A stretch of DNA of 64,000 bases from Acidobacteriota bacterium (GTDB lineage Bacteria > Acidobacteriota > UBA6911): NCBI GenBank assembly GCA_963664705.1, contig OY761556.1, positions 928,001 to 992,000 of the forward strand. The letters run 5' to 3'. The notes below the pieces were generated by a model. It had not been told where the DNA came from. It saw nothing but the letters and a program-made list of their open reading frames with translations, and did no database searches. This document shows, piece after piece, positions 1-64,000 of this stretch. The first letter of the stretch is position 1, and every line of letters begins with the position of its first letter. Both the position numbers and the translations under genes were made by a program.

Positions 1-1088
1 CAAAGCCTGGCGCAATGGTCGACATTATTGGTTCCGATGACCTGTCGCGCAAATTTCTGCAGAAGGTAATTTTCCTCGTTTGTGCATTTGGCCGAGGTCA
101 ACACGGCAATGGAATCCGGTCCGGATTCCGCCTTTATTTCGGCAAATTTTCTCGATACCAATTCGAGGGCGGTTTCCCAATCTACCGGGACCAGTTCGTC
201 TCTTCCTCCCGAAGGACGCGGACGGCCTTCGAGCAGATATCGTCGAACCTGCGGTCGCATCAAGCGCTCCGGATGGTTTACAAAATCGAAACCGTATCGG
301 CCTTTGACGCAGAGCTGCCGTCCATTTACCGGAAATTCGTCGCGGACGGTTACCCGGATAATCCGCTCATTGCGCACATTCAGATCAAGCTGGCAGCCAA
401 CGCCGCAATAACTGCAGGTCGTTCTTACGACACGATCCGGCTTTCCCATCCCGACGGACATTCGATCGTCGAGCGCATGGGTCGGGCAGAAGGCGACGCA
501 GGTGCCGCAGGATTCGCACCGGGCTTCGAGAAGCGTAGAATCTGATCCTGCAACGATTCGGGCGCGGTGTCCCCGTTCTCCAACTCCCCACACAAAGCGG
601 CCCTGGAGTTCGGCGCACGCGCGAACGCAGCGCGTGCAAAGGATGCATTTGTTCATATCCACCCAGAGAACCGGATTGGGGTCCGCATTGATTGGATATC
701 GAAGTCGCGCCGATTCCCCTGCACGCCGACGAATGCCATATTTGGCCAGCCACCGCTCAAATTCGGTCGTTTTGCGGTCGCCGGCGGAATACCCTGAATC
801 CGCATAGTCTTCCAGCAGCAGCTCCAAAATGGACTTTCGAATTTCAATCAGGCGGGGCGTCTCCGTCTGAACTTCCAGTCCTTCCTGAACCTGCAGCGTA
901 CAGGAGGTGGCAAGATTTCCCCGGGGCTGGACTTCCACCAGGCACAAGCGGCAGGAGCCGACAGGTTTTAGTCCCGTATGGTGGCAGAGTGTCGGAATCT
1001 CGATACCATTGAGGCGAGCCGCCTCGAGGACGGTCATCCCTTCGTTCGCACTGAGAACCTGTCCGTTGACTGTTATCTGAATCGTCAT
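1..1088 (-). CDS. fdhF: Formate dehydrogenase alpha subunit (NuoG-like Fe-S N-terminus + molybdopterin domain), 3' part outside window
   Basis: Not in ORF track; translated by hand from ATG 1088: MTIQITVNGQ...IPTLCHH..GSCRLCLVEV..TSC (2Fe-2S), KCILCTRCVRAC and CESCGTCVAFCP (2x4Fe-4S), TCSYCGVGC...LCVKG (FS0), SAKCTNEENY, ending NNVDHCARL-TG at the window edge. Confidence 0.93.
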   Translation of the reverse strand, partial: MTIQITVNGQVLSANEGMTVLEAARLNGIEIPTLCHHTGLKPVGSCRLCLVEVQPRGNLATSCTLQVQEGLEVQTETPRLIEIRKSILELLLEDYADSGYSAGDRKTTEFERWLAKYGIRRRAGESARLRYPINADPNPVLWVDMNKCILCTRCVRACAELQGRFVWGVGERGHRARIVAGSDSTLLEARCESCGTCVAFCPTHALDDRMSVGMGKPDRVVRTTCSYCGVGCQLDLNVRNERIIRVTVRDEFPVNGRQLCVKGRYGFDFVNHPERLMRPQVRRYLLEGRPRPSGGRDELVPVDWETALELVSRKFAEIKAESGPDSIAVLTSAKCTNEENYLLQKFARQVIGTNNVDHCARL

Positions 1089-1090
1089 CT

Positions 1091-2815
1091 CTACGCGCCT
1101 CGTTTCTTTGGAGCGAAATAATCCGGGAAGTGCTGCAAAGCCGATTGTACCGGCTTATTGACCGACATTCCCAAGCCGCATAACGACGCTTCCTGCATCA
1201 TGGCTGCCAAAGTACGCAAACGCGCGAGATCTGCATTGCCGGCGTCGCCGGATTGCATCCGATCAAGGATCTTGCGGCATTCGTAAGTCCCGATGCGGCA
1301 GGGAGTGCATTTGCCGCAGGATTCAAGCTCAAAGAAGCGTACCAGTTCGCGGACGATTCTGAGCGGCGAAACGGTCTGGTCGCAGATCAGCATCCCTCCA
1401 CTGCCGAGCGAAACTCCCCGGGCTCCGGAATCATAGTCCATCGGAACATCGAGGAGCGAGGGCGGCACGATGGTGCCTGCGGCTCCGCCTGTGAGGGCAA
1501 AGTGAAAGGTGGATCCGGTTCGCATCCCACCGCCAAACGAATCGATGATTTCTCTCAGGCTCAACCCCAGCGGGGCTTCAAAGAGACCTGGACGATTGAC
1601 CTCTCCCAGGAGGGTATATAGCTTGGTGCCCGGGCTATTTGGATTTCCAAGGCTGCAGTACCAGTCGGATCCGCGGGCTAGAATCTTGGGGACAGAAGCT
1701 AAAGTCTCCACATTGCTGATCACGGTCGGCTGACCGCTGTAGCCGCGTTCCACAGGGAAGGGCGGTCGAACCCGCGGCTCCCCCCGGCTGCCTTCCAGCG
1801 ATTCAAGCAGGGCGGATTCCTCTCCGCAGATGTATGCCCCGGCGCCCTGATGAATATGGACATGAAAGGAAAATCCGGTCCCGCCGATGTTAGTGCCCAG
1901 CCATCCCCGATCTTCCGCATTGGCGATGGCACCCAGAACGCGCTCAACCTGCGTGCGATATTCACCCCGGATATAGATGTACCCGGCTTCGGCGCCGACC
2001 GCACGGGCGACAATCGCCATGCCTTCGAGCACGAGCTGCGGGCACAGTTCAAGAATTACGCGATCCTTGAAACTGAGCGGTTCGGATTCGTCCGCGTTGC
2101 ACACGACATATTTCGGTTTGCGCGGCTGATCGGCGACAAATCTCCACTTCCTGCCCGCGGGAAACCCGGCTCCGCCCCGTCCGCGAAGCTTGGATCGATC
2201 CATTTCATCGATGATTGCTTCGGATGACATGCGCAGTGCTTTCTGAAGAGCAGGGAATTCACATCTGGAAAAGGAGGATTCAAGCGCATCCCCGGCTTTG
2301 CTCGGATCGGGAAGAATGGCGCGCACTTCTCCCGGGCGCGGTTTGCGATAATCTGAAACCTCACCGCACCAGCCTATTTCGTAGCGATCCATGTGCTCGA
2401 GACTGATTGGTCCCACCTGGCTGTCACGTACCAGGGCCGCAGGCGCACGATCGCAAAGCCCCAGGCAGCTTGTTCTGGTGATGGTCCAGCTCGCACCGAG
2501 TTGAGCCTGCATCTGAAGGATCAGGTCTCCCGCACCCCGCATCATGCAGTAAGGGCCATCACATATCCTGATTGTCTTTTCCGGAGGAGCCGGTGTTGTC
2601 AGCATGGAATAAAATGTGGCAATCCCGTGAACTTTGGAAGCCGGGAGTCGCAATTCGCGCGCCACCTCATCGATCAGATGAGGCGTCAGACGCCCATGTT
2701 CGGCCTGAAGGGTTCTCAGGATCTTGACTACCTCCGACCGAGAACCGCCGAGGTCCCGAATGAGTTCCACTACCCCAGGATCAGGGGATTTATGAACAAG
2801 CGTTTTGGAATGCAC
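1091..2815 (-). CDS. Fused NuoE/NuoF-like NADH-binding (diaphorase) subunit of formate dehydrogenase
   Basis: N-terminal ATFYSM..ICDGPYC..SCLGLCD (thioredoxin-like 2Fe-2S); GRGGAGFP, NADESEP, YICGEES, ESCGKCTPCR, SLCGLG. GTG start 2815 behind a GGAGG RBS (track start 2845). Confidence 0.92.
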   Translation of the reverse strand: MHSKTLVHKSPDPGVVELIRDLGGSRSEVVKILRTLQAEHGRLTPHLIDEVARELRLPASKVHGIATFYSMLTTPAPPEKTIRICDGPYCMMRGAGDLILQMQAQLGASWTITRTSCLGLCDRAPAALVRDSQVGPISLEHMDRYEIGWCGEVSDYRKPRPGEVRAILPDPSKAGDALESSFSRCEFPALQKALRMSSEAIIDEMDRSKLRGRGGAGFPAGRKWRFVADQPRKPKYVVCNADESEPLSFKDRVILELCPQLVLEGMAIVARAVGAEAGYIYIRGEYRTQVERVLGAIANAEDRGWLGTNIGGTGFSFHVHIHQGAGAYICGEESALLESLEGSRGEPRVRPPFPVERGYSGQPTVISNVETLASVPKILARGSDWYCSLGNPNSPGTKLYTLLGEVNRPGLFEAPLGLSLREIIDSFGGGMRTGSTFHFALTGGAAGTIVPPSLLDVPMDYDSGARGVSLGSGGMLICDQTVSPLRIVRELVRFFELESCGKCTPCRIGTYECRKILDRMQSGDAGNADLARLRTLAAMMQEASLCGLGMSVNKPVQSALQHFPDYFAPKKRGA

Positions 2816-2989
2816 GGATACCTCCCGTTGAAGAGCAAACCGCAAACTTGCAGCACGGATCCAATGGGTGGACAGTCAGGTTTTGGCTTCACTCGAATTC
2901 TGATGATATCCATACTGCCTATCTTAATAGTCTAACAAAGCAGATCGGAATGTCACAAGCAGGAGTGGCGTGAAATATATGAATGGGGA

Positions 2990-3016
2990 GAATAGTTTAT
3001 ATAAGATAAACTATTC
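2990..3016. promoter_or_regulatory. AT-rich 11-bp inverted repeat upstream of fdh operon (operator or terminator)
   Basis: GAATAGTTTAT-ATAAG-ATAAACTATTC. Confidence 0.45.
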
Positions 3017-3120
3017 GCAGTATTAGCTTTGTCGGCGGCTCACCACTCGAAATTTGTTCCAGGCCTCCGCAGTGGCCCCGGCTGCGGGCGTTCAGCGTTT
3101 CCGGGCAATAGGAAATCCGT

Positions 3121-3657
3121 CTATTCCACGAGGAGAGCCCCGTAACGGTTTACCTCATTTCCGTAATCCTGCAGAACCTCGATCGGGTAGCCGAACTTGC
3201 GCGCGGTTCCGAAAACATCAACGCCATAGGATTCAAGCGTGGGTCTTGCCTTCGACGGGTTGCTGCATTGCGCCTTTACGCTTTTGCATTCACTGCATAA
3301 ATTGCAGGGAGCGGGGTTAAAGACGAAGGCCTTATAGAAGCCCGCCAGAAAAACCGCCCGTTCAAAATCAAGCGCTTTGCCGATGAGTTCGCGTCCCCAG
3401 GCATGTCGCAGTTGCGCGTCGCTGAACTGTTTGGAAAAGCGGAAGAATAGTCCCCTGCTATATTCTGAGAACAAGCTGCGGCAGTCGCTGATCGGAGGAT
3501 TTTCCGGGGGGCAACACGCCTTTCGTCCGTACGAGGCACAGCCGAAAACGCATTTCAGTCTGACCCAATGCGCGGTGATGATTTCACTGGGATCAATCCA
3601 TTTGTAATCATGAAACCCGTGAGTTTCTGCGAGTTCTTCAATCCTGGGTATGGACAA
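3121..3657 (-). CDS. DUF2284 family Cys-rich metal-binding protein
   Basis: WVRLKCVFGC.SYG..ACCPP, PCNLCSEC, C..P..ARP.LES.GVDV; TTG start after AAGGAGG. Confidence 0.85.
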   Translation of the reverse strand: MSIPRIEELAETHGFHDYKWIDPSEIITAHWVRLKCVFGCASYGRKACCPPENPPISDCRSLFSEYSRGLFFRFSKQFSDAQLRHAWGRELIGKALDFERAVFLAGFYKAFVFNPAPCNLCSECKSVKAQCSNPSKARPTLESYGVDVFGTARKFGYPIEVLQDYGNEVNRYGALLVE

Positions 3658-3777
3658 TACGCCTCCTTTGCCGACAGAAGCGGCATTGAATCCGATATCG
3701 GTAATCGATTCACGGCCCGTGGGTACGAGCCATCTCAAGTCTGGAACCTATGGTATATCGCCTTTCCTGCAGAATCT

Positions 3778-5778
3778 TCAGAAATCCGGGCTCATCCTAT
3801 TTCGCATTATCCTCGGCCCATAATGCGGAATATCCGCCCCCAGTTCGTATGCGCCGAGATCCGGGGCTTTGCCGGTATATCCATCCGTGATGTTTGGAAG
3901 GACGGTTCCGCCGTCCACCGCCGCGGAGCCTTCGCGCAGCCGAAGATCCACTTCGTCGGTTCTCACAACGCGCGTGGGATGCGTGAAATCGGGAGCCGCC
4001 GCCTTCCGGAAAACGCTGAAATCAAGTTCACGGCTTTGCCTATCCTGACCCGTGGCTTTGGCATATTCTGCCAGAGTTCGATACCGGCGGACTTCCAATG
4101 GAGTGCTATATTCCGCCGGAGTGCCGAATGCCGGTGAACTCCATTGATAGGCAAATTCCGAATCCCTGTTCGGGAGGAACCCGTTGAAGTTGGAGGTGCT
4201 GTAATTCGTATAGGTGTCGATGGCAAATACCAATGGTTTCATCCCCTGCCCGAGAATCAGATTGTTTCTGAAATGCATGTTTGAAGCAGGCGATAATTGG
4301 GCAATCTCTCCGATATACGTATTTTGATATACCAGGACACCCGAGGGACTGTTATGGATTTTTAGCGGGCCATAGGCGCCGTTGTACACAACATTTCGGA
4401 TGAAATACGCCGGTCCCCCGAAAATGGGCTGAGGGCTCATCGCGCCTGTCGCGGCATTAAAGCAGCGGTTACGGAAGATGCGGATGTTATACATCGCTCC
4501 ATCGGCTTCAAAACAGTTGTCGTGCATATTGGTGACATCGTTGTTGTAGATGTCGATCGAGACAGGCATGCGGTCCCGCGGCGTATGCGGATAATTGTCC
4601 GGCATTCCATAAGTCGCATGGTCGAGGCCATCGTGAAAATTGGCGACATAGTTGAAGGCCATCACATGGCCGGAACCATAGACGCTGACCGCATAGTAGG
4701 ACTTGATGCGATGCAATTCCTCAAATTGCGGGTGATCTTTCCATGGCGCAATATTCAGCCAGCCAAACACAATAGTCGGATCGAAACGGCCGATCATTAC
4801 GTTGTCCGCAATATAGAAATTCTTTGTGCCGGAATAGTCGCTGTGAACGGCAACGCCGACGTCTGTGAATCGGCAGTGCTTGACGCTCAGCCCTTTGGAG
4901 CCGGCAATCCCTTTTTGCCCGGCTTCTATAGCCATGTCGGTGCTGCGAAACGTGATCCCTTCAAAATAGAGATAGTCGGCTCCCATGACATTGAACAGGA
5001 CATGATTGCCATCTCCATCCAATATAACCTCCCCATCTCCCGCAGCCTTGATGGCGATCGGCCGGTCGGCTGTTCCGCTCTGGTTGAGGAAGTAGGTTCC
5101 GTTCCATGGCGTGCCGCAGCACAGTTTGGTCGAGGACATGATTTCGTGGCTGTAGTCCGTTCGGTCATCTTTATACACTCCGGCGTGCATCAGAATCGTA
5201 TCGCCTGGACGGACTCTGGCTGGTGATGCGCGGCTCCAGTCCCCCCCTTGAGCCGAAGTGTAATAAGCCGCAAGAAGACCCGTGAACGCAGGTTCCGCCC
5301 TGGTGCCCTGGTATCCATCCGGATAGACATGATAGACGCGCCCGGTCTTGTAGGGCTGCGGCTCCGGACGGGTATGGACTGTGACAAACTTCCGGGAAAT
5401 TCCTCGAACTCCATCCGGGTCCTTCAGCACAAAGCGGCATTCGTAGGTTGTGTCCGGATCCAGATCGAAGATGCTTCCGGCGAACAGATTGGGAGCCGTG
5501 TAATCCAGAATATCCACATATCGGGTGCGCTCGCCATTAATCCGCAAAAGCGGCAATCCATTGTGCCAGGCAGTTTCTCCCTTTTTGCGATAGAAGCTCT
5601 GCACTTCAGCGTTGCGGTTTTCATCCCCCTGGATATACCACTCGAATCCAAGCGAAATCAGCGTTGGAGGTTCCACAACAAATTCCCCTGTCGTCGTGCC
5701 GTTGAGGCTGGTAGCCGGGGCGTTTGTGCAAAAGAGCGTAGCGGGAAGAAGAAACAGAACAAGGCAAATTCGGTTCAT
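3778..5778 (-). CDS. Secreted right-handed beta-helix (pectin-lyase-like fold) protein
   Basis: Signal peptide, FN3-like N-terminus (GSIFDLDPDTTYE), beta-helix repeats, C-terminal GSAAVDGG..PDLGAYE motif. Confidence 0.75.
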   Translation of the reverse strand: MNRICLVLFLLPATLFCTNAPATSLNGTTTGEFVVEPPTLISLGFEWYIQGDENRNAEVQSFYRKKGETAWHNGLPLLRINGERTRYVDILDYTAPNLFAGSIFDLDPDTTYECRFVLKDPDGVRGISRKFVTVHTRPEPQPYKTGRVYHVYPDGYQGTRAEPAFTGLLAAYYTSAQGGDWSRASPARVRPGDTILMHAGVYKDDRTDYSHEIMSSTKLCCGTPWNGTYFLNQSGTADRPIAIKAAGDGEVILDGDGNHVLFNVMGADYLYFEGITFRSTDMAIEAGQKGIAGSKGLSVKHCRFTDVGVAVHSDYSGTKNFYIADNVMIGRFDPTIVFGWLNIAPWKDHPQFEELHRIKSYYAVSVYGSGHVMAFNYVANFHDGLDHATYGMPDNYPHTPRDRMPVSIDIYNNDVTNMHDNCFEADGAMYNIRIFRNRCFNAATGAMSPQPIFGGPAYFIRNVVYNGAYGPLKIHNSPSGVLVYQNTYIGEIAQLSPASNMHFRNNLILGQGMKPLVFAIDTYTNYSTSNFNGFLPNRDSEFAYQWSSPAFGTPAEYSTPLEVRRYRTLAEYAKATGQDRQSRELDFSVFRKAAAPDFTHPTRVVRTDEVDLRLREGSAAVDGGTVLPNITDGYTGKAPDLGAYELGADIPHYGPRIMRNRMSPDF

Positions 5779-6017
5779 TGGCGTTTCCTTTGCAATCCGG
5801 ATAGGGCTCCATCATTTCAGCGCACGGTCTCACTTTCAACATGAAATTATTCCCTCGATGTCTGCCCAACGGGGAATCGTCCCATAAGTGGGAAACCTTT
5901 TTGTCTACATCGAGAGTTACTGTAAGCTAGCAGCCCTGGTGAAAGTACAGAAGGTCCTATGTCTATCACCGCAGCTGTTAAGCTCCTTTGCATGCCACAA
6001 TTCACGGAGGAATACGG

Positions 6018-7628
6018 ATGTCCCAAGCGACACAGACAGAATACGGTTTTACGAGAAAGCAGATAAACCTGGGACTCGTTGCAATCTTTGCAGTGTATGG
6101 AACGATGGCCTATTTCGTTCAGACGCTTAATATCGCGCGGCCGAAAATTGCCGCTGATCTGAATGGCATGGCTCTCTACTCGCTGGCGGTTTCCATACCC
6201 AGCCTTGTCAGCGCCTTTGTCACACTTGTTTTCGGCAAGTTATCCGATATTTACGGGCGCCGTATCATGCTGATGGTCTCAGTCATTTTCTGCACGATTG
6301 GAACGATCCTGGGTGCGATCAGCCCCAATTTTATTTTTCTGATCGTCGCCGGAGTTGTCAGTGCCCTTGGGACCGGATCGATGATGCCGTTGACATTTGC
6401 GGTCGTGGGCGACCTCTTTCCTCCCGAGAAACGGGGAAAGTGGATCGGCATGCTGAACATCCCCACGGGTGTCTTCTCGCTGATCGGCCCGACGCTGGGT
6501 GGCTGGTTTGTAGATAATCTGAGTTGGAGATATCTGTACTGGATTGCACTCCCGCTGCTGGTCGTCTGCCTGTTGACCGTTCCCGTGGGAGTGCCTTCAA
6601 TCATCAATCGCGGGGCGAAACGCAAGATCGATATCCTGGGATGCATTCTTGTCGCCATCGCTTCTTCAACGCTGATTATCGGTTTTTCCTTTGCGGGAGA
6701 TAAATACCCGTGGGGTTCGCCTCAGGTCATCGGATTGCTGGTGGTTTCCCTGCTATTCTGGGTCCTTTTCCTGCGTACGGAAAATCGTGTGGACGAGCCG
6801 ATCCTGGATCCGCTCGTTCTGCGCAACCGGTCGTTTTTGACGGTTGCTCTCGCCACTCTGTTTTCCTTTTTCGGTCAGATGGGAATCATGATGTATTTCC
6901 CCATGTTCCTCCAGGGTGTCCAGAGCATCAGCGCAATGAGGAGTGGACAGATTATCACGCCCTACAGCGTGTTGATGTCTTTCATCGGAGTCCCGGTCGG
7001 ATTTCTCCTGGGACGCACAGGGAAATTCAAATGGATGTACATCCTGGGTTTCGGCATCCTGACTGCGGATATGTTTGCCATACTCCTCTTTACCGAACAG
7101 ACGCCTGTTTTCTGGAGCATTGTTGTCGTCACCATTGCCGGCATCGGCCTGGGTGCAATCCCGACGGTGAATACCATGGTGGTACAGAATTCTGTCCCCA
7201 AAAGGCTGCTGGGCGTTGCGATGGGTGCAATTTTCTTTGCTATTCTAATGGGGGTGGCGATTGCACCGGCTTTGCTGGGCTCTGCCATGAATGCTTCCTA
7301 TGCCAGAAATCTCAAAGGTACATTGCCGCCCGGATTGCACAGCGTTGCTGATAGGGAAACGATTGATTCGCTGGGCAATCCGCGGGTATTGCTGTCGCAA
7401 TCCGCGATGGATGCGCTGAAAGCAAAATTTGATCAGGGCGGAAGTGAAATGCAGGCTCTCTTTCCAGGCACTGTAAGCGCTATTCGCACCGCGATGCATG
7501 CCGGCGTGCGAAGTGTTTTTCTGGTCAGCGCGATTACGATGCTCCTGGCTTTCCTGATTATTTGTACGATTCCTGCAAAAACGACGAGCGAAGAGCCCGA
7601 GGAAACGCAGGAGAAAGTCCAAAACTGA
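6018..7628 (+). CDS. MFS transporter, DHA2/EmrB-like (about 14 TM)
   Basis: GKLSDIYGRR motif A, GPTLGGWF motif C; RBS GGAGG. Confidence 0.9.
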   Translation: MSQATQTEYGFTRKQINLGLVAIFAVYGTMAYFVQTLNIARPKIAADLNGMALYSLAVSIPSLVSAFVTLVFGKLSDIYGRRIMLMVSVIFCTIGTILGAISPNFIFLIVAGVVSALGTGSMMPLTFAVVGDLFPPEKRGKWIGMLNIPTGVFSLIGPTLGGWFVDNLSWRYLYWIALPLLVVCLLTVPVGVPSIINRGAKRKIDILGCILVAIASSTLIIGFSFAGDKYPWGSPQVIGLLVVSLLFWVLFLRTENRVDEPILDPLVLRNRSFLTVALATLFSFFGQMGIMMYFPMFLQGVQSISAMRSGQIITPYSVLMSFIGVPVGFLLGRTGKFKWMYILGFGILTADMFAILLFTEQTPVFWSIVVVTIAGIGLGAIPTVNTMVVQNSVPKRLLGVAMGAIFFAILMGVAIAPALLGSAMNASYARNLKGTLPPGLHSVADRETIDSLGNPRVLLSQSAMDALKAKFDQGGSEMQALFPGTVSAIRTAMHAGVRSVFLVSAITMLLAFLIICTIPAKTTSEEPEETQEKVQN

Positions 7629-7640
7629 TCTTCGATTATT

Positions 7641-7690
7641 GGGATTCGTGGGATTCGTGGCCTCGGTTTTGCCCCGAATCCCATGGATCA
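7641..7690. repeat. Short palindromic/tandem element between convergent genes (REP-like or bidirectional terminator)
   Basis: GGGATTCGT tandem; GGGATTCGTGGC...GCCCCGAATCCC hairpin. Confidence 0.45.
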
Positions 7691-8542
7691 TTTTTGTGGC
7701 TGCTCTTTTCGCTCATTCAGATACAGCGCAGCAAACATCAGCAGGCACCCCGCCAATAATCGGATCCAGTCGGTCCTTTCCCGAAGAATAATCAGGCTGG
7801 CGAGAACTCCCACCGGGATCTTCATGTTGTTCATAATGGCAAGCACGCCGGCATTTACTTTCCTGGATCCCATATTCCACAAAAAAAAGCTGAGTCCCGA
7901 TGCAATGATGCCGAGATAGAGCAGCGCAAGCCATTGGTTCGCTTGTATCCGCAGTTGGGGGTAGTCCGTAGTGGCCAGAGAGGCGATCCCCGTGATCAGT
8001 GCGGCGCCGCAATACAAAAATGCAAAAACATGGCTGTCCTGCAATCCGGGGCGTGCCGCCATCCAGCGCCGATAGGCAATCTGACCGAAGGCAAAAGCCG
8101 CATTGGAGATCTGTACCAGAATAAGACCCCGGAGATTTGCGGCCAGAGCCTGGTTGGGAAACTGCAGGACCGCACCTCCCGCAACCGCAAGCAGCGCCGT
8201 CAGCAGGGTATATCCACGGATTTTCCTTTCATAAAGACCATGGGTGAGCGATACGAAAATGGGCGTGGTGGTCGTCAGCAGCGCAATTACATGTGCCGGC
8301 AGGTCCCGAAAGGCTGCGATATAGGCAATGTACATGATTCCAAATTGGACACTGCCGATGAGCATTAATTGAAATCGGTCGGCAAATCTGATTCCGCCGC
8401 GACGAATCAGAGGCAGAAACAGCACAAAGGACGCCAGCAGTCTGGCAAATGAAACAAAACTGGAATCAAGGGATGTCAGGGATCCTTTGATGATAACGAA
8501 CGAGAATCCCCAGATCAGCGAAACTATAATCAGGTTCAGCAT
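7688..8542 (-). CDS. EamA/DMT family transporter
   Basis: LIWGFSF start, two EamA repeats, about 10 TM. Confidence 0.9.
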   Translation of the reverse strand: MLNLIIVSLIWGFSFVIIKGSLTSLDSSFVSFARLLASFVLFLPLIRRGGIRFADRFQLMLIGSVQFGIMYIAYIAAFRDLPAHVIALLTTTTPIFVSLTHGLYERKIRGYTLLTALLAVAGGAVLQFPNQALAANLRGLILVQISNAAFAFGQIAYRRWMAARPGLQDSHVFAFLYCGAALITGIASLATTDYPQLRIQANQWLALLYLGIIASGLSFFLWNMGSRKVNAGVLAIMNNMKIPVGVLASLIILRERTDWIRLLAGCLLMFAALYLNERKEQPQK

Positions 8543-8546
8543 TCTG

Positions 8547-8639
8547 CCGCCCTTTCAGGGCTTGTTACTGGTCTAATCCAATCCGGGGGTTCGCTTCGCT
8601 TCACCCCCCGGCTACGCTCTGACCGCCCCGCTGGGGCTG
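8547..8639. repeat. REP-like three-hairpin palindromic element
   Basis: GCCCTTTCAGGGCT ... CCGGGGG-TTCGCTTCGCTTCA-CCCCCCGG ... GCCCCGCTGGGGCT. Confidence 0.7.
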
Positions 8640-8756
8640 AGATACATAGCGCTTCCGGCCTTCTCTAGCAAATAATGGGCAGCATTAACCGGGACGGCGG
8701 CATCATCCTTGTCGACACAGTTACGCCCTTGCCGGCGAGACGCTGTCGCTCCCAGC

Positions 8757-8799
8757 AAAAAAATGAGGAGGGGTTCGCATCAACGAACCCCTCCTCATT
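8757..8799 (-). terminator. Rho-independent terminator
   Basis: 16-bp stem AATGAGGAGGGGTTCG/CGAACCCCTCCTCATT, T-run on minus strand, just after the 8834 stop. Confidence 0.85.
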
Positions 8800-8833
8800 G
8801 TGCCCAGGATTTTGGCAGCGGGCAAGATGGAAG

Positions 8834-10105
8834 CTATTTGTAGATGTAGACTTCCAACACGAGATCCTTGTTATACAAAGTGGAGCCGGGAACCGAGGTG
8901 TTATCGGTTGTATCGATGATCCGCACAATCCTGATCTTTGCGTAATTGCCGATATCGGTTCGAACCGCAAACGTGTATCCCGTATAGAGGTTTGATCCGC
9001 TTACGTCCAGGTTTGAGGAGGAGTACGACAGGGCTTTCAGGCCGGGCAGCGTGATGTCATCAAACCCCACATCGTCGCGGCTTCCAATGAATGCCAGGGC
9101 GGCGCCATTGTCGGGTTGCAGATACCGGTTGGTCCGATCGGTACTGCTGTATCGATATTCCAGATCCCACGGGTAAGCTTCAGTCCCGTCATCCTTTCTG
9201 AAATAGTCGACCGCAAAATTGTCCAAGTCCACCGGCATGCGCGGATTCCCATCCGTGGAAGCCTGAATGACGACCATGTAGGTATTTCTGCGCAGCGCTT
9301 CTCTGTCCACGGCCACCAGCGTCGAAAACTGCGCATTCCCATCTCCGGTGCGTGTCTGCAATAATCCGAGCAGGCCAATCGGCCCATCGCAGATAATCTC
9401 AGCCATTCCCTTGAAAGACTTCAGGCCGGGGAAAAGATCTGTATTATCCAGGAAACCGGACCATTCCTGCTTGCCGGCCCCCAGGGTAATTGTTTTGGTG
9501 GAGCCATACTTGACGCCGTTTTCGGAATAGAGCGTGATGCTGACATTATTCGTCGATGGAGTTGCGGCAGGCGATGATTTCAGCCAGTTGACAAAGGCCA
9601 GCCCGGAGTAGATCCCGTGGGCGTCGTCCATCTGCACTGGGATGTCGGCCACCGCGGTGGGTGTCGGGACGGTAACGGTAACCGTATCTGCCGGGCCTGA
9701 ACTGGTGGAGGCTACATAAAAAACCGAAATGCCAAGTACGAAATCCTCCGAATACCTGGAATTCAAAGTTTCTTCATCGTAAACGACGGCGTATCCTGTT
9801 GTCACCTGGCTGCTGGCGCCCAGAGTCTCCACCCGGAGTGTCTGCCTGGCGCCGATGCTCAGCATGAAATCCGACCCGGTACCCTGGCTGGTTTGTAAGG
9901 TCCATTTCGTTCCGTCATTCTTATAAAAGCTCAGACGCATTTTGGTGATGTCCTGAGCGGAACTAATGTTCGTAAGGTCAAATTTGGTGACCCACCCGGG
10001 ACCGTCGGCAACCTGCGGTATGATTTTGTCTCCGCGGGAAAAGCCTGTCTGAACAGCGCCGGCAAGCAATGCAACGAATAGGGCGAACTTTACGAAGCTT
10101 TTCAC
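8834..10105 (-). CDS. Exported hypothetical protein
   Basis: GTG after GGAGG; signal peptide; IPQVADGPGWVT motif; beta-rich. Confidence 0.75.
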   Translation of the reverse strand: MKSFVKFALFVALLAGAVQTGFSRGDKIIPQVADGPGWVTKFDLTNISSAQDITKMRLSFYKNDGTKWTLQTSQGTGSDFMLSIGARQTLRVETLGASSQVTTGYAVVYDEETLNSRYSEDFVLGISVFYVASTSSGPADTVTVTVPTPTAVADIPVQMDDAHGIYSGLAFVNWLKSSPAATPSTNNVSITLYSENGVKYGSTKTITLGAGKQEWSGFLDNTDLFPGLKSFKGMAEIICDGPIGLLGLLQTRTGDGNAQFSTLVAVDREALRRNTYMVVIQASTDGNPRMPVDLDNFAVDYFRKDDGTEAYPWDLEYRYSSTDRTNRYLQPDNGAALAFIGSRDDVGFDDITLPGLKALSYSSSNLDVSGSNLYTGYTFAVRTDIGNYAKIRIVRIIDTTDNTSVPGSTLYNKDLVLEVYIYK

Positions 10106-10245
10106 GTTAACCTCCGTGACGACTCTTAAAACACCTGCGCAGTTTTCACATAAGGGCATGTCTTTCTCTCACGATAGACACACCTGCACTCGACAAAACA
10201 AAATCAGGTTAGCGGATGATCTGAGACCGGACTGCCGTAGAGCCG

Positions 10246-11091
10246 TTACAATCGTTTGGATGCGTGTTCTATGTCTTTGCAAATCTTCTCTATGGCTTTG
10301 GCCTGCGATTCAAAAGACGGCGCTCTGAGGCTGTCCGCAGAGACCGTGGACGAAGAAGGCAGTGAATAGAGATTCACCAGCTGGCGATCCAGTTCCACGG
10401 CCATGGCACGCAGCCTGGCAATGGTTTCCGGATCGAGGGCATCCGCATCGGAGCCGGTATTGATTGCTTTTTTGGAGGAAAGATCAATAACAGCGATAGT
10501 CTGGTTCTGGCGGATTTCTTTGGCGAAGCTCCGGATCGCCTGCGATTTTGCGATTATTTCATTCCTGTCGACCGTTTTGCCCGACCGCGCATCGGCCAGC
10601 ATGGTTTCCAGCTCATCAATGGTTCTCAGCATCTCCCGGGCGAGGATCAGCGGATCCCGAAGCGCTATCTTCAGCATCGCCGGGGTCATCTTGGGTTCGT
10701 AATTTCTTGTGAACCGCGAGAAATAGGTCGGGTAGATGTGGTACATCGAATACAGATAATCGTAGTAGTTTTGCCAGTAGTAGTAGTCCGAAGTCGATCG
10801 GAAGCAAGTTCCCGTGAGGTTGGGGACTACCCTCGACGGTGTGCTGGAGAAGGCGCGCGTTCCCAGATCAACTCCAGATGGGGAATAGCCCGAGTATGAG
10901 CTTGGAGAGGAATACGAGGAAGTGGATGAAACGCTCGAGTACGTGGGAGCGGAGGACGGTGAAGATGCGGCCGTTGTCATGCCTCTCCCGGAGTCCGAAG
11001 AACTGGCTGGAACATCCCGCTGTGCCCAAATCGGCGACACGATCGAAAAGGCTATCAAAACAACGATCACGCCTAAGATCTGTCTCCTCAT
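10246..11091 (-). CDS. Exported hypothetical protein with Ser-rich linker
   Basis: Signal peptide MRRQILGVIVV..IWA; helical C-terminus. Confidence 0.7.
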   Translation of the reverse strand: MRRQILGVIVVLIAFSIVSPIWAQRDVPASSSDSGRGMTTAASSPSSAPTYSSVSSTSSYSSPSSYSGYSPSGVDLGTRAFSSTPSRVVPNLTGTCFRSTSDYYYWQNYYDYLYSMYHIYPTYFSRFTRNYEPKMTPAMLKIALRDPLILAREMLRTIDELETMLADARSGKTVDRNEIIAKSQAIRSFAKEIRQNQTIAVIDLSSKKAINTGSDADALDPETIARLRAMAVELDRQLVNLYSLPSSSTVSADSLRAPSFESQAKAIEKICKDIEHASKRL

Positions 11092-11428
11092 GATTTCCCC
11101 CTTCTTTAACCAGATTTCCACTAATTTTAACATAGTAGACGAGGACAGCATGCCGTTTGTCTCATATTTTGTTAAAAATTTTTTTAAGTTTATAGCCCTT
11201 GAACCGGCTTTCTATCCCCAATTGCTCCAATATGTAAACGGCGAGTTCTCCAATCGCCTGATTATGTAATAACCATCGGCATTGAGAACAGCGAATCCGC
11301 ATATTATTTGCAAAAAAGGCGCGCTCGAAAACCGTGGAATGCGGCAGCCTGTTGTCGCCTTTGAAAACCATAAAGGTCGAAGGGCTTCGCCCTCGGAGCG
11401 AGACGCCGGTAGTACTTCCTGGAAGAGA

Positions 11429-12139
11429 TTACCTGGATTTGGGCCGGAGGATGGCCCTCTCCCCCTGGTAGCTCAGCACGACTCCTTCGGCCGTAATGCT
11501 TTCAAGGAGGTAGCGTCCGTCCACGTATTCTCCCTCCTGATATTTGTGGTCATTGATGAAGGCCATGCGTTCGGATTTGGTTTCTGAATACATGTGAATC
11601 GTCATGGTCATTTTTGCCATGGCTTCGCGCAGCGATAGCGGAGCTGCGGTTGCGGATGGCTCTTCCGTTGCGGGAGCCGGATTCGAGGGGCTTGCCAGCG
11701 GCCTGGCGGATGGTTTCTGTATCGGCTCGGCGGTTTCCGGCACCGGTCTGGGCCTGGGCGTGAAATCAGAGCCTGCGCCGGGTCTTCTTGAAGATGAAAT
11801 GGCATTTTCCTCGCGGGATTCTGCTTGCGTTTCGCTTGAAACCGGGGGATCGGATGGCACAGCCGCCCTGGGTGGCGCCTCTCTTGTCGCGAGGGAGGAT
11901 GACTGGGTTGCTTCTTCCATATGCTGGGCCGGAGAGCCGTTCTTCGTGCCCGTCTGTCTCCACAAAAGAACAGCCGTCAGGCAGAGCATGGCGATGGAGA
12001 TCAGGCAAACTCCCGCAATAACCCACGGACGTCTGGAGGGCGTTTCAGGCTCCGTGTCATGAACGCTCATCAGCGTCGGTACCTGCGAAATGGATCTCTC
12101 CCGCTCGGCTTTTTTAAGGGCATCCAGTATATAGGACAT
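11429..12139 (-). CDS. gspB: General secretion pathway protein GspB
   Basis: MSYILDALKKAERER N-terminus, TM, Pro-rich linker, C-terminal IHMYS..ERMAFIN...EG domain. Confidence 0.9.
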   Translation of the reverse strand: MSYILDALKKAERERSISQVPTLMSVHDTEPETPSRRPWVIAGVCLISIAMLCLTAVLLWRQTGTKNGSPAQHMEEATQSSSLATREAPPRAAVPSDPPVSSETQAESREENAISSSRRPGAGSDFTPRPRPVPETAEPIQKPSARPLASPSNPAPATEEPSATAAPLSLREAMAKMTMTIHMYSETKSERMAFINDHKYQEGEYVDGRYLLESITAEGVVLSYQGERAILRPKSR

Positions 12140-12157
12140 GCTATAGATCTCCCTTTT

Positions 12158-13834
12158 CTAGCGAATGTCCCTGGACAGCGTGGGCGAATCCGGGCCGCTG
12201 AAGGCGGTTGCGATGCGAACCAGCGTTTCACTACCGATAAAACCATCCTGGATCAGCAATCGATCTTTCTGAAAACGCAGGACGCGCTGTTTCAGCTCCT
12301 CGTCATAGGCATCTTTCGAGGCGGGGCTAGGCTCTCTCTTTTCCAATGCGTCCATGGCTCGACGGATCCAGAGGACGTTGGCTCCACTGGCACCGGTTGA
12401 CAACTGGTAGGGAGGAGGAAACGGGGGCTTCCATAGAAGGATGAACGAGCCATCCCAGATCTTATCGACATCGGAAAGCGGAAAGGGCCGTTCCCGCCCC
12501 GCAATGGATAGCGTTGCCGTTTTGTCATCCAGTCCAACAAGGGCCACATGTTTACGGCCACCCGTTGGCAATGGGATTTCAAGAATCGCCGGCAAATTAT
12601 ACCTGCGCAGCTTCGGCCAGTTTCCTGTCTGGAAAATGCACTCGAGACCGTGAGCCTTGGCGATCGTGCACCCCAGCTCTCCCGGATTGGATGCAACCTT
12701 CACTCCCCACCGGGCGTAAATATCTGCAAAAGCAGAGGATGAGGCTGGCAGGAGGTCGATCAACCTGGCTGAGGACGTAATGGCCGGGAGCTTGTTGCCG
12801 GCGGGTGTTTCGGGTGCGGCGGGGACCGGGCTTGTTTCAACAGGAGGACTGACCTTAGTTTCCGGCTTGACCACCCCAGCCGCGGCCGCATGGACAGATG
12901 GCAGCGCAGCTTTCGGCGCAGAAGAGGATTTGGCTGTTTTGAAATAGACGGCACCGACGCCCATCGCCGCAACCAGGAGCATCAGTGCCGGAATCCATGC
13001 AAGCCGGTATTTGCGATACCATGGGACAACGCCGCGCGTTTCGCGGCTCGCCCGGCGGACGATGGCTGCGCTGACTTGCTGCCTGTTTTGCGCATAAGCT
13101 CCCAAAAGGGCACGGTCGCAAAGGATATTGACCAGTCGCGGTACTCCGCCAGAGAGTCGATAGATGCTGCTGATCGCGAATTTTGTGAATAGAGGGTCTC
13201 TCCTGCCGGCAATCAGCAATCTGTGATGGATGTAGGCAACCGTTTCATGCCGGGAAAGCGGAAGCAGATGATAGCGGGCTGTGATCCGCTGCGCAATCTG
13301 CCTCAGATCTTTCCGCTTCAGAACTGTGAGCAGTTCAGGCTGGCCGATCAGGATGATCTGGAGGAGCTTTTCCTGCGATGTTTCAAGGTTGGTCAACAGG
13401 CGGATCTGCTCTAAAACATCCCCCTTGAGGTTTTGCGCTTCATCGATGATCAGCACCGTCTTCCTGTGCTTCTCGTGCGATTCGAGCAGATGCTGATTCA
13501 GCGCGTCTATCAGTGCCTTGATGCTGACGGTTTCGGCCGGATATTGGATTCGGAGTTCATCGCACACCGTGGCGAGCAGTTCAGTGGCGGTCAATCGGGG
13601 ATTCAGGATCAATGCGACATCGGTTTCGGGCGGCAGCTGTCTTACCAGGCATCGGGACAGAGTGGTTTTGCCGCACCCGACTTCTCCGGTCAGCTGCACG
13701 AATCCTCCGGGTTGCTGGACTCCGTAAAACAGATGGGCCAGGCCCTCTCGGTGTCGTTCGCTCATATACAGATACCGCGGGTCCGGTGTCAGAGAGAACG
13801 GAGGTTCGCTGAGTTTGAAATATTCGGTGTACAT
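12158..13834 (-). CDS. exeA: ExeA/GspA AAA ATPase with peptidoglycan-binding domain
   Basis: PFSLTPDPRY, GEVGCGKTT, IIDEAQNL, SGGVPRLVN; C-terminal FQKDRLLIQDGFIG. Confidence 0.92.
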   Translation of the reverse strand: MYTEYFKLSEPPFSLTPDPRYLYMSERHREGLAHLFYGVQQPGGFVQLTGEVGCGKTTLSRCLVRQLPPETDVALILNPRLTATELLATVCDELRIQYPAETVSIKALIDALNQHLLESHEKHRKTVLIIDEAQNLKGDVLEQIRLLTNLETSQEKLLQIILIGQPELLTVLKRKDLRQIAQRITARYHLLPLSRHETVAYIHHRLLIAGRRDPLFTKFAISSIYRLSGGVPRLVNILCDRALLGAYAQNRQQVSAAIVRRASRETRGVVPWYRKYRLAWIPALMLLVAAMGVGAVYFKTAKSSSAPKAALPSVHAAAAGVVKPETKVSPPVETSPVPAAPETPAGNKLPAITSSARLIDLLPASSSAFADIYARWGVKVASNPGELGCTIAKAHGLECIFQTGNWPKLRRYNLPAILEIPLPTGGRKHVALVGLDDKTATLSIAGRERPFPLSDVDKIWDGSFILLWKPPFPPPYQLSTGASGANVLWIRRAMDALEKREPSPASKDAYDEELKQRVLRFQKDRLLIQDGFIGSETLVRIATAFSGPDSPTLSRDIR

Positions 13835-14061
13835 GCAGGCGCTCTTATCCCGGCTGATATAGCCGCCATGCTTTGGACTTCTTTTAACTGACTGAAAAAA
13901 CTGATCGAAATCTCACGCGCAGTATTTCTGATGATCCGGCTCGGCTTCTGGGCGAATCAGCCTGCCAAGTGTAGCATATGTGCACATTCCCCCAAATCCT
14001 TCAATGGAGGCATCTTGAATCCCGGGGCATGGGAGGGCGTATTCTGTGTTACCATGATTCC

Positions 14062-14595
14062 ATGATGCTCTTGACTGTTCTGTTATTGCTATTGCAGGGC
14101 GCACAGGCCACGGCTATCCAGGATATCCCTTCGGCACCCGGCGTTTATTATCGGCAGCCTGCCCAATCCTGGATCAACATTCCTAAAGCCCCGATCCTGA
14201 GTTCAAAACTGATGGGTACCGGCCTCTTTGTGGAGACCGGCGGCTACACCAATCTTGGCACGGATGTCGTGTGCGAAGGGGATAAGGCAAAGACGCGCAT
14301 ATCCGATCCGATGCCGACCCTTTTTGTAAAGGGCATTGGTCCCGCCGAGGATGTGCAGATTGTTCGTCTCACGAAGAAGAAGGCCGGCCGCGCGTTTTAC
14401 AAGTCCTCGGCGAACTCGACCATCGAAAACAAGATCGGCGCCCGGAAATCCGATCTCCGGATGGTAACAGTGACCAGGATTGAAGAGGGCGTCATTGCCG
14501 TCACCCCCGATTCAAAATTGGATGCGGGGGAGTATCTGCTGGTAATCGGAGAACCCGATAACAGTTACGACTTTGGAATTGACGCAAAAAGATAA
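14062..14595 (+). CDS. Exported hypothetical protein
   Basis: Hydrophobic signal; C-terminal P..KLDAGEY...YDFGID; start uncertain (track 13978). Confidence 0.65.
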   Translation: MMLLTVLLLLLQGAQATAIQDIPSAPGVYYRQPAQSWINIPKAPILSSKLMGTGLFVETGGYTNLGTDVVCEGDKAKTRISDPMPTLFVKGIGPAEDVQIVRLTKKKAGRAFYKSSANSTIENKIGARKSDLRMVTVTRIEEGVIAVTPDSKLDAGEYLLVIGEPDNSYDFGIDAKR

Positions 14596-14610
14596 CCCCG
14601 TAATTTCAGC

Positions 14611-15396
14611 TTACTGGGATAAGACAATCAATTCGCTGTTCTCGATGCGGATGTCCCGGATATAGTCGGGTAATTTGAATTTCTCTTTGTTTCCCGGCGA
14701 GGTGAAAAGCCGGTCCGCGGCAGCGTGCAGCGTGCTTGAGAACAGAGGCAGGGACCCGAATTTCCCACCCGTTGGATCCAGCCGCAAATAGCCATCCTCG
14801 GCCAGAAGGTGGCCTTCAAGTTCCATGGACATGTTCATGCCGTGCATGTCAAAGACTACATAGGCAAGGACCAGATCATCCTTCAACTCCAGCTTGATAT
14901 CACGAACGGTGGATTGCGCCTGCGACAGGGACGAGCTGTCCATAGAATGGATATTGGTGGCCGCCTTGGCCAGATCCGGGATTGATTGTGAATCAATGCC
15001 TCCGGCCCGGACGTCCTTTTTCAATGCGAGATTCGTTTGAATCCATGCATTCAGCTCCGGTTGATCCAACTCCAGTCTGCCGGCAACACCATGACGGGCT
15101 CCGGAAACAAAACGCTGGACCTTCTCCGCGGCCAGATGGGAAGCGTCCGGTGGAACGGCGATGACCGGAGGGGCAGAGGTCCGCAAAATTAGAAACAGCA
15201 CCAGGAGCAGACCCGCCAGCGTGACCCAACGGAATATTTTGTAAAAGCGCCATAGGCCGCCTGCGATCTGACCAATCATTCCCGGCCTTCTTTCCAGATA
15301 AACAGGCGGTGTTGTGCGAAGCTTGGCATAGACAAGGCCGCAGCGCAAACACTCGGACCCCCCACTTTGCTGGTAGCCACACTTTGGACAGTTCAT
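14611..15396 (-). CDS. Zinc-ribbon, single-TM hypothetical protein
   Basis: MNCPKCG....ECLRCG, TM, periplasmic beta domain. Confidence 0.75.
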   Translation of the reverse strand: MNCPKCGYQQSGGSECLRCGLVYAKLRTTPPVYLERRPGMIGQIAGGLWRFYKIFRWVTLAGLLLVLFLILRTSAPPVIAVPPDASHLAAEKVQRFVSGARHGVAGRLELDQPELNAWIQTNLALKKDVRAGGIDSQSIPDLAKAATNIHSMDSSSLSQAQSTVRDIKLELKDDLVLAYVVFDMHGMNMSMELEGHLLAEDGYLRLDPTGGKFGSLPLFSSTLHAAADRLFTSPGNKEKFKLPDYIRDIRIENSELIVLSQ

Positions 15397-15573
15397 GGGT
15401 TAGCAATCGGCTGCCCGATAGGAATACTGCAGGATAAATCATGAGCCCATTCCGTATCTTCTTCATTTCTGTAATCGCGATCACTTTTTCGGCGGGCCGA
15501 AAAAGCCGTTCCTGCCCATTGGCGCTTTTTCGCTTGCTCCGCCATTCAGAAATTATATATTTAGGCTTTTTTA

Positions 15574-16332
15574 ATGGAGCGAGCATTGGATTACCGCAGT
15601 CGTGATATCAGCATACAAAACAAAAATCTATTGGAGTTCATTCAGCAACTGGCCGCCGGGGAATTCCTGATCCCGACCTTTCAGCGCCTTTTTGTTTGGG
15701 ACCCCGAGAACATCTCCAGCCTCTGGGACAGCATTTTTCACTACTATCCCATCGGAACCATACTCTGCTGGAAAACGCGTACGCGCCTGCATGTGCATCG
15801 GCAGGTGGGCGGATTTTTTATCCCGGAGAACGGGGACACGGACAACAGGCTTCAGTCGTATATTCTGGACGGCCAGCAGCGGGCCACATCGCTGCTGGTA
15901 TCCTTTTATGGCGGAGTCGGCAAAGTGAAGGAGCATTTTGCGTTCGACTATACGCTCTACTTTGATTTGACCACAGCCACCTTCTTTTTTGAAAAGGACT
16001 ATTATCGCCACCGATGGGAAGCCGAGCCGGATTTTCTTGTGAAGCTCCGGGAGATCCCGGATCTGCCACCGGATCATTGCGACCGGTTGTCATTGGTTCG
16101 CGGGTATTCCGATGCGATTGAAAGCCACCTCGAACAGCTGAAATATGTTTTTACCGATTACAACATACCGTTGATCAATCTCGGGGGGTACGATATCGCC
16201 GGCGTCTGCGCAATTTTCGAACGGATCAACCAGACTGGAGTGCGGCTTAAGAACATGGATATTTTGATTGCGAGAGGATTCAAAAATTACGCCACGGTTG
16301 TCGAGGAGGATTTCCCCATCACCTCCGAATAG
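15574..16332 (+). CDS. Stand-alone DUF262 (GmrSD/ParB-like) domain protein
   Basis: IPTFQR.FVW, YPIGTIL.W, LDGQQRATS, IFERINQTG. Confidence 0.88.
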   Translation: MERALDYRSRDISIQNKNLLEFIQQLAAGEFLIPTFQRLFVWDPENISSLWDSIFHYYPIGTILCWKTRTRLHVHRQVGGFFIPENGDTDNRLQSYILDGQQRATSLLVSFYGGVGKVKEHFAFDYTLYFDLTTATFFFEKDYYRHRWEAEPDFLVKLREIPDLPPDHCDRLSLVRGYSDAIESHLEQLKYVFTDYNIPLINLGGYDIAGVCAIFERINQTGVRLKNMDILIARGFKNYATVVEEDFPITSE

Positions 16333-16359
16333 CGAATTTACTATCGTGCAGTTTGTTAG

Positions 16360-17361
16360 TTATGCGTTTACGAATTTATTAAGTGATTCAAACTGTTCCT
16401 GCGTTCCGATCACCACCAGGACGTCATCCCGGTGAATCTGCGAGCTCGCTTTGGGCTGCAGATCAAAGGAGCCGTCGTTCTTCTTGATTGCCAGGATGAG
16501 CGCTCCGGAGTTGCCCCGAATATCCGCGTCACCCACCGTTTTGTTTACCAGTTGAGAGCTGGCCGGAATTGGCATTTCGAACAAACTGAAGTCGACCTGG
16601 CCTCCGTGCGTCACGAGATCCAGGAAGTCGCTGGCAACCGGATGGATGGCCAAAGCCGCCATCCTTATGCCGGAGATGAAATAAGGCGATATCACCCGGT
16701 TGGCGCCTGCCATGATCAGCTTTTTTTCCGTGTCCTTGATTCCCGCCCTGGCCACAATGTTCAGATTCGGATTCAGGACGCGGGCGGACAGCGTAACGTA
16801 AACATTGGCGACGTCGGAATCGGAGCAGGCAATAAGCCCGGTAGCCGTTTTGATGCCGGCTTCCAGCAATACGCTGTCAACCGTGGCATCTCCTATAATG
16901 CTGGGGACATTTTTGGCGCGCAGTTCGTCCAGCGTCTCCTTCTTGCTGTCGATTACAACAAACGGGACCTTGGAAGATTCAAAGACCTGTGCCACCTGGT
17001 GACCAACTCTGCCGAAGCCGCAGATGATATAGTGCTGCTTCAACTGGCTGATGATCTTGTCCATCCTTTTCCTCTTTCTGTATCCGGACATTTCCCCTTC
17101 AACAATAGTCTCCACCGCCTGGCCGGCAAGATAGATCGCGCTGCCCACTCCGCCGATGATGATAAATATCGTGAATACCCTGCCGCCGGATGAAAGGGGA
17201 TGGACCTCCTGGAATCCAACCGTGAACAGGGTTGTGATAACCATGTAGGTGGCGTCAAGAAACGAATAATGCTCCATGGATTCGTATCCGATGATGCCAA
17301 TGATCAGTACCGAAGCCAATATGATGGTTGCCGGGAGCAGCCTTCGAAATGGATGGTCCAT
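16360..17361 (-). CDS. Potassium channel with TrkA-N/TrkA-C (RCK) domains
   Basis: 2 TM + TTLFTVGF filter; ICGFGRVG; C-terminal RCK_C. Confidence 0.9.
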   Translation of the reverse strand: MDHPFRRLLPATIILASVLIIGIIGYESMEHYSFLDATYMVITTLFTVGFQEVHPLSSGGRVFTIFIIIGGVGSAIYLAGQAVETIVEGEMSGYRKRKRMDKIISQLKQHYIICGFGRVGHQVAQVFESSKVPFVVIDSKKETLDELRAKNVPSIIGDATVDSVLLEAGIKTATGLIACSDSDVANVYVTLSARVLNPNLNIVARAGIKDTEKKLIMAGANRVISPYFISGIRMAALAIHPVASDFLDLVTHGGQVDFSLFEMPIPASSQLVNKTVGDADIRGNSGALILAIKKNDGSFDLQPKASSQIHRDDVLVVIGTQEQFESLNKFVNA

Positions 17362-17551
17362 ACAGATCCGGGTTTATCCCTCACCGCTGAATTGTTGTAA
17401 GGCCAGATGAAGCCACATGATACCATGATGTTTCCACGAAGTGCCAAACGATCAGTTTTCTAATCGGCTGGGAGTGGTTTCGCGGGACCTGCCGGCTTGA
17501 TATATACGGAAGCCGCTCGAAACACTTATTTCAAGTTTCAGGGGTTAAACT

Positions 17552-18673
17552 TTGGCTCAGATTGAAATTGTCCCAGTGACCAGTGCCGGTGAAATGCGGC
17601 AGTTCATTCGCTTCCCATGGCGCATCTATCGCAACGATCCTTATTGGGTGCCCCCGTTGCTGCTCGACATGAAAAATCTCCTGGACAGGAAGAAGCACCC
17701 GTTTTTTGGCCATTCGTCTGCGGAATTTTTTCTCGCCCGCCGCCAGGGGGAGCCGGTTGGGCGTATTGCAGCTATCCTCAACAACAATCACAACTCGGTT
17801 CACAAGGAACGCACCGGTTTTTTTGGATTTTTCGAATCCATTAATGATGCCGGGGTGGCAACGGCGCTTCTGGAGCGTGCCGGACAATGGGTGCGCGAGC
17901 GCGGAATGGATCGAATGCGCGGACCGATGAACTATTCGACCAATGAGACGGTCGGCCTGCTCATAGAGGGGTTTGATTCACTCCCTTGCATCATGATGCC
18001 GCATAATCCGGCCTATTACGGCGACCTGATCGAGAAATCCGGATTTTCCAAAACAATGGACTTGTATGCATGGTGGCTGTTGACGGAGAAAGGTCTGAGC
18101 CCGAAGATCACCCGTGTAGGGGAAAGAGTTCTGAAAGATCAGGGAATCCGTGTGCGTTGCATCAATATGAAGGATTATTGGGGGGACGTTGCCATCATCA
18201 AACGGATTTATAACGATGCGTGGAGCGACAACTGGGGATTTGTGCCGATGACGGATGAGGAATTCCATCATATGGCCAAAGATCTCAAGATGGTTGTGGA
18301 CCCTCGCGTCGTTCTGATCGCGGAAAAGAACGAAGAACCGGTCGCCTTCTCCCTTGCGCTCCCTGATGTGAATCAGGCTTTGAAAAAGATCAATGGAAGA
18401 CTGTTTCCCTTCGGACTGCCGCGGCTTTTATACCTTACGAGGCACATACAGCAGGTTCGCGTCCTGGCACTGGGGATTTCCAAGAAGGTACAGAATTGCA
18501 ATGGGCTCGGGGCTGCGCTGTATTACGAGTCTTTCCGACGTGGCGTGGAGGCAGGATATCGCAGTTGCGAGTTTTCCTGGACACTCGAGATCAACGACCT
18601 GATCAACCGGAGTATGCAGCTGTTCGGGGCAGAGATCTATAAACGGTACAGGATTTTCGAAAAGCCACTGTAG
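17552..18673 (+). CDS. GNAT (YghO-like) N-acyltransferase, probable bacterial ceramide synthase
   Basis: FPW.IY.NDPYWVPPL, GFFGFFE, GLLIEGFD...MMPHNP.YY, AWSDNWGFVP, EFSWTLE.N; cluster context. Confidence 0.8.
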   Translation: MAQIEIVPVTSAGEMRQFIRFPWRIYRNDPYWVPPLLLDMKNLLDRKKHPFFGHSSAEFFLARRQGEPVGRIAAILNNNHNSVHKERTGFFGFFESINDAGVATALLERAGQWVRERGMDRMRGPMNYSTNETVGLLIEGFDSLPCIMMPHNPAYYGDLIEKSGFSKTMDLYAWWLLTEKGLSPKITRVGERVLKDQGIRVRCINMKDYWGDVAIIKRIYNDAWSDNWGFVPMTDEEFHHMAKDLKMVVDPRVVLIAEKNEEPVAFSLALPDVNQALKKINGRLFPFGLPRLLYLTRHIQQVRVLALGISKKVQNCNGLGAALYYESFRRGVEAGYRSCEFSWTLEINDLINRSMQLFGAEIYKRYRIFEKPL

Positions 18674-18696
18674 CGGCGGCGATCCTTGCTCCCGCG

Positions 18697-20238
18697 TTAA
18701 ACTGACGCCTGCTTGCCGCCGAGCTTTGCCAATTCTTCCGCCAGCGCCTGAACAGCGTACCGGATTTCCTCTTCGGTATGGGTTGCGCTGATAAAAAAGC
18801 GCAATCGTGCCGCATCTTCCTCCACGGCGGGATGGACAATAGGCTGAACGTTTATCTTGCGTTCAATCAAGGCCTGGCTTAGCTGCATGCATCGGATGGA
18901 ATTGCCGATGATCGCCGGAATTACCGCAACTCCAACGGCGTGGCCGGTATTGATTCCATGGCTGCGAGCCAGGTCAAGGAAAAGCTTGGATCGGTCTCGA
19001 AGCTGTTCGACCACTTTGGGAAGGCGCTGCATCAGTTCAAGGGCTTTGAGTGCCGCGGCCGCGTTGGGTGGTGCCATCCCTACGGAATACAGGAATCCGG
19101 GTGCCGTAAACTTGAGATAACGGACCAACGGGCTGTTTCCGGCAATGTAGCCTCCACAGCTTGCGAACGATTTGGAAAGAGTACCCATCCAGAGATCGAC
19201 CTCAACCGGGTCCACCCCGGGGAAGTGATGTGCGACGCCTCGCCCTGATGGCCCAAGGACTCCGAGCGAATGCGCCTCGTCGATCAGGAGGTTGCACTGG
19301 AATTTCTTCTTTATTTCAATAAGCCGCGGCAGGTCGCAGATATCTCCATCCATGGAAAAGAGGCCTTCAGAACAGATGAGCGTACGCCGGTATTGGGCGC
19401 GAATCTGTCCCAGGATATGCTCCAGATCCGCTGTGTCCGCATGCTTGAATGGCAGTCGTTTGGCTCCGGAAAGGTAGATGCCCTGGAGAATACTGTCGTG
19501 GCAGAGAGAATCGTGCAGGACCAGGTCGTTCTTATCGTACAGGTGTCCAATGGTGGTTACATTGGTGGCATGCCCGCTTACAAAGACAACCGCATCCTCG
19601 ACGCCAATATGTTGGGCAATTCCTTTTTCAAGATCCCGATGAATTTGTCGTTCGCCGGAAACCGGGCGGCTGGCGGAAACGGAAGTGCCGTATCGGTCGA
19701 TGGCGTCTTTGGCGGCGGCACTCACCTCAGGATGACCGGATAGGCCGAGGTAGTTATAGCTCGAGAAATTCAGCATATCGATTCCATCGATAACGCTGTG
19801 GTTTCTGGCTGTGCCTTCATGAACATGAAAATATGGATTTCTCAATCCGGCCGCTTCAATCTCCAGCAGGCGTTCTCCGATGCTTTTTATCTCCGGGAAC
19901 TTTCTTGTATCCCAAAATTCCGGGTTGGCACCTCCCGGTTGCGGCACCGCTTCGCCTTGAGCTTCAGGCGATTCTTCGGGCAGGCTAAATCCGGACGGAA
20001 GCTTCTTGTGGATCAAATCCAGCAGATCGCGCACATTGCTGAGAGACGCCACTTCTTCATCTGCGATGCGGATCGAAAGGTTTTCCTCGAGCACGCCGAT
20101 CACTTCCATCATGGCTACAGAATCCAGACCCAGTTCAGAAATGGGCGTAGCCGGGCTCAACTGATCGAAGTCCCTCAAATTGACATCGTAAACCGCAGCC
20201 CTGAGCACATTTAGAAGATTTTGATCCGTGCTTTCCAT
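18697..20238 (-). CDS. ACP fused to alpha-oxoamine synthase (serine palmitoyltransferase-like)
   Basis: N-terminal LGLDSVAM Ppant site; NFSSYNYLGL, DEAHSLG, GTLSKSF (PLP Lys). Confidence 0.88.
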   Translation of the reverse strand: MESTDQNLLNVLRAAVYDVNLRDFDQLSPATPISELGLDSVAMMEVIGVLEENLSIRIADEEVASLSNVRDLLDLIHKKLPSGFSLPEESPEAQGEAVPQPGGANPEFWDTRKFPEIKSIGERLLEIEAAGLRNPYFHVHEGTARNHSVIDGIDMLNFSSYNYLGLSGHPEVSAAAKDAIDRYGTSVSASRPVSGERQIHRDLEKGIAQHIGVEDAVVFVSGHATNVTTIGHLYDKNDLVLHDSLCHDSILQGIYLSGAKRLPFKHADTADLEHILGQIRAQYRRTLICSEGLFSMDGDICDLPRLIEIKKKFQCNLLIDEAHSLGVLGPSGRGVAHHFPGVDPVEVDLWMGTLSKSFASCGGYIAGNSPLVRYLKFTAPGFLYSVGMAPPNAAAALKALELMQRLPKVVEQLRDRSKLFLDLARSHGINTGHAVGVAVIPAIIGNSIRCMQLSQALIERKINVQPIVHPAVEEDAARLRFFISATHTEEEIRYAVQALAEELAKLGGKQASV

Positions 20239-20382
20239 GTTCTCACCTGATTAATGTAATACTGTTGAGGCTGTCCTCAGCCGAAGTCAGGCATCATACC
20301 ATAGGTGCTTCGACGTCTTACAGGAAGACATGCACTTGTTGAGTATGGAGGCGGTTTGGCGGTAGGGAAGGGAGGGTGCAGC

Positions 20383-22104
20383 TTAACCTAGAACAAGGCT
20401 TTCGGCACGCTGGGGCGTAGCGCATTGGTTCGAATTGCCCAGCAGGCCATCTTCGAACAGCGCCTTGGTCCTCCGCCGCTGCAGCTTTCCGCTGGAAGTC
20501 TTGGGAATGGATCCTCGCCCGACCAGGACAACCTTATCCACGGAAAGGCTAAAGGCAGAACGAACCTGGTCACTAACGGCGCGGGCCAATGCCACATTAT
20601 CCTGCATGGTGGTTTCTGCGATGATGATCAGCTTCTCGGTGGATTCCCCATCAACCGAGAATGCCACGACGCTTCCTTTTCGGATTCCGGATATCTCCTC
20701 GACCACCCACTCAATGGCCTGTGGCGGATAGTTGCGTCCATTGATGATAACCAGATCCTTCTGTCTGCCCGAAATATATAGATCCCCGTTCAGGATGAAT
20801 CCGAGATCCCCTGTGTGCAGCCATCCCCCTTTCAGGAGCTGGCTGGAGGCCTCCGGGTTTTGAAAGTAGCCGGGAGTGACGCTGGGGCCCTTGAACACAA
20901 TTTCGCCGACCTTCCCCTCGGGGAGCGATTTGCCCTTCTCATCCAGAATTCTGAGTTCGTGTTCTCTGAAGGTCCGTCCGCAGGAAACGAGTTCAAATCT
21001 CTTCTTGGGATCTCCGTCGTCATCACCATTCAATGGCACCGCAACGTTTTTTGACTCGTACAGATGCCGGTTGAGTACCAGCTTTCGTACGGGGCGGTGC
21101 AAATGATCAAACGCGATCGCAAGCGTCGCCTCGGCCATCCCGTAGCAAGGCATGATGGCGTGCGATTTGAGTCCCCAGGGTTCGAAGGTGGACAGGAATT
21201 TTTCCATTGTCCTGGGATTGATCGGTTCGGCGCCGCATCCCAATACACGCAGGCACGACAGATCCAGTTCCATCCTGGACTTTTTCGGTGCGCGCTTGGT
21301 CGCAAGATCGAATGCGAAGTTGGGGCCGAAGGTAATCGATGCCCGATATTTGTGTACTGTTTCCATCCAAACCGCGGGGTGTTTTACAAATGCAATCGTC
21401 GGAATGAATATCGCCGGTATCTGCGCCACGAGAGTCGAAATGACGAATCCGATCAAACCCATGTCGTGATACAACGGAAGCCAGGAAACCGCCCGGTCAA
21501 AATCCGGCTTTATCTCCAGGGTCTCGATAATTGCATGAGCATTTGCAATGAGGTTGCGGTGCGTTACCACAACGCCGCGCGGAGCCGAGGTGGATCCGGA
21601 GGTGAACTGAAGGAAACATGGATCGTCAGGCTTGATAGTGAATTCCTGCAGAACGATATCCGGGTCGGCATTTCTCAGCCGCTGAACATTCAACAGCTCT
21701 TTTAGTGCAGGCAGACGGGAGAGAAGAGGATCCAGGACAGGGATAAAATCCCCGGTGGTGATCAACGCATTCGCGCCGGAAACACGCAGGATACCGGTCG
21801 CCCGCTCGAGATAGTTGTCCATTCGGCCAAGCGCCAGCGGGGGATAAAGCGGAACGGGCATAAGCCCGGCAACGATGGTGCCCAGGAATGTGAGGACAAA
21901 GTCTTCCGGAGAGTTCAGCACAAGGGCAACACGGTCTCCCTTTGCCAGACCCATCGCCTGGAGAGAAGCTCCGATGCGCTTCGCTTCCTTAAAAACGTCG
22001 GCAAAAGACCAGTCCGTGGGATTCAGGTCGTTATCAAGGAACGTATAGCCTTTGTGCGTTATAGACGAAGCCGCATCGCGGGCATCGGTAAGCGTTCCTA
22101 ACAT
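20383..22104 (-). CDS. Fatty acyl-AMP ligase (acyl-ACP synthetase)
   Basis: FLQFTSGST, SWLPLYHDMGLIG, YGMAEAT followed by FAAL-type insertion, PKTSSGKLQR. Confidence 0.9.
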   Translation of the reverse strand: MLGTLTDARDAASSITHKGYTFLDNDLNPTDWSFADVFKEAKRIGASLQAMGLAKGDRVALVLNSPEDFVLTFLGTIVAGLMPVPLYPPLALGRMDNYLERATGILRVSGANALITTGDFIPVLDPLLSRLPALKELLNVQRLRNADPDIVLQEFTIKPDDPCFLQFTSGSTSAPRGVVVTHRNLIANAHAIIETLEIKPDFDRAVSWLPLYHDMGLIGFVISTLVAQIPAIFIPTIAFVKHPAVWMETVHKYRASITFGPNFAFDLATKRAPKKSRMELDLSCLRVLGCGAEPINPRTMEKFLSTFEPWGLKSHAIMPCYGMAEATLAIAFDHLHRPVRKLVLNRHLYESKNVAVPLNGDDDGDPKKRFELVSCGRTFREHELRILDEKGKSLPEGKVGEIVFKGPSVTPGYFQNPEASSQLLKGGWLHTGDLGFILNGDLYISGRQKDLVIINGRNYPPQAIEWVVEEISGIRKGSVVAFSVDGESTEKLIIIAETTMQDNVALARAVSDQVRSAFSLSVDKVVLVGRGSIPKTSSGKLQRRRTKALFEDGLLGNSNQCATPQRAESLVLG

Positions 22105-22333
22105 AAACTCCCCATAAGACCGAAACGCGTCACGTTAACGCTTGATTTCCTAATTATTAGCCATGGGCAAATCGAAAATCCGGCCGCCTCGAGTGCCTGT
22201 GGGCTGCTATCAATAAACATATCCGGATGACGCATCGAACATAGCCTTTTTCTGTCAGACTTGCAATGAGTTTCCGTTATTCGGCCTTCCATTTGTTTGC
22301 ATATCCCAGGATTAGAATTTCGTAATGTAAGGG

Positions 22334-23326
22334 TCACAGCCACCCATGGTTCCGGTACCATTCGACGGTGCTCCGCATGCCGTCTTGCAGGTTGATTTGC
22401 GGACTAAACCCCAGGAGCTTGCGTGCCTTCGTTGTGTTGCATAGCCAGCAGGGGTGCAGGAGTTCCCTTACTTTCTGGCTGCTGACCGTTGAGGGTCGCT
22501 TGGTAATGCCCGCCCACAAATCCCCGGCAAAACCAGCCATCTTGGCAATAAGCGGCGGGAAAGCAATTCTGCGATATGTTTTGGCCAACTCCTGAGCGAT
22601 CGTGCGACCGACTTCATCCCAGGTATATATTTCCTCACGCGAAATAAAGAAGACCTCGCCCGAGGCGATGGATAGCTCTCCGGCAAGGATAAGGGCATCG
22701 GCCAAGTCGTCGACATGGATGAGGCTGAAACGCCGTGTGAAGCGGCCTGGAGTAAAGAGACAGCCCCGCTGAATCATGCGGAAGATCAAAAGTGTTTCAC
22801 GATCGCCGGGTCCATAAACAGCGGAAGGACGCAGAATCGCAACGTGAAAAGCTTTGGCAAAGCGCAGCACCTCTGCCTCGGCCGCCAGTTTACTTTCTCC
22901 GTACCAGGAAATCGGCTTGGGCGGATAGTCTTCGGTGAGGCCCGTTCCATCGGAGCTTGGACCGGCGGCGGCAAGGCTGCTCACGTGAACAAAGCGGCGA
23001 ATACCGGAACTTTCCGAAAGAGCTTCCAGGAGTTGTCGTGTGCCGATCTGGTTGGTTTGGAAAAAGGCATCGCGATTGGCGGCCTTGATGGCTCCGGCAA
23101 CATGATAAACAGTTTCGATCCCCGTTACAGCCTTGCGCATGCCTGCCGCATTTCCCAGATCTGCGAGTTGCAGCCGGATCGGCATTTTTGCGAGCGCGCG
23201 CGTGTCACTCGTGCTGCGCACGAGGCAGGTAACCGCATAGCCCTTTTCAATCAGTTTCCGGACGAGGTTGATTCCGACGAATCCTGTCGCACCTGTAACC
23301 AGCACTGCGGGTTTTATTTCAGTCAT
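22334..23326 (-). CDS. NAD-dependent epimerase/dehydratase, probable ceramide reductase-like
   Basis: TGATGFVG, VSSLAAAGP, YGESK; cluster context. Confidence 0.8.
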   Translation of the reverse strand: MTEIKPAVLVTGATGFVGINLVRKLIEKGYAVTCLVRSTSDTRALAKMPIRLQLADLGNAAGMRKAVTGIETVYHVAGAIKAANRDAFFQTNQIGTRQLLEALSESSGIRRFVHVSSLAAAGPSSDGTGLTEDYPPKPISWYGESKLAAEAEVLRFAKAFHVAILRPSAVYGPGDRETLLIFRMIQRGCLFTPGRFTRRFSLIHVDDLADALILAGELSIASGEVFFISREEIYTWDEVGRTIAQELAKTYRRIAFPPLIAKMAGFAGDLWAGITKRPSTVSSQKVRELLHPCWLCNTTKARKLLGFSPQINLQDGMRSTVEWYRNHGWL

Positions 23327-23438
23327 AGCGGTTTGTAGAATAGCGAATTCCGGGCTTCAGTTGCGAAAATAAAGGTGTACTTTAGCAGGTATCCGGAGCC
23401 TTCAGCAACCTTCCCTCCATACAGGCGCTCGGACCTGA

Positions 23439-25610
23439 CTAAAGAAGCAATACGGAGAGTAATAAAAGTGGAATCATGAGATAGGAAGTCATTGCCATGC
23501 CGACAAGAGGCGCAAAAAACAGGCTGGCCAGGATCGATCCAAGACAACCCCCGATAAGATCAGCGGCATAAAGGGGGGTAACTGCCGCACGTTGATCGGA
23601 TGCGTCGTGGAAGCCGGCGTAGGCGAAGATTGCGGCCACCAGGATTCCGGTCATGACCAGGAAGGCAAAGCACTGTGAAAGGGAGGCAATGGCTCCCGCC
23701 GCTATTTGCCTGCCCATTACTCCGCTAAGAATGACAAGGCTTCCCAACAGGAGGATGCCGAGAGTCTTGGGCGGATTGAGACTGAGCCTCTCAATGACAT
23801 AGCATCCCAACGCCAAACCGGCCATAAAGCCTGTAAGAAGAAGTCCCAGGTCTTGGAAGAGCACACCGCATTTGGTCTGGAAATATAAAATCAGCACGGT
23901 TTCCAAGGTCATTCCCGAAAAGGCGACAACTCCCATGAGCAGCGCGCGCCGGATTGGCCAGCGAGCCCAGGTCAGCAGCAATGCCGGGATGCTGATAGCC
24001 AGCAGCCAAAGTACTTTGCGGTCAAAACGGACTTCGGGAATGGAGGGATCCCAATACCGGGCGGATGGGAGCAGTTTGGAGAGCCAGATCATGGCGGTGT
24101 ACTGATAGCAAACAGGACGAATATCGGTGTTCATGGGTGCGCGGGAGGATTCAAGCGTTTTCGCGATTTCCTGAAAACGATCATTCGTGAATAGGTATCG
24201 CAGGTAAGGCGGCGATACAATTTTTGTCTTCAATTGCCTTTCGACAAATCTGGATGCCAGGAGCGCCGGATCCCTGGTAAGGGCTCCCATGGAACAGACA
24301 ACGACATTCGTGCTTCCGGGAATAAAAAGGACCTCTGAAAAAGCCGACCGGGCGGCACGGTAGATGCCTGTCATCCTTCGCGTCAATTGCGGACTCCAGA
24401 TGTTCTCGGACGATTGGAGGCTGAAGGCAATTACTCCATTCGGGTTCAGCTTTGCCCGGCACTGCCTGAAGAATTCGCTTGTGTAAAACCGATTGGCCTG
24501 TCCCGAGCTGGGTTCAGGCATGCCGATGAGAATCAAATCATAGGACAGGGCGGCTTCGAGAAACTGGCGGGGATCCGCGACAATGATCCGGACATTGCTT
24601 GCCTGCAGCGATTTTTGAATTTGCGGTGTCTGGTTGGGGGGCACCAAGTCCAACAGCGTTTGATTCAGCTCCACATAATCGACGACTTGGGGAGAGTGCA
24701 TCAAGACCTGGTAAACAGTGCCTTCAATGCCCCCGCCGAGGATAAGCACTCGCCGTGGATTGGAATGCTGGAGCGCCGCCAGATGAACAAATTCCTCCGG
24801 GCGTGTGGATTCCGTATCAAACAGCAGAGCATCATTCTCAAAAACGGAGACCTGCCCATCGAGAAACGTGACCGTGATTCTTGAATACGGGGAATCCTGG
24901 GCATCCACCAGCGTGGGATGGGTCCAGGCTGTCATTTGGCGGTCAAGCGTGGGAGCTTTCCATACCAGAAACATCAATCCGGCAACCAATGCCAGGGCAA
25001 GCGCCCGCATTTTTTCGAGGGAATGCCCGTCGAAATCCAGGAAGGAGCATCCGGCGGCGACCAATGCGCACAGGAGAGCAATAAGAAAATTCTGAAAACC
25101 GAAACGCAGCAGCAAGGTGGCGCTCAAACCGCCGGCAAGCCCGCCAATACTCTCAATGGCGTATGCCGTTGCCAGCGATCTTCCACTGTCAATCGCAACC
25201 CTGGCGCTCCAGCGGAAAAGAAGTCCGAGGAGCAAACCTACCGGAAGAATGGACGCACCGATTGCTGCAATCTGGGTGGGCAGGGGAAGATAGGCTCCAG
25301 GAAGATCGGTCAGCCGTAGCCGAATCGATCGGATAAAGGCGATGTCCAAAGGGAGAATGATGGCGAATAACAGGAAGAACAGGTTTATCAGAAAAATAGA
25401 CGGAGCGGATGACCGCGAGCGCCGGAGCAAGGTGCCGCATGCGGTTGAAAGCATCCATATCCCTAGTGCCAGTGTATAGACCAGTTCAATTCCATAAGAG
25501 GCCACGCTCAATTCGCGCAGCAGCACAACCTGCCCCAATATAGACAGGAATCCCACCCCCAGGAGATATCCAATGCTGGAGTCGGATCGACGCAATCCTT
25601 GCATAATCAT
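23439..25610 (-). CDS. Polytopic membrane protein with central spermidine-synthase-like SAM-binding domain
   Basis: N- and C-terminal TM blocks; SPY, ILGGG, YVELN, DPRQF, ANRFYT.EFF; start uncertain. Confidence 0.85.
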   Translation of the reverse strand: MIMQGLRRSDSSIGYLLGVGFLSILGQVVLLRELSVASYGIELVYTLALGIWMLSTACGTLLRRSRSSAPSIFLINLFFLLFAIILPLDIAFIRSIRLRLTDLPGAYLPLPTQIAAIGASILPVGLLLGLLFRWSARVAIDSGRSLATAYAIESIGGLAGGLSATLLLRFGFQNFLIALLCALVAAGCSFLDFDGHSLEKMRALALALVAGLMFLVWKAPTLDRQMTAWTHPTLVDAQDSPYSRITVTFLDGQVSVFENDALLFDTESTRPEEFVHLAALQHSNPRRVLILGGGIEGTVYQVLMHSPQVVDYVELNQTLLDLVPPNQTPQIQKSLQASNVRIIVADPRQFLEAALSYDLILIGMPEPSSGQANRFYTSEFFRQCRAKLNPNGVIAFSLQSSENIWSPQLTRRMTGIYRAARSAFSEVLFIPGSTNVVVCSMGALTRDPALLASRFVERQLKTKIVSPPYLRYLFTNDRFQEIAKTLESSRAPMNTDIRPVCYQYTAMIWLSKLLPSARYWDPSIPEVRFDRKVLWLLAISIPALLLTWARWPIRRALLMGVVAFSGMTLETVLILYFQTKCGVLFQDLGLLLTGFMAGLALGCYVIERLSLNPPKTLGILLLGSLVILSGVMGRQIAAGAIASLSQCFAFLVMTGILVAAIFAYAGFHDASDQRAAVTPLYAADLIGGCLGSILASLFFAPLVGMAMTSYLMIPLLLLSVLLL

Positions 25611-25714
25611 GGGGTCAACTGGTTTCCTATGGTTGCGCCAAAAAGCCCAAATATGCGGCAAAATCGCGCCTTATGGGTCTGTTTTTCCATTTCCACTCAC
25701 TACTATTGAATCTA

Positions 25715-27274
25715 TTATTTTTCTCCCGGTCCGCCACCGGCGAATTGCGATTCGCTGAAGACGTCTGCCTGAAAGATCTGGAATTCGGCGCCCTGTTTCC
25801 AACAGCCGGATGTGATGCCTGCCTTTCTGCAGAGATTGTCGAGCATCTCTGTCCGGCTCCACTTATTTTCGGTTGCCACCTGCGGCAGGAAGACGGCGGA
25901 GCGTCCTGCCTTGGACAGCAGCACGCCATCGCGGCCTACGACGATTTCACTGACAGAGGCTATGGGCTGCATCGGCGTGAGCACAGAAATTTCAATCTCC
26001 AGGTTCTTGAGTTCACTCCATTCCACGGGAGTGAATCTGGGATCACTGAATGCCGATTGCAGCGACATCATGCCGACGGTTTTGCTCAGTTCGGTATTGC
26101 TGGCCATTAGCCCGATGCATCCCCGCAATTCTCCTTTTTTGCGCAGCGTTACGAAAGCTCCCTGCCGCACTTTCAACCTGGCGGGGAAATCAACGGTTGG
26201 CTGCGGGGCCTGGGGGGATAGGTGGTGAAGGATGGTTGCCCTCGAGAGAGACAGAAGCATCTTCTTTTCGGCGGGCTGAAGCGGCGTTGTGCCCGAAAGC
26301 CCGGGGATTTCGCGATCCAGTGCCTGGGCCGACGCTGCGCCCGAATCCAGTACAACAGCTCCGTACCCTACAATACGGGACCGATCTCCGCCGGGCGTAT
26401 CTCCTGAGTTCGCATAACTCGCCACAAAAGCGCGCCTGGCTCCAAGGCTTTTGGCCGCAGTTATTCCGGCAATAATGGCCGCTTCTCCACACGCCCTTGT
26501 TGCAAGATTGGGCACATCCAGTTCTTTCATCGTGGAGGCAAATCGGACCGTGTCGAGGGATGCGATGGCGTCCAGCGTCTGGTGGTCTGTTTTGGATGCA
26601 TTTTCATAGGATGGATAGTGGGACAGGTCGGAGCTGATCACGATCAATGCGCGACGATTCTTCAGTACTTTGCCCAACGCTTTTCCAAACCGGACGCACA
26701 TATCGTAATCGGGCGGATGAATGATGGCCGGCACAACAAGGGCTTTGGGGAAGAGTACCTGGATAAACGGAAGCTGTACCTCGATGGAATGCTCGGCAAT
26801 ATGGACCTGTCGGCTCTGAACGCAATCCTTGCATTCAGATAGCAGCGCGGCGGTGAGATTGGTGTCAACGGGAATTTCGCCCAGAGGCGTGCGCAGAGCG
26901 CCGTAATTGCCGAGGGAAACGCCCCTAAAATCCCCGGTTGTATGATTCACGCCAAGAATGACGATGGTGTCATAATTGACTCCCATCGCCTGTCGATAAC
27001 CATTCGCGCAAATTTGCCCGGAGTAAACATACCCGGCATGGGGGACAAGGATGGCGATAGGATTGCCGGCATTTCCCGTGGCGGAGCGCTTTAGGTATGC
27101 TTCGATGGCAGATCTCAGTTTTTCCGGGTCCGAGGGATAAAACTGGCCTGCAACTGCCGGAGGGCGGACATCGGTTTCCGCGGCGGATCCGATTTGGACT
27201 CCACAGAGAAGCAATACCATGGTTGCCGGAAGCATTTTCCAGCGGATATGCAAAACCGGAGAGATAAATCTCAT
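25715..27274 (-). CDS. amrB: AmmeMemoRadiSam protein B (Memo) + protein A (AMMECR1) fusion with N-terminal signal peptide
   Basis: RPPAVAGQFYP, PHAGYVYSG, EHSIEVQLPF, SSDLSHY; GAFVTL..LRGCIG, DPRF, FLPQVA, LCRKAG. Confidence 0.93.
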   Translation of the reverse strand: MRFISPVLHIRWKMLPATMVLLLCGVQIGSAAETDVRPPAVAGQFYPSDPEKLRSAIEAYLKRSATGNAGNPIAILVPHAGYVYSGQICANGYRQAMGVNYDTIVILGVNHTTGDFRGVSLGNYGALRTPLGEIPVDTNLTAALLSECKDCVQSRQVHIAEHSIEVQLPFIQVLFPKALVVPAIIHPPDYDMCVRFGKALGKVLKNRRALIVISSDLSHYPSYENASKTDHQTLDAIASLDTVRFASTMKELDVPNLATRACGEAAIIAGITAAKSLGARRAFVASYANSGDTPGGDRSRIVGYGAVVLDSGAASAQALDREIPGLSGTTPLQPAEKKMLLSLSRATILHHLSPQAPQPTVDFPARLKVRQGAFVTLRKKGELRGCIGLMASNTELSKTVGMMSLQSAFSDPRFTPVEWSELKNLEIEISVLTPMQPIASVSEIVVGRDGVLLSKAGRSAVFLPQVATENKWSRTEMLDNLCRKAGITSGCWKQGAEFQIFQADVFSESQFAGGGPGEK

Positions 27275-27316
27275 GCCTTGCTCCTTCGATGGTCTGCGTG
27301 TCCTGCTATTTGCCTG

Positions 27317-28510
27317 CTACGCCCAGACTCCCGCGATTTCTTTCCCGCAGTATTTGCAGGTGCCTCGGTTCATATGGATGCCTGCTATGAAGATGGAACT
27401 TCGTTCGATGACGACCTTCCCGCATCTCGGGCAGTAGGTTTGATTCCCGGGATGGTTGGGGACATTCCCGACATAGGCGTAATGAATCCCCTTTTCCATT
27501 GCATAGTTCCTGAAGCGCTCCAACGTTGCGATGGGAGTCGGCGGCAGGTTCAGCAGCTGGTAGTCGGGATGAAAGCGCGTGAAATGGATCGGAACATCCG
27601 GGCCGATTTCGCCCATGATCCAATCCACGAGTCCCTGCAGCATTTTTTTTGAGTCATTCAACGTCGGGACAACGAGATTTACGATCTCGAGATGAATGCC
27701 GCTTCTGGCAATCTGGCGGATGCTGTTGAGAACGGGCTGAAGCTCGGCGCTGCAGACTCTCCTGTAGAAATCCGGGCTGAAACCTTTCAGATCGATTTTG
27801 ATGGCATCCAGAACGCGGCACAGCTCAGACAGCGGTTCCGTGTTCATGAATCCGCAGCTGACCATGACGCATCGCAATTTCCTTTTCCTTGCAAGTTCGG
27901 CGGTGTCGGCCAGATATTCGATAAACACTGTAGGTTCATTGTAGGTAAAAGCAATTACCGGGGATTGTTTGGATTCCGCAGTACTGACCAGTTCGGCCGG
28001 CTGCACAAAAGGAACGCTGAAGTCCTCCGGTCGTGATTGAGAGATCTCCCAGTTCTGACAGAATTTGCAATGCAGGGGGCATCCGGAGGTGGCGAATGAG
28101 AACGCCTCCGATCCCGGAAGAAAATGGTAGAAGGGCTTTTTCTCAATGGGATCCACATGGATGGCAACGGGCCTTCCGTAGACCAGGCTGCGCAGCTCGC
28201 CGTCAACATTCATCCGCGCCCGGCATTTCCCCCGATCTCCGCTTTTCAATATGCAGCCCTGGGCGCACAGAAGACACTTGATGAAAGCAGGCTTGCCCGT
28301 ATGCGCCGCCGCCCGGAGGTATGTTTGCTGTCCGTGACAGACAGAACAGGCGGTTCCAGTTGAGGTCGAGGCCCAGTAGCGGGCTTTCGGAGCCATCCGT
28401 GCCAGGTCGGAAGTGCGGTCGAAGAACGACGGGTAGGCAAAAGCCAGACCTGCTCCAACAGTGGAGCCAAGGCCGGCCGCTGAAATGAGGAATTTGCGTC
28501 GGGAGATCAT
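27317..28510 (-). CDS. amrS: AmmeMemoRadiSam radical SAM enzyme with Tat-like signal
   Basis: SRRKFL; DPIEKKPFYHF.PG, CPLHCKFCQNWEISQ, YNEPT, TYCPRCG. Confidence 0.93.
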   Translation of the reverse strand: MISRRKFLISAAGLGSTVGAGLAFAYPSFFDRTSDLARMAPKARYWASTSTGTACSVCHGQQTYLRAAAHTGKPAFIKCLLCAQGCILKSGDRGKCRARMNVDGELRSLVYGRPVAIHVDPIEKKPFYHFLPGSEAFSFATSGCPLHCKFCQNWEISQSRPEDFSVPFVQPAELVSTAESKQSPVIAFTYNEPTVFIEYLADTAELARKRKLRCVMVSCGFMNTEPLSELCRVLDAIKIDLKGFSPDFYRRVCSAELQPVLNSIRQIARSGIHLEIVNLVVPTLNDSKKMLQGLVDWIMGEIGPDVPIHFTRFHPDYQLLNLPPTPIATLERFRNYAMEKGIHYAYVGNVPNHPGNQTYCPRCGKVVIERSSIFIAGIHMNRGTCKYCGKEIAGVWA

Positions 28511-28592
28511 GCTGTCCTTCCGCTGCTACGATAATCCCCAGATAACCATGTGTCAATCAGCCGAACGTGGCCGAACGTGGCAGAAAAGCGGA

Positions 28593-28612
28593 GTATATCC
28601 ATATGGATATAC
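28593..28612. promoter_or_regulatory. Perfect 20-bp palindrome between divergent genes (putative operator)
   Basis: GTATATCCAT|ATGGATATAC. Confidence 0.55.
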
Positions 28613-28760
28613 CTAGGGCTAGATAAGAACCATATTTTCCGGGGGAATTACCCCCTGTCATGGTAAAATCGGCGAGCTTTACTAATCTGGCTTGGCTATT
28701 GGCGGCTTTACAGGATCGAAAGTTATCTTTTTACGTGGGTATGGAGGAGGGATAAGGGCG

Positions 28761-29012
28761 ATGAGTGATGAAGATATCAAAGCGGAACTCGAGAGATTGC
28801 GGGCGGAAAATGAAGCTCTCAAACGGTCTTCTTCCAAAGGACTGTCTTTGAGAGTAAGCGAAAAGGGCGCTGTTTCGGTATATGGACTCGGACGGTTTCC
28901 TGTCACGCTCTATAAGGAACAATGGCTTCGACTTCTGGATATGTCGGAAGATATCCGGATGTTCATCAATCAGAATGAAGCGCAGCTTAAATCCAAGGCC
29001 GCGCAGTCTTAA
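28761..29012 (+). CDS. Conserved small hypothetical protein
   Basis: Coiled coil + VSEKGAVSVYGLGRFPVTLYKEQW. Confidence 0.8.
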   Translation: MSDEDIKAELERLRAENEALKRSSSKGLSLRVSEKGAVSVYGLGRFPVTLYKEQWLRLLDMSEDIRMFINQNEAQLKSKAAQS

Positions 29013-29248
29013 TTTCCCGAAATCTCGCAGTACACCCTACACGATTCCGAAATTCTGCTGTATCGTTCCAATGAGGTGTATTCGGCAGATGCGAGCCGGG
29101 AGTCGGAATGCTTCTGCGCAACGGGGAGCATTCCGATTTCCGGCTCGACGGCCTTCTTCGGATCTCTCGCTTCAAGTTCCTTGACTTCTGACTCCTGAAA
29201 CAGTTCGTTCTGTGGTAACTTTTGGGGCAGCGTATGGAGGAGTATCCC

Positions 29249-29968
29249 ATGACGGACTATTCCATTCTTGAACGCGACCTCTGCGAAATTCTTAGCCTTT
29301 CGAAACGGCCTGTAGCTGTTACCTTTCGCAAAAACGCTCCTGCCGGAGTCGTCCGATTTGCCGGAGACGAACCCTCGGGGTGCAGTTTCTGGAAACTGGC
29401 GGCGGGAGGAATGACCTTTTATACGATTCCCGGCGACCATTGTCGTTGCGCTCTGGGACGATACACGCATGGATTTCCTCGGTTGCCCGGACACGATGGG
29501 GAATTGGAGAATGCGATTTCGATGCTGAGCAGTAGCGGCTATATAAAAATGGAAGAACTCCATTCCATGCCGCACCTCCGGGAGGCACCCCAGGCTGTCG
29601 TTTATTCTCCGCTGGGAAATGCTCCGGTGGATCCGGATTTGGTAATCATTGTTGCCCGTCCCATGCAAATCATGCTGCTGCAGGAATCGGCAATGCGTGC
29701 CGGCGTCGGGCTGCAGCTTTCGCTATTTGGCGGGCCGACGTGCATGTCACTTCCAGCCTCTCTGGGGCAGCATGGGATGATCACAAGTGCCGGTTGCCTG
29801 GGAAACCGTATGTACAATGAGCTCGGGGATGATGAGCTTTATGTCATCTTTCCGGGCAGCGTGCTGCAGAGAATTGCCGATGAGGTCCAGGGGATTGCCG
29901 AATCGACCGCAAGCAGAATGGAGTATTACAAAGGGCGTCGCAAATCTCTCGAGACTCCGCGGGAATAG
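29249..29968 (+). CDS. DUF169 family protein
   Basis: PVAV.F, GCSFW, C..G, DPDLVI, GCLGNRMY..L.DDE; RBS GGAGG. Confidence 0.85.
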   Translation: MTDYSILERDLCEILSLSKRPVAVTFRKNAPAGVVRFAGDEPSGCSFWKLAAGGMTFYTIPGDHCRCALGRYTHGFPRLPGHDGELENAISMLSSSGYIKMEELHSMPHLREAPQAVVYSPLGNAPVDPDLVIIVARPMQIMLLQESAMRAGVGLQLSLFGGPTCMSLPASLGQHGMITSAGCLGNRMYNELGDDELYVIFPGSVLQRIADEVQGIAESTASRMEYYKGRRKSLETPRE

Positions 29969-30052
29969 GTCTGATAATTCGTAAACCATACCTCTGATGA
30001 CTCCGGCTGCTGCCGGAGTTGGCGATGCTCCGTTCACAATTTCGAAGGAATC

Positions 30053-31369
30053 ATGGGCCCCACGCTTTCAGCAAATCAAAACAAAAACCCATACGAACCT
30101 GCATCCAATGGGGGAGCCCAATCAAAATTCAAGGTAGCCTTGCGGGCGCTGCGCTCCCGCAATTATCGGCTCTTTTTTATCGGCCAATTGATCTCCCTGA
30201 TCGGGACCTGGATGCAGATGGTGGCACAGCCCTGGCTGGTGTATCGTCTGACCGGATCATCCCTGTTGCTCGGCACCGTCGGCTTCGCCTCGCAAATTCC
30301 CGTCTTTCTTCTGGCGACTATTGGCGGGGCCGTGGCGGATCGATTTGACAGGCATAAAGTCGTGATTGCCACCCAGGCCGCCTCGATGATCCTGGCATTC
30401 ATCCTGGCATTTCTGACCCTGACCCATACTATCCAGGTCTGGCACATTATCGTCCTCTCCTCCTTGCTGGGGATTGTAAACGCCTTTGATATGCCGGGAC
30501 GTCAGGCATTCATCGTTCTGCTGGTGGAGAAGGAAGATCTGATGAATGCCATCGCCCTGAATTCCTCGATATTCAATGGCGCGCGGGTTCTGGGACCGGC
30601 CGTAGCCGGACTCCTGATTGCCGGTATCGGAGAAGGGTGGTGTTTTTTCGCCAACGCAGTCAGCTACATTGCGGTCATCATAGGATTGTTGATGATGAAA
30701 CTGAAGCCCATGCCTCCGGTGGAGCGAAAGGATGCGGGGATGCGCAGTTTGCTCGAAGGGTTTTCCTTTGTGCGTAAAATGCGTTCGATCCGGGCGGTGC
30801 TCCTGTTGCTGGGGCTGATCAGCATCGTCGGGATGCCCTACTCGGTCCTGATGCCGATTTTTGCGGATAAGATTCTTCATGGCGGGGCGAGGGGGCTGGG
30901 CATTCTGATGGGGGCAACCGGGATTGGTGCGCTGGTTGGCGCCATGTCGCTGGCTGTCCGGTCAGGGACAAAAGGTTTGGGGAAAGTAGTGGGCTATGCC
31001 AGCGCCGGATTCGGAGCGGCGCTTATTCTGTTTTCCGCCTCCCGGTCCTTCTGGCTGTCCGCCGCGTTCCTGGCACCCGTCGGCTACTCATTCATGGTGC
31101 AGATGGCTGCCAGCAGCACTCTGATTCAGACTATGGTGCCCGATCATCTGCGGGGCAGGGTCATGGCGGTTCATGTGATGATGTTTATGGGAATGGCGCC
31201 GTTCGGATCCTTCCTGGCGGGGGCGATCGCCACGAAGGTAGGGGCTCCGTTGACTATTGCGATAGGCGGCGGCATCTGCCTGGCCGGCGCTGTCCTCTTT
31301 CTCTCGCGCCTTCCGAGGCTCCAGCTCGTTTCCTCCGCTCCAATCCAGCCTGCCGTGGATGAGCCATAA
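30053..31369 (+). CDS. MFS transporter (MFS_3/EntS-like)
   Basis: NYRLFFIGQ.ISLIGTWMQ, GAVADRFDR, FDMPGRQAF. Confidence 0.9.
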   Translation: MGPTLSANQNKNPYEPASNGGAQSKFKVALRALRSRNYRLFFIGQLISLIGTWMQMVAQPWLVYRLTGSSLLLGTVGFASQIPVFLLATIGGAVADRFDRHKVVIATQAASMILAFILAFLTLTHTIQVWHIIVLSSLLGIVNAFDMPGRQAFIVLLVEKEDLMNAIALNSSIFNGARVLGPAVAGLLIAGIGEGWCFFANAVSYIAVIIGLLMMKLKPMPPVERKDAGMRSLLEGFSFVRKMRSIRAVLLLLGLISIVGMPYSVLMPIFADKILHGGARGLGILMGATGIGALVGAMSLAVRSGTKGLGKVVGYASAGFGAALILFSASRSFWLSAAFLAPVGYSFMVQMAASSTLIQTMVPDHLRGRVMAVHVMMFMGMAPFGSFLAGAIATKVGAPLTIAIGGGICLAGAVLFLSRLPRLQLVSSAPIQPAVDEP

Positions 31370-31378
31370 AAAACAAAA

Positions 31379-31417
31379 CGCCACGGATTTCACAAATAGT
31401 TCGTGAAATCCGTGGCG
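31379..31417. terminator. Palindromic element or bidirectional terminator
   Basis: CGCCACGGATTTCAC/GTGAAATCCGTGGCG between convergent genes. Confidence 0.65.
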
Positions 31418-31442
31418 TGCTATACCACATTTCAGGAAAGAA

Positions 31443-33209
31443 CTAGAAAACGCCAGTTACCTTTCCAGTCTCGACATTGACGTCCACTCTTCTGTATGCA
31501 GGATCCGATGCAGTTCCCGGCATCAAAGTGATGTCGCCGGCAACCGGGACCACGAAGCCCGCGCCTTTGTAAGTCATGATGTCGCGGATCGGAAGCGTCC
31601 AGCCCTTCGGTGCACCCTTCAGATTCGGGTTATGCGACAGGCTGAGGTGTGTCTTAACCATGCAGGTTCCAAGCTTCTGGAGCTCAGGATCGCTTTCCAT
31701 CTTCTTGAGCTTGGTCTGGGCGTCGGGCGTGTAGGAAACACCGTCGGCTCCGTAAATTTCCTTTGCGATGGTTTCAATTCTCTTTCCGAGCGGCATGTCA
31801 AGTTCATAGAGATACTTGAAGTCGTTCGGTTCGTTGCAGGCGTCGATAACGGCATCGGAGAGCTCCAATGCGCCGTCGCCGCCCTTCAGCCAGTGCTCGG
31901 AAACCGCACAACGTGCGCCGATGGCTTCGACGTTTCTCTTGATGCAATCGATCTCGGCCTTGGTATCGGTATAGAACGAGTTGATGCAGACGACCGGATT
32001 GATGCCGGCCTTCTTCACGTTCTCAATGTGTTTGAGCAGGTTGGACAAGCCCTTTTCCACCAGCTCAACGTTTTCCTGTGAGTAAACAGGATCCAGCTTC
32101 TTGCCCGGAGGAACTGGAGGGCCGCCGCCATGGCTCTTGAGAGCGCGAACAGTGGCAACCACAACAGCGCAATTCGGCTTCAGGCCGGAGAATCTGCACT
32201 TGAGGTTCCAGAACTTTTCAAAGCCGATGTCGGCGCCGAATCCGCTTTCGGTGAGGTGGTAATCGGCAAGCTTGAGAGCCAGCTTGTCCGCCACGATGGA
32301 GGATTGACCGATGGCGATATTGGCAAACGGTCCTGCATGGACGAAGATCGGCTGTCCTTCAATCGTCTGCAGAAGGTTCGGGTTGATGGTATTGACCATC
32401 CAGGCACACATCGCGCCGTCTACTTCCAGATCGGCTGTGGTGACGGGATCGCCCTTCTTGTTGTACGCAACCACCATTTTGCCGATTCTTTCACGCATAT
32501 CTTTGAGGCTGGTGGCGACGGCGAGGATCGCCATCAATTCGGAGCTGACGGCAATGGCGAAACCGGATTGCATCATGAAGCCATCCATTTTGCCGCCCAT
32601 TCCGATGGTGATGTTGCGCAGAGCCTGGGCGCAGAAGTCGATGACCCACTTCATTTGAACATTGCGATGATCGACGTCCAGCCGCTTCAGGTTTTTGGAT
32701 GCCAGGAAAGCATCGTCATTGATGTATTCGTGCTGCATTCTGGAGGTGAGAGCAATCATTCCCAGATTGTGCGCATTGATGATGTCGTTGATGTCGCCCG
32801 TTAATCCGAGGGAGAACGGTGTGAGCGGAACGCACTGAGCCAGACCGCCGCCTGCAGCGCTCCCTTTAATGTTCATGGTTGGTCCGCCCGAGGGCTGCCT
32901 GATCGCGCCGGTTACTCTCTTCCCGCGTTTCCCCAGACCCTGAACCAAACCCATGGTGGAGGTGCTTTTCCCTTCTCCCAGTGGAGTAGGGGTAATCGCC
33001 GTAACGTCAATGTACTTGCCGTCCGGGTTGTTCTTTACTCTATCCATTATGGCGCGATAGTCGACTTTGCCATAATAATGCCCATAAGGAATCAATTCTT
33101 CGTTTTTGATTCCGAGTCCATCCGCAAGCTGCTGGACCGTTCTCATGTCTTTTTCGGCTTCGAACGCTATCTGCCAGTCAGCCATTTTAGTTGGATCAAG
33201 CTTTCCCAT
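31443..33209 (-). CDS. fhs: Formate--tetrahydrofolate ligase
   Basis: [43 protein letters not shown]; ATG 33209 after GGAGG. Confidence 0.97.
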
Positions 33210-33711
33210 GTGCCATCCTCCGTTTGTTCTTTTACTCTTCTTTTTTACGGTTTTTATAATAAGACCGAATAAACTGCCATGGCCTTTCCCATCTGCACCA
33301 AGCCCCATGCCAGCCGGGACATTATAAAGGAAAATCGCGGAAAGTCCATTTATCGATTAATTTCTATAAACTATCCCGTCCCATCCATAAGGAACCCTTA
33401 GCGACGACTTTCGACGGACAAAAAAACAGCCTTTCCGGGCAAAATGAAAGAGCCGGCCATTCAGCCATTTATGAGTAGATCACGGGACCGATTGGGTATA
33501 GCATAAATGTAAGAATAAAGGAGCAGAGTATGGAGTGCTGCTTCTCAAATCATCGGCATCGCATCCCAAAAGCCGAACACCCCGGTTCCCGTACGACAGT
33601 GTTGGAATGTAACTGAAAGCCTGTTTTATCCAGGGTTTCGAGGGCGGGTGTGTCGGAGCAGCGTACGGGGCTAGCCGACGTCCCCGCCATCAAACCGGAA
33701 AGGAATGCAAT

Positions 33712-34188
33712 ATGTCAATTCCGGCCCATATCAGCAACTATCTGGATTCCCAACATATTCCCTATCAATCTTTTACTCATTCCAGAGCCTATACCGCCCA
33801 GGGGATTGCCCAGGCGCAGCATCTGAGTGGGAAAAGGCTCGCCAAGGTGGTGATGGTCGTGGTGGGGGAAAAGAAGGTCGTGATGGCGGTCGTTCCCGCC
33901 AGCCATCGTGTGGATTTGGATCATTTCGCGGACATCCTGAAAGCAAAATTGATCCGCCTTGCGACCGAGGAGGAATTCCAGGATATCTTCCCCGAATGTG
34001 AACTGGGTGCCATGCCACCCCTGGGCAACCTCTATCACCTGGATGTCTGGGTTGACGCGAAATTGCGGTTATACCCGACTATTTCGTTCAATGCGGGTAC
34101 GCACGCCGAAATCATACAGATGTTCTTTGCGGATTTCGAGCGGCTGGTGCACCCGAGGGTTGCGTCTTTTGGGGCGCTCCTGCACTGA
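33712..34188 (+). CDS. YbaK/EbsC family protein
   Basis: AKVV, LATEEE...FPECELGAMPPLG, FNAGTH. Confidence 0.88.
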   Translation: MSIPAHISNYLDSQHIPYQSFTHSRAYTAQGIAQAQHLSGKRLAKVVMVVVGEKKVVMAVVPASHRVDLDHFADILKAKLIRLATEEEFQDIFPECELGAMPPLGNLYHLDVWVDAKLRLYPTISFNAGTHAEIIQMFFADFERLVHPRVASFGALLH

Positions 34189-34288
34189 TCGGTCTCTCGG
34201 CCTGGCCCGGGATGGAAGGATGGTATTCGAAGATCTATGGAGGTTTTGAGGATCGCTGCAGGAGGTTTATTTTTCTGAGGGAGGTTCA

Positions 34289-34783
34289 ATGACCAAGATG
34301 CTACAGTCCCGTGAGGCGCCGCGCAGTGAGAAGCGTGGCGCAGTGGGTGGATCACATCAGTCTGAAAAATATGCATCCAACACCCGTTGTCCGAAGTGCA
34401 ATCTTCGATACCAGGATGGTATGTGGAAACGGGTCATTGCGGAGAACGGAGCGGATGTGCCATCAAAGCTGTGTCCCGCATGCATGCAGATACGGGATGG
34501 CCAAATAGGAGGTATTGTCGAGTTTACAGGCGCTTTTGCCGGGGTTCACCGCCAGGAATTATTGAATCGGATCAGGAATGTAGAGAAACTGACCCGGGAG
34601 GAACGGCCCCTGGAACGCATTGTTCAGGTGAAGGAGGAAAAGGGGGGAATCGTTGTCTCTGCTACAACAGAACACCTGGTTGCCAGAATAGGGAAATCGG
34701 TTCAACGAGACTTCGGCGGCGAACTGCATCTTCGGTATACCCCCGAGGATAAGTTTGCCTACGTGCATTGGCACAGAGATTAA
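34289..34783 (+). CDS. BCAM0308-family (Zn-binding, NMD3-like) protein
   Basis: CPKC...Y..G.W, CPAC..I.D, PLERI, TTEHL..RIG. Confidence 0.8.
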   Translation: MTKMLQSREAPRSEKRGAVGGSHQSEKYASNTRCPKCNLRYQDGMWKRVIAENGADVPSKLCPACMQIRDGQIGGIVEFTGAFAGVHRQELLNRIRNVEKLTREERPLERIVQVKEEKGGIVVSATTEHLVARIGKSVQRDFGGELHLRYTPEDKFAYVHWHRD

Positions 34784-34788
34784 CGGGC

Positions 34789-34825
34789 AGTGGGTAGTGG
34801 GCCGCGACAAGCCCATTACCCACTA
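34789..34825. terminator. Hairpin between convergent genes
   Basis: AGTGGGTAGTGGGC/GCCCATTACCCACT. Confidence 0.55.
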
Positions 34826-36217
34826 CTTGATTCCCGGCTCAGTCATATTTCGCAGGTCGAATGCCCTTTCGATTTGTGCTTCGCTCAACAATCCCCTTTC
34901 CAGCACAATCTGTCGAATGGTTTTGCCGGAGGCTAGGTATTCCTTGGCCACCTCTGCAGCCGCACTGTATCCAATGTGAGGATTCAGCACCGTGACAATG
35001 CTCATGCTGGCTTCCGCATAGGCTTGACAGCGAGACTCGTCCGCCCGGATACCCGCCAGGCAGAATCGCGTAAAGACATCGACCGCATTGGAAAGAATTT
35101 CGATTGCATGGAGAAGATTGAACGCCACCACCGGCATCATTACATTAAGCTCCAGTTGCCCGGCCTGAGCCGCCATCAAGACAGTCGTATCGCAGCCGAT
35201 GACCTGGAAGCAGACCATGTTGAGCATTTCCGCCATTACCGGATTGATCTTTCCCGGCATGATCGAGGATCCCGGTTGCAGCCCGGGCAGAGAGATTTCA
35301 GCGAAGCCCGTTTTGGGGCCCGAGCTGAGCAGTCGCAGGTCGTTGGCAATCCTGATAAGGTCCTGGGCCAGCGCTCGCAAGGCTCCTGACAGATGCACAA
35401 AAGGCCTCAGCGATTGCATGGCCTCAAAGTAATCGTCCGCCATCCGGAAATCGAAGCCCAGTTCTCTGCCGAGTTCCTGCACCATTTTGAAGCGGTATTC
35501 GGGATGCGCGTTGAGCCCTGTGCCAACCGCTGTTCCTCCAATCCCCAGCTCCTTGTTCATATCCTCGGCTGTTTCGATTGCTTCCAGATGCTTCCGGATG
35601 CAGGTTGCATACGCGCCGAATTCCTGGCCCAGCCGTATGGGAACAGCATCCTGCAGGTGGGTCCGTCCGGATTTCACAACGGAATCGAATTCTTCGGCTT
35701 TTTCCGCCAGGATTTGCCGCATGCTTTCCATCGAGTGCCGAAGCACCTGCGTCCGCATTACGGCCGCAATCCGTATCGCTGTCGGACAGACATCGTTGGT
35801 GGATTGAGACATGTTGACGTGGTCGTTCGGATGGATGATGGAATAGTCCCCTTTTTGTCCGCCAAGGAGCTCGATGGCGCGATTGGCAATCACTTCATTC
35901 GCATTCATGTTGTGCGAAGTGCCGGCTCCCGCTTGATAGACATCCACAACGAACCACTCCCGCAGATTACCATTCAGGATTTCATCGCACGCCGCAATGA
36001 TCGCCTGGGCCTTCGTGGAATCCAGGAGCCCGAGCGAGGTGTTGACCGCGGCGGCAGCTTTCTTGATATAAACGGTGGCATCGATATAGGACGGCCTGGG
36101 CTTCAGGCCGCTGATGGGAAAATTTTCCACAGCCCTGTCCGTCTGGATGCCATAATAGGCATTACTGTCGATTTGGCGCGCGCCAAGGGAATCTTTTTCC
36201 GTGCGTGTTCGCATCAC
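34823..36217 (-). CDS. aspA: Aspartate ammonia-lyase (class II fumarase/aspartase family)
   Basis: YYGIQT.RA.ENF, GAGTS.NMNANE, GSSIMPGKINP. Confidence 0.85.
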   Translation of the reverse strand: MMRTRTEKDSLGARQIDSNAYYGIQTDRAVENFPISGLKPRPSYIDATVYIKKAAAAVNTSLGLLDSTKAQAIIAACDEILNGNLREWFVVDVYQAGAGTSHNMNANEVIANRAIELLGGQKGDYSIIHPNDHVNMSQSTNDVCPTAIRIAAVMRTQVLRHSMESMRQILAEKAEEFDSVVKSGRTHLQDAVPIRLGQEFGAYATCIRKHLEAIETAEDMNKELGIGGTAVGTGLNAHPEYRFKMVQELGRELGFDFRMADDYFEAMQSLRPFVHLSGALRALAQDLIRIANDLRLLSSGPKTGFAEISLPGLQPGSSIMPGKINPVMAEMLNMVCFQVIGCDTTVLMAAQAGQLELNVMMPVVAFNLLHAIEILSNAVDVFTRFCLAGIRADESRCQAYAEASMSIVTVLNPHIGYSAAAEVAKEYLASGKTIRQIVLERGLLSEAQIERAFDLRNMTEPGIK

Positions 36218-36293
36218 CGCCTCCTGAATTAAATTTGGATAGAGCCGCGCATCAATTCAAGAGGCATTCTCTGAGCGGGGGGAGGGAAGCGCT

Positions 36294-36551
36294 GTGACCG
36301 AGCCGGTGGAGCTGCCGATCGAGGATTCGATCGACCTGCATACGTTTCAGCCAAGAGAGATTCCGGATCTCATGGAAGAGTATCTGTTCCAGGCTGAACA
36401 AAAGGGTTTTAAGGAAGTCCGCATCATTCATGGCAGGGGCGTGGGAGTGCAGCGCAGCATCGTGCACTCCATTCTGAAGAAGCATCCGCGTGTCCTGGCT
36501 TTTCGAGATGCCCCGGACAAAGGCTCGACCACCGTCGTGTTGAGCCGCTGA
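36294..36551 (+). CDS. Small Smr-domain protein
   Basis: IDLHTF, RIIHGRG.G, GSTTV. Confidence 0.88.
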   Translation: MTEPVELPIEDSIDLHTFQPREIPDLMEEYLFQAEQKGFKEVRIIHGRGVGVQRSIVHSILKKHPRVLAFRDAPDKGSTTVVLSR

Positions 36552-36581
36552 AAATAGGGAGCCGGCGGAATACGACGGGGC

Positions 36582-38654
36582 CTATTTCCCGTTCTCTGCA
36601 TTTTTCCCTGCGTTCTCCGCCGCGATGGCTTCAAAGAGCCTTCGGATTGAACCGGTGATAGCGGGGAGCATTTCAGCCTGAGGCTTGTCTGCGCGTGATA
36701 AAAGGTCTTTTGTTTCCTTGCGCCAGGCTTCGGACGGCTTTTGCCCATTTTGGATGAAATCCATGGCCTGCAGGCCTCTCTCACAGAGTTCGGCAATGGT
36801 ATCCGCCATGGGCCGGATTTCCTCAAGCAGGTATGACCGCCCGATCATGGTCTGAACCGCGGCATTGTTATCCTTCCAGTCCGCCAGCGAGGCTCGAACC
36901 CGGGCTGCGGCCGTTCCCGCTGGATCAGCGAGGAGATTCTGCACCTGCAGATCCAGTTGCCGGGCCGTTTCGCTTTCGGGGAAAACCAGGTCGACCATCC
37001 GGTTCATGGGGCTGAAGCTGGTGTATTTTCTTGTTCTCTGCCGCACGCCCAGACCGGTTGGAAGCAGCAGTTCCGTGAGTTTCCGGAGTGGCGCGATATC
37101 CTGATATCCTGCCAGGCGCTGCAGCATTTCGATCTGGTGGTCGGCGTGCCGGAGTCCCAGAAAACGGAGTTCCTGATTGAAGCGATCGAGTCGTCGATAC
37201 AGATCGGCGGCATCGGTGGGCACGGAAACGGACCATAGCCGCTCCGCAATCGCGCCCGCGCGCGGCCAGATGCGGGATTCTATATTGTCGGGATTGGCAA
37301 ACTCCGCCCACATGCAGGCTTCTCCGCCCAAAATCCGGCCGCGCTCCTCCGCGCTGAGTGAATCGGCGTCTTTGCCGAGCGGGTCCATTTCATAGTGGAA
37401 AGACGCGGGTCTCATGTGGTCCAGGTAATAGCTGTAGGAAAGAATGGCGGAGAATCCCCTGCGAACGGTGTCGCCGATAGTAGGCTGCTTGCGCCACACC
37501 TGCACCAGCACATTGGAGGGAAGATCGGGGTGCAGGATTTCATCCCAGCCCATCATTTTCTTGCCGTGCTTTGTCACTATCTTGAGCAGACGCTGGTTGA
37601 AATAAGCCTGCAGTTCGCGATTGTCTTTCAGCTGGTGCCGAGTCCTGAATGCACGGATCGTCGGGCTGGCGCTCCATTGTTTCTCGTTGACCTCGTCGCC
37701 GCCGATATGAAAGTACTCATCGGGGAAGAGCGCCGCCATTTCCCCGATAAGGGCATCGAGAAAGGAGTAGGTGCTTTCCAGTGCGGGGTTCAGGCACGGC
37801 TCAAAGACGCCCCAGGAGCGTTCGATCTGATAGGGGCCCGGCGCGCTTGCCAGTTCCGGATAGGCGACCAGCCACGATGTCGAGTGTCCGGGCATGTCGA
37901 ATTCCGGAATGACGCGAATGCCGCGGTCGCGCGCATAGGCCACGAGCCCTTTGACCTCTGCCTGTGTGTAGTAATGACCATCCGAGCCCATTTCATGGAG
38001 CTTGGGGAACTTAAGCGATTCCACGCGAAAGCCCTGATCATCGGACAGATGCCAATGCAGCACGTTCATCTTTGCCGCGGCCATGGCATCCAGGTTCCGA
38101 CGGATAACATCGAGCGGTTCCCAATGGCGTGAGGCATCGATGAGCAGGCCCCTCCAGCGCAGGCGTGGCCGGTCTTCAATGCTGGCCGCCGGGATAAAGA
38201 AAGACTGGCCATCCAGCTCAATGAGCTGGAGGAATGTTTCCATTCCTCGAAGGATCCCGATGGGTGAAGCTGCCGTGAGCCGGGCTGCCCGGTCGGTAAC
38301 TTCCAGTTGGTAGGATTCATCCGCCGTGAGGGACGGCAGCGCTTCGCCGGCTCCGCTGCACTGAATCTGAAGTGTTGCCGGATTGGAGTCCGTGTCCCCC
38401 TGTGGATGCAGCGGGATCCCGGTTCTATGCTGCAACCGATCGAGCAGACGGTCCGCGGCCCTTTTCAGAAGCGGATCGGAATATCCCGCAATTTTCACAT
38501 TGAAGCTGCCGTCGATAACCAGCCTGCCCGCGTTGAGAACCATATGTTCGGGCAGCGGGACCACATGAATATTGGTTTGTTGAGCCATAAGCAGTTGAGT
38601 TGAGAAGATCGCTGCAACCATGACAAGAACAACATAGGCTTTTTGTTGAATCAC
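36582..38654 (-). CDS. Beta-N-acetylhexosaminidase (GH20), exported
   Basis: RGLLIDASRH, HWHLSDDQGF, PEFDMPGH, HIGGDE, GGEACMW. Confidence 0.95.
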   Translation of the reverse strand: MIQQKAYVVLVMVAAIFSTQLLMAQQTNIHVVPLPEHMVLNAGRLVIDGSFNVKIAGYSDPLLKRAADRLLDRLQHRTGIPLHPQGDTDSNPATLQIQCSGAGEALPSLTADESYQLEVTDRAARLTAASPIGILRGMETFLQLIELDGQSFFIPAASIEDRPRLRWRGLLIDASRHWEPLDVIRRNLDAMAAAKMNVLHWHLSDDQGFRVESLKFPKLHEMGSDGHYYTQAEVKGLVAYARDRGIRVIPEFDMPGHSTSWLVAYPELASAPGPYQIERSWGVFEPCLNPALESTYSFLDALIGEMAALFPDEYFHIGGDEVNEKQWSASPTIRAFRTRHQLKDNRELQAYFNQRLLKIVTKHGKKMMGWDEILHPDLPSNVLVQVWRKQPTIGDTVRRGFSAILSYSYYLDHMRPASFHYEMDPLGKDADSLSAEERGRILGGEACMWAEFANPDNIESRIWPRAGAIAERLWSVSVPTDAADLYRRLDRFNQELRFLGLRHADHQIEMLQRLAGYQDIAPLRKLTELLLPTGLGVRQRTRKYTSFSPMNRMVDLVFPESETARQLDLQVQNLLADPAGTAAARVRASLADWKDNNAAVQTMIGRSYLLEEIRPMADTIAELCERGLQAMDFIQNGQKPSEAWRKETKDLLSRADKPQAEMLPAITGSIRRLFEAIAAENAGKNAENGK

Positions 38655-38811
38655 GGGAATTCCTTTCCAAGGCTTGCCGGAGCCATGATAGCGAATTAGG
38701 GAAGGGAATCGTTATCGGAATTTCGCAAGCCCGGCACCCGCCCCAATTTGTTGACACGTGCTCCTCTTGTCGGGTACTTTGACTTGCATGGACGAACAAA
38801 AGGAGAAAGCT

Positions 38812-39402
38812 GTGGACAAAGACATTTCCATTGTTGGCGAACCGACGATTAACCCCGCAACCTGCAAATTCACCGTAGACCGATCGGTATATCCCGGTGG
38901 GTCTGCTTATTTTGGAAACCGCGATGCCGCGAAGTTCTCTCCGCTGGCACAGAAGGTATTCGAAATCCAGGAAGTCGAGAACATACTCATCGCGGATACG
39001 CAGGTTACCGTGACCAAGTCCGGCTTTGAGCCCTGGCCTGTCATCGGGAAACTCATCGGAGCCAAGATTCGCGAACACATCCGGTCGAATCAGCCGGCGG
39101 TAACGACGGAGTTCGAGTCCGCCATGCCATCCGAATCGGAGATTCGTACAAAGGTGCAGGGCCTGTTGGAACGGGAAATCAATCCCGCTCTCGGCATGCA
39201 CGGCGGCTGGGTGGAACTCATCGATGTGAAGAAAAATGCGGTGTATCTGCGGCTCGGAGGCGGATGCCAGGGCTGCGGATCCGCAAACGTAACGCTGAAG
39301 ATGGGAATTGAAAAGGCCATCCGCGAACAGATACCTGAAGTCGGGGAAGTGCTGGATACCACCGATCACGCAGCGGGACGGAATCCGTACTATCAACAGT
39401 AG
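38812..39402 (+). CDS. Nfu/NifU-type Fe-S carrier
   Basis: Nfu_N (PTINP..CKF) + INPAL..HGG..GGCQGC; GTG after AGGAG. Confidence 0.9.
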   Translation: MDKDISIVGEPTINPATCKFTVDRSVYPGGSAYFGNRDAAKFSPLAQKVFEIQEVENILIADTQVTVTKSGFEPWPVIGKLIGAKIREHIRSNQPAVTTEFESAMPSESEIRTKVQGLLEREINPALGMHGGWVELIDVKKNAVYLRLGGGCQGCGSANVTLKMGIEKAIREQIPEVGEVLDTTDHAAGRNPYYQQ

Positions 39403-39632
39403 CGGCGCGTGTGTGCGGGCGCGAGTGGATTGGCGAAATTCGGATCCGTTGTCGGCCGCATGCGGCTTTTTGAGGCTGGATTCGGGGTTTTAGCTAAAAA
39501 AATCTGCGCGCATAGCGATAAATAGCGGGTTTTTTGAAAATAGTGATTGTTTTTTTTTAGAATATCCGCAAAATGTCCATAGCTTGTTTGCTTTGTTCCA
39601 GTAGGGTCAAATAAATTCATGGGAGGAGTTGA

Positions 39633-39932
39633 ATGGCTGGAAAAGTGATGACGAAGGCTCAATTGGTTACCTTGATTGCAGATAAGGCAGAAGTTACCAA
39701 AGCTGCGGCGAATGGGATTCTCGAGATTATTGCCAACACCGCAGTGACCGAGACAAAAAAGAACGGCCAGTTCATTATTCCGGGGATTGGCAAGCTCGTA
39801 AAATCACAGCGCAAGGCAAGAATGGGACGCAATCCCCAGACCGGCGCCGCGATCAAGATTCCTGCGAAGACCGTTGTAAAATTCAGAGTAGCCAAGGCCT
39901 GCAAAGACGCCGTGGTTCCTGGAAAGAAGTAG
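39633..39932 (+). CDS. hup: HU DNA-binding protein
   Basis: MTKAQL, RKARMGRNPQTG..IKIPAK. Confidence 0.95.
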   Translation: MAGKVMTKAQLVTLIADKAEVTKAAANGILEIIANTAVTETKKNGQFIIPGIGKLVKSQRKARMGRNPQTGAAIKIPAKTVVKFRVAKACKDAVVPGKK

Positions 39933-40027
39933 TTTTCGCTTTATGGACGGTGATGGGATCAGGCCCTCAGAGGCTGCGGATGGAGCGTCCGCTGCTTAAA
40001 CCACAGCCTCTCAGGGACCTGATTCTG

Positions 40028-41062
40028 TTATAGCCGGACGGTATCCTTCCCCTTCTGATTTCCCCTTGAAATCCGGCTGCCCAGCAGATTCAGGCAGAGC
40101 AGCGTTACAAACACCATACCCAGCGGCAGCAGGTTCCACCAGAAATCCGTCAGCACGCGTGCGTCCTTCAGATTCTTCAGCATGGATCCCCAGGATTCTC
40201 CCGCATCATGAAACCCGATGTTTAGGAAAGAGAGGACAACCTCACCCAACAGGAATATGGGAGCGGCCACGACAAGCTGCGAGAGGATAAAGGGGAGAAG
40301 ACCGGGAAACATGTGCCGGCGGAAAATGTGCCATGGAGAAGCGCCAAGCGAATGGGCCGCTTCCACGAAGACGGAATTTCTGAGCTGCAGGATGAGACCG
40401 CGAATGCCGCGCGCCATGGGTGGCCATGCCACGGCGGCAATTGTCCCGACTATCAGAAGCAGGTTTTGCATGAAGGGCATTTTGGCGGGCAGAAAGGCGC
40501 GCAGGGAAAGCACGATGTAGAGGGCCGGCAGCGCCAGCACAAATTCCGAGAAGCGCATCAGGAGTGAATCGATCCAACCGCCGAAAAGCCCGGCCAGTGC
40601 TCCGATGGAAATGCCCAGCGCGGAGTAGAGCAGCAGCCCGAGCAGCATGACGAGAAGCGAAGTCCTGGTTCCCGCCAATACCCGTGCCAGAACGTCGCGC
40701 CCGAAATCATCGGTGCCGGCCGGATAGTAATAGGGCGGCTGGCTTCTTCCCAGGAGATGGCAATTCATGGGAATCAAACCCAGGAGCCGGTAGGAGTATC
40801 CGGAGTAGAAGAACTGCAGAGGATAGGTCTGCTCCGTGTTTTCCTTGTAGCGCGTATCGAGCGGATCCTTCAATTCCATCCGATAGACAAACGGTACCGT
40901 CAGTGCGGTTTGATTGAAGAAGTGCATCCGGTTGGGAGGCTGGAAAAACTGTTCCAGGTTTTGCATCCCCGGCGGATTGGAGGAGAGGAAGTCGGAAAAG
41001 ATGGAAACCAGCACCAGCAGAAGCACGAATCCCGCGGAGAGCCTGAAAGTCAGCGATTTCAT
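40028..41062 (-). CDS. Peptide ABC transporter permease (DppC/OppC)
   Basis: GTDDFGRD, FVEAA.SLGA EAA loop; ATGA overlap with upstream gene. Confidence 0.9.
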   Translation of the reverse strand: MKSLTFRLSAGFVLLLVLVSIFSDFLSSNPPGMQNLEQFFQPPNRMHFFNQTALTVPFVYRMELKDPLDTRYKENTEQTYPLQFFYSGYSYRLLGLIPMNCHLLGRSQPPYYYPAGTDDFGRDVLARVLAGTRTSLLVMLLGLLLYSALGISIGALAGLFGGWIDSLLMRFSEFVLALPALYIVLSLRAFLPAKMPFMQNLLLIVGTIAAVAWPPMARGIRGLILQLRNSVFVEAAHSLGASPWHIFRRHMFPGLLPFILSQLVVAAPIFLLGEVVLSFLNIGFHDAGESWGSMLKNLKDARVLTDFWWNLLPLGMVFVTLLCLNLLGSRISRGNQKGKDTVRL

Positions 41063-42054
41063 CGTATGCCTTTCCGCATCGCGGGACGCGTTCTGGGATC
41101 CAGCGCCAGCATCGCCGTGTCCGCCAGCAGATTTCCCAGGACAAGGAGAAGACTGCTTCCCAGGACGCATCCGGCCAGCAGGAACAGATCGCGGTTGAAG
41201 AGCGCGTCATAGGTGATCTGTCCGAGTCCGGGCCACGAGAAGATGACTTCCAGGACGAGGCTTCCGCTGAGGATTCCCCCGAGCATCGGCCCTGTGATTG
41301 AGAGCACGGGGTTGAGCCCCGGGCGCAGCATGTAATTCAGAAAAATCCGCGAATTTCCCAGGCCTCTGGCTCGTGCGCAGCGCAGGTACAATAAATTGTC
41401 GTGGCTCTGCATGGCGGCGTATTGAATCCGTTCTATATAGGCGAGAACGGGAATGGTCAGGCAGAGCACCGGCAAACACAGGTGGTGGAGCCGATCGATT
41501 GTCCAGTGCAGGATGCCGATCGGCTGATCGGCCAGCGAGTTCATGCCCCCCAGCGGGAACCAGTGCGTGTGCGCGGCAAAGAGTAGCGCCGACAGTCCCA
41601 GTAGAAGGGAAGGGAGTGAAAGTGCGATCGTGGAAAACAGGCTCAGCAGTTTTCCCGGCGCGCGTCTCTCAAACAGGGCGTGAATGGTGCCGGCAAAAAG
41701 CCCGCCGCCGAAGCCGAGAATCAAAGCCGGAATCCCCATCCAGAGAGTGTTGGCCAGGGCGCCGGTGACTACGGAGAAAACGGGGCGCTGGTAGAAGAGG
41801 GATTGTCCCAGGTCCAGGCGCAGAAGCCTGCCGAACCAGCGCGCAAACTGAATGTAGAACGGCGCGTCCAGTCCATATTTATGCCGGAGCTGGCTTACCG
41901 CTTCCTTCTGGATCGATGCATCGACCAGGTGCGTGCTGAAGAAGTCCCCGGGAATAACTGCGGAGAGCCAGAAGGTAAGGAAGGCAACGGCAAAGGAAAG
42001 CAGCAGGAACTGAGCGATTCGTTTCAATAGGAAGGATGAAGTCCCGGTCCGCAT
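41059..42054 (-). CDS. Peptide ABC transporter permease (DppB/OppB)
   Basis: PGD, GLD.P, DLGQS, ARARGL, EVIFSWPGLG. Confidence 0.9.
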   Translation of the reverse strand: MRTGTSSFLLKRIAQFLLLSFAVAFLTFWLSAVIPGDFFSTHLVDASIQKEAVSQLRHKYGLDAPFYIQFARWFGRLLRLDLGQSLFYQRPVFSVVTGALANTLWMGIPALILGFGGGLFAGTIHALFERRAPGKLLSLFSTIALSLPSLLLGLSALLFAAHTHWFPLGGMNSLADQPIGILHWTIDRLHHLCLPVLCLTIPVLAYIERIQYAAMQSHDNLLYLRCARARGLGNSRIFLNYMLRPGLNPVLSITGPMLGGILSGSLVLEVIFSWPGLGQITYDALFNRDLFLLAGCVLGSSLLLVLGNLLADTAMLALDPRTRPAMRKGIR

Positions 42055-42323
42055 CTGTTTTTGCCAATGGCGGCATCTGTTCTGTCCGGGATGCCGGCAC
42101 GCTCCGATTTTTCGTAATTTGCCCGAATTGAAACTCCCATTGTACTAGAAAGCCGTGATTTTCTATAATGGGCTGCCCTTGAATCAACCCCTCGCTTGCA
42201 TCTGTAGTTCCCTCGGAGTGAGGGCGCCCTTTTGAATTTAGACGCGCGATAGCCGTTGGTCTGTGTAACTTCTAAAAATTAGTGTCTTTGCAGTGGCCTG
42301 CCACCATTTGTCAGGGAGCGTCT

Positions 42324-45300
42324 ATGAAGGCAATGACCAAGCACCTCAAGGATGGCTTCAAACTGAATGATCGCTACCAAATTGAAGAAATGCTGGGGAT
42401 TCAGGACATAGGACAGCTTTATCGCTGCAGCGATCGCGCCACGGGGCGGGGTCGGGCGAGATTGCGGATTCTTTTCGGCGAGTCGCTTGGAGTAGCGGAT
42501 ACAGCGGCTATGAGCGGAGCCTTATCGCTGCTTCGCAGATTGCAGCACCCGAATCTGGGGCGCGTCTTGGATTATGGAATCATTAAGGGGTCTCAAGATC
42601 TGTTTGTCGTTCAGGAATGGGTGGATGGCAAGGATATATGGGTTGGAACCGAGGATGTGGAATTTGAAGAGCTGTTGAGTATTTTGATCGATGTCGTTCA
42701 GTCTGTGCATTACTTGCATACACGCGGACTGGTTCACGGCTGTTTGAATTCCTCGAATATCATCCTGGCCAAGAATGGGAAGGGCACGAGGCCAAAGCTG
42801 TTGGATTTCGGCCTGGTGCGAAGCCTTCCGCAGCATGGAGGCAGCAGACTAGGGAATCCCGTGCACTTGGCTCCAGAGCTTTTGTTGGGTGGAGCCGTCA
42901 CCCAAAGCTCCGATCTGTATTCTCTGGGAATCCTGATTTATCAGTTGTTGACGCGCCGGCTTCCTTTCGAAGATGTTGACCCCGGTTTTCTGGTGGAAAA
43001 GCGCCTGCAGGTAAACATCGATCTGAGGCCGATAGGGCGTCTTAAGAATGGCGCCGTATTGAAGGAGATGTTGTGCAATCTGCTGGAAAGAGATGCGGAT
43101 AAACGATCCGGATCCAGTGAGGGCGTCTTACGGGGGTTGATAGAAGTACTTGGACGCGATACATCACGCCGGAATGCCAGGGATTTGCGAAACCTGTTCT
43201 CCTCATCGCGATTCGTCGGCAGGGACAACGAGCAGAGTCTTCTCAAGAAGTGCGCTAGCCAGGTGGAGGTGAACGGGCGAGGGTGGACCGTGTTTGTATC
43301 CGGAGAAGGAGGTTTGGGGAAGAGCAGGCTTTTGGAGGAATTTTCAAGCTGGGCCCGTTTGGAAGGCTGGCGGGTAATTGAAGGAGCCTGCGATACGCGC
43401 CACCAGGAGCCTTACGGGCCCTACCGGCAGATTCTGGCTCAGACGGAATCCATGAGTGGAGAATCCATATTCCGTTTTGAGAATACGTCACGGTCACAGG
43501 AAATGAGATCCTTTGAACCATCTCCTGAGTTTGCTGCCGGCCAGTTCCGGGATCTTCTGACCCGGGAGCTTGTCCGACGGTTGAGCGTGTGCCCAACCTT
43601 GCTTTTACTGCATGACTTTCATTTATCTGATGAGGCTACCAGTACTGTTCTGGACTATCTGAGTTCGGACATTCAGACGCACCCGATATTGATGTGCGTG
43701 AGTCTGAGATCCTGCGAGGACGCAGGTGGAGGAATTAACCGCGCCATAGAGCAGGCTCTGAGGCAGCAGCGGGGCGAGGTTTTGAACCTTGAGCCTCTGG
43801 TTGAAGGTAGTGTAGGTGAGCTTGTGGCCGGGATTACAGGCGATGCCAGGCTTAAAGGTACCCTGGGATCGTGGATGTATAACAATATAGGAGGAAACCC
43901 ATTCTTTATTGAGGAGATGTTGAAGCATCTGGTGGAGCAGGGATTGCTGCGTTGTGAATTGGATCGATTCCGGTTCAGGAATAGGGATTTGCAGAGATTG
44001 GAAGTGCCTGAAACGATTGGAGCGGTACTGCAGCGTCGACTTGTGCACCTGTCTTCAGCAGCGGGAAATCTGGCAAACTGGCTCGCCTTATTTCACCGGC
44101 CGATTACCAAAAGCCTCCTGACATCGATTTTGGAGTGGGAGGATGCGGAGGTAGCCAAAGCTTTGCAGGAGCTGAGGGAACGGCAGTTGGTGCGGATTGA
44201 AATGGGCGATGCGTTTGAAGTTATTGAGTTAGGCCACGTTCTCTTTGCAGAAGTCATTCGAGGGAATTTGCCGAAGGCTAAGCGCTTGAGGATGCATAGA
44301 AAGATAGCCGAGGTTCTGGAGCGGGAATATGGATGCGAAGGGAATCTCCAGGAATTGGCAATGCATGCAATGGAAGGGCGGACGGGGGTCAAGTCTGTCC
44401 GATATGCGCTGACATTGGCGACTCAGTCCCATGCTGAATTTGCCCACGAAAAAGCACTGCAATGCTATGAATATGTGTTTCGTCATCGAGGCGACCTGAC
44501 GGAGGCCGACCTTTGCCAAGCCGCCATCGAAGCCAGCGATACAATGTTTGCACTGGGAATTCCGACCCAAGCTATCAGGCTTTTGAAAAGAGAGATGAAT
44601 TGGTGCGGCAATATCGATCAGGAATTAAGGGCGGGATTGTTGATGCAATTCGCGGTTGCATATAAGCACTTAGGAGATTTGATTCGAAAGGATACATTTT
44701 GTAAAAAGGGGCTTCATTACCTTCGCCATTCACGTTTTGATAAGAATCCAACAAAAGCATTGCTATGGGCCGAACTGGCTTTCAACGCTATGCTACGATC
44801 TAATCCAAAACTTGGACTAAGGTTGTTAAAAAAAGCCCAATCTGCCTGTCCTGAATCCAATTCAGGGATTCTGGCTGGCAGGATACAAAACCTCGCGGCA
44901 TCTCTTCATCGAGTGGCATGCAACTTCCAAAAGGCTCTCATTGCAGGCGAGAAAGCGGTTAGTATTTTTACCAAGTGTGATAGTTCCTTTCTAGTTTGCT
45001 CCGCCTATTCAACTTTGGGCTTGGTTTTAATGGGCCTAGGAAGATTTTCACTTGCCCTAAGAATGCATCAAGATGCTGTCACGGAAAGCGAAAAGAATCG
45101 CTCGGTCGCGCTAAGGGCTCAAGCATCTGCCAATCTACTAGAGTGTTTGTGCAAAATGGGGCGAATGACAGAAGCTGCGGAGTTGGCCGAAAATGCCAGC
45201 GAATATATTTATGGGCTACAGAATCCATCCATAAGAGATGCTTTTATTGTCATCATGGCCGAAATTAAGCTAAACCTTTGCGATTACAGTGGAGCGCTTG

Positions 45301-47693
45301 ATCTGATCAGGCAGTTGGATGAAAAGAGAATTGGGCGTTCAGCCGTGTATATTTCGGGCCATGCTCATTATGTCGCTGCCAGTGCTTTTTTCTATTTGGG
45401 AGATTTTGATTCAGCGATTCATCACATTGAAACAATTTTTTCTGTTCAACGGGCAGAAGCTCCTTTTTATGAGAGAGAGTTGGCCGCTGCGCTGCAGGCC
45501 CGCATTATGTCCGAACGAGGCCTCGCTGATCGTGCAATCAAGCAATTGCGCTCACTTGACAAAACGGTTACCCGAAAAAAGTGGCCTTATCAGATGTGCA
45601 TCATAAAGCTTCACCTAGCTGAAATAATGCTTCGAAAACAGCTCTATGATACTGCCAAAAAATTAGCAAAGAATGCGTTGCGATTGGCAAAGGGTATGCA
45701 TTCCGAATCCCTAATTGGGCAAAGTTACCTTTTGCTTGGGAGTGCATACTCCAGACTTTTTCACTCTAATGATAAGGACAGATTGTATCTTGGTTATGCG
45801 ATAGAGAACCTGCAATTTGTATGCAACTCAAGCGCCTCCGTTTCCAATGAAACTGTTTGGCGAGCCTGTGCAGAATTGAGTTTGATATATGAAGAGTTGG
45901 CAAATTCGAGAAAAAGCGTCGATTATGCGGAAAAAGCGCATAATTGTTTATCTAAAATCGAAAGACGATTGTCGCAGAGGATGCAGGATTCTTATATAAA
46001 CGCATTCGGACGAAATTACCTGAAATCCGAAGTGCTTCGACTTGCTGATCGGCGTGGAAGCTGTCAAACACAAGATAATTCGGGGCCTGGGCTAATTGCG
46101 AGTATCGAGGGTAGAATACTGTTGCGAGTCAGCGCGGCAGTAAACTCAATTCCGGACATAAACCGACTTTTGGAACGAATATTGGATCAGTTGATCCAGG
46201 CTGCAGGACTGGAGCGGGCTTTTGCTTTTCTTGCTGACAGCTCAAACCGAGATCTTTGTTTGGCCAAAGGCAGAAATCACCTAAGAGAGACTATTCAGAA
46301 CGCGGGAGCAACAATCGACACCATTGTTGAGGAGGTGTTTGAACGAGGTCTGCCTATGGTTAGCTCTAATGCACAAATCGATCCGAGATTTAAGGACAAG
46401 GTAAACATGTTGGGGCATCAAGGCGTACTCCTTTGTGCTCCACTAAGAGTAGCCGACAGGATCCTTGGTGTTCTTTATGCAGATCATTCATTGCCAGAGG
46501 AAAACCTTAGCGAGTCAGTGTTTAACCTTTTTGCCGCCTTTTGCAATCTTGCTGGGATAGCTATTGATAACACAATTGTGCATCAGCAATTGGCTCGGGA
46601 AAAGTCGGAGTTGGAAGAGTATTTTCATCTCGCTCGTGGTGAATACCCCGAAATTGTTGGAAAAAGTGCCGTGGTGGAGTCATTGCGTGATCGAATAGGT
46701 ATGGCAGCCCAATCGCCGCTTGATATTTTGGTTATTGGAGAAAGTGGTACGGGGAAGGAACTTGTTGCCAAAGCCATTCATAGCTCAGGAAATAGAAAAA
46801 ATGGGAAATTTATAGCAGTCGATTGTGGCTCGCTTTCTGACACGCTAGCAGAGGCAGAGTTATTTGGCTATCGCAAAGGGGCGTTTACAGGGGCGTTCGA
46901 AAATCGGCCAGGGCTACTTGAGGCAGCTAACGGCGGGATCTTATTTCTGGATGAAATATCGAACATGCCGTTGAAAACACAACCAAAATTATTGCGCGTT
47001 CTTCAGGAAAGGGAAGTTAGGAGAATTGGTGAAACCATAACAAGAAAAGTGGATTTTCAGGTAGTGTCGGCAACCAACAGAGATATTCTACTGGATGTAC
47101 GAGAGGGGAAATTTCGAGAGGATCTATATCATCGTCTGAGAGGAATGGAAATACGCGTGCCCCCATTAAGGGATCGTTTGGGCGACATCCAACTGTTGGT
47201 TGACTGGCATTTGTCGGATATTAACCGAGCAACTAGCAAGAAAAGGAAGTTTTCACAAGAGGCGAGGGAGATCTTATCTAGATATCACTATCCCGGAAAT
47301 ATACGCGAACTCAAGAACGTTGTTGCTGATGCCTATTATTCAGCAAAGGGCGGGCAGATAAGCGTTGGCGATTTGCCAGTCGAGGTCAGGGGAATGCTTT
47401 CGGAAGAGTTCAGTGCCGACAATGGCATTGCTTCGCGGTTATATATTCAAATTGCTGAAGGACGCGGAACCTTTGAAGAATTGGTAAAGAAGCCGTTCAT
47501 TGATCGCCAGTTAAGCCCACCAATACTTCGAAGCATTATTGAGAGGGCGTTGAGGGAGTCAGCGGGGAGCTACAGAAAGGCATTTTCGATTTTAAAAATC
47601 CCCGGGCGGCAGTATTCGCTGACTATCAGATTTTTAAAGCATTATAAGTGCTATTTAAACTACCAGCAGTTCAGACAGCGCGAATATGATTAG
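42324..47693 (+). CDS. Giant sigma54-dependent activator: pseudokinase + STAND-type ATPase + TPR + GAF + AAA+ + atypical C-terminal DNA-binding domain
   Basis: HGCLNSSN/DFG/APE; FVGR, GEGGLGKS, GGNPFFIEE; GAF (GVLYAD); GESGTGKE, GAFTGA, LFLDEI, YPGNIREL. Confidence 0.9.
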   Translation: MKAMTKHLKDGFKLNDRYQIEEMLGIQDIGQLYRCSDRATGRGRARLRILFGESLGVADTAAMSGALSLLRRLQHPNLGRVLDYGIIKGSQDLFVVQEWVDGKDIWVGTEDVEFEELLSILIDVVQSVHYLHTRGLVHGCLNSSNIILAKNGKGTRPKLLDFGLVRSLPQHGGSRLGNPVHLAPELLLGGAVTQSSDLYSLGILIYQLLTRRLPFEDVDPGFLVEKRLQVNIDLRPIGRLKNGAVLKEMLCNLLERDADKRSGSSEGVLRGLIEVLGRDTSRRNARDLRNLFSSSRFVGRDNEQSLLKKCASQVEVNGRGWTVFVSGEGGLGKSRLLEEFSSWARLEGWRVIEGACDTRHQEPYGPYRQILAQTESMSGESIFRFENTSRSQEMRSFEPSPEFAAGQFRDLLTRELVRRLSVCPTLLLLHDFHLSDEATSTVLDYLSSDIQTHPILMCVSLRSCEDAGGGINRAIEQALRQQRGEVLNLEPLVEGSVGELVAGITGDARLKGTLGSWMYNNIGGNPFFIEEMLKHLVEQGLLRCELDRFRFRNRDLQRLEVPETIGAVLQRRLVHLSSAAGNLANWLALFHRPITKSLLTSILEWEDAEVAKALQELRERQLVRIEMGDAFEVIELGHVLFAEVIRGNLPKAKRLRMHRKIAEVLEREYGCEGNLQELAMHAMEGRTGVKSVRYALTLATQSHAEFAHEKALQCYEYVFRHRGDLTEADLCQAAIEASDTMFALGIPTQAIRLLKREMNWCGNIDQELRAGLLMQFAVAYKHLGDLIRKDTFCKKGLHYLRHSRFDKNPTKALLWAELAFNAMLRSNPKLGLRLLKKAQSACPESNSGILAGRIQNLAASLHRVACNFQKALIAGEKAVSIFTKCDSSFLVCSAYSTLGLVLMGLGRFSLALRMHQDAVTESEKNRSVALRAQASANLLECLCKMGRMTEAAELAENASEYIYGLQNPSIRDAFIVIMAEIKLNLCDYSGALDLIRQLDEKRIGRSAVYISGHAHYVAASAFFYLGDFDSAIHHIETIFSVQRAEAPFYERELAAALQARIMSERGLADRAIKQLRSLDKTVTRKKWPYQMCIIKLHLAEIMLRKQLYDTAKKLAKNALRLAKGMHSESLIGQSYLLLGSAYSRLFHSNDKDRLYLGYAIENLQFVCNSSASVSNETVWRACAELSLIYEELANSRKSVDYAEKAHNCLSKIERRLSQRMQDSYINAFGRNYLKSEVLRLADRRGSCQTQDNSGPGLIASIEGRILLRVSAAVNSIPDINRLLERILDQLIQAAGLERAFAFLADSSNRDLCLAKGRNHLRETIQNAGATIDTIVEEVFERGLPMVSSNAQIDPRFKDKVNMLGHQGVLLCAPLRVADRILGVLYADHSLPEENLSESVFNLFAAFCNLAGIAIDNTIVHQQLAREKSELEEYFHLARGEYPEIVGKSAVVESLRDRIGMAAQSPLDILVIGESGTGKELVAKAIHSSGNRKNGKFIAVDCGSLSDTLAEAELFGYRKGAFTGAFENRPGLLEAANGGILFLDEISNMPLKTQPKLLRVLQEREVRRIGETITRKVDFQVVSATNRDILLDVREGKFREDLYHRLRGMEIRVPPLRDRLGDIQLLVDWHLSDINRATSKKRKFSQEAREILSRYHYPGNIRELKNVVADAYYSAKGGQISVGDLPVEVRGMLSEEFSADNGIASRLYIQIAEGRGTFEELVKKPFIDRQLSPPILRSIIERALRESAGSYRKAFSILKIPGRQYSLTIRFLKHYKCYLNYQQFRQREYD

Positions 47694-47704
47694 TCTTTCG
47701 ATGC

Positions 47705-50095
47705 CTATGCGCGATAAAAATCGATAACGTTTGTATCCAATGTGAATTTTTGAAGAATGCCCGATCGAAGGTTTTCCTGTGCAGAATGCAAAAGTGATAA
47801 AATTGTAGCTCCATCTTTGGGGTAGAATGAAATTCCTATTTGGCAGTCAATAGAAAAACCCTGTCCAATCGTCGGGCGGTTGCCTCTTATCTGCTGTTTC
47901 AATCGTTGAGCGCAACGTAATGCCTGGTCATCCCTGACGCCTGGGAGAAAGACAACAAATCCCTGAGCCCCATAGCAAACAAGAATGTCACTTTCTCGCA
48001 GTTCAGGCTTAATGCTATCCGCAATTTTTTTGAAAACTGAATCAGCCAAATTAGAACCAAAATTCCGTACAATCTGGGGAAGATTTCTGATCTCAATATA
48101 TATTAGCGAAATTGGTGTTCTGTTTTCAGCGGCTGCAGATATCAGTTGCGGGCCGACTGCGGCTAAATATGAGATTCTGCAAAGGCCGGTGACTGGATCA
48201 ATAGTATCACTAGAGGTTTTACTATCCTCGTTGGCTGCATCTGCGAAAAGAGGCGCAATAACATTTGCCACGGTTTGCAGGACTGCAAGGTGGTTCTCAG
48301 TGTAGGAGATTGGATCTTGTCCGTAGAGTGAGAGCGTTCCAAGGCATTCGTCTTCTTTGGTTATGGGCACGACAAGTGTATCGCTAAATGAGAACTGTGA
48401 TTCCCCTGGCGTTCCCTGGAAATCGAGCGCCGGCCCCGTGTTGATCATTGGGCGCTTATGTGCCGCCACCCACCCGCTGATTCCCTTTCCAACCTCCATT
48501 TCTCTGTTTTGAAGTGATTCTGAGAACATTCCGCTAACATATGTAGCCGAAATTTTGTTTTCGGAATTGCATATGAAGAAGGCGCAGGTGGAATATGGGA
48601 CCAAAGCTTTCAGTCGCTGCGCCAGGATGGAAAGAACATCGTTTAGGCGCAAGTGCCCGGAGATTGTACTGCAAAGCTCCGTTAATTGAATTAGCTCGGC
48701 TGGTATGTCCAAACTTGACTTGGCGGTTTTGGTGGCGATATCTGGCTCACTTGTTTCCGAATACTTTCGGAATGACAACTGCGGTGCATTCTCGGATTCC
48801 TTTAGTGCCGCTTGTTCCAGTTCATCAATGTGTTTTGTGAAAATGTCGACAAGGTGTGGATCATAGACCGTCCCCGCCTGATTGCGCAAAATCTCAGCCG
48901 CTTCATCTTTGCCAATAGGCAGTTTATAGGGACGAGAGAACCGGATTGCATCAAAAGCGTCAGAAATTGCAAGAATCCTTGCCCCCAAGGGAATATCCTC
49001 ACCCTTTAGGCCATCCGGATATCCTAGTCCATCCCAGCGCTCATGATGTGAACGAACATATTTTGCCACAGGATATGGGAATCTTACTTGTTGAAGAATC
49101 TCATCTCCCGCAATGGAATGAACCTTGATCTTTTCAAATTCTTTTTTTGAAAGCCGTCCAGGTTTGTTTAGGATATAGTCGTCAATAGCAATCTTTCCTA
49201 TGTCATGAAGCAGCGATCCGGTTTCAATTGCTCGTAACTCATCTGGCTCCCTAATTCCACAAAGTTTAGCCAACCCCATCGCATAAATCTTTACTCGACG
49301 AATATGGCCATAGGTTGTTTGATCTTTTGCATCAACGGCAAGTGCTAATGATTCAACCGTGCGCAGGTACAATTGCTCTTGTTCTTTTAGATGGTCCTGC
49401 GCCTCTGCAACCCTGCTTTTATTGATCTGGTTCCATCCCCAAACAATGCCTATGATTGGTATCGCGGCGAATGCAGCCCAAGAGCCTAGCCATTGGTATA
49501 AAACAGCCATCACTGCAGCACACATTCCTGAAAGAGAGTAATCCATAGAGAGTGGGACACAAGTTTTGGCCCAAAATCTAAAGACACTTTCATCTGATGA
49601 CCATGCGATGGCAGTTGATGTGGAAATCGAGTTAAACAGGAAGAAGCTAAGAGTTAGAAGTGCGGCGGGAACAACAATATCAATTGGTTTGGCGCTGAAT
49701 TGGTGAATGCTTTGATAGATTGAACTGTAGATCCAAGCCCCACACGTGGTGCTTGCAACGTTAAATGCAACCCTATGGGCGTAGACTTTGGGCTTCTGTG
49801 AGACAATCGAGATAATGAGAATGTATACAAAAGTGCCAATAACACATGGTGCGGTTCCATATATCATGGCTATTGCCATGATATATGAATCACCTACTGT
49901 AATTGCAGCTTTGAAATGAGGCAGGTGCAGAAAACAAAAGATGGTAACAAGGGCAACCGCAAGGAGAATCAGCCATCGACTATCATATCCTCCTTTTGAG
50001 AGCTTAATGCCGGCCCAGAGCAATATAGGTATGGCTGAACAAACCAATAGACCTATATATAGCCTTAACTTTGATGGAAGATCTGCCCATGCCAT
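47705..50095 (-). CDS. Membrane-bound HD-GYP phosphodiesterase with GAF and degenerate GGDEF domains
   Basis: About 6-7 N-terminal TMs; DAKD.TT.GH, LLHDIGK, HHERWDG.GYP; GISGWVA (GAF); GAQGF in place of GGDEF. Confidence 0.92.
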   Translation of the reverse strand: MAWADLPSKLRLYIGLLVCSAIPILLWAGIKLSKGGYDSRWLILLAVALVTIFCFLHLPHFKAAITVGDSYIMAIAMIYGTAPCVIGTFVYILIISIVSQKPKVYAHRVAFNVASTTCGAWIYSSIYQSIHQFSAKPIDIVVPAALLTLSFFLFNSISTSTAIAWSSDESVFRFWAKTCVPLSMDYSLSGMCAAVMAVLYQWLGSWAAFAAIPIIGIVWGWNQINKSRVAEAQDHLKEQEQLYLRTVESLALAVDAKDQTTYGHIRRVKIYAMGLAKLCGIREPDELRAIETGSLLHDIGKIAIDDYILNKPGRLSKKEFEKIKVHSIAGDEILQQVRFPYPVAKYVRSHHERWDGLGYPDGLKGEDIPLGARILAISDAFDAIRFSRPYKLPIGKDEAAEILRNQAGTVYDPHLVDIFTKHIDELEQAALKESENAPQLSFRKYSETSEPDIATKTAKSSLDIPAELIQLTELCSTISGHLRLNDVLSILAQRLKALVPYSTCAFFICNSENKISATYVSGMFSESLQNREMEVGKGISGWVAAHKRPMINTGPALDFQGTPGESQFSFSDTLVVPITKEDECLGTLSLYGQDPISYTENHLAVLQTVANVIAPLFADAANEDSKTSSDTIDPVTGLCRISYLAAVGPQLISAAAENRTPISLIYIEIRNLPQIVRNFGSNLADSVFKKIADSIKPELRESDILVCYGAQGFVVFLPGVRDDQALRCAQRLKQQIRGNRPTIGQGFSIDCQIGISFYPKDGATILSLLHSAQENLRSGILQKFTLDTNVIDFYRA

Positions 50096-50161
50096 GATTA
50101 TCTTCTACTTAAATCAGTAGCCTACCAAATCATGTATCGGCAAAAAACCACCTAATCTTAA

Positions 50162-50192
50162 CCTGCAATTAGGGTTAAAACCTAATTGCAGG
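50162..50192 (-). terminator. 12-bp hairpin downstream of micro-peptide ORF
   Basis: CCTGCAATTAGG-GTTAAAA-CCTAATTGCAGG; T-run follows shortly on the minus strand. Confidence 0.6.
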
Positions 50193-50235
50193 CCATTTAA
50201 TCAAATTCATCTAGTTTGCTGCTAGAATGAGAATA

Positions 50236-50298
50236 CTAGCCAACCCAAATAATCATAGGGGTTTCACGGGATTCGAGAATTTCGATATCGGTCTGCAT
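50236..50298 (-). CDS. 20-aa putative precursor peptide MQTDIEILESRETPMIIWVG
   Basis: GGAG RBS 5 nt before ATG; acidic leader-like part + hydrophobic Trp tail; co-oriented with the RRE-M50-HlyD and HD-GYP genes. Confidence 0.65.
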   Translation of the reverse strand: MQTDIEILESRETPMIIWVG

Positions 50299-50359
50299 TT
50301 TATCTCCAAATATCTGAATGGGTTGTGTTTAAAAAAACAACACAATACTCTTGCCGCTG

Positions 50360-50407
50360 TCACAGCCAGAGAATTGCACTCGCCATAGCAGTCTCCTCTT
50401 TAATCAT
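50360..50407 (-). CDS. Second micro-ORF (MIKEETA)MASAILWL
   Basis: ATG 50407, or ATG 50386 with GAGGAG 6 nt upstream; ETxM..I(I/L)W resembles the neighbouring peptide. Confidence 0.4.
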   Translation of the reverse strand: MIKEETAMASAILWL

Positions 50408-50869
50408 TGAATGAACATCCCTCTCTCGATATAGCTCGACCGATCCCAAAGACACCCCAAAAAACCAGGCGCCATTCGGGCCACTTCCAAAGCAATGCCA
50501 CTCACACCGGTTATGAAACCGATATGCAATACGTAAAACAAGCGCGGCTTACTTCTTCAGCTTCGCTCTTACTCAAATTGGGAAAAGCATTCAACCCACA
50601 CCCAAAAGGGCACGGCCTGAACACTCGTCAAGGTGAGAGAGCTATTCGAGAAATTGCTGATCACTCACCGCAACCAAGAACCAGGAGCTAGGTTTCCTGA
50701 TCCCCGGCATTTTACTGTACAACAGACTCTTTGATAAACCAGACCGTAGCAGGGCTTACAGTCTAGTGTCAACAAAATTCTAATTTCTTTTAAAGTTTTC
50801 AGGCTTGTTGCCGACCGTTCCAGGACTAGGTTCGACGCCGTCTCCAAATCGCCCGTCATCCGCCAAATC

Positions 50870-53242
50870 CTAGGGCAGATATTCCCAGAACTCTGTCCGG
50901 AGCCATCGGATCGCCCGCCGGGAGGCGATCTCGTAAATGCTTCTCTTGCCGCAGCGTATCTTTCCGACTCCTGTCATCCCCGCGCGCAAACTGCCGTCCG
51001 GGTTTGGCAACTCCCCCTGAACCGTCACGGTCTTCTGGTTGCCGCCCGAGGTCGCAACCGGGGCAATGCTTCGCACATGCGCTTCATACCAGCGGCGGGG
51101 ATACCCGCGCACTTTTATCGTAATGGGATAGCCCAAATGGATGTCCCCAATTTCCTTCTCCGGAACCGGCATCTCGACAATCATGGTCGAATTGCTGACG
51201 ATTTCGCAGAAGACATTCCCCTTGTCGAGGAAATCGCCGATCCTGTTGTGCAGATACGAAGTCGCCACCGTCCCGTCAATGGGACTCCGGATCTTCATCA
51301 ATTCTACCTGGCGGTCCAGGATCCGGAGCTTCTCTTCAAGCTTGTCCACCTGCGATTCCACCGCCCGGATCGATTCCTTCCGTGCGCCCGCCAGCAGTAT
51401 CTTCAGTTCGCTATGCGCCTGCGCCAGTTCTTTCTTTTTGACGTCCCTGTTCCGCTCGATCTGCTCTTCGAGAACGCTTAATTGCCCTTTGGCCGCCGAA
51501 ACTTCCTTTTGCTGCACTTCATAGGCGGTCCGGTCTCTGTCTACTTCATTCCGCGGGATCAGCTGCGCCTTCAGCAGGTTCTGCGCCCGCTCATAATTCA
51601 ACCTGGCATTGGCAAGCTCCGCTTCTTTTTTGGCCATGGTGTCCCGAAGCACCGCCCGTTCCTGGTCAACCTTGCCGATGCTGGCCAGTTCCGCATTTTT
51701 GGTTTCGATCAGACTTCTGGCTTTCTCGATTTCCTCGGGCCGCGTTCCTGCATTCAACAAATCCAGCGAGGCCTTTTGCGCCTGCAGCTCGCCTTTGACA
51801 TCCTCATAGCTGTTCGACAGCTCGAGGTTTTCGATTTCCGCGAGTACATCACCCGCGCGCACCTGGCTCCCCTGTTCGACATAGATCTTCTTGAGATTGC
51901 CCAGAACTTCCGGCGTTACCGACACTCTCCTGGAGGCGAGCATCGTAAAATCGCCGGATACCTTCATTTCCCAGGGCAGAAAGCCGGCCAGCAGGACCAG
52001 GAGGAGCAGAACCAGGATCAGAGGATTTTTTCGAAAACGTACAATCACCGCTTTGGTCACCTTCCCGGAAGCAGCTACATTATCCCTGCTCGCGACTGGA
52101 ACCGTCATAAAAAAAAGCGCCGAGATCAAAACCACGCCCCACGACTGATATTCTTCCACAAACCAGGCGCCCAGCCTCTGAAACATCACCCAGATGATCA
52201 GCAGCGTAAACAGAGAAGACGCGCTTCCGTAAATAAAAAACAACCGCTTCTCTCTGCGGCTCAGCATCTGTTCAGCGGAAGAACGACTCCCGGTCAGCAG
52301 CGAAAGGAGCCGGTTTTTCACATAGGCAAGGGCCTTCGGTCGCAGGTTCGGCACTTCGATGAGATCGCTCAGGAAATAGTAGCCGTCCAAACGGATCAAT
52401 GGATTGAAGTTGAGAATGGTCTGAATCGCGTTGAATGCTATCGCGATCAGGCATATCCGGCTTGCAAGCGTTTCCGTCGCCAGGAGTCTCCAGCCAATCG
52501 TTGCGATGGCCCAGAGAATGACCTGCGCATAGGCGCCGGCAAGTGTGATCCGGATCCGTTCTCTCTTTTTCAGCAGCCAGGCATCACTGACATTGCAGTA
52601 GAAAGCCGGAATAAAATAGAGGATCAGGAACCCCATCTCGGTTACCTTGCCTCCAAAATGCTTGAGGGCAAGGCCGTGGGCAAACTCATGAATGGTCATG
52701 ATCGCAAAGATGACAACCAATGCCGTCGGGATGGAGGAAATGGTAAAAATGGCTCCCATCGAGAGAAACAGGGACTCGCTGTTTAGTATCGAAATGATGG
52801 CGGATACGAGCGCTGCGATCCACACCAGCGCTGAAAAGGCGGGGGCAAAGCAGAAGCGCAGCCTGCGCTCCAACCGGGTGAGAAGCTGGTCCGGGTTAAA
52901 GGCGTGGATTTTGATCGACAGCAGACTTCGGATGATCGTTCGTTTTCTTGCGGCCGCGCCGCTCAGCTTATTCCAGCAGTATGGGTGATCCAGGAGCAGC
53001 AGCGCCTGCAGTTTTCCCAGGAATTCCCGCAACTGCTCTTCCGTGACAGGCGTCTGGTGCTTCTCGGTGACCTGGGCCGCGATGGCAGGCAGATCATTCT
53101 GCCCGTTCAAAAGATCAAGAACGGAAGCCTGCACCGGCGTGAATCGATAAAAGCGCAGAGTAACCGGATCTTTTACAACGACACCGGCATTCTGTTCCGA
53201 ACGAATGTCCAGATCCGATCGCAGCTTCGCATGATTCGCCAT
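50870..53242 (-). CDS. PqqD/RRE-like domain + M50 intramembrane metalloprotease + HlyD-type membrane fusion protein
   Basis: VVKDP.T.RFYRF..wHTH; HEFAH, NFNPLIRLDGY; lipoyl-like GSQVRAGDVL, long coiled coil, IRSPIDG, LRAGMTG. Confidence 0.88.
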   Translation of the reverse strand: MANHAKLRSDLDIRSEQNAGVVVKDPVTLRFYRFTPVQASVLDLLNGQNDLPAIAAQVTEKHQTPVTEEQLREFLGKLQALLLLDHPYCWNKLSGAAARKRTIIRSLLSIKIHAFNPDQLLTRLERRLRFCFAPAFSALVWIAALVSAIISILNSESLFLSMGAIFTISSIPTALVVIFAIMTIHEFAHGLALKHFGGKVTEMGFLILYFIPAFYCNVSDAWLLKKRERIRITLAGAYAQVILWAIATIGWRLLATETLASRICLIAIAFNAIQTILNFNPLIRLDGYYFLSDLIEVPNLRPKALAYVKNRLLSLLTGSRSSAEQMLSRREKRLFFIYGSASSLFTLLIIWVMFQRLGAWFVEEYQSWGVVLISALFFMTVPVASRDNVAASGKVTKAVIVRFRKNPLILVLLLLVLLAGFLPWEMKVSGDFTMLASRRVSVTPEVLGNLKKIYVEQGSQVRAGDVLAEIENLELSNSYEDVKGELQAQKASLDLLNAGTRPEEIEKARSLIETKNAELASIGKVDQERAVLRDTMAKKEAELANARLNYERAQNLLKAQLIPRNEVDRDRTAYEVQQKEVSAAKGQLSVLEEQIERNRDVKKKELAQAHSELKILLAGARKESIRAVESQVDKLEEKLRILDRQVELMKIRSPIDGTVATSYLHNRIGDFLDKGNVFCEIVSNSTMIVEMPVPEKEIGDIHLGYPITIKVRGYPRRWYEAHVRSIAPVATSGGNQKTVTVQGELPNPDGSLRAGMTGVGKIRCGKRSIYEIASRRAIRWLRTEFWEYLP

Positions 53243-53439
53243 CTCGAGCCTCTGTACAGAGATACGGGGGCTAGATTTCAGTATGGATGCGCATCATAGT
53301 GTTAGATGCGGGCAATTGCAATGGGAATGAATTCCTATTTCGGTCCCGCCGCGGGACGCAGCTTCAAATTGACTGACCGGGTCGAGTGCTGTATAAAGAT
53401 TGGTTCGAACTAATCTAGGAAAGCCGCAAAAGGAGAATT

Positions 53440-54282
53440 ATGCTATTCAAAAAAGGTATCTTGGTTTTCATGGTGCTGGCCGTGGCTGTTGCGTTGTGCG
53501 GTTGTGGAAAAAAGTCTGAAGAGTCGCAGGGAGAAACCGCCGCGCCCGCAAAAGCTGTGGTAAACCCGGGGGAAATGGTTTTGATTCCTGCCGGCGAATT
53601 CATAATGGGCAGCAATATCAAGGGTAGCGACGGCAAAGAAACCCTTGCCTTTCCGGAACACAAAATGAATTTGCCCGCCTACTGGATTGATAAATATGAA
53701 GTAACAAACTTCCAGATGCTCGATTTCGCCATTAAAGAAAAATATACCGGCGAAGGCGCCAAAGAGGGAAAAGACTGGAGACTCTTTGCTACTCCGGACA
53801 AAGCGCTGGTCCCCGTTCAATATGTCACCTTCAACGATGCCCAAGCGTACTGCAAGTCCGTAGGGAAGAGACTTCCTACGGAAGCCGAGTGGGAAAAAGC
53901 CGCGCGCGGTGCGGATGGGAAAGCCTATCCCTGGGGGAATGAATGGGTAGACGGCCGCAGCAATACCGCCGAAACCGGACTTCTGAAGCCCGCTAATGTG
54001 GGCGAGTACGACGACGTGAGCCAGTATGGTGCCCACGATATGCTGGGCAATGTGCGGGAATGGACTTCGACCCCGTTTGAACTCTATGCCGGAAATACCG
54101 CCAAAAACCCGGGCAAAGGACGCTTTGTTGTCCGCGGCCTGTCCCCGAACCACAAGGGCAAAATGGCTCACCTGTGGGATCGCGACGGATATCCCGCCGC
54201 ATTTCTTGGCGATGTAGGCTTCCGTTGCGCCAAGGATGCAACTCCGGAAGATGCCGCCAAGGCTGCCGCACCGGCCAAGTAA
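53440..54282 (+). CDS. FGE-sulfatase (SUMF1/PvdO-like) domain lipoprotein
   Basis: Lipobox LCGC; IPAGEFIMGS, RLPTEAEWEKAARG, DMLGNV.EW, GFRCA. Confidence 0.88.
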   Translation: MLFKKGILVFMVLAVAVALCGCGKKSEESQGETAAPAKAVVNPGEMVLIPAGEFIMGSNIKGSDGKETLAFPEHKMNLPAYWIDKYEVTNFQMLDFAIKEKYTGEGAKEGKDWRLFATPDKALVPVQYVTFNDAQAYCKSVGKRLPTEAEWEKAARGADGKAYPWGNEWVDGRSNTAETGLLKPANVGEYDDVSQYGAHDMLGNVREWTSTPFELYAGNTAKNPGKGRFVVRGLSPNHKGKMAHLWDRDGYPAAFLGDVGFRCAKDATPEDAAKAAAPAK

Positions 54283-54307
54283 AAATCGCTTTTCCTGTCT
54301 AAAACCA

Positions 54308-54338
54308 AAAAGGCTCAAGGAATCTCCTTGAGCCTTTC
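54308..54338. terminator. Bidirectional terminator
   Basis: AAAGGCTCAAGG/CCTTGAGCCTTT with A/T flanks. Confidence 0.8.
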
Positions 54339-54361
54339 GATTTTTATGGACAGCAAAAGAG

Positions 54362-55552
54362 CTAGAGCGCCCGCAAAAAGAAACACTTCAAATAGTGTGT
54401 TTCCGGCATCCCCGCCAGAATGGGATGATCACTGGCCTGGCTTCTGCGTTCGATGACCTGCACCTGCCGGCGCGCATCCTGCGCGGCCTCGCAGATCACG
54501 CCGAAAAAATCGTCCTCCAGCATGTGGTAGGAACAGCTCGAAGTGATGAGTATCCCCTCTGGTCGCAGCAGCTTCAGTGCCCGCAGATTTATTTCCTTAT
54601 AGCCGCTGCGGGCCCCCGCGAGTGCCTTGCGATTTTTGGCGAACGCGGGCGGATCCAGGCAAATCAGATCAAACAGCCGGCCGGCACTTTCCAGATCGCG
54701 CAGATAATCAAACACATTGGCTTCCACATACTCGATATTCCGGATTCCATTGAGCTCGCCGTTCCGGCGCGCCTGCACCAGCGAATCCTGCGAGATGTCC
54801 ACCGCCAACACCGATTCGCAGTTGGGCGCAAATTGAAGTGCAAACGCTCCCGTGTTGGTGAAGCAATCCAGAACCTGGCCGGAGGCGTACCTTCCTGCCT
54901 CCACCCTGTTCTGGCTTTGATCCAGGAAGAAACCGGTCTTTTGACCGTGGAGAAGATTTACGGACAGGCGTATGGCGCCTTCTTGGATAATGACTTCTTC
55001 CGGAATGCTGCCCCACACGACGCCGCTGGTCTCTTCGAGGCCTTCCAGTCTGCGTGCTTTCACATCGTTTCTTTCCATGATGCCTGACGGACTCACAATT
55101 TCCTTCAGCAGGTCAATCAGCAGGGGCTTTAGCGCATCAGCCCCGCTTGAAAGAGTTTGAAGTGCAAGGTAGTCGCCGTACCGGTCAATAATGATTCCCG
55201 GCAGCAGATCTCCTTCGCCAAAAACGAGGCGGCCTGCGGACGATGAGCCAAACTGGATTTGCCGGCGGGCAATGGAATGGAGGATTCGGTCTCGAAAGAA
55301 CTCTCGGCTGAGCGGTTCCGCATCCCGCGATAGCATGCGCAGGCGTATTTGCGATTCCCGGCTGTAAAAGGCATAGCCAAGAATATTCCCGGCCGCATCC
55401 ACGATTTGAACGATCGGAGGATTGCCTTCCACCTTTTCTTTCGCAACATCCCCGGCATAAATCCAGAGGTGTCCACGTCGAATGCGGCGGATGCCCGCCG
55501 GCGTTATCTGAACCTTATTGCTGACCGTGAATGGATTCAATGAGGACTCCAT
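54362..55552 (-). CDS. rlmI: 23S rRNA m5C1962 methyltransferase-like
   Basis: GHLWIY PUA, EGDLLPG..IDRY, GQKTGFFLDQ, LDPPAF, SSCS. Confidence 0.85.
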   Translation of the reverse strand: MESSLNPFTVSNKVQITPAGIRRIRRGHLWIYAGDVAKEKVEGNPPIVQIVDAAGNILGYAFYSRESQIRLRMLSRDAEPLSREFFRDRILHSIARRQIQFGSSSAGRLVFGEGDLLPGIIIDRYGDYLALQTLSSGADALKPLLIDLLKEIVSPSGIMERNDVKARRLEGLEETSGVVWGSIPEEVIIQEGAIRLSVNLLHGQKTGFFLDQSQNRVEAGRYASGQVLDCFTNTGAFALQFAPNCESVLAVDISQDSLVQARRNGELNGIRNIEYVEANVFDYLRDLESAGRLFDLICLDPPAFAKNRKALAGARSGYKEINLRALKLLRPEGILITSSCSYHMLEDDFFGVICEAAQDARRQVQVIERRSQASDHPILAGMPETHYLKCFFLRAL

Positions 55553-55564
55553 GTTCTTTGTAAG

Positions 55565-56875
55565 TTAATCCGCTTCAGAGTTCGGTGGAAACGCAGCCCG
55601 GACGTGCGCCATCGCCTCTTCACGACTGCGAATCGTCCCTTCAATCTGCAGGTCTTCAATTGCGCGGAGAATCGTTTTGAACAGCGGGCCGGGCGTGTAC
55701 CCCATGCCGATAAGATCCTCCCCGCTCAGCAAAGGCGCCGGGATCGGATGTTTCTCATATTGCGCCAGCTTTTCGATACAGAATCTGTAAGTGTCGATGC
55801 TTCGGCCGCCGCTCAGCCTGTCTACTCGATGGAGCTCGAGGTGAGATTCGATATCGGGCCGGTGCAGCAGCCTGTACAGCTCACTTTCCCGCAGCTCGCG
55901 CACTCTTCTGAACCGGCTGTGCATTGCCACCAGATCCACAATTTGGATCGTTTCCTCATTGGACAATCGCAGGCGGCGACAGATCGACTCCGCGATTCTG
56001 CTGCCCAATTCCGCATGTCTTTTGAGCAAATCCGGACTTCCCGAAGCGATAGCCTGTGGCTTGCCGACGTCGTGGAGCAAGGCTCCAAAGGCCAGGACCA
56101 GCGAAGGTTTTCGCAATAATTCGAGGAGGCGCCGGGTGTGCGCCAGAACGTCCTCCTGCGATTTCGACTGAAACGAGGTTGGGACTTCCCGCAGGGCATC
56201 GATTTCGGGCAAGACATATTTCAATATGCCGCTGGATTGGAGCAGGTCCAGACCCTGACTCGGCGCAGATCCAGTGAGGATCCGCGTCAGTTCATCCCGT
56301 ATGCGCTCCCAACTGACCTGTAGAATCTGCGGGGCCGACTCCTGGATCGCGATCCAGGTTTCCGGCACGATTGCAAACCCTAGCGTACACGAAAACCGCA
56401 GTGCGCGAAGCATGCGCAGCTTATCTTCGGAGAAGCGCAGCCCGGGATCTCCGATGGTCCGGATCAAACCGGACTCCAGATCCCTCCTGCCCTGAACATA
56501 GTCGATAATGCGGTCGTCGATGGGATCAAAAAAGAGACCATTGATGGTGAAGTCCCGTCGCAGGGCATCCTGTTCCGGTCCGTCGAAGGTGACCGCGGTC
56601 GGATGTCTTCCATCCAGATACTCGTGATCACTGCGAAAAGTTGCGACTTCGTAGAAGTGGCCGTACATCGGCACCTGGACGACGCCAAATTGCGCGCCGA
56701 TCAGGCGTGATCTCGGGAACAGCCGGTGCACTGCTTCCGGAAGGGCGCTGGTGGCAATGTCAATATCCTTGGGTTTTCGGTTCAGGAGATAATCCCGTAC
56801 CCAGCCTCCGGCAAAGAACGCCGCATGTCCATGAAGACGAAGTTTTTCCACAATGCGGCGGGCGGCTGTTCTCAT
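55565..56875 (-). CDS. cca: CCA tRNA nucleotidyltransferase (HD domain)
   Basis: GGWVRD...KDIDIAT, EVATFR, RRDFTIN, EDKLRMLRA, LLHDVGK. Confidence 0.88.
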   Translation of the reverse strand: MRTAARRIVEKLRLHGHAAFFAGGWVRDYLLNRKPKDIDIATSALPEAVHRLFPRSRLIGAQFGVVQVPMYGHFYEVATFRSDHEYLDGRHPTAVTFDGPEQDALRRDFTINGLFFDPIDDRIIDYVQGRRDLESGLIRTIGDPGLRFSEDKLRMLRALRFSCTLGFAIVPETWIAIQESAPQILQVSWERIRDELTRILTGSAPSQGLDLLQSSGILKYVLPEIDALREVPTSFQSKSQEDVLAHTRRLLELLRKPSLVLAFGALLHDVGKPQAIASGSPDLLKRHAELGSRIAESICRRLRLSNEETIQIVDLVAMHSRFRRVRELRESELYRLLHRPDIESHLELHRVDRLSGGRSIDTYRFCIEKLAQYEKHPIPAPLLSGEDLIGMGYTPGPLFKTILRAIEDLQIEGTIRSREEAMAHVRAAFPPNSEAD

Positions 56876-56920
56876 TCGATTCCGGAATCGTATGGATAAC
56901 GTCGGCGACGGCCGGCTTCG

Positions 56921-58039
56921 TCATCCCAGTTTTTCAAGATATTTGTTCCAGTTGTCTTCCCGAAACAGCTTCCGGAAAAGCGTGCGGTAGCGGGCAAAGG
57001 CTTTCTTGTCACCCAGCTTGTGATAGCTCAGAGCCATGCGGACATAGAACAGATCGTCATTCGGGAATCGCTTGGACAACTGCAGCGTTTTTTCACCCTC
57101 CTCCGCCGCTTCCTTGTAGCGGCCGAGTTCGTAGTAGTTGTCGGTCAGATAGCTTCGGGCCTCTGCCTTTTCCAGCTTGCTGCCCGATCCGCGGCGCAGC
57201 AATTCCAGCGTGATGATGAGCGACTTTTCGAAGGCTTCGAGCCGGAATTGGCATTCCGCCATTTTGAGGTAAACCCAGACGAGATCTTTCCGCTTCTCGG
57301 TGATTTCTTTCAGTTGGATCATCTTCTCGTAGGTTTCCAGGGCCATCTTATAATTCGAGAGTTGCCGATAGCAATCCGCCATCTTCAACTGCATTTCATC
57401 GCGCCGCTCGAATTGCGGATCCAGTTCCAGGACCTTTGAGAAGTGCTTGATGGCTTCCAGGTATTGCTTCAGGCCCATGTAATTATTGGCCATGGTTTCG
57501 TACAGATAGCTGAGTCCCGGATCATTGTCGCTGAGTACCTGGATGGCCTTCTGCGAATACCGGATGGCTTCTTCGTGTTTCCCGAGCGCTTCATAATTGC
57601 GGCTGATCCCCGCGAACAGCATCCAGCGTGTGTCCTTTTCCTGGCTGTCCACGTATGCTTCGCAGATCTTCCGGGCTTCCAGCGATTTGGCGGTTTTGCC
57701 GTGATACTCGTAAAGTGAACCCAGGTGAAAATGCACGAAACCGCACATGTCACGCATGAACTCCGGCTTGTCCGGCTCAAATAGCGCCGCGGATTTTGTC
57801 AGGCAGTCAAAGGCCTTTTTGTCATCGCCCGTGTTGTAATGGCAGATGCCGATGCGGCCCGTAAAATAAGCCTGGATGTTGTGTTCCTTTGCCAGCTTCA
57901 ATGCCTCGGCATATATTTTGACGGCTTCGGAGTAATTCTCTTTTTCAAACAATTCTTCCGCGTATGCGTCGTAGAGGGAAATTCGCTGTTCATTCGTATC
58001 TGCTTTTTTTAGCTGTGCGTTAAATTGTTGTCGATTCAC
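56921..58039 (-). CDS. Tetratricopeptide repeat protein
   Basis: Multiple TPR-like helical repeats; GTG after GGAGG. Confidence 0.85.
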   Translation of the reverse strand: MNRQQFNAQLKKADTNEQRISLYDAYAEELFEKENYSEAVKIYAEALKLAKEHNIQAYFTGRIGICHYNTGDDKKAFDCLTKSAALFEPDKPEFMRDMCGFVHFHLGSLYEYHGKTAKSLEARKICEAYVDSQEKDTRWMLFAGISRNYEALGKHEEAIRYSQKAIQVLSDNDPGLSYLYETMANNYMGLKQYLEAIKHFSKVLELDPQFERRDEMQLKMADCYRQLSNYKMALETYEKMIQLKEITEKRKDLVWVYLKMAECQFRLEAFEKSLIITLELLRRGSGSKLEKAEARSYLTDNYYELGRYKEAAEEGEKTLQLSKRFPNDDLFYVRMALSYHKLGDKKAFARYRTLFRKLFREDNWNKYLEKLG

Positions 58040-58153
58040 CGGTTGCCACCTCCGGAGCATTAGGGTAAAACCTACTATACAACACTTTCAGCAACATCTT
58101 CCTTTTTCATTAGTGCTTTGCGCGAAAAGTCCGCGTTTTCGCTTTGGAGCCGG

Positions 58154-58840
58154 TTATTGATGCACCAGGATGAATCCCGCGTGTACGTCCACCTTCTCGA
58201 TGTTGTCGAAAAGGCTGGATGGCTGCAAAGGGTCAAAAGGAGGATTCTGTTTTCGTCCTACCGCCGAAATGATCTCCTCCACGAGGGCTTTGGGAAGAGT
58301 GGTTGTGTCAAACCGGGCCTGCTCCAATCGGAAATACGCCTTTCCATTCCCGCTGACAAGCTGTCCCCGCGCTGTTAGCGTGTGTACGCCGGACAGCATG
58401 AAGCTGAGCAGTTTGGGCAAAACCTTGGTCGAGGTCGCTCCCAGGCGGTCAAAGTCGATGGCTGCGACTGCCTGCAGTTTGTCCTCCTCAAATTTGAAAA
58501 CCAGGTCTTTCAGGCTTGGATGATATCTCGATTTCAGATCCAGGGAGAGATAGGAATTTACCTCGGCTTCAGTGAATTGCGTTGCCTGCCTCTGCCCGGA
58601 CTTATGATGCGCGGCAAAATACTCAATGCTTTTCAGCTTGGAAGCGCACTGATTGGCTGCCGCTCTGGATATTCCCGGTCGAACGGATTCCGTTGCCGCT
58701 GCCCAACTGAGGAATAATCCCATGGCAAGGAATGCCAGCGGATATAGTGAGGCAAAGACGGGTTTCCCGACCGCGCAGCTATCGGATGATCCGGAGCGTG
58801 CGGTTCCACCGGGTTTTGGTGAAGAAATTGAGGAAGACAT
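58154..58840 (-). CDS. Membrane-anchored/exported hypothetical protein
   Basis: TM then FTEAEVNSY beta domain; in the lepB operon; start uncertain. Confidence 0.65.
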   Translation of the reverse strand: MSSSISSPKPGGTARSGSSDSCAVGKPVFASLYPLAFLAMGLFLSWAAATESVRPGISRAAANQCASKLKSIEYFAAHHKSGQRQATQFTEAEVNSYLSLDLKSRYHPSLKDLVFKFEEDKLQAVAAIDFDRLGATSTKVLPKLLSFMLSGVHTLTARGQLVSGNGKAYFRLEQARFDTTTLPKALVEEIISAVGRKQNPPFDPLQPSSLFDNIEKVDVHAGFILVHQ

Positions 58841-59438
58841 CGGCGAATTGTTTCAGTCGATCCGGTACGGTTGTTTGGAGGTACTCGTCCCTGGGCGTCT
58901 CGAAGGACCAGTAGATCACCAGTGCCTTGCCAAGAATATAGTCCCGCGGCACAAAGCCCCAGTAACGGCTGTCCTGGCTGTTATCCCTGTTGTCGCCCAT
59001 GGCGAAATACTTGTCCGGCGGCACATCGATGGGGCCAAAGTGATCATTGATGCTGCCGGGATCAATATACTGCGTATAGGTTTCCTTCAGCGGCTGGCCG
59101 TTGATGAGGATGGTGTGTCCCACCATTTCCAGTTTATCCCCGGGCATGCCGATCAGCCTTTTTACGTAAGCGACTTCCGGGCTGTTCGGGTATTTGAAGA
59201 CGATAACATCTCCCCGTTTGGGCGCTTTGTATGGAAAAAACCTGGACCAGAATCCGGAATGCAAACCATAAACGAATTTGTTGACCAGCAGATGGTCGCC
59301 GATGAGGAGATTGGATTCCATCGAGCCGGTCGGAATTTTAAACGCCTGCACGACGAAGGTTGTCGCAAATAAAGCGATAATGGCGGTGATCACGATGGAC
59401 TCGAAATATTCCCGAACCGTCGATTTTTGGAATTCCAT
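58779..59438 (-). CDS. lepB: Signal peptidase I
   Basis: IPTGSME (Ser), YVKRLIG (Lys), GDNRDNSQDSR. Confidence 0.95.
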   Translation of the reverse strand: MEFQKSTVREYFESIVITAIIALFATTFVVQAFKIPTGSMESNLLIGDHLLVNKFVYGLHSGFWSRFFPYKAPKRGDVIVFKYPNSPEVAYVKRLIGMPGDKLEMVGHTILINGQPLKETYTQYIDPGSINDHFGPIDVPPDKYFAMGDNRDNSQDSRYWGFVPRDYILGKALVIYWSFETPRDEYLQTTVPDRLKQFADVFLNFFTKTRWNRTLRIIR

Positions 59439-59564
59439 CGTTTTTCCCTCCGGCTTCATGGGTTTCCCAAAGGCAAATAATTTAGCATAGGGGGAGGATC
59501 GACACAACGGATTGAAAGCATGGGTATATAATCCCCTCATCCACATCGACTCTGGAGGCAGGCA

Positions 59565-60287
59565 ATGAACAAGGTGGCTCTGGTTACGGGTTCAACGAAT
59601 AATATCGGGAAAGCCATTGCGGAAACCCTGGCACGGCGCGGATTTCACGTTGTGATCACTTCGCGGAACGAGGAAGAGGCCCGGATGGTAGCGGAAGGCT
59701 TGTCGATTCCCGGATCGTATTTCCGGACGGATTTCTCGGAGGTGGCATCGATTGAGTCCCTGTTCGGTTTCATCGAAAGAAAACTGAACAGGCTGGATGT
59801 TCTGGTGAATAATGTCGCCTCTACAAAGAACGAATCGATATCCGACTGCGATCTGGCCACGTGGGAATACACCATCAATACGAATCTGCGCAGCTATTAT
59901 CTCTGCACTCGGCTTGCTTCCGAGATGATGAAAAAGCAGGGCGGCGGCTGCATCGTCAACGTGACGGTCTCCAGTTCAAGGGGATTAAAAAACAAGTTTT
60001 CCTATGTTGTGTCGAAAGGCGGGGTAAACAGCCTCACCCAATGTGCCGCTTTGGATCTGGCCCGATTCAATATACGGGTGAATGCCGTTGGTTCGGGGCT
60101 GGTTGGAACACCGGTTGGCTATCGGGAGTATGTGAACCGGCCCTTTGAGAATCCATCGATTCCACTGGGGCATATTGGAGAGCCTTCAGATGTTGCGGAG
60201 GCCACGGCTTTCCTGGTATCGGAGGAAGCCCGGTACATAACGGGAGCTCTATTGCCGGTGGACGGCGGGGTGAATGCAACGCTTTGA
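59565..60287 (+). CDS. Short-chain dehydrogenase/reductase
   Basis: TGSTNNIG, LVNN, YVVSK, VDGG. Confidence 0.9.
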   Translation: MNKVALVTGSTNNIGKAIAETLARRGFHVVITSRNEEEARMVAEGLSIPGSYFRTDFSEVASIESLFGFIERKLNRLDVLVNNVASTKNESISDCDLATWEYTINTNLRSYYLCTRLASEMMKKQGGGCIVNVTVSSSRGLKNKFSYVVSKGGVNSLTQCAALDLARFNIRVNAVGSGLVGTPVGYREYVNRPFENPSIPLGHIGEPSDVAEATAFLVSEEARYITGALLPVDGGVNATL

Positions 60288-60318
60288 TGTCCGGTCTTCG
60301 ATGTGGGGAGGGGATGCC

Positions 60319-61374
60319 ATGAGGGACAGGTTATTTTTTCATGCTCTATTGCTTCTGGTTGTCTGCGGAAGCCTGGGGCCTGCTGTTTCGGCGGAAGACA
60401 ATTGCGCGCCGTCGGGCGATCTTAGCTTTGTTTGCGGGCCGACGAGCGTCGAGGATCTCGTTATTGTGCCGGGGACTCATTGGTTGATCGGAAGCGGCAT
60501 GATGGAGGGGCGCACCCCCGGCAAACTCCATTTGATAAATGCCGTCAACAAAACCTGGGAGGTACTTTATCCCGGCCCTGCTGCGCACAATGTTCCCGAC
60601 AGGATCAATTTTCCATCCTGCCCCGGTTCGCCGGATCCATCTGCCTTTGGAGCCCATGGCATTGCCATTTCCGGCGACGGCGGTAAAAAAAGCGTGATCC
60701 TGGCCGTGAACCACGGGCGGGAAGCGATTGAGGTTTTCCATTTGGACGCTTCCGGAGCCAAGCCGGTTATCTCCTGGGTGGGCTGTGTTTCAATGGGGGA
60801 AACCAACTTTGGGAATTCGGTTGCCTTCCTGCCCGATGGCGGGTTTGTGGCAACCAAGTTCTATGACACAAAGGCCCCCGGAGGTGTTGCCTCTATTTTT
60901 GCCGGGGGGACGACCGGAGGTGTCACGGAATGGCATCCAAAAACTGGGTTGAAGACGCTGCCCGGCACAGACGTTGCCGGCGCCAATGGAATTGAGGTTT
61001 CCGGGAATGGCAAATTCATCTATGTTGCGGCATGGGGATCGCAGGAGCTCGTTCGCTATTCCCGTGGAACTGGCCCGCTCCGGAAGGATGTCGTGAAGCT
61101 CGGATTCTGTCCCGATAATCTGCGCTGGACTGCGGATCGCAAGCTGATCATCGCCGGACAGAACACGGTGCCGGGCGTTTCCGATCGCGGCTTTCCCAAA
61201 TTCAAAGGTTGGACGGTGGTAAAGCTGGATCCGGATACGCTGAAGTTTACCCAGGTTGCAAAGGATGACGGATCATCGCCGTTCCAGAATGTCAGCGCGG
61301 CGGTAGAACTTGATTCCACGTTATGGCTTGGCGTGTATGCCGGGAACCGTGTCGCCTATCGGCGCTCCAGGTAG
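60319..61374 (+). CDS. Exported six-bladed beta-propeller lactonase/arylesterase (SMP-30/PON-like)
   Basis: Signal peptide; EDL, HG, NSVA, ANGI, PDNL. Confidence 0.78.
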   Translation: MRDRLFFHALLLLVVCGSLGPAVSAEDNCAPSGDLSFVCGPTSVEDLVIVPGTHWLIGSGMMEGRTPGKLHLINAVNKTWEVLYPGPAAHNVPDRINFPSCPGSPDPSAFGAHGIAISGDGGKKSVILAVNHGREAIEVFHLDASGAKPVISWVGCVSMGETNFGNSVAFLPDGGFVATKFYDTKAPGGVASIFAGGTTGGVTEWHPKTGLKTLPGTDVAGANGIEVSGNGKFIYVAAWGSQELVRYSRGTGPLRKDVVKLGFCPDNLRWTADRKLIIAGQNTVPGVSDRGFPKFKGWTVVKLDPDTLKFTQVAKDDGSSPFQNVSAAVELDSTLWLGVYAGNRVAYRRSR

Positions 61375-61436
61375 GATGTTGGGAGGAGGCGCGCCAACCG
61401 GAATGGCGTTGCACCCGGTCGGCGCGCTGAAAAAAT

Positions 61437-62402
61437 CTAGCGTACCAGTTTTCGTACCGCTTCAATCAGTTTGGATTTGTCCGGCAGGACAAATTTTTCC
61501 ATTGGCGGGCTGAAGGGTATGGGAACATCCAGTCCGCAGACGCGGGCCGGCGCGCTTTTCAGTTTTCCGAAAGTTTCCTTGTCGGCCGAAACAAAAGCCA
61601 GAATTTCCGCGGCGGCTCCGCAGGTTTGGCATGCTTCATCGATAACAATCAGTCGTCCCGTCTTGCGAACCGATTGAATCACCGTTTCCTTGTCGAAGGG
61701 GACCAGTGTTCGCGGGTCGATGACTTCCAGCGAAATGCCTTCCTTGGCGAGATCCTCCGCGGCTCCCAGGGCTTCATACACCATCCGTGCGAACGCTACC
61801 ACCGTAACATCCGTTCCTTCTCTTCTCACGGAGGCTTTGCCGAATGGGAGGAAATACTCTTCTTCGGGGACTTGTCCCGTCATTCCGCCCAGCAGAAACG
61901 GCTCAAACGAAATAACCGGGTTGTTTTCCGTCAGCGCGGTTTTCAACAAGCCCTTTACGTCATAGGGAGTGGTGGGCAGTAGAATCTTAAGTCCGGGGAC
62001 ATTCATGAACATGGAGTAGGGGCTGATGGAATGTTCGGCTGCTCCTGAATATCCGGCTCCTACGGTCATGCGGATCAAAATCGGGAATTTCGCCTGTCCG
62101 CCGAACATGTAAGTGATTTTGGCGGCATGGTTCATCATCTGGTCCAGGGCAACAAAGCCGAATGTAGCCATACGCAGGTTGACGACGGTCCGGAAACCGG
62201 AACCTGCCAGTCCAATGGAGGCGCCCACAAAGCTGTTTTCGGCGATAGGCGTCACCCGGATTCGGTCTGATCCAAATTCCTCTTGCAGGTCGGCTGCCAG
62301 GTCCGTCGACATGTGAACAGTTTTGGGATTCTTTCGGAATGCTTCCTGAATGGCTTCATTGGCCGCCTGTCCGTATGTAATCTCTCGCATCGATTGCCTC
62401 AT
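61437..62402 (-). CDS. 2-oxoacid/acetoin dehydrogenase E1 beta
   Basis: TPIAE, NHAAK..YMFGGQ, EVIDPRTL.P. Confidence 0.9.
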   Translation of the reverse strand: MRQSMREITYGQAANEAIQEAFRKNPKTVHMSTDLAADLQEEFGSDRIRVTPIAENSFVGASIGLAGSGFRTVVNLRMATFGFVALDQMMNHAAKITYMFGGQAKFPILIRMTVGAGYSGAAEHSISPYSMFMNVPGLKILLPTTPYDVKGLLKTALTENNPVISFEPFLLGGMTGQVPEEEYFLPFGKASVRREGTDVTVVAFARMVYEALGAAEDLAKEGISLEVIDPRTLVPFDKETVIQSVRKTGRLIVIDEACQTCGAAAEILAFVSADKETFGKLKSAPARVCGLDVPIPFSPPMEKFVLPDKSKLIEAVRKLVR

Positions 62403-62408
62403 TAGTTA

Positions 62409-63419
62409 TCAAATTGAATAAACATCTTCCAGGGCGTCCTGTGGCTGAGGGAATGGGCTTTCCAGCGCATAGGTATGCGCGTCTTCAACCTGAGCCAGAA
62501 CGGTCTTCTCGATAGCCTCGAGTTCAGAAGTCGTCAGGATTTTTCGATCGCGCAGGGTATTCGCATAAGCGGCAACGGGGCATTTTTTCTTCCAGGATTC
62601 CAGTTCCTCGGAAGGACGTAAATCTTCCAGACCCTTGGACAGGAAATGCTTGTGCCATCGATATGTTTTGCATTCCAGGAAAAAGGGGCCATTTCCTTTT
62701 CTGAGTTCGGCAATGGCTTCGCCGGCCACCTGGTACACGAGTTCCACGTCGTTCCCATAAATGGTCCGGTTGGCGACGTGATACGCCTCGGGTATCCGGG
62801 TAATATCCTTGGCGCCCATGGCATAGCGGGCGGCCGTATTAACTCCATACCCGTTGTTTTCGCAAACAAACAGCAGCGGCAATTTCCAGATGGATGCGAG
62901 ATTCAGCGATTCGTGAAATTCTCCCTCGTTGCATGCGCCATCACCAAAGAAGACGGCGGCCACATTACCCTTTTTCTCGAGTTGTGCCGCAAATGCCGCT
63001 CCGGTTGAGATCGGCAGTCCCGCCCCGACAATGCCATCGGCACCCAGCATCCCGATGCTGAAGTCGGCGATGTGCATCGAACCTCCCTTGCCTTTGCAAT
63101 AGCCGGTTTTCTTGCCATAAATCTCCGCCATCATTCTGCGCATGTCGGCGCCTTTGGCAATACAGTGGCCGTGGCCCCGATGATGGCTGACGATCCGATC
63201 CTCGCGCCGAAACTGTTTGCACACGCCGGTTGCGATGGCCTCTTCGCCGATATAAGAGTGGACAAATCCGGGAACGTTCCCCTCATACACCTCTTTGGCA
63301 ACACGCTCTTCGAAACGCCGGATCATCAACATGGTCGTGTACAAGTCAACAAGAGAGTCTTTGTCGAGATCCAACGGGGCTTGCAAGCTTGTTTCCATTT
63401 CCGCTTGTTCCAAATGCAT
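62409..63419 (-). CDS. 2-oxoacid/acetoin dehydrogenase E1 alpha (TPP)
   Basis: HRGHGH, GKGGSMH, GDGA...ENN. Confidence 0.92.
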   Translation of the reverse strand: MHLEQAEMETSLQAPLDLDKDSLVDLYTTMLMIRRFEERVAKEVYEGNVPGFVHSYIGEEAIATGVCKQFRREDRIVSHHRGHGHCIAKGADMRRMMAEIYGKKTGYCKGKGGSMHIADFSIGMLGADGIVGAGLPISTGAAFAAQLEKKGNVAAVFFGDGACNEGEFHESLNLASIWKLPLLFVCENNGYGVNTAARYAMGAKDITRIPEAYHVANRTIYGNDVELVYQVAGEAIAELRKGNGPFFLECKTYRWHKHFLSKGLEDLRPSEELESWKKKCPVAAYANTLRDRKILTTSELEAIEKTVLAQVEDAHTYALESPFPQPQDALEDVYSI

Positions 63420-63627
63420 CTGCGCCTCCGTTTTTTTATTTGCGCGATTAGTACGCTTGATTTTGCAGGGCGAACCATCCTAACGAATGCCCTCTGCCGA
63501 GTCAATCCTGATGGCATCCTCCCGGACCCGGCCAGGTTGGCAGTGAGCAGTTGCATGCGGACTGCGTGCCTGCCAGAATGGATTCAACCTTAGAGGACTA
63601 CCGGTTACTGATTCGGAGAGACAGACA

Positions 63628-64000
63628 ATGGCAAACTCTCAAGCGATGCTTCAGATTGCTCAAAAGCTTTATCCCTCCGCGCGCGTCACCGTACTCACCG
63701 GGGCAGGCGTTTCCGCGGCCAGCGGCGTTCCCACTTTTCGAGGGTCGGAGGGTTTGTGGAAATCGTACTCTCCCCAGGAATTGGCAACTCCCGAGGCGTT
63801 CAGAAGAGATCCGCAACTTGTTTGGGAATGGTACAACTGGAGGCGGGAACTGATTTCCAAATGCCAGCCAAACCCGGCGCATGAGATCCTTGCCGCCTGG
63901 AGCCGGCGATATCCTTCATTCACACTGATTACACAAAATGTCGATGGACTGCACGAAAAAGCCGGGGCCCAAAATGTTGTGCGATTCCATGGATCTATTT
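63628..64000 (+). CDS. cobB: NAD-dependent protein deacylase (sirtuin), 3' part outside window
   Basis: Hand translation: TGAGVSAASGVPTFRG, WEWYNWRR, TQNVDGLH, HGS. Confidence 0.92.
   Translation, partial: MANSQAMLQIAQKLYPSARVTVLTGAGVSAASGVPTFRGSEGLWKSYSPQELATPEAFRRDPQLVWEWYNWRRELISKCQPNPAHEILAAWSRRYPSFTLITQNVDGLHEKAGAQNVVRFHGSI

Follow-up and report, generated by a model that had tools for sequence, protein, structure and literature searches.

A second, signal-bearing AmmeMemoRadiSam copy with a transporter-like membrane partner, predicted to act outside the cytoplasm

Radical SAM enzymes depend on SAM, on a low-potential reductant and on shielding of their clusters, and for these reasons are regarded as cytoplasmic. 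Three adjoining genes on the minus strand of a 64,000 nucleotide stretch of an Acidobacteriota bacterium genome (GCA_963664705.1 OY761556.1:928001-992000; the whole stretch is referred to as the window) raise the question whether such an enzyme may also work outside the cell membrane. They encode the AmmeMemoRadiSam radical SAM enzyme AmrS, a fusion of Memo and AMMECR1, and a membrane protein with a spermidine-synthase-like domain. A sequence-only reading of this DNA had described both enzymes as apparently exported and had noted that nucleic-acid modification is proposed for the triad. The latter agrees with excerpts of Balaji and Aravind 2007 (PMC2034487), where RNA base modification is proposed for AMMECR1. 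Among papers on AmmeMemoRadiSam, on Memo/AMMECR1 with radical SAM and on fused MFS/spermidine synthases, mostly represented by their titles and the first lines of their abstracts, no description of this variant was found. Papers on radical SAM enzymes with twin-arginine, Tat or periplasm, represented in the same way, gave no report of extracytoplasmic radical SAM chemistry. The one mention of radical SAM in the excerpt of PMC10924467 is a neighbouring gene named in a figure legend. The Tat signal in the excerpt of PMC13128918 belongs to constructs made with a CueO leader; by the authors' account, the compartment in which the radical SAM enzymes HxsB and HxsC reside could not yet be assigned.

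Inspection of the window confirmed the triad and its membrane gene at the place where they had been read, with gaps of 42 nt between amrS and the fusion and about 100 nt between the fusion and the membrane gene. AmrS (27317..28510, 397 aa) scores 366 bits against TIGR04337 (cut-off 220), the match starting only at residue 76 after an N-terminal extension of about 75 residues, and also matches PF04055. The amrB-amrA fusion (25715..27274, 519 aa) scores 252 bits against TIGR04336 over residues 37-308 (Memo, cut-off 26) and 168 bits against TIGR04335 over residues 339-506 (AMMECR1, cut-off 99), and matches PF01875 and PF01871. Components A and B and the radical SAM enzyme are thus all above their curated cut-offs. 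As in the canonical system defined by these three models, AmrS has retained its N- and C-terminal Cys clusters and the radical SAM motif C144-x3-C148-x2-C151 (28058..28081), whose three cysteines are invariant across Tat-type and non-Tat AmrS. The AMMECR1 domain has retained RGCxG and DxRF, as RGCIG and DPRF; the motifs are given as RGChG and DxRa in the excerpts of PMC2034487. The module departs from the canonical system in that its AmrS bears a Tat leader as well as a CxxCH insert, the Memo and AMMECR1 domains form one protein that starts with a Sec or lipoprotein leader, the constant third partner is a membrane protein of MFS/SpeE-like type, and the whole module is an extra copy alongside a signal-less set.

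The N-terminus of AmrS, MISRRKFLISAAGLG, follows a ribosome binding site (GGAAGGA) placed 4 nt upstream of the ATG. Residues 1-25 (28436..28510) are predicted to be a twin-arginine signal peptide, judged by eye and by pattern from SRRKFL, a G/A/S-rich h-region and AFA before Y26. This and all other signal and topology calls were made from motifs, hydropathy and the positive-inside rule, that is, by our own heuristics rather than by trained predictors. R4 and R5 are invariant in an alignment of 106 close relatives (106/106), and among the best 120 homologues of AmrS a pattern search picked up the RR motif in 113, the remaining seven being apparently truncated at the N-terminus. No conserved methionine that could serve as an alternative downstream start was seen in the 106-sequence alignment, where M39 of the window is a threonine in the consensus. 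The leader is modelled with a pLDDT below 50. The genome encodes two TatC matches above cut-off.

The fusion likewise starts behind a ribosome binding site (GAAGGAG, 6 nt upstream of the ATG). Its residues 1-32 (27179..27274) are predicted to form a Sec-type signal peptide, probably cleaved after SAA. This leader, MRFISPVLHIRWKMLPATMVLLLCGVQIGSAA, stops exactly where the alignment with the signal-less AmrB of the same genome begins (ETDVRPPAVAGQFYP vs MSTRDAAYAGQFYP), the paralogue starting at the equivalent of residue 33. In every one of the 68 readable neighbouring fusions the AGQFYP motif is preceded by a strongly hydrophobic segment; 59 of them also have an in-frame methionine, and 15 of those 59 a strict lipobox. 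Good lipoboxes are found in many relatives. A lipobox in the fusion of the window was considered and rejected, as LLLC has an atypical leucine at -1, and a signal peptidase I site was read instead. Both the twin-arginine start and the Sec-like leader proposed by the sequence-only reading are borne out by these observations; the ribosome binding sites and the conservation of the signals themselves place the true starts upstream of the signals, not downstream.

Signal-less homologs of all three components (AmrS2, AmrB2 and AmrA2) were found in the same genome, dispersed over three other places, and 34 of the 35 sampled genomes with a close AmrS have at least two AmrS matches. By these matches, the operon is a second, signal-bearing AmmeMemoRadiSam copy beside a signal-less set. 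In a tree of 114 AmrS cores, from which the N-termini had been removed, 80 Tat-type rows and one unclear row form a clade of 81 rows (SH-aLRT 94), and none of the 32 non-Tat rows falls within it. With the pattern-based states of six rows corrected by eye, the tree has two changes of the Tat state. This suggests that Tat-type AmrS is essentially one clade with one origin. The export-type N-termini are conserved across phyla.

The fusion lies directly downstream of AmrS in 67 of 72 loci with room for it (68 if an overlap case is counted), and among 65 loci with a sufficiently long flank the membrane gene is present in 59 and all three genes are together in 57. The expectation that signal-bearing amrS and fusion genes occur with the membrane gene therefore holds as a strong tendency, the gene being seen beside none of the 32 non-Tat AmrS within the stretch fetched, but not as a rule, since it is absent from six of the 65. 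The fusion is missing from four loci, and AmrS stands without either partner in three, including that of Desulfonema magnum. In a sample of 401 genomes from the phylum, a membrane-protein match was found within 5 kb of 25/36 AmrS with at least 55% identity, 35/63 with 46-54% and 2/51 with 45% or less; many of the 11 of 36 close matches that were not beside a membrane gene are on short contigs.

The membrane partner (23439..25610) has 723 residues from the ATG at 25610, and a start at an upstream TTG at 25661 is possible. As had been read, it is polytopic with a spermidine-synthase fold: it has 7+7 predicted helices (14 in total) and a PF01564 domain at residues 289-422 of its 740-aa frame. The AF2 model has a pLDDT of 90.3 and a pTM of 0.90. 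Its membrane part superposes with VIA-align on MFS transporters over 330-350 residues, with Z scores of 29.8 for VMAT2 (9KQA), 29.2 for VAChT (8ZMR) and 27.1 for SotB (6KKI) and a range down to 22 when OxlT, NorA, MdfA (4ZP0) and LacY are included. The 12-helix core is that of DHA1/VMAT-type MFS proteins (Z 23-30). Where these have a cytoplasmic central loop, the protein has two extra helices with an outward domain of 300 aa on them, and its sequence matched no Pfam MFS family. A Foldseek search with the whole model listed only SpeE chains; the MFS match came from VIA-align. A weak lead came from an atlas, where the N-terminal half found only clusters in which 16-24% of the members bear MFS_1. 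The model NF037959, "fused MFS/spermidine synthase", gave 19 bits against a cut-off of 40. An internal repeat was weakly seen (hhalign probability 48%), and the idea of an inverted 7+7 repeat was rejected, as TM2-5 align with TM10-13 without inversion in the hhalign result and the fold is that of MFS proteins. Judged from the model, the membrane partner is an MFS-fold, transporter-like protein with a spermidine-synthase-like domain set between its halves on two extra helices.

The termini and the central loop of MFS proteins are cytoplasmic. With one extra helix on each side, the insert of the membrane partner is therefore expected outside. Furthermore, the K+R count in the loops of 46 homologues is 8.57 inside vs 2.0 outside in the N-terminal half and 8.39 vs 1.28 in the C-terminal half, and the charge bias in both halves therefore also places the adenosyl-binding domain outside. 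Consequently, the spermidine-synthase-like domain (residues about 225-525, 24036..24938), of class I Rossmann type, is predicted to face the periplasm.

This domain has the complete SpeE fold (Z 30.4 to Thermus 1UIR over 269 residues, rmsd 2.4 A; 3ANX is also from Thermus), and by sequence it matches spermidine synthase with an E value of 2e-16. The ribose-binding and adenine-binding acids of Thermus SpeE are conserved, E314 in at least 90% of the sequences and D346 in all of them. The SpeE motifs D-x-x-D-P, which is catalytic, and GGGDG are both changed in all 43 aligned sequences: the former reads G-M-P-E-P, its P365 and P367 being invariant, and the latter GGGIEG. The bit scores against the spermidine-synthase equivalog models are 75 for TIGR00417, 80 for PRK00811 and 105 for PRK03612 (cut-offs 250, 260 and 472). 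The alignment thus indicates that the adenosyl site of the inserted domain is kept and its catalytic aspartate lost.

A further feature of AmrS is a CxxCH motif (C55-S-V-C58-H59, 28334..28348), invariant in the alignment (106/106) and found in 119 of the 120 best homologues, in which no second CxxCH was seen elsewhere in the protein. It sits in an insert of about 30 residues specific to the clade of the window and missing from the sister clade and from non-Tat AmrS, and its loop is modelled with low confidence (pLDDT 54-61). The motif is a possible haem c attachment site, and three matches of the cytochrome c assembly family are present in the genome. Since proteins that receive haem c are as a rule unfolded substrates of Sec, CxxCH on a Tat substrate is unusual. 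A second, downstream histidine as distal haem ligand was rejected, as none is conserved.

In the sister clade, the module consists, in this order, of a gene for a DUF362 protein with a Tat signal, Tat-AmrS without CxxCH, and the MFS/SpeE-like protein. Its AmrS belongs to the same clade (sister subclades 97* and 100* within the 81-row clade), the membrane partner is the same, and signal-bearing Memo-AMMECR1 fusions are found nearby in part of the loci. Loci of the sister clade have the DUF362 gene, always with an RR leader of its own, in 18 of 20 and 16 of 20 cases, whereas it was seen in none of 80 CxxCH-type loci and is absent from the window. By gene content, the insert and the DUF362 gene are complementary, the clade of the window having the former and the sister clade the latter. 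This complementarity, the clade-wide insert, the MFS fold and the altered adenosyl-binding domain with its predicted outward orientation go beyond the sequence-only reading and are new here.

On balance, we consider it probable that this second, signal-bearing copy acts outside the cytoplasm, on an envelope or periplasmic substrate. AmrS would fold and be loaded with its Fe-S clusters in the cytoplasm before export through Tat, the fusion would leave through Sec, as a lipoprotein in many relatives, and the membrane protein would expose its adenosyl-binding domain to the periplasm. Among the steps beyond this, joint activity of the three proteins at the outer face of the inner membrane is the one in which we are most confident. 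With less confidence, the MFS part is suggested to move a small cationic molecule outward, the preferred candidate being SAM or a SAM-derived compound. The outward domain, with its adenosine-binding acids kept and the base for aminopropyl transfer lost, may retain this molecule, pass it on to AmrS or salvage it for the enzyme. The suggestion that the membrane protein supplies SAM is made concrete by its MFS transporter fold. We are least confident that the CxxCH insert would carry haem c and pass electrons from periplasmic carriers to the clusters of AmrS, a role that the Tat-exported DUF362 protein might take in the sister clade. Export of AmrS and the fusion, haem attachment and SAM supply are predictions from sequence. 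The complete scheme of periplasmic radical SAM chemistry is put forward tentatively: an MFS exporter with its own outward SAM-docking domain would feed AmrS, electrons would arrive via haem c or DUF362, and AmrS together with Memo-AMMECR1 would modify an envelope lipid or other envelope molecule. Neither SAM nor a reductant with the strength that a radical SAM cluster requires is known outside the cytoplasm, and this counts against an outward-acting module as a whole.

SAM might not be transported at all if AmrS left through Tat with SAM already bound and acted once, like an activase, on Memo-AMMECR1 or on the substrate, with the MFS protein moving the substrate or product. It is established that Tat exports folded, cofactor-loaded proteins. 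Moreover, the nearest solved fold of the AmrS core is that of the pyruvate formate-lyase activating enzyme (PDB 3C8F, 3CB8; Foldseek E 3.5e-14, target-normalised TM 0.80 for 3C8F), an activase of a single protein substrate, and excerpts of PMC2034487 suggest that a radical is held on the conserved cysteine of AMMECR1. Unlike the activating enzyme, to which it is 15-17% identical, AmrS has extra Cys-rich N- and C-terminal parts, and it scores far below all cut-offs of the glycyl-radical activase NCBIfam models. Against single-use export, one turnover per exported Fe-S enzyme would be costly, and neither the outward adenosyl-binding domain nor the conserved motif or partner that resembles an entry point for electrons is explained. 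We therefore regard single-use export as unlikely.

Alternatively, the membrane protein may export a polyamine or other amine, its outward domain binding the amine or dcSAM, and the module may make or attach a modified polyamine in the envelope, with no SAM supply involved. The spermidine-synthase fold speaks for this, and the best structural matches of the MFS part, of VMAT/VAChT and DHA1 types, carry amines; polyamines fit that part as well as SAM. However, the replacement of both SpeE motifs and the low equivalog scores make this improbable, and dcSAM would still be required outside. Highly doubtful is the view that the proteins remain cytoplasmic, with an RR leader that acts in proofreading of cofactor insertion or in tethering to the membrane, comparable to the vestigial Tat motif of NarG, and a fusion leader that is not cleaved and anchors the enzyme on the inner side. 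Cytoplasmic enzymes that carry remnants of a Tat motif are known, and no SAM or reductant would be needed outside, but the RR motif is canonical rather than degenerate and precedes an AxA-type site, two or three proteins of the module each have their own signal type (Tat; Sec or lipobox; Tat on DUF362), a leader with a positive N-terminus inserts N-in and leaves the enzyme outside, and three arguments predict the domain of the membrane partner to be outside.

If the preferred reading of an outward-acting module is correct, a widespread and conserved set in which the radical SAM enzyme, the Memo and AMMECR1 domains and the SAM-type domain carried by a transporter are all directed outward would overturn the assumption that this chemistry is cytoplasmic, and export of SAM or a derivative would be implied. 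If the complete scheme holds, the module would represent the first radical SAM system outside the cytoplasm, and its membrane protein the first SAM exporter of MFS type. The Memo/AMMECR1/radical SAM triad, whose function is unknown, would gain a second, experimentally separable context, and knock-outs with lipid or metabolite profiling would reveal an envelope substrate more readily than an RNA base would be found. Human disease-linked homologs exist for both Memo and AMMECR1. An envelope module would also bear on the isoprenoid/nucleotide proposal for Memo of Burroughs et al. 2019, the abstract of which is said to read the contexts of Memo as pointing to isoprenoid as well as nucleotide modification.

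Upstream of amrS, a sigma-70-like promoter match (TTGACA-17 nt-TATCGT, 10/12 matches) lies on the minus strand at 28528..28556, 18 nt from the ATG; the region has five such sites vs 4.0 expected by shuffling, and the match is weak evidence. Besides the module itself, no further conserved gene was found around AmrS in 80 loci. Downstream of the operon lie genes for an HpnA-like SDR (22334-23326), a fatty acyl-AMP ligase (20383-22104) and an ACP-fused aminotransferase (18697-20238). These lipid-type genes were considered as members of the system and rejected; no loci other than the four closest (L015, L016, L021 and L029) have them after the module, and they are treated as local neighbours.

The three genes of the operon follow one another in the same direction on the minus strand, and their identities agree with the sequence-only reading. 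The first gene, amrS (28510..27317), encodes 397 aa and matches TIGR04337 with 366 bits against a cut-off of 220, the match beginning only at residue 76. The N-terminal extension ahead of it opens with MISRRKFLISAAGLGSTVGAGLAFA/YPS, in which a canonical twin-arginine motif is followed by a hydrophobic stretch rich in G, A and S and by an AxA-type site. The second gene (27274..25715) encodes the Memo-AMMECR1 fusion of 519 aa (TIGR04336, 252 bits; TIGR04335, 168 bits), is preceded by GAAGGAG, and begins with a 32-residue leader whose N-region is positive and whose core is hydrophobic. The AMMECR1 motifs RGChG and DxRa, as defined by Balaji and Aravind 2007 (PMC2034487), read RGCIG and DPRF in this protein. 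The third gene (25610..23439) encodes a membrane protein, 723 aa counted from ATG, with a spermidine-synthase-type PF01564 domain flanked by two seven-helix blocks. A sigma-70-like site is found 18 nt 5' of the amrS ATG, although such sites are not commoner here than in shuffled sequence. A terminator scan also returned a near-perfect 22-bp palindrome, GGTATATCCATATGGATATACT (28592-28613), located about 40 nt upstream of this promoter-like site, which could be an operator.

The claim that both enzymes carry export signals was borne out, with all signals called by motif and hydropathy only. The amrS ATG has GGAAGGA 4 nt upstream, and no conserved Met usable as a downstream start was found in an alignment of 106 AmrS sequences in which R4 and R5 are invariant. 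These ribosome binding sites and the missing downstream Met argue against true starts behind the signals. The 120 best AmrS homologues are 66-80% identical to the query and nearly all about 398 aa long; 113 of them have the RR motif at the N-terminus by pattern, and the other seven begin further in and look truncated. Fusion leaders were read in 80 related loci from named genome records, spanning Acidobacteriota, Thermodesulfobacteriota, Ignavibacteriota, Bacteroidota, Calditrichota, KSB1, Latescibacterota, Myxococcota and others. The N-terminus was readable in 68 fusions, and every one of them has, ahead of the AGQFYP motif, a 10-residue stretch whose Kyte-Doolittle mean is at least 1.9. An in-frame Met precedes this stretch in 59 of the 68, and for the other nine a GTG or TTG start is probable. 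A lipobox closes many of the leaders, the strict pattern being passed by 15. These leaders vary widely in sequence yet keep their signal character, which looks like selection on a signal peptide. Furthermore, the genome encodes TatC twice.

A search of the whole 6.9-Mb genome revealed a second AmrS (269 bits, above the cut-off; 365 aa) with the N-terminus MATLTD and no leader, a separate AmrB of 268 aa with the N-terminus MSTRDAAYAGQFYP, and a separate AmrA of 184 aa, all three signal-less and located at three separate sites. The predicted mature end of the fusion (ETDVRPPAVAGQFYP) aligns with the very start of the signal-less AmrB. Together this indicates that the organism has the operon as an additional copy, with signals, beside an ordinary set. 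Of 401 sampled genomes of the phylum, 35 have an AmrS match of at least 55% identity, and in 34 of these at least two AmrS matches were likewise present. The genome also holds a third Memo-family gene (locus L009, C1:4324417-4328307; 413 aa, TIGR04336 130 bits), whose product has an N-terminal extension of about 160 aa without a signal; its neighbours are a gene of 328 aa and one of the response-regulator/PP2C-like kind.

The Tat-type AmrS form essentially one clade. The tree was calculated from 114 AmrS cores (319 columns; quick IQ-TREE with SH-aLRT) trimmed at the first conserved Cys motif, which keeps the leaders from driving it; only the even-numbered of the first 80 loci, the close relatives, were used, and L112 and L162 were left out because of over-extended frames. 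A clade of 81 rows (support 94) contains 74 that are Tat-type by pattern and seven that are not, of which six have clear RR leaders by eye and one, L165, is unclear. With these six counted as Tat-type, the tree shows two changes of the Tat state, the second at the long-branched L108 just outside this clade. Within it, the window's type makes up a subclade of 35 rows (100), and the remaining 46 rows another (97), the sister type.

The three genes are linked. Among the 80 close-relative loci, the sequence downstream of AmrS extends for at least 1.9 kb in 72 and for at least 4.2 kb in 65. The fusion lies within 1.5 kb downstream of AmrS in 67 of the 72, with L020, where the genes overlap, as a 68th, and is missing in L025, L036, L049 and L052. 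The membrane gene is found within 6.5 kb of AmrS in 59 of the 65 (not in L017, L025, L036, L043, L049 and L050), and all three genes in 57. No further gene is common to the 80 loci, the fourth-largest cluster being an antisense shadow frame. We are highly confident that the three proteins form one functional unit. Three loci, L025 (the Desulfonema magnum chromosome), L036 and L049, have a Tat-AmrS of the window's type with neither fusion nor membrane gene in flanks of up to 8 kb on each side; the partners may be located elsewhere in these genomes or be dispensable.

In the phylum sample, adjacency was counted among the matches listed, the first 150 each for AmrS and the membrane protein. An AmrS lies within 5 kb of a full-length membrane-protein match in 25 of 36 cases at 55% identity or more to the window's AmrS, in 35 of 63 at 46-54% and in 2 of 51 at 45% or less. 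Short contigs account for many of the AmrS that are not adjacent, their genomes having the membrane partner at another place. Since likeness to the query and not the signal defines the tiers, the N-termini of 80 further stretches were also read. RR leaders were present in 20/20 mid-tier loci picked for adjacency and in 19/20 non-adjacent ones, and in the lowest tier in 9/40, with none in 31/40 (pattern and eye). In the fetched stretches the membrane gene is located beside 50 of 81 Tat-type rows versus none of 32 non-Tat AmrS (the 31 and the second copy of the own genome), a comparison biased by 20 loci preselected as adjacent and by unequal flanks (4 to 8 kb). Signal-bearing AmrS accompany the membrane gene far more often than non-Tat AmrS do, but not invariably. 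One genome of the sample has two AmrS of the window's type, each with a membrane-partner match a few kb away (G312:C26 and G312:C22).

An AlphaFold2 model of the membrane partner, built on a 43-sequence alignment, reached pLDDT 90.3 and pTM 0.90. Foldseek listed only spermidine synthases with this model, and a VIA-align search of 48,161 representative chains matched Thermus SpeE with Z 30.4 over 269 residues (rmsd 2.4 A), in agreement with the spermidine-synthase fold of the sequence-only reading. In the same list MFS transporters rank interleaved among the SpeE chains, over 330-350 residues: VMAT2 (Z 29.8), VAChT (29.2), SotB (27.1), OxlT (26.6), MdfA (22.8) and LacY (22.2). Profile comparison of the helix blocks paired TM2-5 with TM10-13 in the same orientation, as a weak match (probability 48%). 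The protein thus has an MFS core in which helix 7, a 300-residue domain and helix 8 take the place of the central loop. The termini and central loops of MFS proteins are cytoplasmic, and one extra helix on each side would therefore lead the inserted domain out. In 46 homologues, K+R numbers in predicted inner versus outer loops are 8.57 versus 2.0 for the first helix block and 8.39 versus 1.28 for the second. On this bias in both blocks and the MFS architecture, the SpeE-like domain is predicted to face outside. It shares with SpeE the fold and the acids holding ribose and adenine (E314, nearly invariant with at least 90% of sequences having it, and the invariant D346), whereas the catalytic D-x-x-D-P is changed to G-M-P-E-P and GGGDG to GGGIEG. 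Every spermidine-synthase equivalog model scored far below its cut-off on the protein. From these residues we read the domain as a putative adenosyl-binding module rather than an aminopropyltransferase.

Right behind the leader, the AmrS clade of the window has about 30 inserted residues that include C55-x-x-C58-H59, a motif placed about 20 residues N-terminal of the invariant C-x2-C-x3-C-x9-C cluster motif. CxxCH is found in 119 of the 120 best homologues, never twice in a protein, and is invariant in all 106 aligned sequences; neither the sister clade nor the non-Tat AmrS have it, and one Smithella sequence within the window's clade has lost it. The loop is modelled at low confidence (pLDDT 54-61). 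Cytochrome c assembly genes are present in the genome, and haem binding by the motif is conceivable, though we lean slightly against it. The sister clade instead has a gene of about 330 aa (PF04015, DUF362), with an RR leader of its own, directly upstream of AmrS. This gene was found in 18/20 and 16/20 loci of two mid-tier samples and in six Tat-type loci of the lowest tier, and was found neither in the 80 loci with CxxCH, nor in the 64-kb window, nor in the 20 loci, all non-Tat, of the second lowest-tier batch. Such mutual exclusion suggests that insert and DUF362 protein do the same job, which we infer may be electron entry. The order DUF362 gene, then Tat-AmrS without CxxCH, was observed in sister-type loci L092-L111, L113, L115-L118, L122 and L152-L171, where the genes are often translationally overlapped with the MFS/SpeE-like gene.

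The reading of an exported operon is supported as far as computation reaches, and we consider it likely that its proteins work outside the cytoplasm. Tat would export AmrS already loaded with its clusters, the fusion would follow by Sec or as a lipoprotein, and with the SAM-type domain of the membrane partner pointing outward, the three proteins could cooperate on an envelope substrate at the membrane's outer face. A haem c carried by the insert might wire electrons from the periplasm to the AmrS clusters. The MFS core may export SAM or a related cation, which the outward domain would dock, unless it scavenges an adenosyl by-product; that the membrane protein supplies SAM we regard as somewhat less likely than not. 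As the AmrS core fold is nearest to that of PFL activating enzyme, a protein- or partner-bound radical is as likely as a small-molecule substrate. The gene contexts of Memo were reportedly extended by Burroughs et al. 2019, with a link to modification of nucleotide bases and aliphatic isoprenoids. A radical has been suggested for the AMMECR1 cysteine by Balaji and Aravind (PMC2034487). Our literature searches turned up neither an exported AmmeMemoRadiSam variant, although Burroughs et al. 2019 may list such a context, nor a periplasmic radical SAM enzyme. The surprise is the predicted place of action of an otherwise known, uncharacterised AmmeMemoRadiSam system.

Directly downstream of the operon, three lipid-type genes are located on the minus strand (18697-23326). 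They encode an HpnA-like SDR of 330 aa, found by family-model scan, and two proteins named from their translations, a fatty acyl-AMP ligase-like protein of 573 aa and a 513-aa aminotransferase of the 8-amino-7-oxononanoate synthase / serine palmitoyltransferase type, whose N-terminal part resembles a carrier protein. Only the four closest Acidobacteriota loci show this trio behind the module. Divergent from the operon are a 106-aa ORF without family match (28692-29012, plus strand) and a DUF169 gene (29222-29968, plus strand), which recur upstream only in the closest relatives. Further away, a protein of 1803 aa (42282-47693, plus strand) combines in a single polypeptide a Ser/Thr kinase, an AAA_16 (STAND-type) ATPase, TPR, GAF and a sigma-54 activator domain; the stretch holding it has a GC content of 0.45-0.46 versus about 0.54 elsewhere, and its gene is adjoined by one for a MASE9/HD_5/GAF/GGDEF protein (47705-50095, minus strand).

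Follow-up and report, generated by a model that had tools for sequence, protein, structure and literature searches.

Judging by its sequence, a locus in the genome of a double-membrane bacterium of the Acidobacteriota likely encodes a strain-specific peptide signalling system, and no published description of such a system was found in the literature. It lies within a 64,000-nucleotide stretch of DNA, referred to here as the window, and includes on the minus strand a 790-residue RRE-M50-HlyD gene (50870..53242), two micro-ORFs, and a 796-residue MASE9-HD-GYP-GAF-GGDEF gene with a degenerate GGDEF domain (47705..50095), whose product is a predicted c-di-GMP phosphodiesterase and likely peptide receptor. 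This last gene is convergent with a plus-strand gene (42324..47693) for a 1789-residue pseudokinase-STAND-TPR-GAF-sigma54 AAA+ activator, as annotated by Pfam/NCBIfam. The order and strands of the genes given in a preliminary description of this DNA agree with the ORF coordinates and domain hits in the window. Its membrane HD-GYP gene, micro-ORFs and hairpin also stand, but it overlooked the MASE9, GAF and degenerate GGDEF domains, as well as a conserved promoter and a structured RNA upstream. The favoured reading, given roughly even confidence, is that the ORF B core is processed by the M50 protease and acts on the MASE9-HD-GYP protein to set c-di-GMP.

Both micro-ORFs are confirmed as real coding elements by the way their sequences vary. 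ORF A (50360..50386, minus strand, RBS GAGGAG) encodes the leaderless 8-residue peptide MASAILWL, with a nearly invariant C-terminus of [AG]ILW[LF]. ORF B (50236..50298, minus strand, RBS GGAG) encodes the 20-residue MQTDIEILESRETPMIIWVG, consisting of a conserved leader (residues 1–14) and a variable core, MIIWVG (residues 15–20). The leader is acidic and of the RRE type, and neither peptide resembles a Sec-type pro-peptide. Of 30 loci from relatives, 26 have ORF A and 21 have ORF B; eight of the nine ORF B absences are contigs that end 231–728 nt past the M50 stop. The stop codons of ORF A interchange in 32 of 33 loci (TAG 12, TAA 11, TGA 9), and third positions account for 1504 of the 2020 base differences counted pairwise across codons 1–14 of ORF B; the loci for this codon analysis were picked by peptide pattern, which lowers amino-acid changes and leaves the stop-codon exchange unaffected. 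A back-translated leader pattern matches in 39 of 51 family genomes, against none for the reversed control. As a chance rate, 4 of 1669 ORFs with an RBS and ATG (7–11 aa, whole genome) end in hydrophobic-hydrophobic-Trp. Family cores are hydrophobic, 5–9 residues long and without a conserved Cys, ending in T, Y, A, G, M, L, I or others (Gly in the window), and relatives carry up to five tandem ORF B copies.

It is very improbable that the micro-ORFs merely hitch-hike without acting as ligands, or that they are regulatory upstream ORFs, for example for attenuation in response to tryptophan. They do lie upstream of the HD-GYP gene with an invariant Trp codon inside, and the housekeeping neighbours rlmI, cca, and nfu are equally syntenic within the family. 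However, ORF B carries the leader of the protease family, ORF order and copy number vary among family loci, the cassette recurs with different flanks in loci L225, L232, and L238, and the Trp motif is kept as protein in the tails of secreted proteases described below.

The RRE-M50-HlyD protein is predicted to be a leader peptidase and exporter. An RRE (residues ~1–95) is followed by an M50 site-2 protease with the motifs HEFAH (185–189) and NxxPxxxxDG (278–287) and by a HlyD-type adaptor (~420–790) matching Pfam HlyD_D23/HlyD_3. H185, E186, H189, N278, P281, D286, and G287 are invariant in all 15 members, in which profile matches below cut-off were obtained for M50 (15/15) and PqqD (8/15). NF041824 (daptide_HExxH) scores 220.8 bits, below its family cut-off of 300, and an AF2 model resembles the site-2 protease 3b4r and the RREs TbiB1 and 6jx3, all at E>0.001. 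Together, the fold matches and invariant motifs point to an RRE-fused intramembrane site-2 protease. Full or near-full orthologues are present in 35 of 36 family genomes. By its distribution, the ORF B leader motif is a general precursor signature of the RRE-M50-HlyD family: an E-x-L-E-x-R-I-A-P leader occurs on small ORFs with unrelated cores in 41 of 64 distant RRE-M50(-HlyD) loci from Verrucomicrobiota, Gemmatimonadota, Rokubacteria, Planctomycetota, Zixibacteria, Bacteroidota, and others. In daptides, an intramembrane peptidase fused to an RRE takes off a leader, ELExMEAP, whose last residue is Pro(-1) (10.1101/2023.03.08.531785). As the ORF B leader aligns with this daptide leader, cleavage after Pro14 is predicted by analogy. 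The shared leader and this alignment thus lend comparative backing to the earlier proposal that ORF B is the substrate of the RRE-M50 protein and is cut after ETP.

A membrane-active, antimicrobial or surface-coating role of the core as an exported effector, sensed by MASE9-HD-GYP for self-protection or stress as in epipeptide-type systems, is improbable. The nearest curated families of the protease (NF041824, daptide; NF058609, YydH/LiaK) make membrane-active RiPPs, and hydrophobic cores in tandem copies, which raise the dose, would suit this role. Yet the cores have just 5–9 residues, no tailoring enzyme or immunity transporter lies nearby, and next to this sensor the Trp motif is also found in leaderless ORFs and in S8 tails. 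No dehydrogenase, aminotransferase, methyltransferase or DUF-RRE genes were found in window positions 36000–60000 or in 20 family loci, which bears out the claim that tailoring enzymes are missing. A genome-wide profile search with NF041823 gave no matches, as did its positive control.

The HD-GYP protein is predicted to be a c-di-GMP phosphodiesterase with its HD and HHExxDGxGYP metal and substrate motifs present. HD_5 scores 117 bits, and HDIGK and GYP are each found in 25 of 25 loci and HHE in 24. The GGDEF domain was rejected as an active diguanylate cyclase, GG(D/E)EF being replaced by YGAQG here and by YGxQG-type sequences in relatives. The match to MASE9 (PF20972) falls just short of the cut-off (23.9 vs. 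24.3 bits, E 4.5e-5), with the eight-helix pattern and architecture in agreement. An AF2 model of the protein (pLDDT 88) has a NikM/ECF S-component fold (Z 14.9), and MASE9 models as an inverted ECF S-component whose pocket is probably turned towards the cytoplasm. Of the membrane sensing previously proposed, the HD-GYP protein is retained as likely receptor; the pocket is probably on the cytoplasmic side and not outside. A pocket on that side would also be compatible with a loop confined to the cell.

The MASE9-HD-GYP protein is likely the receptor of the core, as its MASE9 sensor clusters according to the peptide core, whereas the HD domain of the same protein tracks lineage. In sister loci with different cores, M50 domains are 90–96% identical against 51% for MASE9 (L032/L033) and 89–90% against 40% (L240/L241), whereas sisters with like cores (L036/L038/L047) share 84–92% in MASE9. 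Distant genomes with like cores have closer MASE9 domains (L032/L241, 66%; L032/L044, 63%). AU tests on the MASE9 tree ruled out three groups defined by lineage (p 8e-6, 0.0015, 8e-8), and those on the HD tree, built from the same proteins, ruled out two groups defined by peptide (p 3e-35, 0.007). These groups were chosen after the identities had been seen, using quick LG+G4 trees from which L034 and L049 were dropped for frameshifts and in which L240 is only 49% filled. Of predictions fixed in advance, three of four scorable loci fall in the predicted WY-core clade (support 100; four genera). L245 failed its prediction by identity, its top three neighbours having SVLW cores. The identities, AU tests and advance predictions favour the HD-GYP protein, as first suggested, as candidate receptor. 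Family-wide, partial Mantel correlations are weak and unspecific (MASE9 rho 0.19, p 0.026; RRE 0.21; housekeeping rlmI 0.16). As ORF B adjoins the MASE9 coding start, one recombination tract would move both, whatever their function. A swapped cassette would fit the low GC3 over the HD-GYP gene (0.42 vs. 0.59–0.72 in flanking genes) and the 3' half of the activator gene. In genome G031, where the HD-GYP gene has moved away from M50, the two peptides have remained beside it.

Across the phylum, ORF A equivalents of 7–10 aa precede MASE9-HD-GYP genes. Among 24 distant MASE9-HD-GYP loci, 13 instead have a Trp-repeat-tailed ORF and/or an 8–9 aa hydrophobic-hydrophobic-Trp ORF, and 11 have no peptide within 1.5 kb. 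All nine re-fetched Trp-repeat-tailed ORFs contain the S8 motif; by this signature, an unrelated S8 protease with Trp-repeat tails, bearing an N-terminal signal-like segment, replaces M50 elsewhere. Such proteases also precede MASE9 proteins with other outputs. The sole other MASE9 protein in the genome is a histidine kinase, preceded by two S8 proteases with the tails GVLWGD and AILWGD. L225 and L238 carry a leadered core without Trp (SGSLAVDK), which, like the 11 loci lacking a peptide, counts against the signalling model.

The peptide transcript probably starts from a sigma70-type promoter (50740..50769, minus strand; TTGACA -35, extended -10), proposed from conservation. TTGACA is kept in at least 90% of aligned loci and precedes 16 of the 17 copies of the downstream RNA found in metagenomes, though a consensus promoter scan did not list this promoter. 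The RNA itself (50542..50664, minus strand) is a structured non-coding element and candidate cis-regulator, newly recognised here from covariation and unclassified. Its fold is a long rod containing an unpaired segment that hardly varies, together with a hairpin that is variable and covaries; both sides changed in 8 of 19 pairs, and the covariation score of 0.31 was reached in none of 500 shuffles, with slid controls at 0.12 or below. It is present in 31 of 50 family genomes and none of 86 others, and all 17 metagenome matches precede micro-ORFs. An assignment to c-di-GMP-I or any other Rfam riboswitch was rejected, as no covariance model matched over 39000–56000 at E up to 1, 20 loci gave none at gathering score, and a further comparison gave only chance-level hits (E 1.6–7.9). 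By its place upstream of the micro-ORFs, the RNA occupies the position of tandem c-di-GMP-I riboswitches in other Terriglobia, which precede ORF A in L225, L238, L232, and L203. These riboswitches uphold the suggested link to c-di-GMP. Between ORF B and the HD-GYP gene lies a strong hairpin (50159..50195, minus strand; folding z -4.7, 0/200 shuffles as good), which has low sequence conservation among aligned loci, lacks a U-tract and is not terminator-like.

The activator has the GAFTGA and Walker A/B motifs expected of a sigma54 enhancer-binding protein (Sigma54_activat, 215 bits; GAFTGA in 19 of 22 loci covered, GS[FY]TGA in three; Walker motifs kept). The kinase catalytic Asp is mostly lost among family activators and no HTH_8 match was found. 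A sigma54 activator also adjoins eight of nine re-fetched S8-type loci and the cassettes of L225/L232/L238, and the one here is linked to the cassette by co-occurrence only. The supposed sigma54 wiring of the cassette is not supported: neither 30 intergenic regions from the family nor the DNA adjoining the activator show a conserved -24/-12 site, and the probable promoter is of sigma70 type. The activator's targets may be located elsewhere. It is quite improbable that its TPR-STAND region is an RRNPP-like peptide receptor with HD-GYP as the output gene. Its presence at S8-type loci would suit such a role, as would the TPR being its most variable region (mean identity 36%) with low GC3, and L244 leaving its genus in the TPR tree and not in the AAA tree. 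Otherwise, however, the TPR tree (20 loci) follows lineage and not peptide, grouping L032 with L033 (support 100) although their cores differ, no conserved sigma54 promoter is seen in the family, and S8-tail proteases also precede MASE9 proteins with other outputs. It is possible that the activator is a receptor of the invariant ORF A peptide. The peptide-import permeases dppB and dppC (40028..42054, minus strand) are an optional satellite and not a fixed part: of 16 family loci that include this flank, 9 have dppABC adjoining the activator. The dppA missing from the window has a 65%-identical counterpart at G000:C1:6890987-6892738, close to the MASE9 histidine kinase locus.

In the favoured signalling model, the 20-residue precursor would be gripped via its leader on the RRE and cut after Pro14 by M50. 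The freed core would probably be released through the HlyD adaptor and, presumably, a TolC-type channel encoded elsewhere. Neither an exporter ATPase nor an outer-membrane channel lies within the cluster, which weighs against the model. MIIWVG likely binds its cognate MASE9 and would switch the attached HD-GYP, altering the c-di-GMP level, the direction of this effect being a conjectural part of the model. With the S-component-like core apparently inverted, access to the pocket would be from the cytoplasm or inner leaflet, and a signal sent out of the cell would have to come back in, by Dpp import or membrane partition, before acting, as in RRNPP. The ORF A peptide is probably a same-cell ligand, whether basal agonist, antagonist or activator ligand, and the 5' RNA probably couples peptide synthesis to c-di-GMP or a different cue, which would complete a feedback loop. 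A regular companion of the cassette is the sigma54 activator. Alternatively, both peptides may act in the producer's inner membrane on the inward-facing pocket, with M50-HlyD removing or secreting the ligand to end a signal that reports envelope or secretion state, not density. The predicted cytoplasmic pocket, an ORF A without export signal, the missing transporter ATPase, the optional dppABC, and a riboswitch feedback that needs no neighbours are in keeping with such a circuit. It is nonetheless somewhat unlikely: the joint diversification of core and MASE9 and their joint movement between lineages are what one would expect for signals that competitors encounter, the S8 protease that serves as alternative maturase has a signal-like segment, and precursor genes are amplified up to five-fold. 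Extending the signalling model to a phylum-wide, pherotype-specific quorum system of double-membrane bacteria, with interchangeable maturases, an inverted-fold receptor, a new c-di-GMP riboswitch class, and RRE-M50-HlyD as an undescribed leader-guided export route in many phyla, is doubtful. If true, RRE-M50-HlyD or a Trp-tailed subtilase would feed hydrophobic-hydrophobic-Trp peptides to a vitamin-transporter-fold receptor controlling c-di-GMP directly.

Staphylococcal agr and Bacillus ComQXP combine a membrane peptidase, a tiny precursor and a membrane receptor, with peptide and sensor domain swapped en bloc. The locus resembles them in these components and in peptide/sensor exchange, subject to the linkage caveat, but has no thiolactone Cys or prenyltransferase, uses RRE-guided processing, and has an HD-GYP enzyme as output in place of a histidine kinase-response regulator pair. 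RRNPP systems and Eep-matured pheromones use short hydrophobic linear peptides with M50-type maturation and optional Opp/Dpp re-import. Likenesses are the short hydrophobic peptide, M50, the Dpp option, a TPR protein next door and probable cytoplasmic-side sensing; here, in contrast, the precursor has no Sec signal, the host is diderm, and the peptide co-varies with a membrane domain instead of the TPR protein. ECF S-components and NikM/CbiM (PDB 4m5b, 4huq, 5kbw; PMC3971661) share the six-helix core and extra N-terminal helix (Z 14.9, rmsd 3.1, 180 aligned, 7–15% identity, a shared fold showing no function), whereas MASE9 has one more C-terminal helix, a charge bias suggesting opposite orientation, and a fused signalling enzyme. 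Daptides (MpaA precursors, MpaP) likewise have their leader removed by an RRE-fused site-2 protease (10.1101/2023.03.08.531785). The present locus differs in its extra HlyD adaptor, its lack of nearby dehydrogenase, aminotransferase and methyltransferase genes and of an invariant C-terminal Thr, its 5–9 residue Trp core, its pairing with a c-di-GMP enzyme, and its diderm host. MASE9-HD-GYP(-GAF-GGDEF) proteins of the TM1467/HdgA type have the same architecture, eight-helix sensor, and short intramembrane hairpin, and their ligand is expected to bind within the membrane, with none named in that paper (10.1101/2021.11.05.467447). To these, the present analysis adds a candidate ligand, an ECF S-component-like fold, and a proposed inverted topology.

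On the minus strand, the gene order put forward in the preliminary description is seen at 53242-47705, together with the converging activator gene. The genome (G000) is a single 6.89-Mb contig. The first gene (53242-50870) encodes the 790-aa RRE-M50-HlyD protein, hereafter the protease. It is followed by ORF A (50386-50360), which encodes the leaderless 8-aa peptide MASAILWL, and ORF B (50298-50236), which encodes the 20-aa precursor MQTDIEILESRETPMIIWVG, each with a ribosome-binding site. A hairpin (z -4.7; 50195-50159) then precedes the gene for a 796-aa MASE9-HD-GYP-GAF-GGDEF protein (50095-47705), the sensor, with which the gene for a 1789-aa kinase-STAND-TPR-GAF-sigma54 activator is convergent. 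As modelled, the N-terminal RRE of the protease gives target TM 0.75-0.78 against TbiB1 and 6jx3, the RRE of lasso B1, at E >0.001, and PqqD is found under cut-off in 8/15 orthologues. After the RRE come a site-2 protease, whose zinc motifs are invariant, and a HlyD adaptor. HD-GYP motifs are intact in 25/25 loci and the GGDEF motif of the sensor is degenerate, and the activator retains its GAFTGA loop, its kinase being without the catalytic Asp in most loci. The named relatives whose protease is 52-72% identical are all Acidobacteriota.

An FGE-fold lipoprotein gene (53440-54282, plus strand) is divergent from the M50 gene and syntenic within 1.5 kb in 28/30 loci. It was considered as a part of the system and is instead treated as a neighbour, as it is absent from loci L031, L240, and L241 and from distant cassettes. 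Its closest match is the inactive paralogue SUMF2, and it is dispensable though syntenic in most of the family. Contigs from two runs were uninformative on expression; one covers the stretch without any difference and may be the source of this DNA. Separately, 53443 is linked back to 49888 in one short contig of run X5, a single record for which a strain rearrangement or a chimera is possible.

Comparison across the family, meaning the close relatives sharing the cassette, indicates that ORFs A and B are genes. The protease orthologue is full or near-full in 35/36 family genomes, and no conclusion depends on the unpublished genome G082. The conservation check proposed for the micro-ORFs gave a positive result, with ORF A in 26/30 loci, ORF B in 21/30, and the leader pattern matching 39/51 family genomes against none for the reversed control; eight of the nine ORF B misses are contig ends. 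Base changes in ORF B fall largely at third positions (1504/2020), and ORF A stop codons exchange freely (TAG 12, TAA 11, TGA 9). Micro-ORF order and copy number are variable, with up to five ORF B copies. An ORF A-type ending occurs on only 4 of the genome's 1669 comparable short ORFs. A second ORF A look-alike at G000:246855 lies within murD in another frame and was attributed to chance.

ORF B comprises a leader (residues 1-14) and the core MIIWVG (residues 15-20). The leader aligns with the daptide leader ELExMEAP, in which, according to the daptide report, the final Pro is position -1 and removal is by an RRE-fused intramembrane peptidase (10.1101/2023.03.08.531785). ORF B is likely a substrate of the protease, and by analogy the cut would fall after Pro14, freeing MIIWVG, in agreement with the cut after ETP suggested previously. 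Daptides differ in having tailoring enzymes and an invariant Thr. The window locus has neither, as had already been remarked for the tailoring enzymes, and its assignment as a daptide cluster was rejected on both counts.

A GTDB scan yielded 80 protease loci, 16 from close relatives and 64 distant, from many phyla. Small ORFs with an E-x-L-E-x-R-I-A-P leader occur in 41 of these 64 across many phyla, with mostly Gly/Ser/Asn/Pro-rich cores and no HD-GYP gene, which indicates that the leader belongs to the protease family and not to the sensor. This cross-phylum leader-peptide family would mark substrates of RRE-M50-HlyD proteins and is valuable in its own right. Loci L176, L180, L183, L191, L196, L199, L221, L224, L229, L235, and ~30 more of L160-L239 carry such leadered ORFs adjoining RRE-M50(-HlyD) genes, with Gly/Ser/Asn/Pro/His-rich cores and in some cases GAF-HlyD partners or a FemAB/GNAT gene. 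These look like a separate undescribed peptide export or RiPP class. One of them, from Zixibacteria (L235:12488-13584), has four near-identical leadered ORFs 3' of the M50-HlyD gene, three with cores of SRWGxD type, and a sigma54 regulator nearby with no HD-GYP.

Gene neighbourhoods assign the Trp motif to the sensor. The comparison covered 24 distant MASE9-HD-GYP loci (35-46% identity). Directly upstream of the sensor gene, 13 of them carry an ORF with a Trp-repeat tail, an 8-9 aa ORF of ORF A type, or both, and the other 11 lack both within 1.5 kb. Nine of the 13 were re-fetched, and in all nine the tailed ORF encodes an S8 protease; a sigma54 activator adjoins it in eight and dpp genes in two. 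Two S8 proteases, whose repeats read GVLWGD and AILWGD, precede the only other MASE9 protein in the genome, a histidine kinase (G000:3831-5450), and directly upstream of the pair is the dppA orthologue that the window lacks. It could be held that the S8 tails are only structural. However, the one motif and sensor are accompanied by either of two unrelated proteases, and in the window the motif occurs in the free 20-aa ORF B precursor, which argues against a purely structural role. In relative genome G031, both peptide genes remained with the HD-GYP gene after its separation from M50. In L245:1-4341 and L298 (G031), where peptide genes and HD-GYP are apart from the M50 gene, IS-like ORFs lie between the peptides and HD-GYP. 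The M50 form occurs with different flanks in the Terriglobia loci L225, L238, and L232, the first two being near-identical and counted once. The leadered core in L225/L238 is without Trp, a result against a universal role for ORF B.

The second Trp-peptide locus of the genome lies across the contig origin (G000:C1:6890987-6894879 and 1-5450; L263 and L264), in the order dppA orthologue, Hpt protein, two tandem S8 proteases, and MASE9-histidine kinase. An Amidase_2 gene and then a volactin-family gene (G000:C1:5621-7777, L263) directly follow the kinase. The GVLWGD tail recurs on another S8 protease, the third in the genome (G000:C1:4642708-4644666, L274), which has no adjoining MASE9 gene; ~8 kb away is a nifA-nifHDKEN-like cluster, whose genes were named from their translations.

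Within the family, core and MASE9 appear to travel together. Sister genomes with different cores share 40-51% MASE9 identity at ~90% in the protease, and sister genomes with like cores share 84-92%. The cores include SVLWM in L032, CILWG in L033, and TIVWY in L244, beside MIIWVG in the window. Distant genomes with like cores retain 54-66%, and L034 and L049, which have the same core and are both frameshifted, 64%. The MASE9 tree (23 loci) groups by core and the HD tree of the same proteins by genus. AU tests reject crossed groupings of the two, with groups picked post hoc, quick LG+G4 trees, L034 and L049 omitted, and L240 half filled. Five predictions were set beforehand. Three loci were placed in the clade foreseen for them, which has support 100 and spans four genera, one was missed by identity, and one was unscorable. 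A Mantel test of peptide against domains in 24 loci gave a weak, unspecific result. Flanking genes have a GC3 of 0.59-0.72; the value falls to 0.42 for HD-GYP and to 0.39-0.41 for the activator 3' half. As ORF B lies next to the start of the MASE9 coding sequence, linkage alone can yield the core-MASE9 pattern, but the swapped block includes neither the protease nor the HD domain, boundaries that suggest function. The exchanged block of agr cassettes is bounded comparably.

The activator TPR region mostly tracks lineage and is hence not expected to be the receptor of the variable core. Sensing had been proposed for the HD-GYP membrane domain and/or the activator; the grouping of MASE9 by core favours the former, and the activator half did not hold up. 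ORF A is invariant, so co-variation is inapplicable to it. Co-folding of the MASE9 alignment with the 41-residue Trp-repeat S8 tail of the genome scored 0.02 against a mark of 0.32 and is evidence neither way. As the likeliest reading, we give an even chance to a strain-specific peptide signal that is read by MASE9 and turned into a c-di-GMP change: the protease would free the MIIWVG core, which would act through MASE9 on HD-GYP. The main rival, a cell-internal loop built of the same parts, is considered rather unlikely.

The closest alignment of the MASE9 model (pLDDT 88) is to NikM/CbiM (Z 14.9, rmsd 3.1, 180 residues); six-helix ECF S-components reach Z 10-13 over model residues ~33-205. 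Helical folds may score so by common arrangement, but both groups exceed the next family (Z 9.2). Foldseek returned no match at E ≤0.001 for the MASE9 or RRE-M50-HlyD model. ECF S-components are described as having both termini inside, a pocket near the outside, and a lid formed by the loop that joins helix 1 to helix 2 (PMC3971661). MASE9 differs in having one extra helix at each end. Lys/Arg counts in 22 MASE9 sequences place the N-terminus, loops 55-68, 98-109, and 164-180, and the C-terminus inside. Together, the extra helices and the positive-inside rule lead us to infer that the S-component-like core is inverted, with its pocket open to the cytoplasm. Such a pocket fits the published expectation that MASE9 binds a ligand within the membrane (10.1101/2021.11.05.467447). 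In this model, the inward pocket would also explain the leaderless peptide and an optional importer. Re-import through the dppBC-like permeases had been suggested; dppABC is beside the activator in 9/16 family loci with that flank; the importer is optional, and dppA is absent from the window. The first residues of family MASE9 domains form a conserved M-x-W, predicted to lie on the pocket side (50086-50095, minus strand). Speculatively, this could be a tethered Trp plug displaced by the peptide, for which the NikM N-terminus is the model.

In aligned family intergenic DNA, a TTGACA promoter is conserved and an element at 50664-50542 is near-invariant; no conserved sigma54 site was found there. 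The RNA of this element folds as a long rod in which 8/19 pairs change on both sides, and its covariation score, subject to the usual caveat for related sequences, is reached by 0/500 shuffles. It matches no Rfam family, and repeat searches found no known riboswitch in the window or family, one search's control giving no signal. The RNA is present once in 31/50 family genomes and in 0/86 others, and 17/17 metagenome matches precede micro-ORFs. Tandem c-di-GMP-I riboswitches occupy the equivalent place in L225, L238, L232, and L203; L251 has one before its S8 gene and ten other scanned loci have none. This positional replacement makes the RNA a candidate c-di-GMP-responsive element. An expression platform was not supported: an alternative stem resembling a terminator outperformed shuffles in only 3/25 loci, and the outer closing stem did so in 15/25. 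A protein-binding or stabilising leader is an equally possible alternative. Whether it is such a leader or the candidate c-di-GMP-responsive element, a structured RNA in place of tandem riboswitches is an independently valuable finding.

No description of the system was found in the mainly open-access literature searched, nor anything relevant on the Streptomyces peptide VdfS. If the peptide signal is real, the orphan MASE9 sensor gains a concrete ligand with matched cognate and non-cognate pairs, and pherotype-style peptide signalling extends to an abundant, mostly uncultured diderm phylum. A peptide would also be coupled directly to c-di-GMP breakdown. The proposed system would work like agr and RRNPP signalling, yet it belongs to neither.

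Follow-up and report, generated by a model that had tools for sequence, protein, structure and literature searches.

Peptide signals that fall into allelic specificity groups are a hallmark of Gram-positive bacteria, and those of the RRNPP/Phr/SHP type are linear peptides re-imported by Opp. In the staphylococcal agr system (AgrB/AgrD/AgrC), as set out in the accessible text of its description, a membrane protease, a pro-peptide and a membrane receptor are encoded in one locus, where a hypervariable block covers the signal and the sensor domain of the receptor between conserved flanks and defines the specificity groups (PMC12312760). In the daptides (MpaA/MpaP), according to the accessible sections of the preprint, an RRE-HExxH site-2-type protease adjoins short precursors with an aliphatic core, and the peptidase MpaP, which depends on its RRE, takes off a leader of the form ELExMEAP (L at -7, P at -1) (bioRxiv 10.1101/2023.03.08.531785). 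On the receptor side the closest described proteins are those of the order MASE9-HD-GYP-GAF-GGDEF (PF20972), which have eight membrane helices; their ligand was suggested to bind within the membrane, and the text of that preprint available to us names neither a ligand nor a peptide neighbour (bioRxiv 10.1101/2021.11.05.467447).

Here we describe a locus from an Acidobacteriota bacterium that resembles each of these systems in part, and which is neither a daptide nor an agr locus by the features that define them. It lies in a stretch of 64,000 nucleotides, the window in what follows. We consider it probable, at roughly 0.6, that the locus encodes a kin-specific peptide signal, cut after Pro14 of its precursor, that would tune a c-di-GMP phosphodiesterase through the MASE9 domain, a reading drawn from comparative sequence analysis. 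Our literature search, with subscription journals and the bioRxiv supplements (Figure S5 of the MASE9 paper, the daptide RRE-family tables) lying outside it, found no description of such a peptide-MASE9 system. The genes and peptide features are as follows.

50236..50298, minus strand: precursor gene MQTDIEILESRETPMIIWVG, 20 codons, ATG to TAG
Within 50236..50298, minus strand: leader MQTDIEILESRETP, residues 1-14, followed by the predicted core MIIWVG
50304..50307, minus strand: Shine-Dalgarno sequence GGAG of the precursor gene, 5 nt ahead of the ATG
50360..50386, minus strand: leaderless micro-gene MASAILWL, 8 codons, GAGGAG ribosome-binding site, 61 nt upstream of the precursor gene
50870..53242, minus strand: fusion of an RRE (PqqD-like), an HExxH intramembrane metalloprotease and HlyD, the predicted maturation and export protein, upstream of the precursor gene
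47705..50095, minus strand: MASE9-HD-GYP-GAF-degenerate GGDEF protein, the predicted receptor and c-di-GMP phosphodiesterase
42282..47693, plus strand: kinase-like-AAA-TPR-GAF-sigma-54 activator, 1803 residues, convergent on the HD-GYP gene, an associated gene
40028..42054, minus strand: oppB/oppC-like peptide ABC permeases, candidate re-import route

The initial annotation had proposed an unannotated, precursor-like reading frame of 20 residues with a well-spaced GGAG ribosome-binding site, and both proposals were borne out in relatives. A search with the downstream HD-GYP protein as the query gave matches in 42 of 61 genomes. The set used for comparison holds the stretch from the protease gene to the HD-GYP gene at 21 family-level loci, those of the window and 20 relatives; L005, L018, L019 and L042 were omitted for a contig end too near, and L034 for a transposase-like gene between the precursor and HD-GYP genes. 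The precursor is present at all 21 loci, in one to three copies each, and a Shine-Dalgarno motif precedes 27 of the 28 copies. Synonymous change, which the initial annotation had named as a check, was far more frequent than non-synonymous change: leader codons 2-14 gave a pS of 0.55 and a pN of 0.09 (pN/pS 0.17, 20 sequences), variation is concentrated at the third codon position (0.30 versus 0.05 and 0.06 at the other two) and the stop codon interchanges between TAG and TAA. On this codon evidence the precursor leader is under purifying selection. Stops and frameshifts were also looked for in the homologous loci, where a copy with a frameshift (L039) and a copy cut short (L176) were all that we found; the L039 locus contains many split reading frames, and its second precursor copy is intact.

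A motif scan, also suggested at the outset, was carried out on metagenomes with a degenerate DNA pattern for the first nine codons of the precursor. It gave 69 matches, of which 57 were true precursors, 11 were unrelated and one was truncated in the right context. Pooling loci and metagenomes gave 68 distinct precursor sequences. The named relatives that carry the locus are all Acidobacteria/Acidobacteriota, known from metagenome assemblies. Neither the precursor nor its relatives matched Pfam or NCBIfam, and a motif scan of the window's genome found no second precursor gene. The stretch in the window is present whole in one sample, which may be its source, and as short identical pieces in a second (three runs, at contig level, a presence that says nothing on expression). 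Judged by its conservation, the reading frame is a real gene of an undescribed peptide family.

The precursors share a leader of the consensus MQT[ED]IEILExR[ED][NT]P and a core of the form x[IV][LVIF]W-x. Among the 68 distinct sequences M1, E6, L8, E9 and R11 are invariant and P14 is present in 66, the Trp stands at position 4 after residue 14 in 63, and the five-residue cores come in 41 different versions. Across this set, then, the leader is fixed while the core varies. The segment ILESRETP aligns with the register of the daptide leader (L-7, E-6, E-3, P-1), with the invariant Arg standing where the daptide leader has Met. Because it fits this register, MIIWVG is the predicted product, and cleavage after Pro14 is inferred by analogy with the daptide leader. 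At two loci of the phylum with more distant RRE-M50-HlyD homologues, L103 and L109, the precursors share the leader motif and their cores are unrelated, which supports recognition of the leader by this protease family. The precursors at these two loci (L103 5033-5670, L109 5800-5952) are 49-54 residues long and rich in Gly, Asn and Pro, with the leaders LEERIAP and LESRDAP; they match no family and form a separate undescribed peptide group.

The protein encoded directly upstream of the peptide genes had NF041824 (daptide_HExxH) as its best specific model, at 220.8 bits and an E value of 3e-65, below the cut-off of 300. The PqqD and M50 matches were weak and the HlyD match was strong. The protease motifs HExxH and NxxPxxxxDG are retained in 23 of 23 rows and the HlyD adaptor at all family loci. 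The locus holds no gene for an outer-membrane channel, and many TolC-type channels are encoded elsewhere in the genome. Compared with the daptides, as far as the accessible text defines them, the protease here differs in its fusion to HlyD and its score below the family cut-off. There is no MpaB/C/D/M, none of the DUF-RRE, dehydrogenase, aminotransferase and methyltransferase genes of a daptide cluster lies between the conserved flanks, and the invariant C-terminal Thr of daptides occurs in only 12 of the 68 precursors, the window's own ending in Gly. The invariant Trp, the signalling enzyme next door and the diderm host are further differences.

In the predicted receptor, PF20972 (MASE9) matches the region N-terminal to HD-GYP at 23.9 bits against a cut-off of 24.3, and at 27.5 bits, above the cut-off, in another search. 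The HD and HHExxDGxGYP motifs are intact in all family rows aligned, the phosphodiesterase activity being predicted from them. The GGDEF motif is lost in the family and retained in distant relatives. Domain order and the eight membrane helices are those of MASE9-HD-GYP-GAF-GGDEF proteins, and the degenerate GGDEF motif and hypervariable sensor set the present family apart from them as they are described in the accessible text.

The hypervariability of the sensor follows that of the core. Between L027 (core CILWG) and L033 (core SVLWM) DNA identity is 85-97% over the micro-gene and the codons of the leader, drops to 31-56% across the core and on through MASE9, and is back at 83-90% in the HD domain. 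L154 and L200 are 97% identical in the HlyD part and 37% in MASE9, and their cores differ. A tree of the protease backbone (23 rows; L004, L034 and L143 omitted) joins L027 with L033, L140 with L142 and L039 with L139 as sisters, and within each of these pairs the cores disagree. The tree for MASE9 (25 rows; L143 omitted) instead sorts by core across genera, joining L033, L039 and L142 with SVLW[ML] cores (support 94/81) and L041, L139 and L140 with xIVWY cores (97/94). For groups that were named after the pairwise identities had been seen, AU tests reject a clade of L027 with L033 for MASE9 (p 0.004) and a clade of the SVLW trio for the backbone (p 5e-7). With the backbone removed, the partial correlation of core similarity with MASE9 identity was 0.36, compared with 0.04 for HD, 0.05 for GAF, 0.03 for GGDEF and 0.05 for the sigma-54 domain (range -0.06 to 0.05); intermediate values were found for the RRE (0.21), protease domain (0.15) and TPR region of the activator (0.15-0.20). 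Kin are not independent, so permutation p values overstate this correlation, and rows of frameshifted genes were pieced together from alignment parts. In 13 further metagenome loci (18 with enough sequence, minus 5 near-duplicates) the result was replicated, with r 0.43 for MASE9 and 0.14 for the HD control. These comparisons show the core and MASE9 to be exchanged and inherited together, as a single cassette.

The core codons lie only about 140-450 nt from MASE9, so one recombination tract spans both and linkage alone can give co-transfer; MASE9 may have hitchhiked with the core through adjacency. There are also some pairs, such as L044 and L032, with near-same cores and only moderately similar MASE9 domains (67%, versus 82% in the backbone, for these two). 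Taken as a whole, the comparative case for a cognate pair of peptide and MASE9 is strong. The sharp borders of the cassette, seen repeatedly, recall the hypervariable region of agr. When the two systems are compared, to the extent that agr is covered in the text available, no homology was found: the neighbours have no AgrB match and there is no conserved Cys for a thiolactone. The receptor here is a c-di-GMP phosphodiesterase with an S-component-like sensor and not a histidine kinase, and the protease lies outside the variable block.

Pairs of toxin and immunity protein diversify as cassettes too, and it is conceivable that the core is an antagonistic peptide, bacteriocin-like or a modified RiPP, and that the MASE9 protein serves in self-recognition or immunity, with an unlinked enzyme or a lipoprotein with an FGE domain modifying the core. 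There is a precedent in the M50 protease EpeP which, in the part of the literature on it that was accessible, matures and exports the antimicrobial EpeX. The FGE-domain protein (sulfatase-modifying-factor-like; 53440-54282, plus strand) has a lipoprotein-like N-terminus, and its gene, which diverges from that of the protease, is syntenic across the family; the protein is a possible periplasmic modifier or a case of mere synteny, and the gene has this synteny in common with housekeeping genes. We nevertheless consider antagonism quite unlikely, given that the core's partner is a complete signalling enzyme whose HD-GYP motifs are intact and that the locus contains no known RiPP-modifying enzyme. 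The daptide families of RRE and dehydrogenase were not found in the genome either: NF041822 had no match there, though 9 controls match, and NF041823 had none there nor in any control. The RiPP-type leader ending in Pro and the Trp core of the initial annotation stand, with the daptide register and the RRE-HExxH protease directly upstream in their favour; a modified RiPP product is not supported.

The activator raises the question of whether the peptide has a different receptor. Its kinase domain has HGCLN in place of HRD, as in pseudokinases, and GAFTGA is intact; the paralogue in L190 retains HRDLKPGN. No RRNPP family is among its top Pfam/NCBIfam rows. In relatives, oppA (63% identical) lies between the activator and oppB. 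Here it sits elsewhere, at G000:C1:6890895-6892739 (L098), about 2 kb before the contig end, and is followed by an Hpt gene with a sigma-28-type box. Were the TPR region the receptor, by RRNPP-like logic, MASE9 would co-vary by hitchhiking. The intermediate correlation of the TPR region with the core and the Opp genes adjoining the activator would fit, as would seven distinct metagenome loci without HD-GYP (L159, L162, L169, L174, L186, L190 and L151) that hold precursor genes apart from protease and HD-GYP, in three cases behind an activator paralogue. This reading is very unlikely in our judgement. In the L027/L033 swap the TPR region stays at 77% identity while MASE9 falls to 47%, and the Trp motif accompanies MASE9 at many loci that show no activator gene. 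The locus resembles RRNPP/Phr/SHP systems in the short linear hydrophobic core, the adjacent Opp permease and the predicted sensing on the cytoplasmic side. There is no Sec-type signal peptide, and the co-varying partner is a membrane domain and not a soluble TPR regulator; the adjacent TPR-containing activator co-varies weakly and is not swapped with the core. The seven stand-alone loci have sigma-54-like boxes, at four of them with a score reached by at most 4% of shuffles, a hint from sequence at feedback of the activator on the peptide genes, although the main locus has no such box. A sigma-54 promoter at the main locus was rejected, with best scores at chance level in 20 of the 21 loci. 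L162 and L175 have the same core, VILWY.

Four further elements surround the peptide genes, the promoters being judged against consensus sequences.

50743..50772, minus strand: sigma-70-type promoter of the peptide genes, TTGACA-N18-TACGGT, after the protease gene
50549..50669, minus strand: conserved RNA structure in the peptide genes' long 5' leader, without a match in Rfam
50162..50192, minus strand: hairpin that follows the peptide genes, its 12-bp inverted repeat perfect and its loop 7 nt long, 43 nt past the precursor stop
50134..50160, minus strand: sigma-28 (FliA)-type promoter of the HD-GYP gene, TAAG-N15-GCCGATAC

TTGAC[AT] is found upstream of the peptide genes in all 19 loci where the region is available (the L004 and L015 cut-outs aside). 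The RNA motif, of which the window's genome has a single copy, shows compensatory change in 6 of 16 base pairs and is a candidate cis-regulatory RNA on this comparative evidence; it has an invariant unpaired 5' segment and a distal stem of variable length. A search of the intergenic region against Rfam gave four chance-level rows in the window and none in 14 loci. The leaderless micro-gene is present in 19 of the 21 loci with a near-invariant [AG]ILW[LF] ending, a pN/pS of 0.09 (11 distinct sequences) and all three stop codons. Longer forms such as MSNPSAILWL retain NP ahead of the core, as if derived from a precursor.

The hairpin that the initial annotation had placed about 45 nt downstream is real. 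Counting G-U pairs it reaches 15 bp, and the fold of the region has a z of -4.1, a stability that none of 200 shuffles equals. Only 8 of the 21 loci have inverted repeats of at least 10 bp at this position; the sequence is not conserved, and a U-tract is mostly lacking. Terminator prediction on the window did not call it as an intrinsic terminator, and a conserved element of that kind was rejected, being uncalled here and unconserved in sequence across the 21 loci. A sigma-28-type -10 box lies 30-46 nt from the HD-GYP start codon in 13 of the 21 loci; FliA is encoded in the genome, where two MCP (chemoreceptor) genes and a flagellar Maf gene have the same motif ahead of them. Since the HD-GYP gene has its own sigma-28-type promoter, the hairpin most likely ends or protects the peptide transcript, as a terminator or 3' stabiliser. 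The proposal that it steps down expression from the peptide to the HD-GYP gene is thus upheld as to the hairpin itself, and weakened by the rarity of the repeats and the separate promoter. Short reading frames with an invariant Trp codon, then a hairpin, upstream of a gene could also describe Trp-sensing leader peptides of the attenuator type for the HD-GYP gene. We find this barely credible. The frames occur in one to four tandem copies per locus, some copies have no downstream partner gene, and an RRE-type leader, an unconserved hairpin and a separate HD-GYP promoter all argue against it.

The Trp motif is not confined to the precursor. In distant loci, where the HD-GYP protein is about 30% identical, a subtilase gene lies just upstream of the HD-GYP gene in 10 of 18, and nine of the ten subtilases have tandem tails of the form x[IVS][ILM]W, such as DQVIWT, DGIIWD and DSILWG. 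Leaderless Trp micro-ORFs precede the sensor gene in 11 of the 15 distant loci scanned, for example MKIIYWTE and MNKMTCKGILWG. Sequence comparison thus finds the same motif recurring beside the same sensor in other molecular forms. The window's genome itself has three Trp-tailed subtilases elsewhere, and after two of them comes a histidine kinase whose MASE9-like domain is 26% identical (E 4e-15). These two and the kinase stand at a contig start (G000:C1:3-5450, L097), with amidase and volactin (PF25216) genes after the cluster (G000:C1:5621-7777, L097). The third (G000:C1:4642709-4644730; L099 8709-10730, minus strand) has a GDGVLW repeat tail and no MASE9 neighbour was seen. With three such subtilases still in the genome, genome-wide replacement of the Trp-tailed subtilase by the peptide was rejected. 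One precursor core from a metagenome, GVLWGD, equals a tail repeat in the window's genome.

The model of the MASE9 domain has a pLDDT of 90 and eight helices. Foldseek gave no match in the PDB at E <= 0.001; a wide structure search returned the ECF S-component fold (best Z 14.3, rmsd 3.5, 183 residues aligned), and the 15 top rows were all ECF-type. The likeness extends to NikM/CbiM (4m5c, 5x3x), RibU (5kbw) and ThiT (3rlb) at Z 10-14. It differs from them in an extra C-terminal helix leading to the cytoplasmic enzyme, at 8-16% identity and with no ECF module in the locus. The pocket in which ECF S-components bind small ligands is closed off by three loops. As the last MASE9 helix has to run on to HD-GYP in the cytoplasm, the fold would be inverted and the pocket loops would face the cytoplasm. 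Positive-inside counts agree with this orientation, and the pocket is predicted to open to the cytoplasm. Most family MASE9 proteins start with MxWxxLP (the N-terminus of the HD-GYP protein, in the region of 50093-50095 in the window). In NikM/CbiM the N-terminus enters the pocket, and by this analogy the N-terminal Trp of MASE9 proteins could, speculatively, be a tethered mimic of the peptide. Of 25 co-varying MASE9 columns 15 are on the cytoplasmic side (p 0.17), neither side being enriched. A complex prediction from the MASE9 alignment and a 36-residue Trp-repeat micro-ORF of L049 scored 0.00 and bears neither way.

With a cytoplasmic pocket, an exported core would need re-import, for which Opp is the candidate, or entry through the membrane. 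It is possible instead that both peptides are intracellular regulators of MASE9 which never pass between cells, that the RRE-protease-HlyD protein matures or removes the leader-bearing one, and that c-di-GMP reports translation or export capacity. The predicted position of the pocket loops would suit this, as would the leaderless micro-peptides, lacking export signals, beside the sensor across the class. A purely internal ligand would hardly account for 41 cores and recurrent swaps of the cassette beside an unchanging leaderless peptide, or for an HlyD adaptor retained throughout the family, and we consider this explanation unlikely, if deserving of weight.

For a signal between kin the steps may be envisaged as follows. 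The RRE of the upstream fusion would bind the precursor leader, the HExxH protease would cut after Pro14 to free MIIWVG, and the HlyD part would help the core out via a TolC-type channel encoded elsewhere. The core would then return, probably by Opp, to its cognate MASE9, and its binding would reset c-di-GMP breakdown, in a direction that we infer. The invariant leaderless MASAILWL would act inside the producer as a default ligand that sets the threshold, and the sigma-28 promoter would limit the receptor to flagellated cells. The overall interpretation in the initial annotation is partly supported by this picture; it did not include the second micro-gene, the protease encoded upstream or the way in which core and sensor co-vary.

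A broader proposal, which we offer tentatively and with less than even confidence, is that Acidobacteriota may recognise kin by a peptide language assembled out of RiPP parts. A membrane protease guided by an RRE would free pherotype-specific Trp peptides, and an inverted S-component, MASE9, would read them from the cytoplasmic side and set c-di-GMP. The 8-codon leaderless gene would be a built-in competitor, subtilase tails and micro-ORFs would be alternative sources of ligand, and peptides with the Trp motif would be the general ligand of MASE9. A diderm version of allelic peptide signalling that feeds straight into c-di-GMP turnover was not found in the literature searched. An RRE-dependent RiPP protease is apparently used here without any modifying enzyme, and standard annotation misses these genes of 8 and 20 codons in a phylum that is abundant and largely uncultured. 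Cognate and non-cognate pairs occurring in nature, for example of the CILWG, SVLWM and MIVWY types, are at hand for work on specificity. If the core is a signal read by MASE9, this orphan sensor family would gain its first ligand, for which the core is a concrete candidate that is cheap to synthesise.
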